In this document: in pieces, positions 1 through 64,000 of the stretch | How positions within the stretch are numbered: the stretch's first letter is position 1 | How the letters are laid out: each line of letters begins with the position of its first letter | Assembly: GCF_963921235.1 (NCBI RefSeq) | Contig: NC_086097.1 | Location: 115,756,001-115,820,000, forward strand | Direction: 5' to 3' | Source: Mobula hypostoma | Taxonomy: Eukaryota | DNA length: 64,000 nt | Position numbers and translations under genes: made by a program | The notes under the pieces: generated by a model | Database searches by the model: none | The model's input: only the letters and a program-made list of their open reading frames with translations | Told to the model about the DNA's origin: nothing

Positions 1-29
1 CTGCTGGGAACATAAAAAAGTTGTCAAAG

Positions 30-560
30 ATGTAGCACATGAAATATATACAGGGAAGTGCAAGTGATGCATTTTGGCAGAAAAAAATAAATGATGTTGA
101 TATTGTAATGCAGTATTCTAGAGAAGAGTGGGACCAGAACTGTATGTGTATAAATCTTTGAGAATGGCAATACAAGGGACCCTGTGCTTATTTATAAAGT
201 TGTTAAAACAAAAGAGGGAAGTTTTACTAAATACTCAAATAAAATCATTAGTAAGTCTATGGTTGGGCTACTGCATTCAATTGTTATCATCTGATGTCAA
301 GAAGTATTTGAATGTTCTGCAGAAGAGATTAATGATTTTAATCAAAGGTTAATCTGGGAAACTAGGTAGATAACTTGTTTAGGATAAAGGTTCGGGGCAG
401 ATTTGTCAGAGTTGTACACAATCATGGTAAATTTAAGAAAGGTAAATTAAACTGACCATTTCATTTGTATTCAAGGAGACATAGACTTAAATAATGGACA
501 AGTAATACAGGACAGATTTGAGGAACAAACAAAATCCAAAGTTGGACCGACCTGAAATCA
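30..560 (+). mobile_element. Highly degraded CR1 LINE RT C-terminal fragment
   Basis: gggaagtgcaagtgatgcattttggcagaaaa encodes the KCxVMHFGRK motif seen in the intact CR1 copies; downstream decayed 'LGYCIQL' similarity; many stops. Confidence 0.6.
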
Positions 561-999
561 CTGCTGGTAAGAATTACAGAAGCAGAAATAGACAAACTCT
601 TCAGTGGAAATAATTTACAGAGCGACAGGGAAACGTACAATATGAGAATGGAATGAACAGATTGCCCTATAGGGAGTTGACGCAGAGTCAATTTGTCATA
701 GCAATTCTACAATTTGCTGACAGAGGACTCAGATGATGACTTAAATGAGACAGCCTAAGTGATACAAAATCAAATGTTTAGTAAATTGGGAAGCTGGTTG
801 AAAATGACAAGGAGGAGGGTTATCTCTATATTAACAATTTGGCAAAGGGCTTGTGAAAACTCTGGCCTGTCCAATACAAGTGGTGACCTACTTCATTCAA
901 CATAATACGATGGATGATATATGGCATCACAATGCTGCAGTGGAAGCTCAGACTACTGCCGCTATCCTGCACATTGCAATGAGTAAAGGGGCTTGCAGT

Positions 1000-2108
1000 A
1001 TAGAAACATAGAAACATAGAAAATAGGTGCAGGAGTAGGCCATTCGGCCCTTCGAGCCTGCACCGCCATTTATTATGATCATGGCTGATCATCCAACTCA
1101 GAACCCAGCCTTCCCTCCATACCCCCTGACCCCTGTAGCCACAAGGGCCATATCTAACTTCCTTTTAAACATAGCTAATGAACTGGCCTCAACAGTTTGC
1201 TGTGGCAGAGAATTCCACAGATTCACCACTCTCTGTGTGAAGAAGTTTTTCCTAATCTCGGTCCTAAAAGGCTTCCCCTCTATCCTCAAACTGTGACCCC
1301 TCGTTCTAGACCTCCCCAACATCGGGAACAATCTTCCCGCATCTAGCCTGTCCAATCCCTTTAGGATCTTATACGTTTCAATCAGATCCCCCCTCAATCT
1401 TCTAAATTCCAACGAGTACAAGCCCAGTTCATCCAGTCTTTCTTCATATGAAAGACCTGCCATCCCAGGAATCAATCTGGTGAACCTTCTTTGTACTCCC
1501 TCTATGGCAAAGATGTCTTTCCTCAGATTAGCGGACCAAAACTGCACACAATACTCCAGGTGTGGTCTCACCAAGGCCTTGTACAACTGCAGTAGTACCT
1601 CCCTGCTCCTGTACTCGAATCCTCTCGCTATAAATGCCAGCATACCGTTCGCCTTTTTCACCGCCTGCTGTACCTGCATGCCCACTTTCAATGACTGGTG
1701 TATAATGACACCCAGGTCTCGTTGCACCTCCCCTTTTCCTAATCGGCCACCGTTCAGATAATAATCTGTTTTCCTATTTTTGCCACCAAAGTGGATAACT
1801 TCACATTTATCCACATTAAATTGCATCTGCCATGAGTTTGCCCACTCACCCAACCTATCCAAGTCACCCTGCATCCTCTTAGCATCCTCCTCACTGCTAC
1901 CACTGCCACCCAGCTTTGTGTCATCCGCAAACTTGGAGATGCTGCATTTAATTCCCTCATCCAAGTCATTAATATATATTGTAAACAACTGGGGTCCCAG
2001 CACTGAGCCTTGCGGTACCCCACTAGTCACCGCCTGCCATTCTGAAAAGGTCCCGTTTATTCCCACTCTTTGCTTCCTGTCTGCTAACCAATTCTCCACA
2101 CACACACC
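1000..2108 (-). mobile_element. Young 5'-truncated CR1 LINE (RT C-terminal half, 3' UTR, (TTTCTATG)n tail)
   Basis: Uninterrupted ORF 1098-2105 with [10 protein letters not shown] and FADD; tail at 1000-1022; near-identical in inverted orientation to 35400-36503. Confidence 0.95.
1098..2105 (-). CDS. CR1 ORF2 reverse transcriptase, 5'-truncated (335 aa, no true start, no endonuclease)
   Basis: Motifs QGSVLGP, KFADDTK, KCEVIHFG, RPHLEYCVQFW, RTRGHSL. Confidence 0.85.
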   Translation of the reverse strand: MCVENWLADRKQRVGINGTFSEWQAVTSGVPQGSVLGPQLFTIYINDLDEGIKCSISKFADDTKLGGSGSSEEDAKRMQGDLDRLGEWANSWQMQFNVDKCEVIHFGGKNRKTDYYLNGGRLGKGEVQRDLGVIIHQSLKVGMQVQQAVKKANGMLAFIARGFEYRSREVLLQLYKALVRPHLEYCVQFWSANLRKDIFAIEGVQRRFTRLIPGMAGLSYEERLDELGLYSLEFRRLRGDLIETYKILKGLDRLDAGRLFPMLGRSRTRGHSLRIEGKPFRTEIRKNFFTQRVVNLWNSLPQQTVEASSLAMFKRKLDMALVATGVRGYGGKAGF

Positions 2109-2369
2109 AGTTTAGCAATTTGTTTTCTAGAAGATTACTGGAACTGCTCAGCCTCTGGTACAGGACAATGGAATGCACCAAAGAATATCAGTTTGATTTT
2201 GCACTGTCTGGATGCCCTATCTCCCTTGTTCCATTCCACATGACACCACAGCCCCCCCCCCCCCAAAAAAGTAGCAGTATCCTTGCCGCAGTCAATCAAC
2301 CAGGTGCCTCCATCCATTCCCAGCTACTTAAGATCCGTCATCTTGCTAACAATCTGTCATCTCCCAACT

Positions 2370-4480
2370 TACTCTTAGGGACTCCCTCAGGATCAAGAAT
2401 GACCTGCTTCCGTTCCATTCTTGAGTGCTCTGAAGTAGCCAAAAGGCCAATAAGTCAAACCACTGACTCTTCTACAGGTGGGGCTGAGAGTGGCTGATGG
2501 GGCAGATAGATAGTTTATCAGTAGAGTGGTCTACTGCCTCTGTCACTAATCCCAGGGCTTTTGTGCGCTTCTAATTCATGGATTTGAGAAACTCAATTAC
2601 ATAAGAATACTCCTTCTGCACTTTGAGCAGGCATGGGTCCACAATCTTCAAGTCAGTGAAGATGTTGTACTTTTGTTTCAAGGAACCTTTAAGAAGACCC
2701 TTGAGCACATTTTCTTTTTACTTTATACACCTGGTCATGTTTCAGTGATAAAATTCAGAATAAAGTGTCCATTTTGGGAGTTTGGCATTTGGCATGCAAA
2801 TAAAGTGGTCTGCCTAATGGGTTTTACTGAATGCACCAGAGGCCTCAGTGCTGCTGGATATGCTGTACTCAGAGAGAAAACTGGAAATTGGTTTGCTGAT
2901 TCTTCCAATGAATATGTAAGTTCGAGGATTTTGCAGGGACAGTATTGAAAAATATTGAAAGGTCAGTAAAGAAATTGAAAGATATTGAAAGACCAACATC
3001 AAAGGCGGGCACTTAAAAACATTTGAAAGGTACAACAGTACCGGTGGTCTCTTTCCAATACCTTAAGGTATCTACTGTAGATATCCAGAACGAGGAGTCA
3101 CAGTTTGAGGATAGAGGGGAAGCCTTTTAGGACCGAGATTAGGAAAAACTTCTTCACACAGAGAGTGGTGAATCTGTGGAATTCTCTGCCACAGGAAACT
3201 GTTGAGGCCAGTTCATTGGCTATGTTTAAGAGGGAGTTAGATATGGCCCTTGTGGCTACAGGGGTCAGGGGGTATGGAGGGAAGGCTGGGGCGGGGTTCT
3301 GAGTTGGATGATCAGCCATGATCATAATAAATGGCGGTGCAGGCTCGAAGGGCCGAATGGCCTACTCCTGCACCTATTTTCTATGTTTCTATGTTTCTAT
3401 ATCAAACCGTACAGGAGGACTGAGGGTCACTACTGTCTCAGAGAACATAAGTTTTGTGTCTGTGGTTTTGATGTTCACTTCCCTTTTCTTCGATCATCCA
3501 CAGGCTGTCTGATGCATTGAAAGAGACGGTGAAATTCATTATCAGATATGTTTGTAAAGACAGGAGAAATGGTTCATATTCTCCAGGCCCTCATAATGAA
3601 TTTTCATTGTTAGAGGGATGTGTTGTATGGTAGAAATATATTGCGAACGTAGAATGTAACTCTCCTTTTAATGAGTGGTGTTGATGATGCCTCAGAGCTT
3701 AACATGTTTCACTATTGAAGTTTGGGTGACAGTAGGATGACAGATTTCCCATCTTTTCCGGAGATTAATTCCTCAGGAGCTTTCCTGAAAGTATGGCATT
3801 GCCTTGTAGGAAGAAAGTTCACAACATATGTTGAGGAATGATGCAGCTTTGTTTGATACTAGTTGTCATTGAGATTGGTCTTGTTATAGATCTCTGGTTA
3901 GAATCATGGATGGCAATGTAAAGCCAATGTAAGCTGGAGAAGAATTTCTGTAAGGAACTGAATTTGAAGAGTAGGTTTCACATCACCTCCCAGTTAATGG
4001 AATCCTAAAGTGGAAAAAGGCAAGGCATAGTTGTTGGTGGTACCAAGTGCTCTTCTCTTGGAGTTATTGCACAGTGAAGACCATGGCCATTGTCCCTCTG
4101 GATGTATGGAATAACAGGGGTACTTCGAGGAGCACTTCTTCAGCCACTGGAAGCAATCAGTTGAAGAAGAGACTTGTGATGAGTTTCACTGTGGCAATTA
4201 ATATTTTGATATGCTCCTCTTAACAAGGAAACAGTCCACACAAGGAACAGATTTCTTCAGATTCATGTTTGTAAACTGATAACCTCATGTTTCCCATAGA
4301 AAGTACAATTCCCTACATGGATCCACACCCAAGATTGTCAAGAAAACAGATATAAATGTGATCACTTGGGACCTCAAGAGTGTGCGTGATTTTACACCTG
4401 GTTCAGGATGATGGAGTAACCCTGAAGCAACTTTAATTAGAGAGAAGGTTGAAATGCTGCCGAAGCCCACATGCTAACTG
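2370..4480 (-). mobile_element. Old degraded RTE-clade LINE, interrupted by a young CR1 fragment at 3086-3398
   Basis: Minus-strand decayed peptides resembling RTE ORF2: TTSIKQSCII (cf. TGVKQGCV) near 3845-3880, VV..LLYG near 3405-3440, IYSRYLKVLERDH near 3045-3085; boundaries approximate. Confidence 0.6.
3086..3400 (+). mobile_element. Short 3' fragment of the same young CR1 subfamily
   Basis: Near-identical to 36196-36503; (TTTCTATG)n tail; candidate TSD atatc at 3081-3085 and 3399-3403. Confidence 0.93.
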
Positions 4481-5269
4481 TTGTTTTCCAGTCCCTGAGG
4501 GGAATTCACCTCCTCTGTCCATTCATTCATCCTGATGTATTCCAGCAGCACATGAAGCATAGCAGCAAGGGATTAGCATCAATTAGAGCTCCCTAGTCAA
4601 ACTGCAGGCAGAAACTTTAAGTTGCAAAAATCATTGAAACAATTCCCAGACAATTCGTGCTGGCAGATTAAAAACTGGATTAATCTAGACTAGAGAATTT
4701 CTGGGTACCTTGGCATTCATTGAGGTATTTATTTACCATAATTACCAGCAAGATTTTGTTTCTTTCTGGCACTTTATTTCTGGCGTTGAACACACCCAAA
4801 TGATTTCAACAGTTGAGCAATACTAAAAATTGTTTTAGACTGAGATTTACAAACACACTGGTCTGAAAAATGAGTTCTTATTCCCACCGAGAACAACTAG
4901 GCTTTATTAATCCTGTCTGCTCTGAAATTGCTCTGTCTGATGTTCTAAGGCTCAGGCTGCAATGTTTATTTTCACTGAAATTTGTGATCTCCTGGATCAA
5001 GTGTAGACCTGGATGCATGCCCTTAAATGCTCCATTGGGGCTTGGTCACTTTCAGGCTTCCAAGCCTCTGAATTATTACAGGCTCAATCACATCTTAAGT
5101 GTTCTGCTCACTGTTATGTTCAAAAATAAGTGTCTTTATCTGATTATTCTTCAGTAAGGAAGAGCAGCCAATGGCAGAACTTAAAATTCATTTCACATGC
5201 AGTGTTCTGGGCCTAGCACATAAATGTAGTTATGAGGAAAGCAGATCAGTGCCTCTGCTTCCTATGGAG

Positions 5270-6408
5270 TTTACGAAGATTTGGCAATACATCTAAAATG
5301 TTGAGGACCTTCTATAGGTGTGTGTTGGGGAGTATATTGACTGGTAGCATCACAGTCTGGTATGGAAATACCCAATTTACTTGAATGGAAATTGTACAAA
5401 AAGTAATGGATATGTCCCAGTCCATCATGGATAAAGCCTTTCCCATCGTTGAGCACATCTACATGGAGGATTGTTGCAGGAAAGCAGCATCCATCATCAG
5501 GAGCTCTCAACAGCCAGATCATGCTTTCCTCTTGCTGCTGCCATCAGGAAAAAAGTACAGAGGCCTCAGGATTCACACCACCAGGTTCAGGAACTATTAT
5601 TTCCCCACAACCATCAGGCTCCTGAAGCAGAGGGGATAATTTCACTCAATTTCACTTGCCCCATCACTGAACTGTTCCCACAACCTATGGGCTCACTTAT
5701 AATTACTCTTCATCTCATGTTTTCGATAATTATTGCTTATTTCAAAAACGAGAATGTCTGCAGATGCTGTAAATCCAAAGCAACACACACAGTATGCTGG
5801 AGAAACTCAGCTGGTCAGACATCATCTATGGAAGAGAGAAAATAGTTGATGTTGCAGGCCAAGACCCTTCTTCAGGACTGGAAAGAAAGGGGGAAGATGC
5901 TAGAATTAAAGTGGTAGGGGGAGAGGAAAGAGGCTAGCTGGAAGGTGACAGGTGAAGTTAAGTGGGAAGGAAAGGTCAAGGGTTGGAGAAGAAAGAATCT
6001 AATAGGAGAGATGAGTGGACCATAGGAGAAAGGGAAGGAGGAAGGGACCCAGAGGGTATTAATAGGTAGATGAGAAGAGGGAAAAGCCCAGAGTGGGGAA
6101 TACAAGAAGAGGGGAGGGGGAGGGAATATTTTTGAATCTGAAGGGGAAATCAATATTCATGCCGTCAGGATGGAGGCTATGCAGAACATTAAATATGATG
6201 ATTATTATATTTTTTTCTTTCCTTTTATATTTGCCAATTTAGTCATCTTTTGCACACCTGTTACCCGCCCTGTCAGTGCGGTCTCTCATTGATTCTATTA
6301 TGATTATTGGATTTATTGAGTATACCCACAAGAAATGAATCTCCAGGTTGCATATGGTGATATATATGTACGTCAGTCGTAAATTTTATTTGAACTTTGA
6401 ACTTTTGA
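5270..6408 (+). mobile_element. Rex1/Babar-like LINE 3' fragment with (TTTGAAC)n tail, split by a Penelope-like insert
   Basis: LLPSGKKYRGLRIHTTRFRNYYFPTTIRLL is homologous to the C-terminus at 55320-55410; tail tttgaactttgaac near 6390-6403. Confidence 0.75.
5743..6190 (-). mobile_element. Penelope-like terminal-repeat (pLTR) fragment with decayed hammerhead
   Basis: Homologous to 47036-47671 and 48618-49030; hammerhead-like motif at 5843-5880. Confidence 0.8.
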
Positions 6409-6522
6409 ATGGATATTTCCTTGGATTTCAGACTTCTATAAAAAAGAAGACATTCACTTATACCTTGGAGTATTTGCCAATTCCTTCTTATCATGCCCCT
6501 ACAGTTGTAAGAGTATTGCTTG

Positions 6523-7048
6523 TACACTCAGTAACCATTGTATTAGGTACCGAGTGTATGTTTGTAGTCTTCTTCTGCTGTAGCCCATTCACTTCAAGGT
6601 TTGACATGTTGTGCATTCAGAGATGCTCTTCTGCACAGTACTATTGTAACACATGGTTATTTGAGCTATTTTCACCTTCCTGTCAGCTTGAATCAGTGTG
6701 GCCATTCTCCTCTGATCTCTCTTGTTAACAAGGTATTTTTGCTAACAGTCACTAGATGTTTTCTGTTTTTGCACTATTTTCTGTAAACTCTAGAGACTGT
6801 TGTGCATGAAAATCCCAGGAGATCAGCAGTTTCTGAGATACATAAACCGCGCCATCTGGACCAACAATCATTCCATGTTCAACGTCATTCAGGTCACATT
6901 TCTCATGTCTTGTCTGAACAAAAATTAAATTCTTGATGATGTCTGCATGGTTTTATGTATTGAGTTGTTGCCACATGTTTGGCTCTTTAGACACTTACAT
7001 TAACGAACGGGTGTACAGGTATACCAAATAAAATGGTCACTGTTTGTA
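6523..7048. mobile_element. Non-autonomous Tc1/mariner-type element
   Basis: TA-flanked imperfect TIRs cactcagtaaccattgtattaggtac / ataccaaataaaatggtcactgtttg; interior is the reverse-complement homologue of 9846-10374. Confidence 0.75.
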
Positions 7049-7694
7049 TATTGGGATGTCTGCAGGATTGAACATTGCCTGCAAAGACCGTAGCCAAAAT
7101 ATCGCAATGTTGCTACCTGGAATACTGCAAGAAATATTGAATATGTTTTAAGAGCCCTGTGAGGAAAGGAAGGATCTGCCCCACCTCACCTGGACTTGCA
7201 AATCATCTGCTGGCTTGTATTCATCCCTTGCCCCCTTGCCCCCTTTCCCCTCCCCTCCTTCTAATTCATGGCTCCTTCTCAATTCCTTTCCCATTCTGAC
7301 GAACAGTCATATCCAGAAATGTCTTCTCTGAAGATGCCTGATGGTTGTAGAGTAATAGCGGTTCCTGAATCTGATGGGTGTGACTTAGGGCTTCTGTACC
7401 TCCTGCCTGGCGGTAGAAGTGAGAAGGGAGCATGGTCTGTGTGGCGGAGGCTCTTGATGATGGGTGCTACGTTCCTGTGGCAGTGTGGATGTGCTCAGTG
7501 GCAGGACTGGATGGACCCCGTAGGAAAGGAGGGGTCAGCAGCAGTATTTACAGGTTAAAGTGACTAAGGTGTGGCATACAGACACTCTATTAGTTTGGTG
7601 CTTTTTGTATTATGCCAACAGCAATTACATTTAACTTTGTATATGATATCACCCTTAGTGCTTATTTTCATGTTAATTTATTTGCGGTATTTGG

Positions 7695-7996
7695 ATGATA
7701 AAGATTAGCCTTATTTTCACATTTATGACAAAACATTGAACCATACCGTGAAGCGTGTCATATGTGTGCGATGTGCTGAGGGCAGTCCACAATTGTTACC
7801 ATGCGCCAACATAGCATTTCCACAATCCATGAACCCTAAACAAATGCTCTTGGGACGTGCGAGGAAAGTGGGGCACCCAGAGGAATCCCACACTGTCACG
7901 GGAAGAACACCTTACCGACAGCGAAGGAATTGAACCCCCAATCAGTGATTGCTGGCTCTGTAAAGTGATTGCGCTGACCCCTACACCTCCATGCCA
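7695..7996 (-). mobile_element. tRNA-derived SINE
   Basis: Minus-strand head with B-box-like GGTTCAATTCC (plus strand ggaattgaacc, 7926-7936); body shared with 8925-9185, 33250-33450 and 34530-34660. Confidence 0.7.
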
Positions 7997-8374
7997 TTTT
8001 AATAGACTTTTTAAATAGTTCTGATTGTGCTGTTCTGTAAGCCACATCTGATCCACCGCCCCCCCACCCTGGATCATATCCAATTAAAACAAAAATAGCT
8101 CCAGGACAATATACCTTCAGCGATCCATATCTCTGGTGATGTCAGTTTGTCCGTTCTCCCTACGATAGTGCAGGTTTTCCTGTGGATGCTCCTGTTTTCT
8201 ACCACTTCTGAAAGTTGTGCTGCTTGGTAGGTGAATTAACTATTGTAAGTTGCTATGAATTTGATGGAGTTTCAGAGAAAGGTAAAATAATTAGTGAATG
8301 GAATTGGTGGGATTGCTCTGTGGGTTGGCATAAACTCACTGGACAGAATAGCCCCCTTCTATGTTTGTGAATAT

Positions 8375-8752
8375 GTTAGTTTGTTTCCTCGTTATGTGGC
8401 ATGTCATATGACATGAGTGATGCTGGTCTTTGCATGATCATGGTTGTTTTGAGCAAAGTTTTCTACTGAAGTCATTAGCCATTGCCTTCTTCTGGACAGT
8501 GTTTTTACAAGGCAGATGACCCCAGCCATTATCAATACTCTTTGGAAATTGCCTACCTGGCATCAGCGGTCACATATCCTGTACACGTGATATGCACCAG
8601 GCGCTCATACAAACATCCACCACCTGCTCGAATGGCTTCACGTGACCCTAATCAGGGAGCTAAGCAGGTGCTACACTTTTCCCAAGGGTGACCTGCAGCC
8701 GAGCAGAGAGAAGGAGCACCTTACACCTCCTTTGATGGAGATGTATCTCCAC
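8375..8752 (-). mobile_element. RTE-related non-autonomous element
   Basis: Resembles RTE/BovB-type 3' ends (gccattgccttcttctgg..., catggttgttttgagcaaagttttctactgaag); recognised by pattern only. Confidence 0.5.
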
Positions 8753-8924
8753 GCTAAATATCTGAACATGAGCAATTGCAAACAATGTCTGCAAGCAAAT
8801 GAATCTCAGGGTGGAATATGGTGATGTATCAATACTTTGATAATAAATTTGCTTTGAAGTTTTGGACTTTTAATAATAGAAAACTTTAAAAATAGCTGCA
8901 GTTGTAGGAAGTTTTATTTTAATT

Positions 8925-9185
8925 TGATTTTATTTAGAGATGTAATGTGGAACAGGCCCTTCCAGGCCAACCAGCAGCACTGCCCAGCAACCCACCTAGT
9001 TAACCCAAGCCTAATCACAGGGTAATTTTCCTACTAACCAGTACATCTTGGGAATGTGGGAGGAAACCCACATGTTCATGGGGAGAACATACAAACTCCT
9101 TGCATTCTGCGTATTGTAATTGTGTTCCGAACTCCGACGCCCTGAGCTGCAATAACATCAGTGCTAAATGCTACTCTACCGTGGT
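8925..9185 (-). mobile_element. tRNA-derived SINE
   Basis: Shares 'gggaatgtgggaggaaacc...gggagaacatacaaactcctt' body and a decayed tRNA head with 7695-7996. Confidence 0.6.
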
Positions 9186-9845
9186 ATGATATGAAAACAG
9201 AAAATATTGGAAATACTCGACAGACTAGGCATCTCCTGTGGAGAGATGCATTTCCGGTTGATGAATGAGAATTTGGCAGTAGTAAGGACACTGTTTAGAA
9301 GGACAATGATATATCTTGTTTCTAACAGCAGATACTAATTCCGATCTGTGGGTATTCAGAGTATTAATAACTATCACAGTTGGTAGTGTTTGTAAAATCG
9401 GATGAGTAAACCAGAGCTTGATTAATCTACAAACAGATGTTCAAATTTGTAGGGTGAGAAAGTGAAAAAAGAGCATCTTCAGTTTTACCAACTGTTTTTC
9501 AGCACCTATGTGCTACTCATGATTTCAGTATTTATTGACCATCTGCCTTTTCAAGAAGGAAGTTGTGCACACATATGTTTCCAGTATGTAAACACTGGAA
9601 ATGCTTACATACATACAGGATTTTAAGCACTCCCTCAAATCATCCACCAAGCCAAAAATCTTGAATCCATGCAGATTGTAGTTTCTTAATGCGGAGCTCT
9701 TGTGAATCAATAAAACATGATATTATTTGAAAGTCCAGATGGAAATAATATCGTTATGCAATTTCCTATTAAGCTGTTGTATACTTATGTTTTTCAGCAA
9801 TCATTGAACAGTTCAATATATGGAGTAAAGTGTTGATTCGGAATT

Positions 9846-10374
9846 TACGGTCAGTGGCACGTTTCTTAGGCACATCTGTACACCTGCTCATTAATGCAAG
9901 CACCTAATCAGCAATCATGTGGCAGAAAAGTAGGCTGACACAGTCAAGTTCAGTTCAGTTGTTGCTCAGACCAAGCATAAGAATGGGGAAGAATGTGATT
10001 TAAGTGACTTTAACCATGGAATGATTGTTGGTGGTTTGAGTATCTCAGAAACTGCTGATCTCTTGGGAGTTTCACACACAAGTTTCTATAGTGCATGGAG
10101 AATGGTGTAAAAAAAATTAAAAATCCAGTGAACAGCAATTCTATGGGTGAAAACATCTTGAGGAAAATGGCCAGACTGTTTCAAGCTGACAGGAAAGTGA
10201 CCATGGCTTAAATAATCATGTGTTACAACAGTGGTGTGCAGTTGAGCAGTTCTGAATGTACAATATATCAAATTTTGAAGTGGATGGGCTACAGCAACTG
10301 AAGACCACAGACATGCATCCAGTAGCCACTTTAATAGGTACAGGAGATACCTAATAAAGTAGCCAGTGAGTGTA
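9846..10374. mobile_element. Non-autonomous Tc1/mariner-type element with an extra internal TIR copy
   Basis: ta-cggtcagtggcacgtttcttagg ... cctaataaagtagccagtgagtg-ta; homologous to 6523-7048. Confidence 0.75.
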
Positions 10375-10859
10375 TACCCATATTATTATTAAAGAACAAA
10401 ATCTTAAATGACCATACCAAGCAGATGTTCCACTTTGGTAAACTACAGGAATCAATTTGAGTAATTAGGTGCATTTGCATTAAAAGTTCCACTGAAACAG
10501 TGAACTTCACATGGAAATACTTTGTGATTCTTACACAGTATCATATACACATATTGTGGAAATGGATGCTTCAGGAATATGGACACCATGATGCTCAGGA
10601 TATGGAGTCATTGGCACAAAAGATAACTCTCTGCAATTTCCATATTTAGGATATAATTAATCCAATTAGATACCTTAATTCATCATATTTGTAGATACTA
10701 GGAAATTAGTTTGTTTTAAAATGAGATATAATCTAGTTCAGTATTATATATTTTCAGATTGAATCCTGTTCATTTTACACTGTTGTATTTCAGTTTAATT
10801 TATTGCAAAAATACTATCAATTTACTTGAGGATTGGAGTTCCTTAAGAAGCTGGAAATT

Positions 10860-11900
10860 AGTCAGAATCAGATCAGGCATACGTCATGAAATTTATTGTC
10901 TTTGCGGCAGCAGTACAATGCAATACATAATAATAGGGAAAAATGTGAATTATAATAAATATATATATGAATATTAAATAGTTAAACTAAATAAGTAATG
11001 CAAACATCAAAAACAAATTTAAAAACAAACAAGAGAAAATCTGCAGATGCTGGAAATCCAAGCAATACACACAAAATGCTGGATGAACTCAGCAGGCCAG
11101 GCAGCATCTATGGAAAAGAGTACAGTTGACTTTTCAGACCGAGACCCTTTATCAGCACTGGAGAAGACGAGGAGTCAGATTTAGAAGGTTGGGAGAAGGG
11201 AGGAAGAAACACAAGGTGATAGGTGAAACTGGAAGGGGGGGCGCAGGAGAGGTGAAGTTATATGGTGGGAGGGGGCGAGGGAAAGATGTGATTTGTGGTA
11301 GATTCCCATTGGAGATGGCAGAAGTCACTGAGAATTATGTGCTGGATGCAGGGGCTGGTGGCGTGGTAGGTGAGGACAAGAGGAACTCTATCCCTGGTGG
11401 GGTGGCGGGAGGGTGGGGTGAGGGGTGAGGGCAGATGTGCATGAAATGGAAGAGTTATGGCTAATTTTTTTTTAAAAAGTAGTGAGGTGGTGTTCAGGGT
11501 TCAATGTTCATTCAGAAATCATATGGCAGAGGAGAAGAAGCTGTCCCTGAAACATTGAGCGTGTGCCTTCAGGATCCTGTTCGTTAGCAATGAGAGCAAG
11601 GCTGGTGGTGGTCCTTAATGGCGGGTGTTGCCCTCTTGAAGCATCACTCCTTGAAGGTGTCCTGGATGCTGCAGTTATAAGTCCCCATGATAGAGCTAAC
11701 TAAGTTTAAAACTCTGCAACACACATAAAAGTTGCTGGAGAATGCAGCAAGCCAGGCAGCATCTCTGCAGCTTATTTTGATACTGTACAGTAGCCCCCAC
11801 CCCACCCTAAATACTGGATGGTGACTCAGCCAGGTAGAAAGCTCTTCAGGGTACATCTGGAGAAATTTGCGAGTGTCTTTGGTGACATTCCAAATCTCCT
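10860..11900 (-). mobile_element. Rex1-like 3' fragment carrying two Penelope-like inserts (about 11025-11460 and 11719-11762)
   Basis: gaagaagctgtccctgaaac...tgtgccttcagg and gtctttggtgacattccaaatctcc match the other minus-strand Rex-like copies. Confidence 0.65.
11025..11460 (-). mobile_element. Internally deleted Penelope-like element with decayed hammerhead (11123-11160)
   Basis: Terminus homologous to 47036-47170; 11320-11455 homologous to PLE ORF region 49440-49580. Confidence 0.8.
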
Positions 11901-12087
11901 CAAGTTCTGATATGCTCTAGCAAACTTCTACAGATGTACCATTGACAGCATTCTAACTGGCTGCACCACAATCTGGTATGGAGAGAACTCTGATTGCTGA
12001 ATGGATAATGAACCTATGAACACTACCTCAATATTTTTGTACTATAAATATATATATAAATATTAAATATACAGATACATACACACA

Positions 12088-12707
12088 CAGTGGATTCCAG
12101 TTAATTGGGACACATCAGGACCTGTACATTTTGGCCCAGTTAAGTGGCTCCTCCTAGTTAGCAGAGGTTTCATGGAAACAGTTAAAAAGGTATAAAAAGA
12201 CAAATTGCCATTTCACCGAGTAACAAATAATTTATTTAAGTGAAATGCAGAACAAATTAGAATACTACTAATATTACTGCAGTACTATAGAACTGTGTAT
12301 CCAATGAACGAGACCGTGTTCTTTTGATTGACTGTAAGTGGACAAGATCAGCACCGACTCCTGGTGGTCGATTCTAGACTGCCTTCTTTGCCTTCCTGCA
12401 TTAAGTAGAGTCATAATCCAAGGTTCAAGGCATCAAAAATCACTGTGCTTTGAATTGGCATCCATCGGCCCAGATGGATAATATTACACAAGCACATGGA
12501 ACTGAAGCTATTTAAAAACTGTTGGCTCTAAGCATGGTGCAGTGTCTAATGCCCACACAAGTGCACGACTGACACTAATTCAAAACTCTTTGGCCACAGA
12601 CACAGGGAATCCTGGCTATTTTCTCGATTAGCTTTTGTTCTTTAAGAGTTGTCCCAAATAAATGGCCAGTCTGATTAATGAATGGCCCAATTAACCGGAA
12701 TCCACTA
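12088..12707. mobile_element. Tigger/pogo-like MITE
   Basis: 22-bp TIRs cagtggattccagttaattggg / cccaattaaccggaatccacta (2 mismatches) in a TA-rich context; no ORF. Confidence 0.8.
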
Positions 12708-15459
12708 TATATCATAATCAGAAACAGAAACAATTTATTACCACTGACATATGTTGTGGGATTTGTTGTTTTGCGGCAGCAATACAGTGCAAGACAGAAA
12801 ATAACTGTAAGTTACAAAGGTAAATAAGTAGTGCAAAAGACAAATAAAGTATTGTTGATGGATTCATAGACTATTCAGAAATATGACGGCATATCATAAG
12901 AAACTATTCCTAAAACATCAAGTGTAAGTTTCCACTGGGGAAAAGACTGTTACCATCTCCTTATCTATTCCTCTCATAATTTTAAACTCCTTTATAAGGT
13001 CACCTCTCATTTTCTGATGTTCCAAGGCTCAAGACACTAAGGCCCTGCTGATCACTAAGAGGACCTACTCTTTCCTTAGCAACCGATTTACTTTTAATAA
13101 GGATATAGAACTTCTTGGATTTTCGTTAACCTTACCTGCCAGATCAATGTCACACTCTCTCTTTGCCCTCCTAATTTCCCTCCTGGGAGCATTCTTTATC
13201 TTCCCTTTTCATAGCTAATGTGGGATTCACTGGACCCTGACCTCCGAAACCCAATGAATGCTTCCTTCTGTTTCCAGACCCGAGCCTCAACATTTTTTGG
13301 CAGCCAGGGTTATCATATCTTGCCTGGTTTACCATTCACAATAGCAAGAACATGCTGTTCCTGAATCTTTGATATCATACTCTTTCCCTTCAAACAAACT
13401 CACCCAATCAACTTCTGCTAGAACTTCTACAAAGTTAGTCTTGCTCCTGTTAAGAAAGTGACTTCATTTTTCTTTTAGAAAACTTGTTTTGCCTGCTTCA
13501 TTGACAACAGCTCTTTACAAGTTCCACAGTGATCAAGATATGGAAAGAGTGGAATGGACTGGGGTAAGTTGTGCTGGAGCGGGAGCAAATGCACAATAAA
13601 ATTCAATGTCTGATTTCAGGAGGGAGTGTTTGGCATCCAGGTAAAACATTATTTTCTCTTCCAGAATCCAGAAGAAGCTCATTTTGTCTTTGAAAAAAGG
13701 AAAATTAGTATTTTGTCAGTGTGTTGAGTTCAGGCAATGGCAAAAAAAAAAGGCCTAACTAGATCGTAGCCTTTGTTCAGGGCAAACCAGAATGAGGAAG
13801 AAGTCCCAAAATATCATCATCAACATATTCAATGCATCCAACATCAGTATTAGTGCTGCCAGAGATGTCTGAATGGCCATTTGACCTAAATCATATTTCA
13901 GCCAACTTTTGGATGTGGAACTTTATAAATTTGGCTTTCCTCAACCAGTGCCATAACTCACTCACCTCCAGTCTCCACCAAAATGTGGGTTATTTTCTTC
14001 CTCCTAAATTACTAACTGTCACCCATAGGAGCATCCCATTTATAGGACTACATGCTGCATTCTGTAAAATGTGTGATACAATAAAGCTTTTAGTCTTTGT
14101 TTCTCTTTAGATTTAGTACGTATATTCTTTGATAAATATAAATAGATTTAGAAAAATAAAAGGTAACTGCTGCTTTTAATGTTCAAAGGCTTTGAGAGGA
14201 ACAAACGCTCGTAAAGCATATTCATTTATGTTTTGAGCTCCTAACCAATTGATTAATTTAGAGAGTTTTCATAATTATCCATTGTGTAAGAATTGCATTA
14301 CTTAATGCCCTTTTTAAGAAATATAATTTGTGTGAAATTAATATAGATTCCTGATATAGTTACAAATCCAGTTTCAAGCAGATATTGGTCTTAGTGGGAA
14401 TGAATTAACATCAACATTTATAGGGCTAGAGTTTAGTTCAATTTATGGTATAAACTATATAAATCACTCAACTCATTAACTCTGTATGCTCTATCTAGTG
14501 ATTTAGTTCCATGCTTAATCTATAGGTCACCTTGAGCTTTTCCATGACATGGATATGGATTTAATTGAATTGGAATCTTAGATTTTAGATACTTCAGCCA
14601 AAGTTGAAGACTCAAAAGCAAAGTCTAGTTTATTGCCCTGCAGGCAAGAAAGTGTATGCACAGGTGTAATGAAAACCCTACTTGCAGTTACAAGACAGGC
14701 ATATAGCATCCTATAATAAGCATTCACAAGAAAGCATAAACGTAGCATAAATGATTCAATTTTTACAAGAAAGAAAACAATTAGAGCAAAAACAAAGTTC
14801 ATCGTGCAGAGTAATTGAAGTTGTCATAGTGTTGCTAACTCTATTCATTGGGGTTATGTTGGTTTGTTACTAGATAGCTGAGGGGAAGTAGCTGTTCTTG
14901 AACTGGTGGTGTGAGACTTCTGGCTCTGTACTTCCTACCTGATGGTAGAGGTTAGCCTGGCCTAGATGGTGGAGATCTTTTATGATGAATCATGACTTCT
15001 TGAGGTCTATTTGAGGTAGTGCCTCCCCCAAACACCAGCGATGTTGGGGAGTGAAGTTGCTGTGTGGTACTGGGGACTCCAGTACTTCATAATCATAAGT
15101 CATCTTTCCTGGAATATGTAGTCATTACATGTCCTTGTGTGCTTTAATTCATTGGCAAGAAGCAGGAAACCAAAGGACTCTGTATAATATTGCATAGCAA
15201 TACATTTCCTTGAATACCTTGTGATATGTTATTTTTCTAAATTAAATATGAAGAGACCTTTAATGTCATTGATCTTGATCGTGATGTGGGGCACCTCAAA
15301 TATCCCAAATTAGTATTTTCCATATATTTCTAAAGAGTCAAATGGTTTGGCCAGAAATCATGGAATTAATAAATTTAAAATAGACAAGACTACACAATAT
15401 TGAAATATCATCTAATGGCTTCTTGAATATACAAAACTATTTGAAGGAAACTATTGATA

Positions 15460-16735
15460 GGTAACAGTTAATTAAGGTGGTAAGGAAGGCAAATGCGATG
15501 TTGGTATGCATTTCGAAAGGACTAGAATAGATGAGCAAGGATGTAATTCTGAGGCTTTATAAGGCATTGGTCAGACTGGACTTGGAGTATGGTGAGCAGT
15601 TTTGGACCCCTTATCTAAAAAAGGACATGCTGGAATTGGAAATGGTGCAGAGGAGGTTCATAAGAGTGATCCCAGGAACAAAAGGGTTAATGTATAAGAG
15701 GCATTTGACGGCTCTGAGCCTGTGCTCACTGGAGTTTACAAGAATGAGAGGAGATCTCAGTGATATCCAAGAGTGGATGTTTCCCATAATGGGGGAGTAT
15801 AGGACCAGAGGACACAGCCTCAGAATACTGGGACGTTCATATGGAACAGAGATGAGGAGGAATTTATTTAGCCAGAGGATGATAAATCTATGGAAATCAA
15901 AGTTCAAAGTTCAAAGGTCAAAGTAAATTTATTATTAAAGTACATATATGTCATTTTACATGAACCTGAGATTTATTTTCTTGTGGACATACTCATTAAA
16001 TCCAATAACCATCATAGAACCAATGCAAGACCGTACCAACAGGACAGACAACAGGTGTGCAAAAGATAACCAACTGCGCAAATACAAAAAGGGAAAGAAA
16101 AATAATGAATAAATAAGCAATAAATGTCGAGAACATGAGATGAAGAGTCCTTGAAAGTGAGTCCAAGTTTGTGGGGACATTTCAATGATGGGGCAAGTAA
16201 CATTAAATGAAGTTATCCCCTTTGGTTCAAGAGGCTGATGGTTGAGGGGTAATAATTATTCTTGAACCTGATGGAAGGAGTCTTGAGGCTCCTGTACCTT
16301 CTTCCTGGAGGCAGCAGCAAGAAGAGACCAAAGCCTGTGTGGTGTGGTCCCTGATGATGGTACTGGTTTCCAGCAACAACGCTCTGTGTAGATGAGCTCA
16401 GAAGTGGAGAAGGCTTTACTTTTAGTCAGATTTTCTGTTCAAAGGCATTGGTGTTTCCATATCAGGCTGTGATGCAGTCAGTCAATATAGTCTCCACTGA
16501 ACAACTATGGAAGATTATCAATGTTTTGGATGTTATGCTGAAGGTGCTCTGAAATTATAACACTGAGGAATTTAAAGTTGCTGACCCTCTCCACCTCTGA
16601 TTCTTGATTAGTAAGGGCATCAAAGGTTATAGTGAAAAGGTAGGAGAAAGGGATTGAGAGAGATAATGCTGGAGCAGACTTGAAGGGCCAAGTGGCATGG
16701 ATCTGCTCCTTTGTTTTATGGTCTCATGGTCTTAA
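15460..16735 (+). mobile_element. Degraded CR1 3' portion split by a minus-strand Rex1-like fragment (about 15897-16600)
   Basis: ORF 15531-15926 reads CR1 C-terminus up to NLW, then (aagttca)n tail of the insert; CR1 resumes near 16602 and ends in a (tcttatgg)-like tail. Confidence 0.8.
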
Positions 16736-17780
16736 TAAGCCTAATCAAATACTCCTCCAGTGCACAAAACCAAGCAATTGTGTAAAAGTGTTAGAAGACC
16801 AATAAGACTTCAGCTGAATTATTTTTGACTATTTTCACATGGCGACAAGCTCAGTACTATATGAATACAGGCAATGAGAAAATCCTATTTTCAGATGAAA
16901 GCATTATCTGCAATTGAACTTATTTCTAACATCTTCCTGCGGCAGATGTAGCAATTTTGAACTATGGTTACTGGTCTGCATAACTAATATTGTGAATAAC
17001 TTTCTTCTGCATGTTTTGCCATTGGATCACCAATTTGATAATGTTACCTTTATTTCAGGTAGGAGGAGGGATTGAAATAATGTAGAAAAATTGATTCCAC
17101 ACGACTTTTATTAATGATAAACAAGATATATTCATAGGTAGACCTTAGGGTCAGCTCAAAATGGAAATGATAGCAGTTTACATGTAAAGTTACTGGAGGA
17201 AGAAGCTCTGGTTCATTAAACCAGGGTTTAAATGCAATGGAAATAAAAATCTATGATTGTTATATCTTTTGCTCTTATTAGCTTCAGAAGTATGCTCAGT
17301 AGTAGAGCATGCCCCATTATCAGTGACAGAACGTGGTTTACAGTAGATCTTACCTTTTTCTTGAGTATACCTTGTAGGTATCATCCGTGAAGCCTGATCA
17401 TTATTACGTTTATATCCAAACAATTTGGAAATGTATTTTTAAATATGAATAAAATATAAAGATGCAGGATAATGGATGCTATAAATGACTAAAGAACATT
17501 TATGATTGTTAACTTCTAACGACAGCTAAAGGGGAGATCATTCAAATTTGAATCAATCATTTGTTTCTTTGGAATAAGAAACAATTTAACATTAAGTTTG
17601 GCCCTGTCATGAAAACTGTTTCCTTTATTGGTGATGCAATAATTGTCTAAAATATTTCTGAGAGTATAGCACAAAATATAAGGATTAATGGGCTACTCAA
17701 CCTCTATTGCCTGCTCATCCATTCAATAAGATATTTCAGTTTAGCTTCACTTTTCTCTACTGGTATTATTTCTCTTATCT

Positions 17781-18550
17781 CATGCCCCATGCTGCACAAA
17801 ACATTGCATATCATTTGTGAAAGAAGGCTCCAAGTCAAGGGTGTACAGCATAGGCTCACGATCAAGCATACTTTCTTCAGCCAATGATTGGTGTGTCAAG
17901 GCTGACCTGGATGGGAAAGGCAGTTTCCCGGAGCAAATAGCTTTCACCACATTGCGTCCAGATATAATCGTATGGTCTGACACCAGTAGAGAAGCAGTTA
18001 TTGGTGAACTCACAGTCCCCTGGGAAGACAACATCGATGAAGCCCATGAGCGCAAGTTAACCAAGTATGCAGAGTTGAGATCAGAGTGCAGAGACAGAGG
18101 GTGGAAGGTCTCATGCTATCCATTCGAAGTAGGCTGCCATGGGTTTATTGCGTTCATTCTCCAGAAGTGGCTGCGTGACCTTGGCTTCACTAGAAGAGAG
18201 ATCAAGTCAACCAGCAGGGCTGCAGCTGAGGCAGCAGAGAAAGGATCATTATGGGTGTGGACCAAGTATGTCCAGAGGGGCAGATAGTCAGACAGTGTAT
18301 ACATATCTTGCAAACCCTTCAGTAGTTGCATAGACACCTGAAGAGTAGACTATCTGTTGGATGGAAGTAACCAACAACTCTGATAGAGGCAGATGCCAAG
18401 TTTTTAAGCTCACCAGTGGGAGATGGTGCTTTAGCACTGCTGGCCCACCACCTCAAAGGAGTCTTGATCATAAGCGGGCCGAAACTCCTGAAGACAGATG
18501 GCAGATCAACTGATGATCCCACTGGTGATAGCACAGGACAGTTAACATCT
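17781..18550 (+). mobile_element. 3' end of an RLE-type (R2 group, HERO-like) non-LTR retrotransposon
   Basis: Uninterrupted peptide LRPDIIVW...ELTVPWE...ERKLTKY...FEVG followed by about 260 bp of 3' UTR; lies inside an old minus-strand CR1. Confidence 0.85.
17817..18287 (+). CDS. Restriction-like endonuclease domain (PD..E..K..KY type) of a HERO/R2-like LINE, 5'-truncated
   Basis: 156-aa ORF with RPD, ELT-PW, K..KY and EVG motifs typical of RLE domains. Confidence 0.8.
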   Translation: MKEGSKSRVYSIGSRSSILSSANDWCVKADLDGKGSFPEQIAFTTLRPDIIVWSDTSREAVIGELTVPWEDNIDEAHERKLTKYAELRSECRDRGWKVSCYPFEVGCHGFIAFILQKWLRDLGFTRREIKSTSRAAAEAAEKGSLWVWTKYVQRGR

Positions 18551-18592
18551 TAGTCCATGTGTATTTTGTAACTCTCTTGATTCTCTTAATTT

Positions 18593-18651
18593 GAAATGGT
18601 GGAGCAGACTCAATGGGCCAAATAGCCTACTTCTGCTCCTATATCTTATGG
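18593..18651 (+). mobile_element. Minimal CR1 3'-UTR insertion with 9-bp TSD
   Basis: CR1 3' UTR end ggagcagactcaatgggccaaatagcctacttctgctcctatatcttatgg; tcttaattt at 18584-18592 and 18652-18660. Confidence 0.75.
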
Positions 18652-19129
18652 TCTTAATTTCTAAAAGCTTTTCAATCTCTTTCTTGAATGTAATGATTGA
18701 GTCTCCACAGAGGATAGAAAATTCTAAATATAATGCCATCTGGATGAAAACATTTCTGTCTATTACATTTTTTTAGTGGCCAACCACTTAGTTAGAGATT
18801 CTAACCCTGGTTCATGATACTTCAGTAAAGGAAAACATCACCTGCAGTTGCACTATCAAACTCCATTTACAGTTCAAGTTTTCAAAAAACAATGTCTCAT
18901 TCCTTTAAACTCTATGGAATATAGGTCCAGTTTATTAATCTCTCATCATATTATAAGCCATCTGATGAATTGCCGTACCCTCTCTAATGCAAGTACATTC
19001 TTCCTTGAGTAAGGATTCCATACCTGATACAGTATTCCATGTGGACTTCTCACCAGGGCACTTTATAATTGTAGTAAGATCTTGTTGTTTGTGTAATCAA
19101 ATTATCTTGTAATAAATGACACATATAGA

Positions 19130-19622
19130 TACATAGAGGAGGTTCACCAGAATGATCTTAGGAATGAAAGAGTTAATGTCTGAGGAGTGTTGATGGCTCC
19201 AGGTTTATACTCACTGGAGATCAGTAAAATGAAGGAGGATCTCATTGAAACTTCTAGAATACTGAAAGACCTAGATAGAGTGGACATGGAAAGGATGTAT
19301 TCTATAATGGGGGACTGGAGGGCACCACCTCCAAATGGAAAGATGTCCCTTTAGAACAGATGCAAAGAGTATTTTCTTTAACCAGAGGGTGGTGAATCTG
19401 TGGAATTCATTGTTACAGATGACTGTGGAGGCCAAGCCATTGAGTATATTTAAAGAGTTTAAGAGTTTGATAGGATCTTGATTAGGTAGGGCGTCAAAGG
19501 TTATGGTGAGAAGGCAGGAGAAGGGGATGAGAGAGATAATGCGTCAATCATGATGGAATGGTGGAGCAAACTGGATCAGCAAAATGACCCAATTCTACTC
19601 CAATGTCTTATGGTCTTATGGA
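19130..19622 (+). mobile_element. Degraded CR1 3' fragment
   Basis: cagagggtggtgaatctgtggaattc (QRVVNLWNS) and (tcttatgg)n tail. Confidence 0.8.
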
Positions 19623-19829
19623 CAATAATCGGAATATTCATGATAATCTAAGGTTCTGATAAGACCAGTGTAGCTTTACAGGAAAGGTTCTTCTCCAAGC
19701 AACATGGAAGAAAACAAAACTGTTGGCCTAAATAGATGTATCACAAGTCCTGGCTAGTACCTCTACAAACTTTTAGGTTGGAGGTCCACACTTTCTAAAT
19801 GGCCTTAGCATATTTCACTTCACATAATG

Positions 19830-20619
19830 TGTTGGTCCCCAACCACCGGGCCGCGGACCAGTACCGGGCCGTATAGCATGTGCTACTGAGCCGCAGGGAA
19901 ATGATATGAGTCAGCTGCACCTTTCCTCATTCCCTGTCATGCACTGTTGAACTTGAACATAGGGTTGTCAACTGTCCCGTATTTGCCGGGACATCCCATA
20001 TATTGGGCTAAATTGGTTTGTCCCATACAGGACCGCCCTTATCCCGTATTTCCCCTGCTAAGGTACAGCTTTCCTATGAAATCTTTCATGCCGAAATGGC
20101 GTAAAGCGAAGAAGAAATTACCATTAATTTATATGGGAAAATTTTTGAACATGCCTAGACCCAAAAAATAACCTACCAACTCATACCAAATAACACATAA
20201 AACCTAAAGTAACACAAACACATTGTAAAAGCAGGAATGATATGATAAATACACAGCCTATATAAAGTAGAAATGATGTATGTACAGTGTAGTCAGGAAG
20301 ATTAAGCCAAAACCAATTTGTGGAAAAAAAATCGGCACGTACGCACATGCGCACACAGGTGCCCGTGTGAGGCTTCATAGCAAGCAAACGCAAGGTAGTC
20401 TTTCTCTGGGTAAACACAAGTGTCCCGTATTTGACTGCTACTTTTGTCCCTTATTTGGGAGTGAGAACATTGACAACCCTCACTGTAAAAGACATGTTGA
20501 TGTGAGTTTAACCCTACTTGAACACCACCCCCCCCACCCCCCCCCCGGGTCAGCTGGTCCTCAAGAATATTTTCAATATTAAATTGGTCCGCGATGCAAA
20601 AAGAGGTTGGGGACCCCTG
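19830..20619 (+). mobile_element. hAT (Charlie-like) non-autonomous element with a nested TIR element
   Basis: Termini ggtccccaacc / ggttggggacccctg; 8-bp TSD acataatg (19822-19829) vs acacaatg (20620-20627); first 130 bp homologous to 63674 onward. Confidence 0.85.
19960..20481. mobile_element. Nested MITE with agggttgtcaa / ttgacaaccct TIRs
   Basis: 11-bp perfect TIR; subterminal tgtcccgtattt motif at both ends; absent from the related copy at 63674. Confidence 0.7.
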
Positions 20620-21479
20620 ACACAATGCACCATCTGGTCCCTGGACTGAGATGAAAAGGTGGGGTAAGATGGAGGTGATGGCTGAGTTCCTGACTGAAGC
20701 TTGGCGAGCAGACAAGTGTGGTTTTTAAGACCTCCTGGATGCTGAAGATCTTTAACTACAGATGCTGCCTTCTTCAAATTCAAGTTCAAGTTTATTGTTA
20801 TCTGTGCATACTGTGCATTCAACCAATTGAAACAATATTCCTCCAGACCATGGTGCACCCAAAATACGTATATTGTTGTGACCGTGATCAAAATCACCAG
20901 AGAGACACTGAAGCTGGTGAACATAGCAGTCCTTATTCAGCAAAACAAGCAGCAGGCATCATATTTGAGATACTCTTGGAAGAAGAGGCCTCCCTGACTC
21001 AATATTACCTAACATTTTTATATGCCAAATATCAAAGGTAACAGCAGGACAATTCTATAGTTACAATGTATCCACAATGCTTCCTTTGAATTACATATAA
21101 TTTTGCTAACACCTCCATCTTCAGACCAGCACCCCAGACATCCATGATGAATGTTCATCCCCACTGACTCTGGGCTGCATTCATACATATGCAGACATCT
21201 CAGGTCAAATAGAGTGTTTCATTGTTTGCAAATAACCCCAGTCTGCAGCTCCAAGAACATCATTGTTCTGGGCTACATTTTAAATTCAATCTATAAAACA
21301 CATTCAGCTCTGAAGACAGGTTGCTGTTGAAATTATCATTTGGTATATACCATAACTGCAGATTATGCCCTAAAAATATCACACACAGCACCTAAAACAA
21401 AATATTAGCACAAACAAGTTAATAAAATGTGATTCAAAAAGTATGGGAAGTGTGCAGCTTAAATAATAGTTCTAGGTCA

Positions 21480-22225
21480 TTTTCTTGAGGCTCTGACTAC
21501 AGCGTCTATTCTTAATGGCACAGAAGACGATACCCTTGATGGAACAGGCTGTGTCTACAGCCCTCTGCAGCCTCTTGTGATGTTTCTGCGTTGGAGGCTC
21601 CATTCCAGGTTGTGATGTAAACCTTCAGAATGCTCGCCACCATCGAGCTGCAAAAATGTGCACAAGTCTTTGGTGACAAACCAGATATCCTCAAACTCCT
21701 AATGAAGCAGAGCCACTGGCATGCCTTCCCAGTGATTGCATAAATGTATTAAATCCAGTTGAGATCTTACAAGAGTTTGACACCTAGGGAATGAAGCTGC
21801 TCACCTTTTCCACCATTAACTCCTCAATGAGGACTGGTCGGTATTTTTCCGATTTCTTCCTCCTGAAGTCCAAAATCAGTTCCTTGGCTTTGCTGACACT
21901 GAGTATGAGGTTTTCGTTTCAACACTAGTCAATCAGCAGAACTATTTCACTCCTGTATGCCTTGTAGTCACTATCTGGCATTCTGCTAACTACCGTGATA
22001 ACATCAGCACATTGTGCTGTGCCTAGCCACACAGTCATGAACGTATACAGAGTAGAGCAGGGTGTTGTGGATGCATCAATGAGGTGCGTCCCTGTTGATT
22101 GTCAGTGAGCATGGTGCCATAGTGATCTGCAATGACTATGGTCTCCTGATGTGCAAGTCCAGGACCCAACTGCAGAGGGAGGTAGAGAGGCTTAAGGTTT
22201 TACGCTTGTTGATTAGTAGTGAGGG
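21480..22225 (-). mobile_element. Degraded Rex1/Babar-like LINE RT fragment
   Basis: Reverse complement resembles 53060-53400 and 55040-55250 (ctgctctactctgtatacgttcatgactgtgtggc, LLYSxYxHDCVA). Confidence 0.7.
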
Positions 22226-24119
22226 AAAGATGAAGTAGATGAATAATGAGTAGTGAGAATACCAGTTTTCTCTGCGCAAAAATATCTTTAACATCACTTA
22301 CAACCATCCAAGGGGACAAGGAAGCACCAGCCCTTGTCCTATATTTACCCATCATCGAAATGTCTCAATCTCGCTCTCAAATTGTCCGGTCATCTCAAAT
22401 ATCTCAATTCGATTTCCCTTCTGTTTCTTAAATTCAAGAAAATGCAAAGCCAGCCACAACACAGAACTTCAATTAAATTCTTTTAAGCACTGATATATAC
22501 TGCATTCACTCCCAAGGCCAGTGGATTAAAAATTTGATGGCATAGTACAACGTGTATCTAATCCACAGTAATGAGCTTCTGTGAAAACATCCTTATGAAA
22601 AAAAAGAGAATAAACTGTGGATAAAGAAGTCTCTTGCTTTCTCTCAGTGTAATTCATATGTTAACATGCTGAGATAGCTGTACAGCTGTAGTGACATCTG
22701 ATAATGTGAGGGACATGGCTGCTGCCGCCCGTCATTGTGCATGCATGGATATCATGGGTGACTCTCACCAACAGAGATTTCGGTGAGGCCTGATTGACTG
22801 ATGGAACTTGCCATGGGCTCCATTGCTGCAAATTTGCCACAAGTGAGTCCACTTTATTCTAAACACTGACCCCTCATTGTTTCTCTTCTTTGGGCTCGTC
22901 AGCCCCATGTCAGAGTTGCAAGTTCCACACACACACACAATGTTATTGACGAATCTGACTCTTCAAGCCTACTGGTCACCATCATTATTCACACCACACC
23001 AGTGACTACTTTGCCCTAAAATTGACCTCTTTTGTACTAATTATGTTTTCATGTAAAAATCATATATTTAATTTAGGCTTTTTTTTCTTGTGAATGCTTC
23101 TTATATGATGCTATGTGCCTCCGATGCTGCTGTCAGTAAGCTTTTCATTGTGCCTGTGCATAAGTGTACTTGTCCATATGATGATAAACTTCACTGCGAG
23201 GTGGATCCATTTACTGCTCAGTAATGCCTGACATGATCTCAAAAGGCACAGAATAATATGCCAGTTATATTTGATATTAAAAGGGAATGCATCTGTGAAA
23301 TTTTCAAAAATGCCCAAACTCTTCCCTGTTTCTCAACATCTCTTCCAAAGAAGGTGATTCAACAGACTGGCAATTGATTCTGTCAAAAGGGGGCATGCAT
23401 CAGAAGTCCCAGGGCTGCAGAAGATCTGATTTTCAAAAATTTGACTTCTTGCATTCTCTTCCCGATTCTTCCATGAGGTATTGTCTTGAATCTTTTCACC
23501 AAAAATTCATACAGAGATAGCGAAAAGCAATACCTAGAAACTCACTTTCATGTAAGATCAAACATCATGACATTATGATCCCTGAGGCATCTCTCATTAG
23601 CACGTACTTCCTTATATTCAAGTACCGATAGTTTTCTCACTGACTGGTAATCAGATCAGCTTCACCAGCTCCCCACACACAACCCAGCTACCTCATCCCC
23701 TCAGTTCTCCTGGGATCCACGTGAATGGTGATTAATGCTGACCTTCCCTAGTCTACTCTTCGTAAAATCTGTCTCCAAGGGCTGTCTAGGCTAAAGATGT
23801 CACACTGTGATTTGGAGGAAAATTGATCATCTCTGACTTGTAGGAATTTCAGGTTACAGAAAGTTTTCAGGAGTCGAACCATTAGGTAATCCTTAAACCT
23901 CCCGAAGGTAGTTAGATAATACTTGTCTTCCACCACTAAGGCACAAGAACTGAGAGTAATAATGAAGCCACCAGGAGTATCCAATAGCAATCAGGTTACC
24001 TGGAATAATTACTCCTTTTGCAGAGCAAGCATGTTGAACACAACTGCACCATATAAAACTCGTGTGATAGAAGATATACCACATTATCTTCTGAAAAGCT
24101 GTGAAGCCCTCCCCACCAG

Positions 24120-24566
24120 GAACACATCTACCAGAACAGCTGCCACAAGGAGTTGGCATCCATCATCCAGGACCCGCACAACTCAGGCCTATCTCGCTTC
24201 TAGCTGCTGCCATCAGGAAGGAGCTACAGAAGCCATAGATCCAACACTACCCGTTTCAGGAACAGTTATTAGCCTTAAACCAACCGGCTCCTGAAACAGC
24301 ATGGATAACTTCTCTCACCTCAACACTAAGCTGATTCCACTTTCAAGGACTCTACAGTTCATGCTCTCAGTATTATTTATGTATATTTTTATTGTGTTTG
24401 CACAGATTGTCTTCTTTTTCATTTTGGTTGTTCGCCAGTCTTTGTGTATAATTTTTCAATGATTCTATTGTATGGTATTTCTTTCTTTTGCTGTGAAAAC
24501 CTGCAAGAAAATGAATCTCATACATGCACATACTTTGATAATAAATTCACTTTGAACTTTGAACCT
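24120..24566 (+). mobile_element. Rex1-like 3' fragment with (TTTGAAC)n tail
   Basis: ctgctgccatcaggaaggagctacag; tail tttgaactttgaac near 24551-24564. Confidence 0.7.
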
Positions 24567-24669
24567 TAAAAGTACATTTGCTGTCCAATGTTCCTCATAT
24601 TTTGTTTAGTACTTTAATAACCAGGTATGACTTCTCAGTCAAAATAGATCCACTTTCCCTCCCCCACAT

Positions 24670-26582
24670 GAAAAGTTAGTTAGGAGGGCCAAAGGCAGCC
24701 ATGAAATATCCTTGGTGAGTAGCATCAAAGAGAATCCCAAGGCATTTATACTTATATGAAGACAAAAGAGTATAACTGAGGAGAGAGTAAGTCTACTTAA
24801 GGATAAGAACAGAATTTTTGTTTGGAGTCAGAAGAAAATGGCTGAAATATCAACTTCGTGTCAGTATTTACTGAGGAGAAGAACTGGAGGATAATGAAAG
24901 CTGAGTGGGGCATGCCAATGTGCTAGAACCTTTTGAGATAGACGAGGAGGTATTGCTGGGTCTTCCGGAAAGTATTAAGGTGGCTAAGTCCCCATAGTAT
25001 ATTGCAGAATATTGAAAGAAGCAAGGGAGGGGATTTCTGGCTTTTTTGGCAAGGATCATTATGTCCTCACTAGCAGCAGATGAGACAAAGAAGCTTGGTA
25101 AGGGTAAGACAGTGGACATAATCTACATGGACTTTAGCAAGGCTTTCGATAGGGTGCCTCTTGGTAGATTGATTCAGAAAATCAAGATGCATGGGATCCA
25201 CGGTGAACGGCAGGTTTAGATTCAGAACTAGCTTCCCATAGAAGACAGAGATTAGAGAAGGAAGTCTGTTATTTTGGCTAGAGGTCCACAACCAATGGTG
25301 TTCTGCAGAGATTAGTAGGGGACCTCTATTGTTTATGATAAATATCAATGATATGGATGAAAATGTAGATTGGCAAATTAGTGGATTGCACCAAGACTGG
25401 TGAAGTTGTGAACAATGTAAAGGAGAATCAAAGAATAGAGCAGGATATAGATCAATCACAGGTACGGACAAAGAAGAGGCCCCATCCCCTATCTTCTCCC
25501 CACATCCCTTCATGCCCTGACTAATCAAGGATCTATCAAACTCTGCCTTAAATGTACCTAATAGTTTGGCCTCCACAGCTTCCTGTGGCAACAAATTCCT
25601 CCTCATCTCTGTTCTAAATTGACATTCCTCTATTCTGAGGCCATGTCTTCTGTACTTAGACTCCCCCACTATAGGAAACATCCTCTCCACCTCCACTCTA
25701 TTGAGACCTTTGAAAATTCGATAGGTTTCCTTAGATTCCACCTCATTCTTCTGAATTTCAGTGAGTAGAGGCCTATTGCCATCAAATGCTCCTCATCTTC
25801 AATCCTGGAATCATTTTCATAAACCTCCTTTGAATCCTCTCTAACGTGAGCATATCCTTCCTTAGATAAGGGGCCCATAACTGCTCATAATACTCTCCAG
25901 TGCTTTATAAAGCTTCAGCGTTACATCCTTGCTTTTATATTCTAGTCCTCTCCAAATGTGGTGGGATTGCCTTCACTGTTAGAGGAGCTGAGCATCAGAA
26001 TAGGGAGTTCATGACCCCCTGCAGCTATATAAAACTTTAGTTGCACCACCCTTGGAGTATTGAGTGCAGCTCTGGTTGCCTCATGACTGGTAGGATGTGG
26101 AGGATGTGGAAACACTTCAGAAGAATTTAACAGGATGCTACCTTGAGTGAAGGGTATGAGATTTCAGGAAAAATTGAACAAACTTGGCTTCTTCTACCAA
26201 GAATGTCTAAAGCAGACAGGGGAACATGATAGAGAATTTTTAAACAATGAGAGGCACATATAGGCTAGACAATCGGAATTTTATTCCAAGGGTGGAAATG
26301 TCAAACAGCAGAGGACTTGTTATAAAATTAGAGAGGGAGAGTATAAAGGTGACGTGAGAGGCAAGGCGGAGGGTGGGGGGGGGGGGGTGGGTAGGCGCCA
26401 GAAATGGATTTCCAGAATCAGTCATGGAAGCAGGCAGTTGGGTGCAGTTTTAGAGGCTTCTGGATAGACACATAAATATGAAGCTAATGGGGGACGTTAC
26501 ACAGGAGGGAGGACTTTTAATATACATTTGCATTAATTTAGCCATGACATTATGGGCTGAATGGCCTGACTCATTCTGTATG
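24670..26582 (+). mobile_element. Degraded CR1 with an inverted CR1 3' piece inserted at about 25480-25960
   Basis: gtggacataatctacatggactttagcaaggctttcgatagggtgcct (VDIIYMDFSKAFDRVP); minus-strand CR1 C-terminal peptides in ORFs 25070-25741 and 25669-25878. Confidence 0.75.
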
Positions 26583-27309
26583 GTCTCTGATCTATTTTCC
26601 ATGCTATAAAATGGACTCCTTTCTAGTTTCAATGGGTGAACAGGTACAATTGTTGTCTTCATGTGGGGTGCAATATTGTAATTATAGTTTGATCATTTTC
26701 AACTCTGACTGAAGAGATGACTGGGGATAAATTGCTATAATTGGATATTGCTGTTGCTGTTTATTACTGGCCTGAGGCAATCCGAAATACTTTAATGAGT
26801 AAATACATTAAAATGACATGATTCAATTCCCTCATAATAGATTTATACAGAAGGCTGTTTGTGCAGTAAATTACCAAATTATCCTGCGTAAGAATGTGGC
26901 ATGCCTAATGAGTAAAAGGCTTTTAATGGAATATATGAATAGTTTGATATTAATTCTTTTCTTTAAATATGATTAACTTTCAAAATGTGTCAGAATCTCT
27001 TCAATGTGAGTTTGCTAGCATGATGGAATAGGTATGAGCCTGGGGTTATTGATGGACTCAAACCACAGCTCTCTGTTAATTCCAACCATCACTATCACTG
27101 CTTTTGCCTGACTACACAGGTCAGCTTTGTATCATTCATTCCCCATTTACTCTGAGAGACTAGCTGAGATTGTGAAAGAACACCTTTCCTCATTACTCCT
27201 CAAACCACACGGCCATACAAATCTTCGGCTTTTCAGTTTCTGGAGAGCTGGCCATTTCTGAGACAGTGGGTCTTTATCATTAAGCCGTTTAGACAGAGGC
27301 GGATACTTT

Positions 27310-28458
27310 AAACATTAGACAATAGGGTGGAGTGTGGACTCAGGAAAGGTTTATATGAAAGCAGCCATAGAGTCTGAATTATAGGCAGAGTTTGGGCAGG
27401 CTAGGATTTTATTCCTTGAAATCTAGGAGAATGAAGTTTGCCTTACAATTGTGTATAAAATCATGAGGGGCATAATCAGGGTGAGTACAGATAGTTTATT
27501 TTACCTAGGGAAAGGATACCAAATGCTAGAGGGCATAAAAGGTAAGTTCAAAATAAATTTATTCTAAAAGTGTGTATATTTAACTATATAGCACGCTGAA
27601 ATTCACTTTCTTGTAGGTACTCACAGTAGAACAAAGAAATACAATACAATCAATCAAAAACTACAAGGAAAGACTGCAAAAGAAAACAAAATGTGCCAAT
27701 ACAAAGTAATAATAAAAAAATAATAATGGTTGTAATAATAATAATAATAAATAAGTAAATAAAAAATATTCTGAACATGAGTTATTGAGAACATGAGTAA
27801 AATTTAGAACAAGGAATATGGAGTCCTTTCAAAGTGAGTCTATAGGTTGTGTTCAGAGTTATGGTGAGAGAAGTTATCCATACTGATGCTTGAAAGGTAA
27901 TAACTGTTCATGAATCTGGTGATATGGGACCTAAGGCTCCCGTACCTCCCTCCCAACAGCATCAGTGAGAGGAGAGCATGGCCCAGATGGTGGAGGCTGC
28001 TTTCTTGTGGCAGTGCTCCTTGTAGAAATGCTCAATGATCAGGAGGGCTTTTCCTGTTTTGGATTGGTCTGTATCTTCCACTTTTGCAAGCTTTTCTGTT
28101 CTTGGACACTGGAGTTTCCATACCAGGCTGTGGTACAACCAGTCAGGATCCTTTCCGTTGAATATCTACAGAAGTTTGTCCAAGCTTTAGATGACATGCC
28201 AAATCTGCAAAAACTTCTCAAAAAGTTCTAAGAAAGTGGAAAGATTTAAAAAAGGCATGAGAGGCAACTGCGTATATGGAAATACTATAAAAACATTTAA
28301 AAGATATTTGGATAAGTATATAGATATGAAAGGTTTTGAGCATATGGGCCAAATATGGGCAAAAGGGTCTAGCTTTGGTGGTCAGCATGGATGAGTTTGG
28401 ATGAAGGGTCTGTTCTCAGGTTGTAATACTTTTGTATTACCCAATGACTCTATGATTC
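27310..28458 (+). mobile_element. Degraded CR1 3' end split by a minus-strand Rex1-like fragment (about 27545-28230)
   Basis: CR1 'RGH' at 27528-27536 resumes at 28232; insert encodes FCRYSTERILTGCTTAWYGN; gactctatga tail. Confidence 0.7.
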
Positions 28459-29579
28459 AGATATTGCTGCCTGGGTCATGATGCACCAGTCTCCAGTAGA
28501 ATGCTCGGGGCTGTATGATATCACCCATTAAGGCCATCTGGAGTCTCTTCAATCTCTCTGCAATTTGAATTAATTGCCAACATATATGAAATTAAGCTAA
28601 AATGCCTAAAGATTCTTTTTTAAATGTAACACTGGTCACGACCCTTTGAGTGGTTAACATTACAGAGAGAGGAGAGGTTGAGGTCTACTTTTGTTTATTA
28701 GACAGGTTCCTAGCATCTAAAAATTGAATTCTGCATGGCTCATTTTAACCCCTCACCACTTTGTTCTTGTATTAATGGGCCATTTTATTAATAACGAATG
28801 TTTCATCAGAATTGTGCCTTGAAGTAAACAGCTATTTGCTTTGATATTTCTGTGAACCCACTGCACCATCTTTTCTCCTGTAGCAAACATGGTGCATTTG
28901 AACATTTGAACATCTTTCCCTCTGCAACTACTTAAAGAAAAATTATGCCCTTCTCAACATTTTAAGCATGAAGCAAAAGTAATCTGTAATTTTTTACCTA
29001 TTAATGACTGGTGTTGGCCAGAAAGAACTACAATCAGTGAACATGAATGGAGATGGCCTTTTAGTGAGACTGTCTTTGCAGCTGCCATTTTGTGACCTAT
29101 TTGAAGAACTGATTCTTCCTCTGGGATAACTTAATAAGAACAACTGAAATGGGCACAAGGAGTTTCTGCTAATGATCTGCTAAACCTGAGACCATTCTCA
29201 AAGAAGAAAATGTTCATTGTGTAAAATGGCAGGTTTGCAAAAGCAATCTTGTCATCTGGGCCCAGTGTCTGGGTGAATCAGTTTAACTGATTTCAATCAG
29301 TCAGAGTTGATTGGAACAAAAAATGTCATCTAAGAAATGAAGTTGAAGATGAAGGCCATAAAACAAAACAGTTTGTAGCCCTGGGCTATATCCAATGCGA
29401 AATGACACAGGCTAGTCAGATAAACTTGAGCCAGCAAAACGGAACCATCTGATAATGGAGGGAATGAGAATGAAGGATTATAGGAGTGCCGGCTGCAAAG
29501 ACCAAAGCCCAGCTGGATGGATGGAAGGCAAAGAAGAAAGGAGTCAAAAGAAAGGAGACATTAATGCTCAGGAAGAGGG

Positions 29580-30476
29580 ACCAAGTGCGGTGTATCTAAG
29601 TTTGCTGATGACACCAAATTGAGTGGATAAGCAAACTGTGCAGAGGATACAGAGAGTCTGCAGAGAGATATCGATAGGTTGAGTAAGTGGGCAAGGGTCT
29701 GGCAGATGGTGTACAGTGTTGGTAAGTGTGAGGTAATCCACTTTGGAAGGAAAAATGGAAGATCAGATTATTATTTAAATAGTAAAAGATTGCAGCATAC
29801 TGCTGTGCAGAAGGACTTGAGAGTATGTTTTTGTGAATCACAAAAGGTTGGCTTACAGGTGCAGCAGGTTATCAAGAAGACAAATGCAATGTTGGTCTTC
29901 ATTGCTAGAAGGATTGAATTTAAGAGCAGGGAGGTTATGCTGCAACTGTATAGGGTACTGGTGAGGCCTCATCTGGAGCAATATGTGTAGTTCTGGTCTC
30001 CTTGCTTGAGGAAGGATATACTGGCTCTGCAGGCAGTGCAGAGGAAGTTCACCATGTTGAGGGGGTTAGACTATGAGGAGAGATTGAATCGCCTGGAACT
30101 GTACTCGCTGGAATTCAGAAAGATGAAAGGAGATCTCATAGAAACTTATCAAATTCTGAAAGTGAACTAGTGGACATAGCGTCAAGATTTGGGGGAGTAA
30201 ATTTAGGATGGAGATGAGGAGGAACTGCTTTTCACAAAAAGTGGTGAATCTCTGGTATTCTCTGCCCAATGAAGCACTGGAGGGTACCTCAGTAAATATA
30301 TTTAAGACAAAGTTGGATAGATTTTTGCATAGTAGGGGAATTAAGTGTTATGGACAAGTCAGGTAGGTAGAGATGAGTCCAGGGTCAGATCAGCCATGAT
30401 CTTATTGAATGGCAGAGCAGACTCGACAGGCCAGATGGCCTACTCCTGCTCCTATTTCTTATGTTACGTTCTTATA
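29580..30476 (+). mobile_element. CR1 RT C-terminal fragment with 3' UTR
   Basis: SKFADDTKL, KCEVIHFGRKN, RPHLE; (tcttatg)-like tail. Confidence 0.9.
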
Positions 30477-30576
30477 TGAAATCAAAGCATTCGTCAGATG
30501 ACGTTGTGAATGAGGAAACGAAGAGGAGAGATCAGATCGTAAAGGGAGCAATAGAAGGATTAATAAAACTCCAGTG

Positions 30577-30965
30577 GATGGGGAGGAGGTCTGTCTCCTA
30601 CATGTGTAGCACACAGGCCCTCCGGTCTGTGGACACACCCTGTTGCTCGTGAACCAGATCCCCAGTTATGTGTAAATAGCCCCACTGCCTTGTGGGCAGC
30701 CTTGGCAGACATGAAGGCTGTGGGTGTAAACCCAGACAGCAAATCCGGAGTGGAGCCCCCAAGGTGGCTGGATGTCATTGAACGTCCTTCCGGCAGCTCC
30801 TACAGCCAAGCTGGTGCTAAACATATTGCTTCATAAGCTTTCCTTTGGTGAAGACGAGAGGGGGTTCTTGATAATTGGGCTTCTCAGGGTCTTCATACCT
30901 TCTGTCCAGGCTTGTGCTGATGATGATCATCGCCCACTGTCCTTTGAGGCAGACGGATGCCAACC
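30577..30965 (+). mobile_element. Non-coding RTE-related retroposon with 9-bp TSD
   Basis: actccagtg at 30568-30576 and 30966-30974; shares ctgccttg...gtaaaccc motif with 57190-57788. Confidence 0.6.
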
Positions 30966-31009
30966 ACTCCAGTGAACTAAATGCACCTCCCAAAATCAAA
31001 ATGTACAAA

Positions 31010-31180
31010 GCAAAAGAAGAAGGAAGGTGAGAAAAAGTTGAAAAAGGAGAAGAAAAGTGTCCAGAGCTGTCAGAACCAACCACTTCCTGCAGTCTCAGAG
31101 TCAACTCCTGCAACTGCCATGGAGTAGGTTCCAGAACCTATGTATATGTTAGTAAAACATTCTTGTTTGTTTAAATAATG
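31010..31180 (+). mobile_element. Small fragment of the Gypsy family found at 46411-58916
   Basis: agagctgtcagaacca..cacttcctgcagtc.cagagtcaa shared with 58673-58710. Confidence 0.65.
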
Positions 31181-32509
31181 GGAAGCGTGGTACTGGCAGA
31201 ATATTTTCACAGCAGAGGAGAAAAGCAATCCTCAAGAGATATTAGGGAGCCAGGAAACTAATGAAGGCAAGGAGCAAAAGAAAGCTGATACTGTACTAGT
31301 ACAAAAAGCAGTGCTGGAGAAATTAACTACACTGAAAGCCAACAAATTTCCATAATTTGCATTTCAGATATTTTAACATGGTAGCTGTGGATATGAAATC
31401 AAAGCATTTCTTAAATTCTATAGATTATGGATTGCAGTAAAATTTGATAATATAATACCCACACCCCCTGCCCCCTGTCAAATCACCATTTCAAATTTAA
31501 CTTCTTTTTAGAAGTTATTGCATAGTATACTCTGTTTTCAGTGAATGAGGTAACTTTGAAGAGAAATAGAGAAGCTATGCTTGGTGTGTTTTAAAGCTGG
31601 GACATGGATCCTGAAAATTTTAAACAAGTAATTGAACAGAGCCACTGCGTGTTTCAATGGAGCATGGGAAGAGGGGCCCACTGTTTAAAATAATCTAGGG
31701 AACAAGACCCCAAAAATTTAAAAGCAGTGGAGAGTAAGGCACCATTAAGTTTAAAAGGGGCATGAGAACAGGTTTCTGGTGAGTTTAAAAGCATTTCCGA
31801 ACACTAAGAAAAAACAGTGGTCCTCAAGTCATTGCAACATGCTTAAAATTTTCTCTGTACTTTATCAATTTTTTTGATATCTTTCCTGCAGCATACCATT
31901 TATATTGATAATTATTTATTGGCATAATTTGAAAATAGATAATGAATAGGAAAGAGATAACAAGAATAAACAGTTATTTTACAGAGAGCTGTACCACAAG
32001 GATCTATTCTTGGGTTTCAGCTTTTGATAACATTCAATAATTTGGATAAGGTAATCACATGGATTAATTATAAGCTTTCTGATGACACTAAAGTGAGCAA
32101 GCTTATGAATTGTGAGAAAGGTACAAAGATTTGCCCCAATTACAATCAAAAGTGAAACATATAACCAAACTTTGCATCTCAAAACTAGATTTTTGACTAA
32201 AATAAATTATAACTAAAAAATCATAAATCACATATTGAAAAAAAAGTGCCGATTAAATAAATTAAATGTAATGACCACTGCAAGGTAGGCTTTGTTTTGT
32301 GGTTTTGGCCTGTGAGAGATGGCAAAGGCCAATATGATCTAGTACTAAATATCTGTATCTGCAACTTGGACATAGAGAGAGAGAAAGTTAACTGGACTCA
32401 TTGTTCCAAGAACTAGTCACGGGTAAAATATTGTAGATTTAAAAGTGAAAAGGTTTAAGACCATAAGCGACACAGATATGGGGAGTCAGAAGATGGTAGA
32501 GAAATCTTA

Positions 32510-33140
32510 AAATTCAACATTTAAAGTAAATTTTATTATTGAAGTACATATATTCACCATATACAACCCTGAGATTCATTTTCTTGTGGGCATACTGAAC
32601 AAATCTATAGAATAGTAACTATAACAGGATCAATGAAAAACCACCCACCTACTAGGGTGTTCAACCAGAGTGTAGAAACAACAAACTGTGCAAATGCAAA
32701 TATATCAATAAATGTTGAGAACATGAGAGGAAGAGCCCTTGAAAGTGAGTCCATTGGTTGTGGGAACATTTCAATGATAGGGTAAGTGAAGTTGAGTAAA
32801 GTTATCCCCTTTTGTCCAAGAGAGTGATGGTTGAGGGGTAGTAACTGTTCCTGAACCTGATGGTACGAGTCCTGAGGCTCTTGTACCTTCTTCCAGGTGG
32901 CAACAGTGAGAAGAGAGGGTGTCTAAGGTGGTGGGGAACCTTGGTAATGAATGCTGCTTTCCTACAACAGTGTTTCATGTAAATGTGCTCAATGGTTGGG
33001 AGGGCTTTACCTATGATGGTTTTGGGCCGAATCCACTACTTTTTGTAGGATTTTCCATTTAAGGGCATTGGTTTTTCCATACCAGGTTGTGATGCAGCCA
33101 TCCAATATACTCTCCGCTGTACATCTTCGGAAGTTCGTCA
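32510..33140 (-). mobile_element. Rex1-like 3' fragment
   Basis: Clearly homologous to 15897-16540 and 27545-28230 (ccttgaaagtgagtcc, gttatcccct, ccataccaggttgtgatgcagcc). Confidence 0.8.
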
Positions 33141-34968
33141 AACTTATATGCTTCTAACACATAGAATTCATAGAGCTTCAATGATCAAGTGTAGGGTACC
33201 CAGAATCCATTACAGAGGGGCTCTCTCCAGCAGATAGTAAACATGATTAATTGAAGATTAGCTTTATTCATCATGTGTACATCAAAACATACAGTAAAGT
33301 GCATTGCTTGCTTCAAATCAATTCAGCAGAGATTGTGGCACACAGCCGGCAAGTATCATCACACTTCTGGCAACAATATAGCATGCTCACAACTCACTAG
33401 GCCTAATAGTACACATTAGGAATGTGGGATGCTGTCATGGGAAGAACAGGCAGCAGCAGGAACCTTATGTATCACATGACTACATCTATCTGGGTAAGTA
33501 GTTAGCAATTTCCTAACTTGACCTTTGGACGATTTTAGTCTTACAAGTGATGTAGATGAAATCAATGTAATTGAGGTAATGCAACTACGCAAAAACATGT
33601 GACATAATTAGGGAAGAATAGCAGTTTGCGGCATTATTTAATGAGCGCATTAAGCATTCACGAGGAATTGCAACTACAGAGTGATGCTAATAGAGAACTG
33701 CAGGCTGAACTGGATTGTTTAAAGTAGAGAACTCCAGGAAAAATTTGGTTGGAACACCACAAATCTAGCAGGTGGCGATAATGCACTGAAAACTGGTTGC
33801 CAACCGCCATAAAACAAAAAAGAAGAAGACCTTTGAGGATAACAAGGAGCTATAGCTATAAGCAGGTAAAGCAAGCAGGAGTAATTGCAGAAAATCTAAG
33901 GTAAGTTTAAAGAATGTAAAACAATTCATGAAATGTTCCAGCATAGATGAGGTCATTTGGTTAACTGTATCAACTCAGTGAAAGGGCCAACAATTGATCT
34001 CATCCCATAACCTTCATTATTTTTTCTTTATAATATAGACCTAGTTTCCTTGAAATTACTATTGAATCTGCTTTGCCCTTTATTTCAAGCAATCCATTCC
34101 AGGAAAGAAGAATTTAATATATAAAAGGTTTCTTCATTGTCATGACCTATAGGCCTCTGCAGCATGCAGTTAAGTGTTAAGCTGCTAGGTTTCTCGAGCA
34201 GCTGTATTTACTAATTGTTGTCTTAACTAGAGTTGTTAAGTCCTTGTGTTTTCTATTTAATCTTGTCAAGTTAATTGTGACTGACATGGGTTTTCCACAT
34301 CCTGTGATTATTTAATGGGGACCTGACTAACTCTTGTTATGGGGGTTCTTGTGTGGAAAATGATTTATCTTATGGTGTTGTTTGGTAGTGCTGTTGATGG
34401 TCTGTAGGAATTCCTCTGTATAACACGCTCTTTCCATCTCTACATGGGAGTCTGCTGGTCCTCCACAACTGAGTTCAGTCATTGCCAGCACTCACCATGA
34501 TATTCATCTTCCCTGTGCTTTTTGCAAAGCTAAAGATTAAAGATTAGCTTTATTTGTCACAAGAACATTGAAGCATTCAGTGAGGGAGTAAACTGGAGCA
34601 CCCAAAGGAAACTCATGTGGTCAGGGGAGAATATACAATCTACTTACTGACAGCAGCCATGCATTTGGCAGATTGGTATATTTGATGACCTCTCATCATC
34701 TCACTTCTTTTTCAGTGGAATGATCTTGTAAGTATTTGGAATTGATTGGGACATTTGATATCAACTCTTATAAAATGATAAAGAGATACAGGATTTCAGG
34801 ATGTATATTGTACATTTCTCTGACATTAAATGTACCAATTGATACAGCACAAAAATAGGTCCTTCAGCTCATCTAGTAGGCACTGAATATCAACCACCCA
34901 TTTTATCCTTGACTTACTGCCTGTTATGCCACTGGTGCTTAGGGCAGCAATGAAGGTCCTCCATTTCT

Positions 34969-36503
34969 GCCCAAGAAATAGTGGATGCATTAGTGATAAT
35001 TTTTCAAAACTCGTTAGATTCTGGACTAGTTCCTGAGGATTGGAGGGTGGCTAATGTAACCCCACTTTTTAAAAAAGGAGGGAGAGAGAAACCGGGGAAT
35101 TATAGGCCGGTTAGCCTAACGTCGGTGGTGGGGAAACTGCTGGAGTCAGTTATCAAGGATGTGATAACAGCACATTTGGAAAGCGGTGAAATGATCGGAC
35201 AAAGTCAGCATGGATTTGTGAAAGGAAAATCATGTCTGACGAATCTCATAGAATTTTTTGAGGATGTAACTAGTAGAGTGGATAGGGGAGAACCAGTGGA
35301 TGTGGTATATTTGGATTTTCAAAAGGCTTTTGACAAGGTCCCACACAGGAGATTAGTGTGCAAACTTAAAGCACACGGTATTGGGGGTAAGGTATTGGTG
35401 TGGGTGGAGAATTGGTTAGCAGACAGGAAGCAAAGAGTGGGAATAAACGGGACCTTTTCAGAATGGCAGGCGGTGACTAGTGGGGTACCGCAAGGCTCAG
35501 TGCTGGGACCCCAGTTGTTTACAATATATATTAATGACTTGGATGAGGGAATTAAATGCAGCATCTCCAAGTTTGCGGATGACACGAAGCTGGGTGGCAG
35601 TGTTAGCAGTGAGGAGGATGCTAAGAGGATGCAGGGTGACTTGGATAGGTTGGGTGAGTGGGCAAACTCATGGCAGATGCAATTTAATGTGGATAAATGT
35701 GAAGTTATCCACTTTGGTGGCAAAAATAGGAAAACAGATTATTATCTGAATGGTGGCCGATTAGGAAAAGGGGAGGTGCAACGAGACCTGGGTGTCATTA
35801 TACACCAGTCATTGAAAGTGGGCATGCAGGTACAGCAGGCGGTGAAAAAGGCGAACGGTATGCTGGCATTTATAGCGAGAGGATTCGAGTACAGGAGCAG
35901 GGAGGTACTACTGCAGTTGTACAAGGCCTTGGTGAGACCACACCTGGAGTATTGTGTGCAGTTTTGGTCCCCTAATCTGAGGAAAGACATCTTTGCCATA
36001 GAGGGAGTACAAAGAAGGTTCACCAGATTGATTCCTGGGATGGCAGGTCTTTCATATGAAGAAAGACTGGATGAACTGGGCTTGTACTCGTTGGAATTTA
36101 GAAGATTGAGGGGGGATCTGATTGAAACGTATAAGATCCTCAAGGGATTAGACAGGCTAGATGCGGGAAGATTGTTCCCGATGTTGGGGAGGTCTAGAAC
36201 GAGGGGTCACAGTTTGAGGATAGAGGGGAAGCCTTTTAGGACCGAGGTTAGGAAAAACTTCTTCACACAGAGAGTGGTGAATCTGTGGAATTCTCTGCCA
36301 CAGCAAACTGTTGAGGCCAGTTCATTAGCTATGTTTAAAAGGAAGTTAGATATGGCCCTTGTGGCTACAGGGGTCAGGGGGTATGGAGGGAAGGCTGGGT
36401 TCTGAGTTGGATGATCAGCCATGATCATAATAAATGGCGGTGCAGGCTCGAAGGGCCGAATGGCCTACTCCTGCACCTATTTTCTATGTTTCTATGTTTC
36501 TAT
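34969..36503 (+). mobile_element. Young 5'-truncated CR1 LINE with complete RT domain
   Basis: 474-codon open frame, 3' UTR, (TTTCTATG)3 tail. Confidence 0.96.
34981..36405 (+). CDS. CR1 ORF2 reverse transcriptase (RT core intact; endonuclease lost by 5' truncation)
   Basis: [38 protein letters not shown]; no stops or frameshifts. Confidence 0.88.
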   Translation: MDALVIIFQNSLDSGLVPEDWRVANVTPLFKKGGREKPGNYRPVSLTSVVGKLLESVIKDVITAHLESGEMIGQSQHGFVKGKSCLTNLIEFFEDVTSRVDRGEPVDVVYLDFQKAFDKVPHRRLVCKLKAHGIGGKVLVWVENWLADRKQRVGINGTFSEWQAVTSGVPQGSVLGPQLFTIYINDLDEGIKCSISKFADDTKLGGSVSSEEDAKRMQGDLDRLGEWANSWQMQFNVDKCEVIHFGGKNRKTDYYLNGGRLGKGEVQRDLGVIIHQSLKVGMQVQQAVKKANGMLAFIARGFEYRSREVLLQLYKALVRPHLEYCVQFWSPNLRKDIFAIEGVQRRFTRLIPGMAGLSYEERLDELGLYSLEFRRLRGDLIETYKILKGLDRLDAGRLFPMLGRSRTRGHSLRIEGKPFRTEVRKNFFTQRVVNLWNSLPQQTVEASSLAMFKRKLDMALVATGVRGYGGKAGF

Positions 36504-37609
36504 ATACAAGTATTCTTCCTTGCTGTTTTCATAGCAATTTCTTTAGACTGGTCAAGGTTGTTAGCCCTGAGCAGAACCCCTGAACCTGGGGGACTGGTGG
36601 ACCATGCTTAGTCTGGCCTCTACCCTTTGCCTGGGTGACCTTACCAAAAGCCAAAGCATAAAGCCCTGACCCCTGTCAATATAGCTCTCCAGGTCACTGA
36701 GGCGCACCATTTTACATTAATGCCACATTAATCCATTATTCTCCCATATTCTAGCTCTCACATATGTACTAGGATTATTGATCTTGCTGACGATATTATG
36801 TGACCTGAAAGTAAATGGAGCATTTTGACGCAGTGAGGATTAGAAAATACTTGAATGAACTATTTGGTAGAGCGCTGATTAATTTTTGTTAAAGGCTGAA
36901 TACTTCTCTCACGTCCAAGGTGTGCATTGTATTCTGTGGCATCTGAAAGTAGATAATTGAAGCCAAAAGGAAGATGATGAAAAGAGGGTAATGACCTTCC
37001 TTTTTCTGTGGTTCTGAAAGTACGTCAGATGAGTCTGCATCTTTTCATTGCTATGGCAATGCAGCTGTTGAAAGGCTATGGCTTGGAAAGCACAAATAAT
37101 TAGAAAAACTTCTCCAGCAGCATTAGAACAATCAGAAGGACAAGGGGAAATGTGATTTGTTCTATTTTTAACCTTGCTGCAGAGATAAACTGTTTGTAAT
37201 AGTGCATTTATTTAAAAAATGCATTTTCCTCTCTTTTTCTTCATCTAAGGTAAACATTTGCTTTCAGGCTTCGGTCTGGTTGCTGAGAGTAGGTATGACA
37301 TTGACAACACACAGAGAGCTATATATAAGATCTGAATGCAATCCACTGCATATCTTAAAGTCTGTCCCGAGCCCTGTGGCCCATCAGGCCGGTGCTTATG
37401 CAGGTTTCTGTACTCCCAGTCGATCCACTGCATGTTACTCTGACAGAAAAAGCTTCTGACTCTGAGTTTTATGTAGGTATGCTTAATCTGGATTTTGCCC
37501 TAAACACCAAATGGTGAATCAACATTCTTCCATTTTGTATAAAGCCGGCATGTTGGATTTTCCAAATTGTTATCAAAATAAGATTGCAATTTATGATAAA
37601 GTATAATTT

Positions 37610-38282
37610 TGCTGACGGAAGTGTCGTGGAAGACTGAAACATTAGGGCAGCAGGCGGTGTGTACTGCTGTCGGAAAAAGGACCCTGTACTCAAGCGATAT
37701 CTCTATTTCTATCTCTATATCTCTCTCTCGTTAGTGAGAACCTGCCGGTTCTTGAGTCAGAGAGCTTGGAGAAGAGCTGCAGAAGACTGTAACATCAGAA
37801 CAGCGAGTCACTGGTCTCCACTCTTGTTGTTACAAAAGTGATCTTTCACTCTCTCTCACTCTCTCTCTCTCTCTCTCTCTCACACTCTCCTTACACGCTG
37901 TCCTCACATTCTCTCCTCACACTCTCTCCTCTCTCTCACTCTCTCACTCTCTCTCCTCACTCTCTCTCACTCACTCTCATACCGAAGTGCTGGGTTATAT
38001 ACTGTAGTTTTTGTTGGACTCCAGATCAAGGTCTCTTTGGGGAGCTTTTGCTATTTCTTGCATCGTAGTGGGGGGGGGGGGTCAGTGTTATTGCTAGTGC
38101 AAGTGGGGAGAGAGGGAGGGGGTGAGCTGATGCTTATTCATGGGAGGAGAGGGGGGCTTTTGGGTTCTGATGTTTCTATCATTCATTCTATACGGTTTCT
38201 TTTTTGGATGTCTATGAAGAGTAAGAATTTCAGATTTTAGACTGTGTACGTTCTCTGATATTAAATCGAACCATTTGAACAT
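37610..38282 (+). mobile_element. Unclassified non-autonomous retroposon containing a CT-rich microsatellite
   Basis: 3' end gaatttcagatt...ttctctgatattaaatcgaacc resembles 34792-34840; 5' boundary uncertain. Confidence 0.4.
37848..37979. repeat. (CT)n / (CTCA)n microsatellite
   Basis: Directly visible. Confidence 0.95.
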
Positions 38283-38289
38283 TGCTTGC

Positions 38290-38760
38290 GTTTTAAGATC
38301 AAGTTTACTGTCATTCAACTGTTCACATGTATACTATCAAACAAAACAATGTTCTTCTGGACCATACGCATAGCTCACACTCAACACAAATGTAATATTG
38401 CCATAAGTAAATTAACAAATCACAAGCTGCATTTACGACACAAGTTTAAAAAGTAAACAGTATAACTCTACTGGCGCTTCATGCTTGATGAGACCTAGGT
38501 GATGTCAGGGAGTTTAGTAGTCTCACTACCAGGAGGAAGAAGCTGCTTACCATCCTAATAGTCCTTGTCCTAATGCTATGGTATCTCTTGCCTGATGGTA
38601 GGGTGTCCAAGTGATTGATGGACAAATAGGAAGGATCATTCACGATGCTAAGGACCCTATGTATCCAGGGAGGAAGACAGATCCCAATGATTACCTCAGG
38701 AGACCTCACAATCCATTGTAGGGTCTTGCAGTCAGATGGCTTGCAATTTGCATTCAAGTA
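38290..38760 (-). mobile_element. Rex1-like 3' fragment
   Basis: ORF 38479-38817 contains LPSGKRYHSIRTRTIRMVSSFF..VRLLN. Confidence 0.7.
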
Positions 38761-38872
38761 GGTGTGAGAATCCTGTAAATTCTGATGGACATCTACAGTA
38801 GCAAAGTGCAGTAGCATGGCAGTCTAATTATAAACAGTGGAGGTGATGCAGATGGTCCATATCCAAAACAAA

Positions 38873-38977
38873 ACACAAAATGCTGCAGGAATTCAGCAGG
38901 TAGCATTTATTATTTATTCTGTTGATCCCCCTCTATAGCTGCTGCCTGACCTGCTGAGTTCCACCAGCATTTTGTGT
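38873..38977. repeat. Inverted pair of Penelope-like termini (29-bp arms)
   Basis: 38873-38901 and 38949-38977 are reverse complements at 26/29 positions. Confidence 0.85.
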
Positions 38978-39779
38978 GTTGCTCCTGTGACAGCCTGTAC
39001 TGGTAAAAGGCAAACTTTTCCTCTATAGTTTTGCTCACTAAGGACTGATGACATTTATTGGTGCATGGAATTCTGGTCTTTTGGTGTGCTGTGTAAAGAA
39101 TCAAATTACTGCTCGGTACAATCCTGCTGGAATACCATTTTGTGTATCAAAGCATATCACAGAGATCCAAATCTGATTTCAAGTCAGGATAAGGATTGTT
39201 AGCAAACCTGAAGGAAGAGCACACTTAACACAAAACAAAATTAGAGGGCTCAGGCAGCTGTATTGTAGAAACAATTTTGTGGCCTTTACAGATAACAATT
39301 GAACAGGGTCAAAACCATCAGGACACAGTGGGACTTTGAGAATGAACTTTTAAAGCATGCTGTGTCTGTTTCCTTCTCTTAACTTGTATATACAGTAAGT
39401 CCACTCCGGAATTACCTGATATTTTCTTCCATTCATTCAATAAAAGCCCACTAAAAGCATGAAAGGATTGTTGAGTAGCATTTGACACCTTGGGAAAAGA
39501 GCAACTCTGAATTTTTTAATAGCTGGCCCATAACCAAAGCAATTGTCTATGTAAAGAAGGATTAATGTGCCCCATGAGTGTCAATAAACTTCTCAGATGC
39601 CTTTGTCTCATTAAAGCGACATGAAATCTCATAATCTTCACTGCTTTAAGAAGTACTGTTAAGGTTCTTTCTTCTCCATTGAAGCAACATTTGTTATTTT
39701 TTCACATAACATTTCAAAGTCAGATGCTGTATTATGAAAGTGCAATGAATACAAGCCATTTGCTTATATATATGCGCAG

Positions 39780-39836
39780 TTTATGCTAATATATGCAATT
39801 TATGCTAATATATGCCATTTATGCTAATACATGCCA
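39780..39836. repeat. 19-bp tandem repeat x3 (tttatgctaatatatgcca)
   Basis: Directly visible; one or two mismatches between units. Confidence 0.9.
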
Positions 39837-40217
39837 CTTGGACCCTTGTTTCTGTTCTGGCATTCAAAACCTGTGGTCGTTTTATTCTGTACATTTATAG
39901 TGTTTATCATCATAACTGTTATCATCAAGTCCTTCTGACTGGACAGACTGAAGGACCTAGCATGATGCTATCATGAACACTTCTTTAGAAAATTTGGAAT
40001 TTTCCAATTTCATGCCATTTGCATGTAATTCAAATATGCTTTTCTCCTTTAATATGGAGCTGTTTTCTAGTTCAATACTTACATACCCCGCAGCTTGATT
40101 AATTGACTCTCTGACATGTTCACCAGTAAGTGGTTGGCTATCTCTTTGCACCACTTTGTAACTGGCTCAATTTGATTTTATTAAAAAATGCACCCCACCC
40201 CCACCAGAGCCAAATAT

Positions 40218-42904
40218 AGAACATAGAACATAGAATAGTACAGCACAGTACAGGCCCTTCAGCCCACAATGTTGTGCCGACCCTCAAACCCTGCCTCCCA
40301 TATAACCCCCTAGCTTAAATTCCTCCATAAACCTGTCTGGTAGTCTCTTAAATTTCACTAGTGTATCTGCCTCCACCACTGACTCAGGCAGTGCATTCCA
40401 CACACCAACCACTCTCTGAGTAAAAAACCTTCCTCTAATATCCCCCTTGAATTTCCCACCCCTTACCTTAAAGCCATGTCCTCTTGTATTGAGCAGTGGT
40501 GCCCTGGGGAAGAGGCACTGGCTATCCACTCTATCTAATCCTCTTATTATCTTGTACACCTCTATTATATCTCCTCTCATCTTCTTTCTCTCCAAAGAGT
40601 AAAGCCCTAGCTCCCTTAATCTCTGATCATAATACATACTCTCTAAACCAGGCAGCATCCTGGTAAATCTCCTCTGTACCCTTTCCAATGCTTCCACATC
40701 CTTCCTGAGTGAGGCGACCAGAACTGGACACAGTACTCCAAGTGTGGCCTAACCAGAGTTTTACAGAGCTGTATCATTACATCGCGACTCTTAAACTCTA
40801 TCTCTCGACTTATGAAGGCTAACACCCTATAAGCTTTCTTAACTACCCCCTACCTGTGAGGCAACTTTCATGGATCTGTGGACATGTACCCCCAGATCCC
40901 TCTGCTCCTCCACACTACAAAGTATCCTGCCATTTACTTTGAACTCTGCCTTGGAGTTTGTCCTTCCAAAGTGTACCACCTCACACTTCTCCGGGTTGAA
41001 CACCATCTGCCACTTCTCAGCCCACTTCTGCATCCTATCAATGTCTCTCTGCAATCTTCGACAATCCTCTGCACTATCTACAACACCACCAACCTTTGTG
41101 TCGTCTGCAAACTTGCCAACCCAGCCTTCTACCCCCACATTCAGGTCGTTAATAAAAATCACGAAAAGTAGAGGTCCCAGAACAGATCCTTGTGGGACAC
41201 CACTAGTCACAATCCTCCAATCTGAATGTACTCCCTCCACCATGACCCTCTGCCTTCTGCAGGCAAGCCAATTCTGAATCCAACTGGCCAAACTTCCCTG
41301 GGTCCCATGCCTTCTGACTTTCTGAATAAGCCTACCATGTGGAACCTTGTCAATTGCCTTACTAAAATCCATGTAGATCACATCCACTGCACTACCCTCA
41401 TCTATATGCCTGGTCACCTCCTCAAAGAACCCTATCAGGCTTGTTAGACACGATCTGCCCTTCACAAAGCCATGCTGACTGTCCCTGATCAGACCATGAT
41501 TCTCTAAATGCTCATAGATCCTATCCCTAAGAATCTTTTCCAACAGCTTTCCCACCACAGGCGTAAGGCTCACTGGTCTATAATTACCCGGTCTATCCCT
41601 ACAACCTTTTTTGAACAAGGGAACAATATTAGCCTCCCTCCAATCCTCTGGTACCATTATCGTGGACAAGGAGGACATAACGATCCTAGCCAGAGGCTCA
41701 GCAATCTCCTCCCTCGCCTCATGGAGCAGCCTGGGGAATATTCCATCAGGCCCTGGGGACTTATCTGTCCTAATGTATTTTAACAACTCCAACACCTTCT
41801 CTCCCTTAATATCAACATGCTCCAGAACATCGACCTCACTCATATTGTCCTCACCATCATCAAGTTCCCTCTTATTGGTGAATACCGAAGAGAAGTATTC
41901 ATTGAGGACCTCGCTCACTTCCACAGCCTCCAGGCACATCGTCCCACCTATATCTCTAATTAGTCCTACCTTCACTCCTGTCATCCTTTTGTTCTTCACA
42001 TAATTGAAGAATGCCTTGGGGTTTCCTTTACCCTACTCGCCAAGGCCTTCTCATGCCCCCTTCTTGCTCTTCTCAAACCCTTCTTAAGCTCCTTTCTTGC
42101 TTCCCTATATTCCTCAATAGACCCATCTGATCTTTGCTTCCTAAACCTCATGTATGCTTCCCTCTTCCACCTGACTAGATGCTCCACCTCACTTGTCACC
42201 CATGGTTCCTTCACCCTACCATTCTTTATCTTCCTCACTGGGACAAACTTATCCCTAACATCTTTCAAGAGATCTCAAATCATCGACCACATGTCCATAG
42301 TGCATTTCCCTGCTAAAACATCATCCCAATTCACACCCACAAGTTCTAGCCATATAGCCTCATAATTTGCCCCTCCCCAATTAAAAATTTTCCTGTGCTC
42401 TCTGATTCTATCCTTTTCCATGATAATGCTAAAGGCCAGGGAGAGGTGGTCACTGTCCCCCAGATGCTCACCCACTGAGAGATCTGTGACCTGACCCGGT
42501 TCATTACCTAGTACTAGATCTAGTATGGCATTCCCCCTGGTCGGCCTGTCCACATACTGTGACAGGAATCCATCCTGGACACACTTAACAAACTCTGCCC
42601 CATCTAAACCCTTGGAACTAATCAGGTGCCAATCAATATTAGGGAAGTTAAAGTCACCCATGATAATAACCCTGTTATTTTTGCACCTTTCCAAAATCTG
42701 ATTCCCAATCTGCTCCTCTGTATCTCTGCTGCTACCAGGGGGCCTATAGAATACCACCAACAGAGTAACTGCTCCCTTCCTGTTCCTGACTTCCATCCAT
42801 ACTGACTCAAAAGAGGATCCTGCTACATTACCCACCCTTTTTGTAGCTGTAATAGTATCCCTGACCAGTAATGCCACCCCTCCTCCCCTTCTCCCCCCCT
42901 CCCC
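40218..42904 (-). mobile_element. CR1 LINE (second subfamily), most of ORF2: APE endonuclease + RT, with a few frameshifts
   Basis: GGVALL, YRPP, GDFN, SDH (APE; 42275-42916); RT motifs (40839-41999); (TTCTATG)n tail; perfect TSD ccaaatat at 40210-40217 and 42905-42912. Confidence 0.95.
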
Positions 42905-43571
42905 CCAAATATCCAACAGTATGCAGAATTAATCTTGTTTGTGGTTTGGTAATCTTGAGAAAAAATATGTACAGGCACATTGGACAGCCTTCCAAACTGA
43001 ATAGGAATTCATAGGTTCCATTTATTGCTTTGAATTACACTGTTGTCTTTTCTACTTTATTTCCTTTACTTTACCTTAGCATACAATAATTTATTTTAAA
43101 AATGTACCTCTTTGCCTGGGAATTCCTTGTATGTGTGAAGAGCTTAAACCTCATTATGAAGGTCATAATAGATCTCCTGAGAAAATGTATGATGAAAGCC
43201 ATGCCACAGCCTGTAGACTGGAGCAGAATGCCATTGTTGTGTCTGTTACATAGGTGCAGGGTAAGAATGACAATGGAATCACGTGATTTAAAGTTCATAC
43301 TGAGGCATGCTAGTCATGGTACATTCTGGGCAGCCTTTCATGCAGGAACCTTGAACCAGGGCCGTCCAGATAAAAACATGCACACTGGAAAGCCCATGCG
43401 AAGAGAGAGAGCCCCCTGCGCGCAGAAGGTCCAATCAATTCACTGCATGGCCAGCTAGTCATATTCTCTCAACTGGCCAAATATGGCTCAATGACAAGTT
43501 CATATCAGCTGTTTTCATCAGTTCAGGGGCATACTGTGTGCATTTGAATCACATCTATATACTTTGTAGAG

Positions 43572-43932
43572 TAACACATGCAAAATGCGGAAGAAACTTA
43601 GCAGGTTAGGCAACATCTAGAGGGAGGAATAAAGAGATGAGATTTCAGGCTGAGGCCCTTCATCAAGGGTGGAAAGAAACCAGAATAAGAAGGTGGGGGG
43701 AGGGGAAGAAGTACAAGCGGAGGTGATATGATGGGGTAGGTGGGTGGAGCAAGGTTCAAAAGGCAAAGGACTGATGATAACAGAATCTGGTAAGAGAGGA
43801 GAGTGTTCCATGGGAGAAGAGGGTAGATGATGGCCACCAGAGCGAGGTGGTAGGCACAGCAGGAGAAGCAAAAGGGTAAGAGGAACACCGGAATGGGGAA
43901 TAACAAAATGAGAGAAGGGGGACAAAAATAAC
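43572..43932 (-). mobile_element. Penelope-like pLTR fragment
   Basis: Same terminus and purine-rich body as other copies; decayed hammerhead at 43635-43671. Confidence 0.75.
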
Positions 43933-44311
43933 ATCCACATCGTTGATTGCAACTATATATTTTCTTATTCTCACATTGATGAGAAGCTTTCAAAGGACTA
44001 CACTCCTTCAAAATGCATTAGTTGATGGTCACCAGTTTGCTATTCCTGAATGCAAACGGTTTACAACAACAATGCTCTCTCCAAAATATTCTGTTTAATG
44101 TTTATCCAGGATTTACAGTCACCAAGTATCTCTTTGATTAAATTATAGAGTTTGCAAACTACAGATGTTACTAATGGACATTTTAATCTTTCTGCTTATT
44201 CCTAAAGGGGTCAGGTATTGCTGTGAGAAACACTAACGATGTTCACCTATAAAACTGATTCGCACTCTGAAAGCAGCCTCACGAGAACTTGACTGTATTA
44301 AAACTGACATA

Positions 44312-44475
44312 GTAACACACATAATGTTCTGGAGGAACTTAGCAGGTGAGGCAGCATTTATGGAGAGGAATAAACAGTCAAACGTTCTGGGCCGAGGTCC
44401 TTCATCAGCACCGGAAAGGAAAGGGTGAGAAGCCAGAATGAGAAGGTGGATGAAGGGAAGGAGTACAAGCTGGCA
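44312..44475 (-). mobile_element. Short Penelope-like pLTR fragment
   Basis: Terminus plus decayed hammerhead at 44375-44413. Confidence 0.75.
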
Positions 44476-44744
44476 TCTCAAATTTCTTGTTGGAAGGGGT
44501 GCCTAAATTTCCTTCCAGCAATAGCTTCCATTAACACTGACAACGGAATGGGTATCCATGGATATTATTTTTTACTCCAGGCTTAACCAAGGTCAGTTTT
44601 TTCAACCATCCAATAGATATCTTGAATCCATGGGAAACAAATTTCCTTTGAACTATTAAGCTCAAGTCTTCCAACCAAAACTGAACAATAAACAGAGTTG
44701 CAGCACTGAGCTTGTATGACAACAAAAAAGAGAAGAGTGGGCAA

Positions 44745-44925
44745 CTCACAGAGTTTTTGGCTCATGGCTCAGAGATTCAGGTTCAAACTTCTGCCAGTGC
44801 TGTCTGTGAGTTTGGCTATATTTCTCTGCAACCATATGGGTTTCCTCCAGCTCTGTCAGATCTATTCTACATCTTAAAAATGTATAGGTTGGAAGGCTAA
44901 TTAATCATGTAAATTGCCCCTATTT
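44745..44925 (+). mobile_element. Old tRNA-SINE fragment
   Basis: B-box-like ggttcaaac, then ctgtgagtttg...tgggtttcctcc...gtaaattgcccc core; similar piece at 8130-8260. Confidence 0.5.
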
Positions 44926-45198
44926 GAAATTCGTTATATAATCCATGGTGAGCTGCTGTGAATAGCTTACAGCGAAAATTAGTTGGGATGGGAGGGCAAT
45001 GGGATGATCCAGAGCCTTGGTATAGAATGAACTCCTTCTATGAAACGATGACAGCATTGCTCCATTTTTTCCATGGATTCTCATTGCTGGCAGCTAACTC
45101 CTGCCAGGGTCTTCGCAGGTCTGCTCTGTCCTTGGTGTTTGTGCTTGTGTATGAGAAAGAGGGAGAGAGCATGAAGGAGTAGTGTTTAAATCTTCAGA

Positions 45199-45609
45199 CT
45201 TCTCTAACTTCCGCTAAGGCCCCACCTCCCTCTCGTACCCCATCTGTTACTCATTTTTATGCACACATTCTTTCTCTCACTCTCCTTTTTCTCCCTCTGT
45301 CCCTCTGAATATACCTCTTGCCCATCCTCTGGGTCACCCCCCCCCCTTGTCTTTCTTCCCCGACCTCCTGTCCCATAATCCTCTCGTATCCCCTTTTGCC
45401 TATCACCTGTCCAGCTCTCGGCTCTATCCCTCCCCCTCCTGTCTTCTCCTATCATTTTGCATCTCCCCCTCCCCCTCCAGCTTTCAAATCCCTTACTCAC
45501 TCTTTCTTCAGTTAGTCCTGACGAAGGGTCTCGGCCTGAATCGTCGACTGCACCTCTTCCTAGAGATGCTGCTTGGCCTGCTGCGTTCACCAGCAACTTT
45601 GATGTATGT
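45199..45609 (+). mobile_element. Young Penelope-like pLTR insertion with 16-bp TSD
   Basis: tgtttaaatcttcaga at 45183-45198 and 45610-45625; inverted homologue of 47075-47490. Confidence 0.9.
45513..45550 (+). ncRNA. Minimal type I hammerhead ribozyme motif (best-preserved copy; one core change GAAA>GAAT)
   Basis: tagtc-CTGACGA-agggtctcggcct-GAAT-cGTC-gactg: stem I, catalytic core, stem II, vestigial stem III, GUC cleavage triplet. Confidence 0.75.
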
Positions 45610-46410
45610 TGTTTAAATCTTCAGAGTTCACCTTCAATCTTGTGACTTCATGAACTTCTATGGAAATAGAAGTGATGCTCATTAAACCCATTTTATAGAA
45701 AGATTTCTCAATCAATGGCTTCCTATTAATAATCCTACCGAGTATAGTATCAACCCTATCAATACTGTAAAAGGAAACAATGGTGAACTGCAAGCAGCAG
45801 CGTTTGATCAATAACTGTAGTTGTGTGGAATGTCAACATTTACAATACGCAGTACTCAATGTAAAGTATTCAAGCGCGTTCCATGTATCCAAGCCTTGCT
45901 GGTTTGAGAAAGGGAAAGACTAATCCTCTCACGATCATCCAACATAAAAATATGGCTGAACTGTAAATGTTACCAAACGTTCAATTTCATTATTAGGGAT
46001 AAGCTAATTGTATTATTATTAAGTGCTATGCATGGTGACTGAAAGAAGACAATAACTGAGTTTAACAGTACATTCTGTAATAAGGCACCGACCAGCTTCA
46101 GGGCCTCTCCAAGTAGGATTAGTTTTAACAAAAAGCCTTTTGATAAACCACAGCAGTAATCCATTAATGTTCATGTAGAGATAAGAATGTGCGTGAGCTG
46201 GATTTAGTGTCCTTTCATGTTATGTTCCTGAACCAAAGAAAATAGAAGTTGGAATAGATTATTTCTCCACTCAAGCCTGCCTCATCAATCAACGTGATCA
46301 CTGCTAATGAGACTCAGTCCTCAACTTCTCTTCTAATCCAGTTGTCCATAACTCTCAAATCACTGAAAATATGTAACTATTTCCTCTTTCAATATGCACA
46401 ATGATCTAAC

Positions 46411-46654
46411 TGTAATGTATTTAATATCTCAGTAATATTTGAGTAATATTGTAAATATATTGTTTGATTAGGCATCCTTTATTTGTTTGCATAATTCATT
46501 ATGGGTTTTAAGTACATAAACAGCATATATCATTATGCCACCACGTCCTATGTAAGTGCTTCACACAAAAGAAGAGAAAACAAAACAAAGTAGACCAGTA
46601 TCCCAGCTGCTGTGTTTTTCTTTCAAATAATTTCTGGAGTTACAAAACATAACA
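46411..46654 (+). repeat. Gypsy 5' LTR
   Basis: tgtaatg...cataaca; 3' half aligns by eye with 58781-58916. Confidence 0.85.
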
Positions 46655-46829
46655 GTGGTAATGAGGACGTTTTAAAACAAATTTGAGATGACTACTTACA
46701 GTTTGAAGGGAGGAGAGAGATATGTTCGAGTTTTTTTTTAAAAGGCAAGTTAACAAGCAACCAGTCCAGCCTCAGGATCATAAACAGTGAGTACTTGGTA
46801 ATAATAATAATATTTTTTTAAAAAGCAGA

Positions 46830-47035
46830 AATGGCTAATTACATCAGAAAAATAGACGTGATCAATTGCACAACATGTAACTGTTTGACGTATTCTAAAT
46901 GAATTAACAATTATTTTTGAAGCAATTGAAATTGCTGATGAAAAACAGGTGCCAGTGTTGCTGAGCGCAAAGGGTGAAAAAGCGTACAAATTGCTTAGAG
47001 GTTTTTCTGCTCCAAACAAACCAGCCCAAATAAGC
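46830..47035 (+). pseudogene. Gypsy gag N-terminal remnant
   Basis: Decayed M..YI.KID...YFEAIEIADEKQVPVLLSAKGEKAYKLLRGFSAPNKP just downstream of the PBS. Confidence 0.65.
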
Positions 47036-47671
47036 AAACACAAGGAAATCTGCAGATGCTGGAATTTCAAGCAACACACATAAAAGTTGCTGATGAATGC
47101 AGCGGGCCAGGTAGCATCTCTAGGAAGAGGTACAGTCGATGTTTTGGGCCGAGACGTTTCATCAGGACTAACTGAAAGGAGAGCTAGTAAGAGATTTGAA
47201 AGTGGGAGGGGGTGAGAGAGATCTGAAATGATAGGGGAAGACAGGAGGGGGAGGGATGGAGCCAAGAGCTGGACAGTTGATTGGCAAAAGGGATATGAGA
47301 GAATCATGGGACAGGAGGTCTGGGGAGAAAGAAAAGGGGGAGGGGGACCCAGAGGATGGGCAAGGGGTATAGTGAGAGGGACAGAGGGAGAGAAAGGAGA
47401 GAGAGAAAAAGAATGTGTGTATATAAATAAATAAATAATGGATGGGATACGAGGGGGAGGTGGGGCATTAGCGGAAGTTTGAGAAGTCAATGTTCATGCC
47501 ATCAGGTTGGAGGCTACCCAGACAGAATACAAGCTGTTGTTCCTCCAACCTGAGTGTAGCTTCATCTTTACAGTAGAGGAGGCCGTGGATAGACATATCA
47601 GAATGGGAATGGGACGTGGAGTTAAAATGTGTGGCCACTGGGAGATCTTGCTTCCTCTGGAGGACAGAGCG
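47036..47671 (-). mobile_element. Penelope-like element 3' end (GIY-YIG C-terminus + pLTR + hammerhead at 47133-47170)
   Basis: 47490-47670 homologous to 48995-49175; remainder homologous to 45199-45609. Confidence 0.88.
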
Positions 47672-48617
47672 ATATTCTGGCCATTAGTGAGACTTGGTTG
47701 CAGGAGGGCCAGGACTGCCAGCTCAGTATTCTGGGGTTTTGTTGTTTTAAACATGACAAAGCAGGATAGATTAAAGTGGGCAGGGTGGCATTAATAGTCA
47801 GGGAAAATTTCATGGCAGTGCTCAGTCAGGAAAGACTGGAGAACTCGATTAGTGAGGTGTTATGTGTAGAAATGAGGAATAAGAGAGGTATGACCATATT
47901 AATAGGGCTATATTATGAACTGCCCAACAGTCCATGGGATTTAAAGGATCAAATTTGTAGAGAGATTGCAAACTGTTGCAAGATTCATATTGTTGTTATA
48001 GTTTGTGATTTTAACTTTCCACATATTTACTGTAACTCCCTTACTGTAAAAGGGTTAGATAAGAAAGAGTCTGTCATATGTACTGAGGAAAGTTTCCTTA
48101 ATCAAGGAAGTTCCAATGAGAGAGCGTGCGATGCTTGATATCATATTAGAGAATGAGACAGAGAAGATGACAGAAATTTGTGTAGATGAACACTTTGCAT
48201 TCTGTGACTGCAATGCCACTAGTTTCCAAGTAAATATGCAAAAGGATATGCCTGGCCTGTGGATTGAGATTCAAAGTCGGAGAAAGGCCAATTTTGACGG
48301 TGCCAGAAGTGATCTGGCAAATGTTTTCTGGGACAACTTGTTTTCTAGAAAAGTTGTACCTGGTAAGCAGGAGATCTTCAAAAGAGAAATTCTGAGAGTA
48401 CAAAGCTTGTATATGCCTGTCAGAATAAAAGGTTTATAGAACCTTGGTTTTCATGAGATATTGAGGCTCTGGTTAAGAAAATAAAAGAGGTGCATTGCAG
48501 GTATAGGCAGGTAGGAGCAAATTAGGTATTTTTGGAGTGAAAGGACTACAGGAGAACACTTAAGAAAGAAATCAGGAGGGCAAAAAGAAGGAAAGAGGTT
48601 GGCCAGCAGACAAGATG

Positions 48618-51240
48618 ACACAAAATTCTGGAGGAACTCAGCAGGCCAGTCAGCATCTATGGAAAAGAGCAAACAATGGCCGAGACCCTTCATCAGGGCT
48701 GGAGAAAAGAGATTAGAAGTCAGAGTAAGAAGTTGGGGGGGGGCGCGGGGAGGGAGGAAGAAGCACAAGGTAGTCAGTGATAGGTGAAACCTGGAGAGGT
48801 GAAGCAAAGACTTGGGAAGTTGATTGGTGAAAGACATAAAGGGCTGAAAGAGTAGAAATCTGATTGGAGAGTACAGTAGGTCTTGAAGAAAGGGGAGGGG
48901 GAGAAGCATCAGAGGGAGGTGATGGGCAGGTAAGGAGATACGGTGAGAGAGGGAAATGGGAGTAGGGGGCATTACTGGAAGTTTGAAAAATTTAAGTTTA
49001 TGCCATCAGGTTGGAAGCTACCCAGACGGAATTCAAGGTTTTGCTCCTATATCCTGAGTTTGGCCACATTGTGACAGTAGAGGAGGCCATAGACTGATAT
49101 GTCAGAATGGGGAATGGGAAGTAGAATTGAAATGGGTGACCAATGGGAGATATGGATTTTTCTGTCAGATGGAGCGTAGGTGCTCAGTAAAGTGGTCTCC
49201 CAATCTATGCCTGGTCTCATTGATATACAGGAGGCCAGACCAGGAACACTGGGTACAGTAGATGACAGCAGCAGACTTACAGGTGAAGCGTCATTTCACC
49301 TGGAAGGACTGTTTTGGGCTCTGAATGGTGATGAGTGAGGGCATGTAACGGGAGGTGTGGCACTTTTCCATTTGCAAGGATAAGTGCCCAGAGGGAAATC
49401 AGTGGGAAGGGACGAATGGATAAGGGAGTTGCATAGGGAGAAGGAGATGGCGGAAGTTACAAAGAATGATGTGCTGGATGCAGAGCTTGATGGGGTGGTA
49501 GGTGAAGACAAGAAGAACCCTACCCCTGGTGGGATTGCGGGTAAATGGGGTGAGGGCAGAAATGTGTAAAATGGAAGAGATGCGTGTGAGGGCAGCATTG
49601 ATGGTGGAAGAAGGGAAGCGCCTTTCTTTGAAGGAGTGTATCTCATTAGTTCTGGAATGAAAAGCCTCATCCTGAGAGCAGATGTGATGGAGATGGAGGA
49701 ATTCAGAGTAGGGGATGGCATTTTTACTAGTGACAGGTTGGGAAGAGATATTGTCCAAGTAGCTGTGAGAATCAGTGGGTTATTAAAAGATACCAGTGGA
49801 TAAACTGTTTCCTGCGATAGAGACAGAGAGATTGAGAAAGGGGAGGGAGGTGTCAGAAATGGACCAGGTAAATTTGAGGGCAGGGTGGAAGTTGGAGGTA
49901 AAGTTGATGAAGCCAGGAAGCAGCACCAATGCAGTCATCAATGTAGCGTAAGTAAAGTTGGGGAGTGATACCTCTGTAAGATTATAACGTAGACTGTTCC
50001 ACGTGGCCGACAAAAAGGCAGGCATAGCTGGGAGCCATGCAAGTGCTTCTATACCTCTTGTTTGAAGGAAGTGGAAGGAGCCAAAGGAGAAACTATTGAG
50101 AGTGAGGACCTTGACAACAGTGGAGAGTGGTGATGGAGGGGAACTGGTTGGGTCTGGTGTCCAGAAAGAAGCAGAGAGCTTTGGGGCCTTCCTGATGGGG
50201 GATGGAGGTGTATAGGGACTGGATTTCCATAGGTGAAAATGTGATGATGAGGTCCGGGGAACTTGAAGTCATTGAAAAGATGAAGAGTGTGTGAAGCGTT
50301 ACAGATGTCAGTTGGAAGAGACTGAATCAGGGGGATAAAACAGCAGGGGGACAAAGGTGAGGCCCATGCTGAGGACAGAATGTTCTGCCTCAGAGAGAGG
50401 AAGGTCAGAGGGGATTGTGAAGACCTGGCACGGATGAGAGCATGGATCAGAGGAGGGAAGAGGGTTAGCAGTGTTTGAGGAGAGGAGGGAGTTGGATGGT
50501 CAGCTAAGATAGGGTGAGAGGAAGATGGGAGTCTTTGAGGACTCAAGAGCGGGCAATGAGACCTGAGAGATACGGGACTGCAGAGTGGTGGTAAGGGAAG
50601 GGAAGACTGGGGTTCCAATGGCAGCATGTGGAGTCCTGGCCTGGAGGTGCTGTCAGTCAAGGTCCAGCTTGGAGACGGGGTTGGAAGTTAAGCAATAGGC
50701 ACTTGGAACGTGTCCAATGTTGGTGCAACCCACATTGATGGCAGTGGAGTCCATGTTCTGAATCTGCTCGAGATCGTGAGAACCAATGAGGTCCACAGCA
50801 GAAATCATGATCTGGGGCTACTTATGCCTGCCTGTGATGAAGAAGGTAGGTTCTGCAGTCTGTAGATGGGTGATCTTCCACTCCTTGCTGGTTGTGAGAA
50901 ATGAGAAGAACAGGTGATTGAAAGTGTTGATCCAACAGAGGATAAAGTAGCATGCAGGTGGATTTCAGGTGGCGGAGAGAGAATCCCAGAGTTGTGGAAG
51001 TGATTGGGATAGGGTCCCCTGGCACCTCCTCATAGCGGAATGTCTAGAGCATATAATGCAGTAGGACAAGGAGTGGGAGAAGCAGTCGATTCAATGCGAG
51101 TACCTGGGGTCTTCAGACGGTCCAAATCGAGAAGCTTGGAAACTGATATGGAAGCCATGTGGCACAAGATGGCAGCGAAGACATTTTCCCAGGCAGGATA
51201 CAAGGCTGAAGTAGTAGGTCTTGCTGATTCTTTTATTTGA
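48618..51240 (-). mobile_element. Near full-length decayed Penelope-like retroelement (RT + GIY-YIG endonuclease + pLTR)
   Basis: Minus strand: PSYACLFVG near 50005-50035, LRYIDDCIGA at 49922-49951, Cys-rich linker GTYPCK, VIYC...LLYINETRHRLGDHFTEH at 49180-49267; pLTR 48618-48990. Confidence 0.9.
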
Positions 51241-53473
51241 AAATCCTAAGTGATATGTTAAGAGCAAAAGGATCATAAGGGACAAAATTGGTCTTCTAGA
51301 AGATCAGAATGGTAATCTCTATGTGGAGTCAAAAAAGATAGGGGAGATTTTAAATCAATTTTTTTCTATTGGTATTTACTCAGGAGACAGACACAGAATC
51401 TATAACAGTGAGACAAAGTAGCAACTAGTTCATGAACCCTATAATGATTACAGAGAAGGAGATATAATCTGTCTTGAGACAAATTACAGTGGATAAATTC
51501 CCTGGGACTGACAAGGTATTCCCTTAGAACCTGCAAGAAGCAGGTTCAGAAATTGCAGTGGGCCTTGCAGAGATATTTAAGTCATTCTTAGTGATCAGTG
51601 AGGTGCCAAAGGATTGGAGGAGAACTAATGTTGTTTTGTTATTTTAAAAAGGCTCTAAAATACACCAGGAAATGATAGGCCGGTGAGCCTATATTTGGAT
51701 AAACAGGGACGGATTAGGGATAGTCAACATGGCCTTGTGTGTGGTCGGTCATGTGTAAACAATCTTTTACAAGTTTTTCAAGGAAATTACTAGGAAAGTT
51801 GACAAAGGCAATGCAGTGGATATTGTCTACATGGACTTTAGCAAGGCACTTGACAAGGTCCTGTATGGGAAGTTGGTCAAGAAGGCTCACTCACTTGATA
51901 TTGGAGATGAGGTAGTAAAGTAGATTAAACATTGGCTTTGTGAGAGAAGCTGGAATGTGGTAGTAGATGGTTTCCCCTCTGACTGGAGGCCTGTGACTAG
52001 TAGAGACTGTGCTGCAGGGATCAGTGCTGGGCCCATTGTTGTTTGTCATCTATATCAATGATCTGGATGGATAATGTGGTTAAGCAAATTTGTGGATGAC
52101 ACCAAGATTGGGAGTGTAGTGGACAGTAAGGAAGACTATCAGAACTTGCAGCAGGTTCTGGACCAGCTGGAAAAATGGGTTGAAAAATGGCCAATGGAAT
52201 ATCATGAACCAAATGTGATGTTTTGCACCTTAGTAGGACCAACCAAGGTACTTCCTACACAGTGCCTTACATAGGACACTGAGGAATGCAGTAAAACAGA
52301 GGGATTTGGGAATACAAGACCATAAAAGTGGTTTCACAGGGATATGGGATCATAAAGAAAGCTTTTGGCACATTGGCTTTCATAAATCAAAGTATTGAAT
52401 ACAGGAGATGGGATGTTATGTTCAACTTGTATAAGATGTTGGTGAGGAATAGTTTGGAGTATCGTGTGCAGTCTGGTCACTTACCTACAGGATGAACCAG
52501 ACCTGGTGGCATCGAGATTCATCGTCACCGAGGAGGACGTTAGAAGGGCCTTCCTGAAGATAAATCCAAGGATGGCGACGGGCCCAGATGGCGTCCAGGG
52601 ATGGGTTCTCCAGGCCTGTGCAAGCCAGCTAGCTGGAGTGTTTGCTGACATCTTCAGCTGCTCCTTGCTTCAGTGTAAGATCCCCTCGTGTTTTAAGAAG
52701 GCAACAGATAATCCCAGTGCTGAAGAAGAGCAAGGTGGCATGCCTGAATGACTGTCGACCTGTGGCTCTGACATCAACTGCTATAAAGTGCTTCGAGCGA
52801 TTAGTTATGGCACACATCAACCACAGCCTACCAGTCAACCTCGACGCTTTGCAATTTGCCTACCGGAGCAACAGGTCACGGCAGATGCTATCTCTCTGGC
52901 CCTACATTCCTCCTTAGAACACCTGGAGAATAAAGACGCATACGTAAGGCTCCTTTTCATTGACTACAGCTCTGCCTTTAATACCATTATTCCAAATAAA
53001 CTGATTTCTAAGCTCCAGAACCTGGGCCTTAGCACTCAGATCTGCAGCTAGATCTTCAACTTCCTCACAGACAGGATCCAGCCTGTAAAAATAAGGGACA
53101 AGCTCTCCTCTACAATCACTCTGAACACTGGTGCCCCACAAGGCTGTGTACTCAGCCCCATGCTGTACTCACTGTACACCCATGATTGTGTAGACAAGTT
53201 TCCATCAAACTCAATATATAAGTTTGCTGATGACACAACAATTGTAGGCCGTATCTCGGGTAATGATGAGTTTGAGTACAGAGAGGAAATTAAGAACCTG
53301 GTGGCATGGTGCGAAGACAATAACCTATCCCTCAACGTCAGCAAGACGAAGGAATTGGTTATTGACTTCAGAAGGAGTAGCGGACTGCATGACCCAATTT
53401 ACATCGGTGGTGCGCAAGTGGAACAGGTCAAAAGCTTTAAGTTCCTCGGGGCCAATATCACAAATGACCTAAC

Positions 53474-54984
53474 GTATAACCATATAAGCATATAACAATT
53501 ACAGCACAGAAACAGGCCATCTCGACCCTTCTAGTCCATGCTGAACTCTTATTCTCACCTAGTCCCACCGACCTGCACTCAACCCATAACCCTCCATTCC
53601 TTTCTTGTCCATACATCTATCCAATTTAACTTTAAATGACAACATCGAACCTGCCTCAACCACTTTTGCTGGAAGCTCATTCCACACAGCTTCCACTCTC
53701 TGAGTAAAGAAGTTCCCCCTCATGTTACCCCTAAACTTTTGCCCTCTAACTCTCAACTCATGTCCTCTTGTTTGAATCTCCCCCATTCTCAATGGAAAAA
53801 GCCTATCCAAATCAACTCTATCTATCCCCCTCATAATTTTAAACACCTCTATCAAGTCCCCCCTCAACCGTCTACACTCCAAAGAATAAAGACAACTTGT
53901 TCAACCTTTCTCTGTAACTTAGGAGATGAAACCCAGGCAACATTTTAGTAAACCTCCTCTGTACTGTCTCAATTTTATTGACATCTCTCCTATAATTCGG
54001 TGACCAGAACTGTATACGATACTCCAAATTTGACCTTACCAATGCCTTATACAATTTCAACATTACATCCAAACTCCTATATTCAGTGCTCTGATTAATA
54101 AAGGCCAGCATACCAAAAGCTTTCTTCACCACCCTATCCACATGAGATTCCACCTTCAGGGAACTATGCACCATTATTCCTAGATCCCTCTGTTCTACAA
54201 CATTGTTCAGTGCCCTACCACTTACCATGTATGCCCTATTTTGTTTAGTCCTACCAAAATGTAGCACCTCACATTTTTCAGCATTAAACTCCATCTGCCA
54301 TCTTTCAGTCCACTCTTCCTACTGGCTTAAATCTCTCGGCAAGCTTTGAAAACCTACTTCATCATCCACAGCGCCACCTATTTTAGTGTCATCTGCAGAC
54401 TTACTTATCCAATTTACCACCCCTTCATCCATGTTGCAGCAGAGTTAGTACTTTATTCCGAATAAAAGAGACGGAGACTCTTTGGGCTCACTTCGTAGCA
54501 AAGTCCTTTTATTGTCGTGATGATCACGGACAGCCATCCCTCACAATGGAGCGGCGGGCTCTGACCGGACGCATAAGCAAGTTGAGCTTTTATACAGATA
54601 AATGAGACAGTTCTACGTAAAGAGAGATGATTACTTCTTAGAATATGTCTAGTCTGCAGTTGATGATAAAGCAGATAGTGTTACAATTCTTGTAAGAACA
54701 TTGCTTTAACAGAAATAAATTGTTAACACCTTTGCAAACTCAAATGCATCAAAGGGAGCTCTTAGCAGCGAGCAAAGAAGAGCTGCTAATGCAGAATTTT
54801 CCAGTTACCACAATGCAGATCATTAATATATATGACAAACAACATTGGACCCAGTACAGATCCCTGAGGCACACCGCTACACACCGTTCTCCAATCTGAC
54901 ACACAGTTATCCACCACTACTCTCTGGTGTCTCCCATCTAGCCACTGCTGAATCCATTTTACTACTTCAATATTAATGCCTAAC
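53474..54984 (-). mobile_element. CR1 3' portion (third subfamily, (GTTATATG)n tail) inserted in the Rex1-like LINE
   Basis: ORFs 53559-53882 and 53872-54294 are CR1 C-terminus; RT continues to 54984 across the solo LTR. Confidence 0.9.
54432..54812 (-). mobile_element. Solo LTR (381 bp), ERV- or LTR-retrotransposon-like
   Basis: TG...CA termini; 5-bp TSD atcca / atgca; cleanly interrupts the CR1; minus-strand TATAAAA (54588-54594) upstream of AATAAA (54508-54513). Confidence 0.8.
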
Positions 54985-56308
54985 TAATTGGACTTGGTCC
55001 AACCAAGCAGAGTCCACTGCCAAGAAGGCCCACCAGTGCCTTTACTTCCTGAGAAAATTAAAGAAATTTGGCCTGTCCCCTAAAACCCTCACTAATTTTT
55101 ATAGATGCACCGTAGAAAGCATTCTTCTAGGGTGCATCACAACTTGGTATGGAAGATGTCCTGTCCAAGACCGAAAGAAGCTGCAGAAGATTGTGAACAT
55201 GGCACAGCACATCACACAAACCAATCTCCCATCCTTGGACTCACTTTATACTGCACGCTGTCGGAGCAGTGCTGCAGGATAATCTAGGACACGACCCACC
55301 CAGCCAACACACTTTTCATCCCTCTTCCCTCCAGGAGAAGGCTCAGGAGCTTGAAGACTCATACGGCCAGATTTGGGAACAGCTTCTTTCCAACTGTGAT
55401 AAGACTGCTGAACGGATCCTGACCCAGATCTGGGCCGTACCCTCCAAATATCCGGACTTGCCTCTCAGTTTTTTTTGCACTACCTTACTTTCCATTTTTC
55501 TATTTTCTATTTATGATTTATAATTTAATTTTTTAATATTTACTATCAATTTGTAATCCAGGGAGTGGGAAGCGCAGAATCAAATATGGCTGTGATGATT
55601 GTATGTTCTAGTATCAATTGTTTGGTGACAGTAAAGTATAAAATATAAAATATAAAGTACAAGGATGGCAGAAGTCTGGAGCCTCAATGGTCCCGGTGTA
55701 CATCAATGGGACCTGGTAGCTTAAATGGTTTGGCATGGACTAGATCAACCAAGGGCTTGTTCCTTTGTTGTACTTTTCTATGACTCAATGACATGTCAAG
55801 GGTAAAATAGTGTTAAATGAAAATGCCATACTCAAGTTTTACAAAACCTGTCCGATTCTGTGTACCGTCTGTGATAAAGGAGCCAGTAAGCTAGATCGTA
55901 TGGAGATTGAAGGAATTCTCTCCAAGGTTGAGTTCAGCCCATGGGCAAAACCAGTGGTCCCATTTGCCGAGAAGCATGGTTCTGTCAAGATCTGTGATGA
56001 TGTTAAGGTCAACATCAAGCCGGTAATGAAAGTAGGTGAATACCCTCTGTCTAGGATAAAGGATATCTTTGCAATGCTTTCTGGCAGAAAATACTTCAGC
56101 AAAGTTGACATAGCTGAGGCCTACCTCCAGATGGAGATGGAAGAAGATTCCAGTGTGTTTCTCACCATAAGCACTCACAAAGGGGTTTATCGCTACAATA
56201 GATTTATTTTTTGGAGTAGCATCTGCAGTTGCGCTCGGCAGAAAGCTACGGACCAGGTCCTGCAAAGCTGTCCAGGCACTCCGTATTACCTGAATAACAT
56301 AATTGCTT

Positions 56309-56666
56309 CTTTTTTTTGGCATGTGCCTGCATGCGTGCGAGTCTGTGCGTGTGTGTCTGCGTGTGCATGTGTGCACGTCTGTGCAGTTGCGTCTGCGTGT
56401 CTGTGCGTGGCTCCATGCTTGCATCCGTGATGATGTCTTTTTCATGGCCTTTACAAGGCGCGGAGCAAGAGAGAGACTGAGTGACGTGCCATTCCTCACA
56501 CAGACATTTTGCAGTATTTTCCCTTAATCTTACCAGGTCGTCTTGCATTCTCGACATGCAAATTGGCACAGATGGAAAGTGTACTCGGAGGGGGACCCGA
56601 CTAGTTTCGAACCCAGGAACCTCTGCTCCCGGGTCCGGCGCAGATGTCATTGCACCACCAGCCGGT
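56309..56666 (-). mobile_element. tRNA-derived SINE with GCAC/GT-rich tail inserted at the Gypsy YxDD codons
   Basis: Minus-strand head ccggctggtggtgcaatg (A-box-like) and gggttcgaaac (B-box); short A tail; degenerate TSD aataacataattgct / aatatcatattttct. Confidence 0.8.
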
Positions 56667-57186
56667 TCAATATCATATTTTCTGATAAAGAAGATAAGGA
56701 CCATCTCCAAAGTCTCAAGGTGGTGTAAAAAAGATTATAAGATTATGGCTCAGAGCACACTGCAAAAAGATTGAATTCTTTAAACCAAGCATCACTTACT
56801 GTGGTCACACCATTGTTACACAAGAATTACACAAGTGTGCTGAGGAAATTCAAGCAGTAGTGGATGCCACAAAGCCAAAAGGCATGTCACAGGTCCAGTC
56901 CTTTTAAGGATTTGTCAATTACTATAACAGGTTCCTGGCAAAACCAATTACTGTGCATCATCCTGTGAACTCATTACTGCAGATCAGGAAGAAACAGCAA
57001 TGGAGAAAGCAGTGTGAGGTGGATTTCCAAAAGGCAAAGTAAATGGTGTGTCAAACATTGTATTCACACATTATGTTCAACTTCATCCAGTGAAGCTTGC
57101 CAGTGATCCCTCTCCTTATGGTCTAGGTGCAGTCATGTCACATATTATGAGTGATGGAAGTGAACACCCTATATCCTTTGTATTAA

Positions 57187-57788
57187 GCTCCAAAGGTAGT
57201 CATAGCCGAAGGGTGGTAGTAGGGATGAGCTCCCACTGCTAAACAAATGCTCTTCATGGCGTGCATCTCAAACAGCCTCTGACAACCAAGTCCAACTCCT
57301 GGCCTTCACGTGTGGCATAGTTCTTATGCTGGGCAGAGCTGTTCTCACTGACAGGAGAACGGGCAAAGGCAGGCCACTGGCGCCTTAAAACCAGTTGCTC
57401 CGGCAGATGGGGCTCGTTAACCACGGATGGTAGCTCATCTAGGAGAGGGAAAACTCCGATTTCAAACCTCCGCTGCCTTGCGGCTATACCTGTTCACAGA
57501 AAGGCTTTGGGAGTAAACCCCGAGGAAAAACCCAGAGCCCGGCACCGGCACGGCAACTCCTGCGATGCTGCTGGCACCAAACTGTATCGACTTTCGTTGT
57601 TCCTTTGGACCTGTCATCAGCATGGAGAAGGGGGTCCCACTGCATGGGCAACAGACGGATCTCCATATCAACTCTGCCCTGGCTTCCTGGCTTGCATCCT
57701 GGAAAAGCTACTCCAGCTTTGCTTACCAGAGGCGCAGTACCCATGGTCGACCATGGCCGACGGAGGCCACACACACACACACACACAC
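57187..57788 (+). mobile_element. Non-coding RTE-related retroposon with (CA)n tail inserted in Gypsy RNase H
   Basis: Interrupts HPISF..|RSL..AQIDKEAL; GC-rich, structured; motifs shared with 30577-30965. Confidence 0.65.
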
Positions 57789-58780
57789 GTTCCCTTATAG
57801 CTGCAGGAAACAATCATGCACAGATTGACAAAGAGGCCTTGAGTCTGTTTTGGGGTGTAAAGTGTTTCAACCAGTACCTATATAGGATAAAGTTTATCAT
57901 CATTACTGATCATCAACCACTGGTGTCCATTTTCAATCCACTGAAGTGTGTTTCACTAAAAGTAGTAGCATGAATTCTTTCACCATCACTGGGAAAGGCC
58001 TTCATTGCCCTGGTAGAGAATTCATGTGAATTCTGCTGGACTGTTCATGGGAACTAACTTCTAGGTAGTAGTAGATACAGCTACGGAGTTGCCAGAAGTT
58101 TTCCCAATAACCTCCTCTACAGCCTCACACGCTGTGGATATGTTGAGAAGCTTCTTCTCAAGGACAGGTATTCCAGAACACTTAGCTAGTGACAATGAAC
58201 CACAGTTCATTAAGGAACAGGTTCAGCCACTCCTGAAAATGAGTGGAATAAGACATGTTACTGCTGCACCATCTACGAGTGGCTTTGTGAAAAGGTTTGT
58301 ACAGAGTCTAACGAACGCATAGCGAACAATGTCAGGATAACGCACAGCACTGAATCAACTTCCTCCTTGTATGAAAACAATCATGCACAGATTGACAAAG
58401 AGGCCTACTTCCTCCTTCCTATGTCACAATGCAGTGCAATCCACAACCAACATCTCACTAACCATGCTTTTCCTGGTTGTTCCTTGGATCTCCTCAAACT
58501 TAATCTCAGAAGGACTATGTAGGATAAACAGCTGAGACAAATTGAGGTCTTCTCAAATGAAGAGGTTCAATGTTTCACGTCATGGTGAGGAACTATACAG
58601 ATGATCTTGAAAAGATTAAGGACAGAACTGGACCACTCTCTTACACAGTGGATTTTGCATCAGATGTCATCTAGAGCTGTCAGAACCACTTCCTGCAGTC
58701 CCAGAGTCAATTTCTACTACCATCACGGAGGATACCCAAGAAAATGAGATTGTTTCACAGCCACACGTCTCATCTGCCAA

Positions 58781-58916
58781 CGTGAAAGGCATACATCATT
58801 ATGCCACCATGTCATATGTGAGTGCCTCATTAAAAAAAGAAAAAAAAATGAAGTAGAACCATATCCCAGCTCCTGCGTTTTCTTTTGATTAGGTTCTGGA
58901 AGTACAAAACACAACA
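58781..58916 (+). repeat. Gypsy 3' LTR (5' half and PPT deleted)
   Basis: catcattatgccacca...tatcccagct...tacaaaacacaaca matches the end of the 5' LTR. Confidence 0.8.
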
Positions 58917-59019
58917 CTAATCACTTTTGCCTTCTAGGGTATTGGATTCTAAAGATTCACCTTTGCACACCTGCAAAATCTTAAGTACTTCCCTTTAAGG
59001 AGCATAATGTGGGTCTCTC

Positions 59020-59282
59020 TGGACAGTTGCATCTCCATCCCCTTCTTTACTGCTTCCCCCTCCTGGTTTCACCTATCATCTGCTACCTTGTATTTATTTT
59101 TCGCTCCCCCCACTCCCACCTTTCTACTGTGTCTTCTCCTCTTTCTTTCTCCAGTATTAATGAAGGATTTTGGTCCAAAATTTTGACTGTTTACTCTTTT
59201 CCATAGATGCTGCTTGGTCTGCTGAGTTCCTCCTGCATTTTGTGCTTGTTGTTTGGGTTTTCTGCAGACTTTCTCTTGTTTA
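59020..59282 (+). mobile_element. Penelope-like pLTR fragment
   Basis: Terminus gatgctgcttggtctgctgagttcctcctgcattttgtg; decayed hammerhead at 59152-59189. Confidence 0.75.
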
Positions 59283-59284
59283 TA

Positions 59285-61255
59285 ATTTATGTGGAGCAGA
59301 ACTGTTTCAGGTCATCCAGGAGTGCTTCTTAAATCAACAAGAGTCCAACAAGAGGAGGGGCTGTACTGGACCTGACGTTGGTAATGAACCTGGCCAGCTG
59401 ACCGACCTTTCATTCGGTGAGCAGTTAGGGAACAGAGACCACAAGTCTTTAAGATAGCTATAGAAACGTACGGACCATGTGGGAGAATATTAAATTGGAG
59501 CAGGGCAAATAATAAGAGCACTAGGCAGGAAATAAGAGAAGTTATTTGGGAAACAGCTGTTTTTGGGCAAGTCCACATTTGACATGTGAAGAGCGTTTAA
59601 AGGCCAACTTGCATAGAGTCCAGGATAGGTATAGTTCTGTCAGAAGGAAAGAATAGCATGGCAAGGTAAGAGAGAGGTGAAGAATTTAGCCAAGAAATAC
59701 AAGGAAAGTTATGTAAGATTTAGGAAGCTAAACTCAAACAGAAGAAGTCAGAAAAGAACTCATGAAAACAATTAAAAAGGCCACACAGGGCATGAAAAGT
59801 CCTTGGCAAGTAGGATTAAAGAGAATCCTAAGACACTCTATAATATATCAACAGCAAGAGGATAACCAGGGAGAGGGTAAGACCACTCAAAGATAAAGGT
59901 GGAGAACATATTCAAGGACGTGAATGAGGTCCTTAATGAGTGCCTTACATTAGTATTTACCAAGAAGGAGGATGTGGAGGATAGGGAGATCAGTGCTGAG
60001 TGTACTAATATGCTGTGGCATTTCGAGGTTAAAGGAGGATGTAGTGTTGGGTCTCCTAAAGAGTATTAAGGTAGTTAAGTCTCCAGGGCTTGATATGATT
60101 TCCCCAAGTTATTGAGGAGGCAAGTGAAGTGATTGTAGAGGCCTTGACCAATTTCTTATGTCCTCTCTAGGCATAGGTGAAGTCTAAGATGACTGGCGAG
60201 TAACTAATTTTGTTCCGTTATTCAAGAAGGGAACCAGGAATAATCCTGGAAACTATAGACTGGTGAGTCTCAGGTCAGTGGTAGGGAAGTTACTGGAGAT
60301 AATTCTTAGGGAAAGGATATATGAGCATTTGGAAAGCCATACCTAATTAGAGACAGCCAACATGGTGTTGAGCAGAAGAAGTTGCGTCTTACTAACTTGA
60401 TTGAGTTTCTTGACGAAGTGATGAGAATGATTAATGAAGGTATAGCTATGGATGGTGTCTACTTGGATTTCAGTAAGGCATTTGAGAAGGTCCATCATGG
60501 AAGGCTCATCCAGAAGATTGAGATGCATGGGATCCATAGTGAACTGGCTTTTTGGATTCTGACTTGCCCACAGAAGACAGACGCTAGTGATTGAAGTGAC
60601 TTATTTGAGCTGGAGGTCTGTGATTAGTGGAGTTCCGAGGGATCTGTACTGAGAACTCTGCTGTTTGTGACATATGTAAATAACCTGGATGAAAATGCAG
60701 ATGGGTGGATTAGTACGCTTGTAAATGATACAAAGATTATTGGTGTTGTGGCAAAGAAAACAATGTGATATTAATAGTTTTCAGATGTGGGCAGAGAAAT
60801 GGAAGATGGAGTTTAACCCAACCAAATGTGAAGTGTTGCACCTTGGTAGGTCAAGTGTAATGGGACAGTACTGTTAAGAGCAAGACACTTACCAGTGTTG
60901 ATGAATAGGAGGGTCTAGGGGTCGAAGTTCATAGCTCCCTGAAAGTGACTGTACAGATTGATAGGGTAATTAAGAAGGCATACAATATGCTTGCCTTCAT
61001 TAGTCGAGGCATTGAGTTCAAAAGTCAGGTAGTTTTGTTGTAGCTTCATAAAACTCTAGTTAGGTTGCATCTGAAGTATTGCTAACAGTTCTGGTCACTC
61101 AATTATAAGAAGAACGTTGAGAGTTTACAGAAGGTAAGAAGAGATTTACCAGGATATGGTAGAGTAACAAACATTAGGGGCGTTTAAGAGACATTTAGTT
61201 AGCCATTTAATTGGTTCTGCATGACATTGTGGCCTGAAGGGGCTGTTCCAGTGTG
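59285..61255 (+). mobile_element. Degraded CR1 ORF2 (APE end to RT) with 3' deletion
   Basis: Homologous to the reverse complement of 40218-42904; YLDFSKAFEKV, KCEVLHLGR. Confidence 0.88.
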
Positions 61256-63260
61256 ATGGATATTCACTTTCTGAGGCATCTTGCTCATGGTTGCTAACCT
61301 TGCTTTCTAAACACTGCTGTCATTTGTAAGATCAAAAACAGATGTGAGTTGTCTTCCAACTGACAGTTAGTTTGGTTTGTGGTCATAAGAGAAAGTCAGT
61401 CTTCATTCCTTAAATGTAAATGGAAAGCAGTATTCAGCTTATAGTTAAACTGGACGTTATAGAGCAGCTTTGAAAACGAGCTCTATATTTTGGCGTACTC
61501 TTTCTGAAAGGAGCAGATGGTCGCTCATAGTATCCTGTCTTTCTGCTTGAGAGTGGAGTAAAAGACGATGGGTTGCTTAATTTACGTTGCTTCAACAGAC
61601 AAGTTGACTCTTAAGTTGATTAATTGAAGGAAGCTTGTAGAACAGATAGGATAATATCATTCAGCATATCAATAACCAATTGATTTTTATAGTTAGAAGG
61701 GTTTTATGTACTCAGAAGTTAGCTTTACAGCATTAATTGTCAACTATCAACATTAAGCTGAGGTATATGTCTCCAAAAGATGCTTTTAGACTATTTGTGT
61801 TCAAAGGATATCTGAAGAAATATCATATGCTCATGTAGTCACCCAAGTGGTAGAAAAAAAAGTATAAATGTAGAGAGCAGTTCAGGCTTATTATGAGTGT
61901 GGAAATGAACATCTAGAAGAAACATGGAAGAAATTAATATCCATTCTAGTGAACAAGGATCCATTCCTCCACTTCTGTTTCTCTGTGAATAACTTGCTTG
62001 TCTGCATCATTGTATACCTTTTTAGTTTATAGAAATGGTACCTGTGTTTTGGAAGTCATTAACCCCTTGTATTTTGGAAATGAAAATGATTTATGTTTAG
62101 GAATTCTTTGTGATTTAGAAATAGTTTTTAATTTGGAAATGTTGAAGATAGAAATTCACTGTGAGGATTAAATGTGTTTTAAGAGTGTTTGGATTTGAAT
62201 GTGTATCACTGTAAAGAATTGCACTGTGTTTTCAGCTACTTTGTTAGCTGGAAGTACCTTCTTGGTAGGGAGAGGGGTCCATCACTCAAATAATGGGTAT
62301 TGGCAGCTAAACTTGCTGTGGGGAATAAACAGGGAAGTAAACTAGTCTTTGAATATTGGGTAGTTACAGTATAATCTCCTTTTACTAAGAGTACACATGG
62401 CAAATTATATCCGATAAGGCTTGAGATCTTCATTAGACTTCAAAATTTTAAGGTCAACAAACCCAATACCATCACCCCTGCACTGTACTGTTCTATGTTC
62501 ATTGTTCTATCTCCTGCCTCATCATTGGAAATATTTGTTGTTTTTATTAGTCATTACAGAATTTACAACCATTTAATTGAATCATTTCACATCAAATATC
62601 ACTGCTGCAGCTGAAATAGTATTTTGCTCATAAAATTTAGAGGAAGGTTCGTTATTACTGCTCTCAATGAAATGAAAACTTTGAAATGATCTTTTGATAG
62701 AGTGGGTGGAATCAGCAGCTCCTAAATACACCGCCTGCATTGTTAAGCAAATTGAGAGCAGTAAGCACATGGGAGCACCACAGCCTACAGGTTGCCTTCC
62801 AAGTTGCTCAACATACACCAATAAATGTTGGGGGTTTACATGGCTGTAAGCATCCCAGCTCGGGTGAAGTCATGTTGCATTGTGCTTGGAAGTGCTTCTA
62901 GCATCCGCGTGGAGTCAGCAACTTCCTCCTACATACCATGTTTTTCTGCATAGGTGGCACACTGAAATCATTTATGGGGTAGCAAATAGATCATTTTCAT
63001 CTGTAATAACCCATTAAGGTATGCTGTCACATAAGACAGATCTACTCCCTTGCCCAGTGTTCTTTACACAATAAGATAAAGTGCTATCCATGAGCGGACC
63101 AGTTAGATATGTACAGATGCAGCGATTATCAGATTTTAATTTCATACAGATATCTTGGGTATTCATGAGTATCTGAGTCTTGCTGAGAATAGCATAAGCT
63201 GGAAGGTTACTCAGAGTTTCTTCTCCACCATCTTGTCCACACCAGAGGTCTGGCAGGCCT

Positions 63261-63400
63261 GAGTCCTGAAGAATAGTCTCAGCCCAAAGCATCAACTGTT
63301 TATTCATTTCCATAGATGTTGCCTGACCTGCTGAGTTCCTCCAGCATTTTGTGGGTGTTGCTTTGGGTTTCCAGCATCTGCAGACTTCCTTGTGTTTATG
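63261..63400 (+). mobile_element. Penelope-like terminus beginning at the hammerhead motif
   Basis: gagtcctgaagaa...caactg then gatgttgcctgacctgctgagttcctccagcattttgtg. Confidence 0.8.
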
Positions 63401-63673
63401 ATTTAACCAGAAGAACTGGTTTTGTGTGAAGGTTAGGAATGCAAGCAATTCATTGAAGTATTACTCCTGCTGATATTTTTTTAATGAAATGTGATGATAT
63501 GTTTGAAGAACCAAAAACCATTATAAAATCTTTTTTTTTGTAGCTTTGGTTTAATGACAGACCGCTGACTCCAATAATACTGACATGAGGATAACAGGGA
63601 ACTATTTAGGCAGCCTGCTGCATATTTCTCTTTTGAAAATATGAGTAAATTGCAATAGAAAATTGGCATAGGA

Positions 63674-64000
63674 CAGCGGTCCCCAACCACCAGGCTGCGG
63701 ACGGGTGCCGGACTGCAAAGCATGTGCTACTGGGCTGCGAGGAAACGATATGATTTGGTGATATGAGTCAGCTGCACCTTTCCTCATTCCCTGTCACGCG
63801 CACTGTTGAGCTTGAACGCACGTGAAGTCATTACCCACACGTCATCCATGTCAGTGCGGAAAGGAGTGCAAATCCTCGAGCTTGCAAATGACGACGGGCT
63901 GAAAAGTATGTTTGACATAACATCTCTGCCGGCATTCTGGATCAAAGCCAAGGCTCAATATCCTGAGATAGCCACAAAAGCACTGAAAACGTTGCTTCCA
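63674..64000 (+). mobile_element. hAT (Charlie/Buster-like) deletion derivative retaining the transposase C-terminal dimerisation region; runs off the window
   Basis: TIR cagcggtccccaacc; 63870-64000 encodes ILELANDDGLKSMFDITSLPAFWIKAKAQYPEIATKALKTLLP. Confidence 0.85.

Follow-up and report, generated by a model that had tools for sequence, protein, structure and literature searches.

We propose, with a probability of about 0.88, that the hammerhead motifs in a 64,000-nucleotide stretch of Mobula hypostoma DNA (the window, by which we mean the whole of this stretch) lie in the common 3' ends of a single Penelope-like element (PLE) family, likely of the Neptune type, whose copies were each likely inserted by the element's own reverse transcriptase (RT) and endonuclease, in a copying process that would usually stop early and leave the motif as a decaying passenger. 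The motif is of a kind already known (2014), and the ray family is a further member of it. The copies and pieces of the family, with positions counted from the first letter of the window, are the following.

45513..45550, plus strand: flagged motif; paired regions are stem I (45513-17/45546-50) and stem II (45526-37), with the core at 45518-24 and the extra A at 45525
45538-41, plus strand: GAAA box of the flagged motif, in which 45541 is U instead of A15.1; cleavage predicted to follow C45545
45197..45611, plus strand: flagged 5'-truncated PLE insertion; last codons and stop, ~295 nt of 3' UTR, motif, end of ~60 nt; no tail
45183..45198, plus strand: left target-site duplication, 16 bp; some of its edge bases are perhaps microhomology with the element
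45610..45625, plus strand: right target-site duplication, 16 bp
48615..51210, minus strand: nearly whole decayed PLE; broken ORF with RT (YIDD near 49930), thumb, Cys linker and GIY-YIG, stop near 48972; 270 nt from stop to motif, motif 48674-48701 with an 11-nt deletion from GAAA to the cut site; 5' limit approximate, protein-matched from 50230 downward only
47040..47671, minus strand: 5'-truncated copy of the flagged copy's subfamily; C-terminus of the endonuclease, 3' UTR and tail; motif 47133-47170 has G12>A and has lost half of stem II
11030..11454, minus strand: copy with a tail; motif 11123-11160 (G8>A) preceded by the thumb/linker coding piece 11261-11454 and the last 130 nt of UTR
5745..6185, minus strand: 5'-truncated copy with a tail; motif 5843-5880 (A13>C) preceded by ~305 nt of UTR
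43575..43930, minus strand: 5'-truncated copy without a tail; motif 43635-43671 (C3>U, stem I lost) preceded by ~250 nt of UTR
44315..44480, minus strand: short copy without a tail; motif 44375-44413 (G12>A, A13>G) preceded by 60-86 nt of UTR
59015..59285, plus strand: short copy with a tail; motif 59152-59189 (three core changes) preceded by 120-138 nt of UTR
63262..63395, plus strand: shortest motif-bearing copy; motif (G12>A, A15.1>G); tail
7175..7345, plus strand: tenth copy, badly decayed; motif at ~7291-7329, absent from the list of the earlier note
38846-38910, minus strand, and 38919-38984, plus strand: two motif-less end pieces, head to head
11716..11767, minus strand: motif-less end piece of the young subfamily

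The nine copies reported in the earlier note are real, each found at its position and on its strand, and they align over ~150 nt that include a common downstream sequence. A profile built from the nine added the tenth copy at ~7291-7329 (+) with an E-value of 0.0012 and the three motif-less end pieces with E-values of 5e-14 to 2e-7 in the 64-kb window; a further profile row at 9197-9246 (E 0.17) was left out of the counts, and the same profile search of the reversed window gave 0 matches. The density is therefore ~10 motif copies per 64 kb, and all PLE-end pieces together, with limits set by hand, occupy ~5.8 kb or 9% of the window. The bare core pattern is weakly above chance (38 matches vs 22.6 +/- 5.4). 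A structural descriptor applied to the window found 0 perfect motifs and one with a single mismatch, which is the flagged copy, and a one-mismatch match was also obtained in 3 of 12 resampled windows. As the descriptor match of the flagged copy alone is not beyond chance, the evidence lies in the repeat family and in no single copy, and the recovery of this family in the profile search rules out a chance motif as the explanation.

The identification of the motif as a minimal type I hammerhead, its stem III reduced to a vestigial palindrome and its place a Penelope-like terminal repeat, is supported by the family majority, the layout and the position. CUGANGA, GAAA and UH are present in this order in the family majority and in 0 of the 10 individual copies, and the palindromic helix III ACGU is likewise a property of the family majority, with CG at 15.2-16.2 kept in two of nine copies. 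The flagged copy pairs at 5/5 positions of stem I and 4/4 of stem II and carries an extra base after A9; in the reconstructed motif the pairs of both stems have probabilities of 0.9-1.0. Rfam hammerhead models (E up to 10) gave no match in the window, and they likewise missed an intact motif in a related PLE locus (L001, below), so these models are blind to the minimal form.

The consensus read by eye in the earlier note equals the column majority of the nine copies after one CpG is restored (4 copies have TG, 4 CA). While its letters hold for that majority, they do not describe the subfamily nearest the flagged copy, which has C at position 7 and a G10.1-U11.1 pair. We examined this subfamily in the contigs of four public runs (81,879, 73,860, 3,073 and 4,485 contigs) aligned to 45150-45700; an alignment to a single reference favours its own subfamily, and the figures are not a census of all copies. 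Position 45541 is A in 98-99% of the aligned depth in the four runs, restoring GAAA at the sole core defect of the flagged copy, and 45537 is C in 19-28%; within 45513-45550 only these two positions reach 15% other letters in any run. By these two readings, the subfamily closest to the flagged copy keeps a complete core, with C7 and a G-U pair closing stem II. The depth in run X1 is ~7 million over the motif vs ~11 on the flanks, which gives no copy number and signifies "very many" at most.

Within the window the motifs have decayed. The remark that no copy is perfect was correct, at least one core base being changed or deleted in 9/9 copies and the tenth being without stems, and so was the remark that many changes are CpG decay, with 26 of 66 CpG-position letters changed (23 of them C>T or G>A) vs 36 of 266 elsewhere. 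Among the nine copies 23 of 62 changes are of the CpG type, a slight overcount because the T at 45537 is characteristic of a subfamily. The core of the inserted copies shows no significant sparing (8/86 bases changed vs 60/396, P = 0.18), in a small test in which the core rate was the lower one. Covariation was not found among the window's own copies (344 of 500 shuffles scored as high), and none of the 9 sequences folds clearly better than its shuffles (best z -1.65, the value also obtained for the reconstructed motif). The lack of covariation and of significant core sparing is expected for dead insertions, and every copy in the window is likely a mutated, dead passenger.

The carrier of these motifs is best seen in the broken ORF that extends on the minus strand from ~51210 to 48972. 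Pfam gave no match on the window ORF pieces of this remnant. A 126-aa piece (49399-49779) matches 14 of 70 candidates, the best being from Mobula and Hypanus at 70-73% identity and a whale shark protein reaching 60%; six such homologues were scanned, and GIY-YIG was found in three and RVT_1 in two of them, weak by Pfam scores. By tblastn, ray and shark homologues cover 50230-48957 in order, across stops and frameshifts, from an RT with YIDD through the thumb and the Cys linker to GIY-YIG. The suggestion that a PLE RT/GIY-YIG enzyme had spread the copies is supported. A CX4CXXC linker is present in the homologues P0003, P0006 and P0011, and the window's own linker is decayed and frameshifted. 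A CX2-5CXXC linker is described for Neptune and Nematis, not for Penelope or Poseidon (Craig et al. 2021, PMC8557442). The family is likely Neptune-type, an assignment by sequence that depends on the decayed linker motif. It shares with Neptune a single ORF with the RT followed by a C-terminal GIY-YIG, an optional tail of 30-40 bp and inverted truncated partners, and its ray and shark homologues have the CX2-5CXXC linker as well as a Cys pair between the GIY and YIG boxes; in contrast, the ORF in the window is broken, its linker and Cys pair are partly decayed, and the linker also occurs in Nematis (PMC8557442). One further homologue, P0010 of Hypanus, is named "divergent protein kinase domain 1C isoform X2" and matches the PLE thumb at 62%, being either a gene model that absorbed an element or an exonised copy. 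That ray gene models absorb these elements is relevant for annotation.

The motif lies on the coding strand, 270, 295 and 297 nt past the ORF stop in the copies at 48674, 45513 and 47133, respectively, and PLE coding sequence is found upstream of it on the same strand in four of the nine listed copies. Upstream homology in the nine forms a ladder of ~0, 60-86, 120-138, 130, 250-260, 305, 316 and 500-540 nt and ~2.5 kb, and in the tenth copy it extends over ~115-120 nt. Downstream, the repeat family reaches ~60 or ~95 nt beyond the motif, depending on a ~35-nt tail that is present in 5/9 copies and missing from 4/9; both 3' ends, with and without the tail, also occur among the loose ends of the public contigs. 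The flagged insertion, 411 bp, is bounded by an exact 16-bp repeat, and it alone has a clear target duplication among the 10 copies searched. The empty site is seen in run X5, from a related organism, as a single contig whose depth equals that of the unique flanks; it connects 45184 with 45612, and 14 letters fit both sides. The flagged copy differs from the X1 majority at ~12 of 415 positions. It is a young, 5'-truncated, target-primed insertion into AT-rich DNA. A young and abundant family with an insertion absent in a close relative is useful material for studying the cutting of PLE hammerheads in vivo and their retention.

Some copies have features of their own. In 11030-11454 (-) the thumb/linker piece joins the last 130 nt of the UTR directly and the endonuclease is skipped, by internal deletion or template jump. 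In 63262-63395 (+) homology sets in at the outer boundary of stem I rather than at the cut site. The head-to-head pieces at 38846-38984 look like the inverted and truncated partner reported for PLE insertions. The copies at 45197-45617 (+) and 47066-47488 (-), both of the young subfamily, are 85% alike over 425 nt and face each other 1.5 kb apart; a read-through transcript of the two could form a long duplex.

We propose the following course of events for the family. A tandem source element, whose structure we assume, would be transcribed through its terminal repeat; the long PLE remnant has the downstream repeat only and no upstream repeat, and an intact pLTR-ORF-pLTR source is absent from the window. 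By analogy with the Anolis PLE, the protein would nick AT-rich DNA and prime reverse transcription downstream of the motif, where a choice between two priming sites would give rise to the optional tail. Copying would traverse the motif within the first 100-140 nt and would frequently halt soon after, and the density of motifs is explained by copying that passes the motif early and then stops. The ribozyme would be relevant only in transcripts of intact tandem sources, where two motifs may pair via the ACGU palindrome, or the element's protein may refold the RNA, for a low-rate cut after C17. The inserted copies then accumulate CpG and other changes, which in the window they do with no detectable sparing of the core.

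Related PLE loci from other sources have the motif in the corresponding position, with compensatory changes in the stems. A profile of nine ray and shark proteins was used to select the best 80 of 161 loci, on metagenome contigs. In these best 80 of 161 loci (301 kb) a strict descriptor has 11 matches, 10 of which belong to one motif family, compared to 0 in each of 20 resamples. Twenty-nine of the best 80 of 161 qualify, with the protein match near the ORF end and at least 400 nt beyond it, and in eight of these 29 a motif follows the protein match by 101-304 nt on the sense strand, compared to 0/29 on the antisense strand; the other 21/29 have no motif downstream. When the four best-kept of the nine window copies are compared with five of the loci, the core letters agree, two of three stem I pairs are changed in both partners and pairing is kept in 92% of cells; these compensatory stem changes rest on two groups, that is, on few independent events. 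Five loci have an intact inverted motif upstream of the ORF (L001 at 2289, L020 at 232, L033 at 116, L034 at 68 and L069 at 975, all on the minus strand), and L071 has at 3677 (-), away from its PLE match, another hammerhead-like match with a 4-nt palindrome and a 6-bp stem II. The exact degenerate motif pattern gave 0 matches in viral and metagenome contigs, and protein alignment in viral contigs gave 88 candidates, 0 of them confirmed.

In the energy model, which ignores tertiary contacts and magnesium, a rod in which the core pairs with the cut-site strand is favoured over the hammerhead fold by 4.0 kcal/mol for C7 and by 2.2 for U7, while for A7 the difference is 0; a double hammerhead is predicted at -11.5 kcal/mol vs -22.0 for two misfolded monomers. 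The ribozyme is thus predicted to be nearly silent as naked RNA. This fits the reports that monomers do not cleave and dimers cleave at a low rate (Cervera & De la Pena 2014, PMC4209133) and that the motif of PAc, the PLE of Anolis carolinensis, is cleaved only with protein (Frangieh et al. 2024, PMC11167929). It is possible, though on balance we consider it unlikely, that the hammerhead of the newest subfamily is locked off by design through the C7 that would pair the core with the cut-site strand. If so, the RNA would stay uncut until it is opened by a second motif or by the protein that the element encodes, cleavage would be timed to transposition, and rays, with very many copies and species-specific insertions, would be the best natural test of PLE ribozymes in vivo.

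The same predicted rod may also be read as a sign that the motif is a hammerhead by descent that no longer cuts and persists as a plain hairpin needed by the element's protein or for the start of transcription or translation. An ATG 15-18 nt past the motif in 9/9 copies would agree with this, as would the finding for the Anolis PLE that ribozyme mutants leave insertion in vitro unaffected and that no RNA ends fall at the cut site (PMC11167929). However, the family majority and a distant PLE group with different stems both retain every catalytic core base, and a plain hairpin would not need them. Among the motifs published in 2014 there are some with the letters CUGACGAA and CGUC too (PMC4209133), and the Anolis motif is cut after addition of protein (PMC11167929). 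We therefore regard a plain hairpin as improbable and favour the reading of the copies as PLE 3' ends with a passenger hammerhead.

A few further features surround this ATG. It is preceded by a pyrimidine tract and AG (the ATG is at 45566-45568, plus strand, in the flagged copy, and AG is present in 8/9 copies), and its frame is open through the tail in the copies at 11123 and 59152. The AG-ATG could be a splice acceptor or the ORF start of the next unit. A search with the 42-aa N-terminal piece of the remnant among full-length proteins, as a test of this ATG, gave no candidate, which is weak evidence.

The earlier note had further inferred mostly separate, non-coding modules that spread like a retrozyme, and this part is not supported in the window: the copies form a ladder of 5' lengths, four of nine continue into the ORF, loose ends reach the endonuclease gene and none are in tandem. 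Stated more precisely, a non-autonomous retrozyme- or SINE-like module of the PLE end would be amplified via self-cleaved RNA and borrow the PLE enzyme. Five of the nine copies are without coding sequence and the copy at 63262 begins at the edge of the motif, as such a module might. Similarly, the aligned depth over the motif and the next 55 nt is two to three times that of the upstream UTR, but this 3' excess is also expected from 5' truncation and pooled subfamilies. Moreover, the loose ends before 45197 run on into endonuclease codons in other contigs (runs X1 and X5), there is no fixed 5' end, and cleavage should release a unit that begins at the cut site and is without the 5' half of the motif, whereas 9/9 copies have that half. 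Tandem arrays of the unit (periods up to 500) were not found in the window, where the copies are spaced by 740 nt to 32 kb in mixed orientation; with no array and 0 intact motifs in the window, a tandem retrozyme was rejected. Work by Cervera and De la Pena from 2020 is said to deal with animal non-LTR retrozymes as well. A 2026 preprint derives tandem animal retrozymes from pLTRs and lists hammerhead retrozymes in the genome of one cartilaginous fish (bioRxiv 10.64898/2026.07.22.740005). These retrozymes resemble the window family in their type I hammerhead, their relation to PLEs and their spread by the PLE enzyme, yet they consist of ORF-less units in tandem that keep two or more intact motifs, unlike the window copies, which are single, varied in length, broken and continuous with an ORF (bioRxiv 10.64898/2026.07.22.740005). 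Taken with the ladder, these differences make a separate module very improbable, and we retain PLE ends shortened by early-stopping copying.

Domestication of some copies into regulatory ribozymes of the host, for which one might cite the very high density of copies (~10 per 64 kb) and the family sequence in contigs of runs X13 and X19 (whose RNA origin is guessed, so that they are evidence of neither transcription nor RNA ends), is hardly credible and was rejected, as 10/10 copies are broken, core bases are not spared and the flagged insertion is missing in one contig of a related organism.

The window family can be compared to the minimal hammerhead (min-HHR) defined by Cervera and De la Pena in 2014, who reported it in fish Xena, Poseidon and Neptune elements, its usual state being dispersed single motifs, probably on truncated elements (PMC4209133). 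In layout the window motif agrees with the 2014 consensus at every letter. Common to both are the type I layout, a stem I of 4-5 bp, an extra base between A9 and G10.1, a U-rich 5' flank, a helix III limited to the palindromic pair, the prevalence of single motifs on truncated elements and an abundance of thousands per genome. The G-U pair that closes stem II in the young subfamily is also found in some of the motifs listed there. In contrast, stem II has 4 bp in the window and 5-7 in most listed fish, and the density in the window looks higher than the 4,000-9,000 per genome of coelacanth and Xenopus, counts that include intact motifs only (PMC4209133). The host, moreover, is a ray, and no shark or ray is found among the supplement's chordate rows examined (PMC4209133). 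That the family may be uncharacterised in this lineage agrees with those rows; on the other hand, one cartilaginous fish appears in the 2026 preprint. Among the papers searched, none is dedicated to PLE hammerheads of sharks or rays. Our analysis extends the 2014 motif to a ray genome and offers a reason for its abundance, namely that the motifs lie near the end where copying starts.

PAc, a Poseidon element, is alike in having a hammerhead in the pLTR, two alternative 3' ends and an AT-rich target; the gap between its two start sites of reverse transcription corresponds to the optional tail (PMC11167929). It differs in that Poseidon is without the Cys linker and in that the PAc ORF begins inside stem II, whereas the candidate ATG in the window is 15-18 nt past the motif (PMC11167929).

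Other elements share the window with this family. Two nearly identical open frames of a LINE RT, 34954-36405 (+; 483 aa, RVT_1 E 4e-34) and 1098-2111 (-; 337 aa), belong to what we take to be a young family, likely of the CR1 type, and many older pieces are found elsewhere. An open frame of 180 aa at 17745-18287 (+) has no Pfam match and resembles the restriction-like endonuclease end of R2/R4-type LINEs. A decayed RT piece at 55792-56430 (+) matches RVT_1 weakly (E 0.006) and resembles an LTR retrotransposon.
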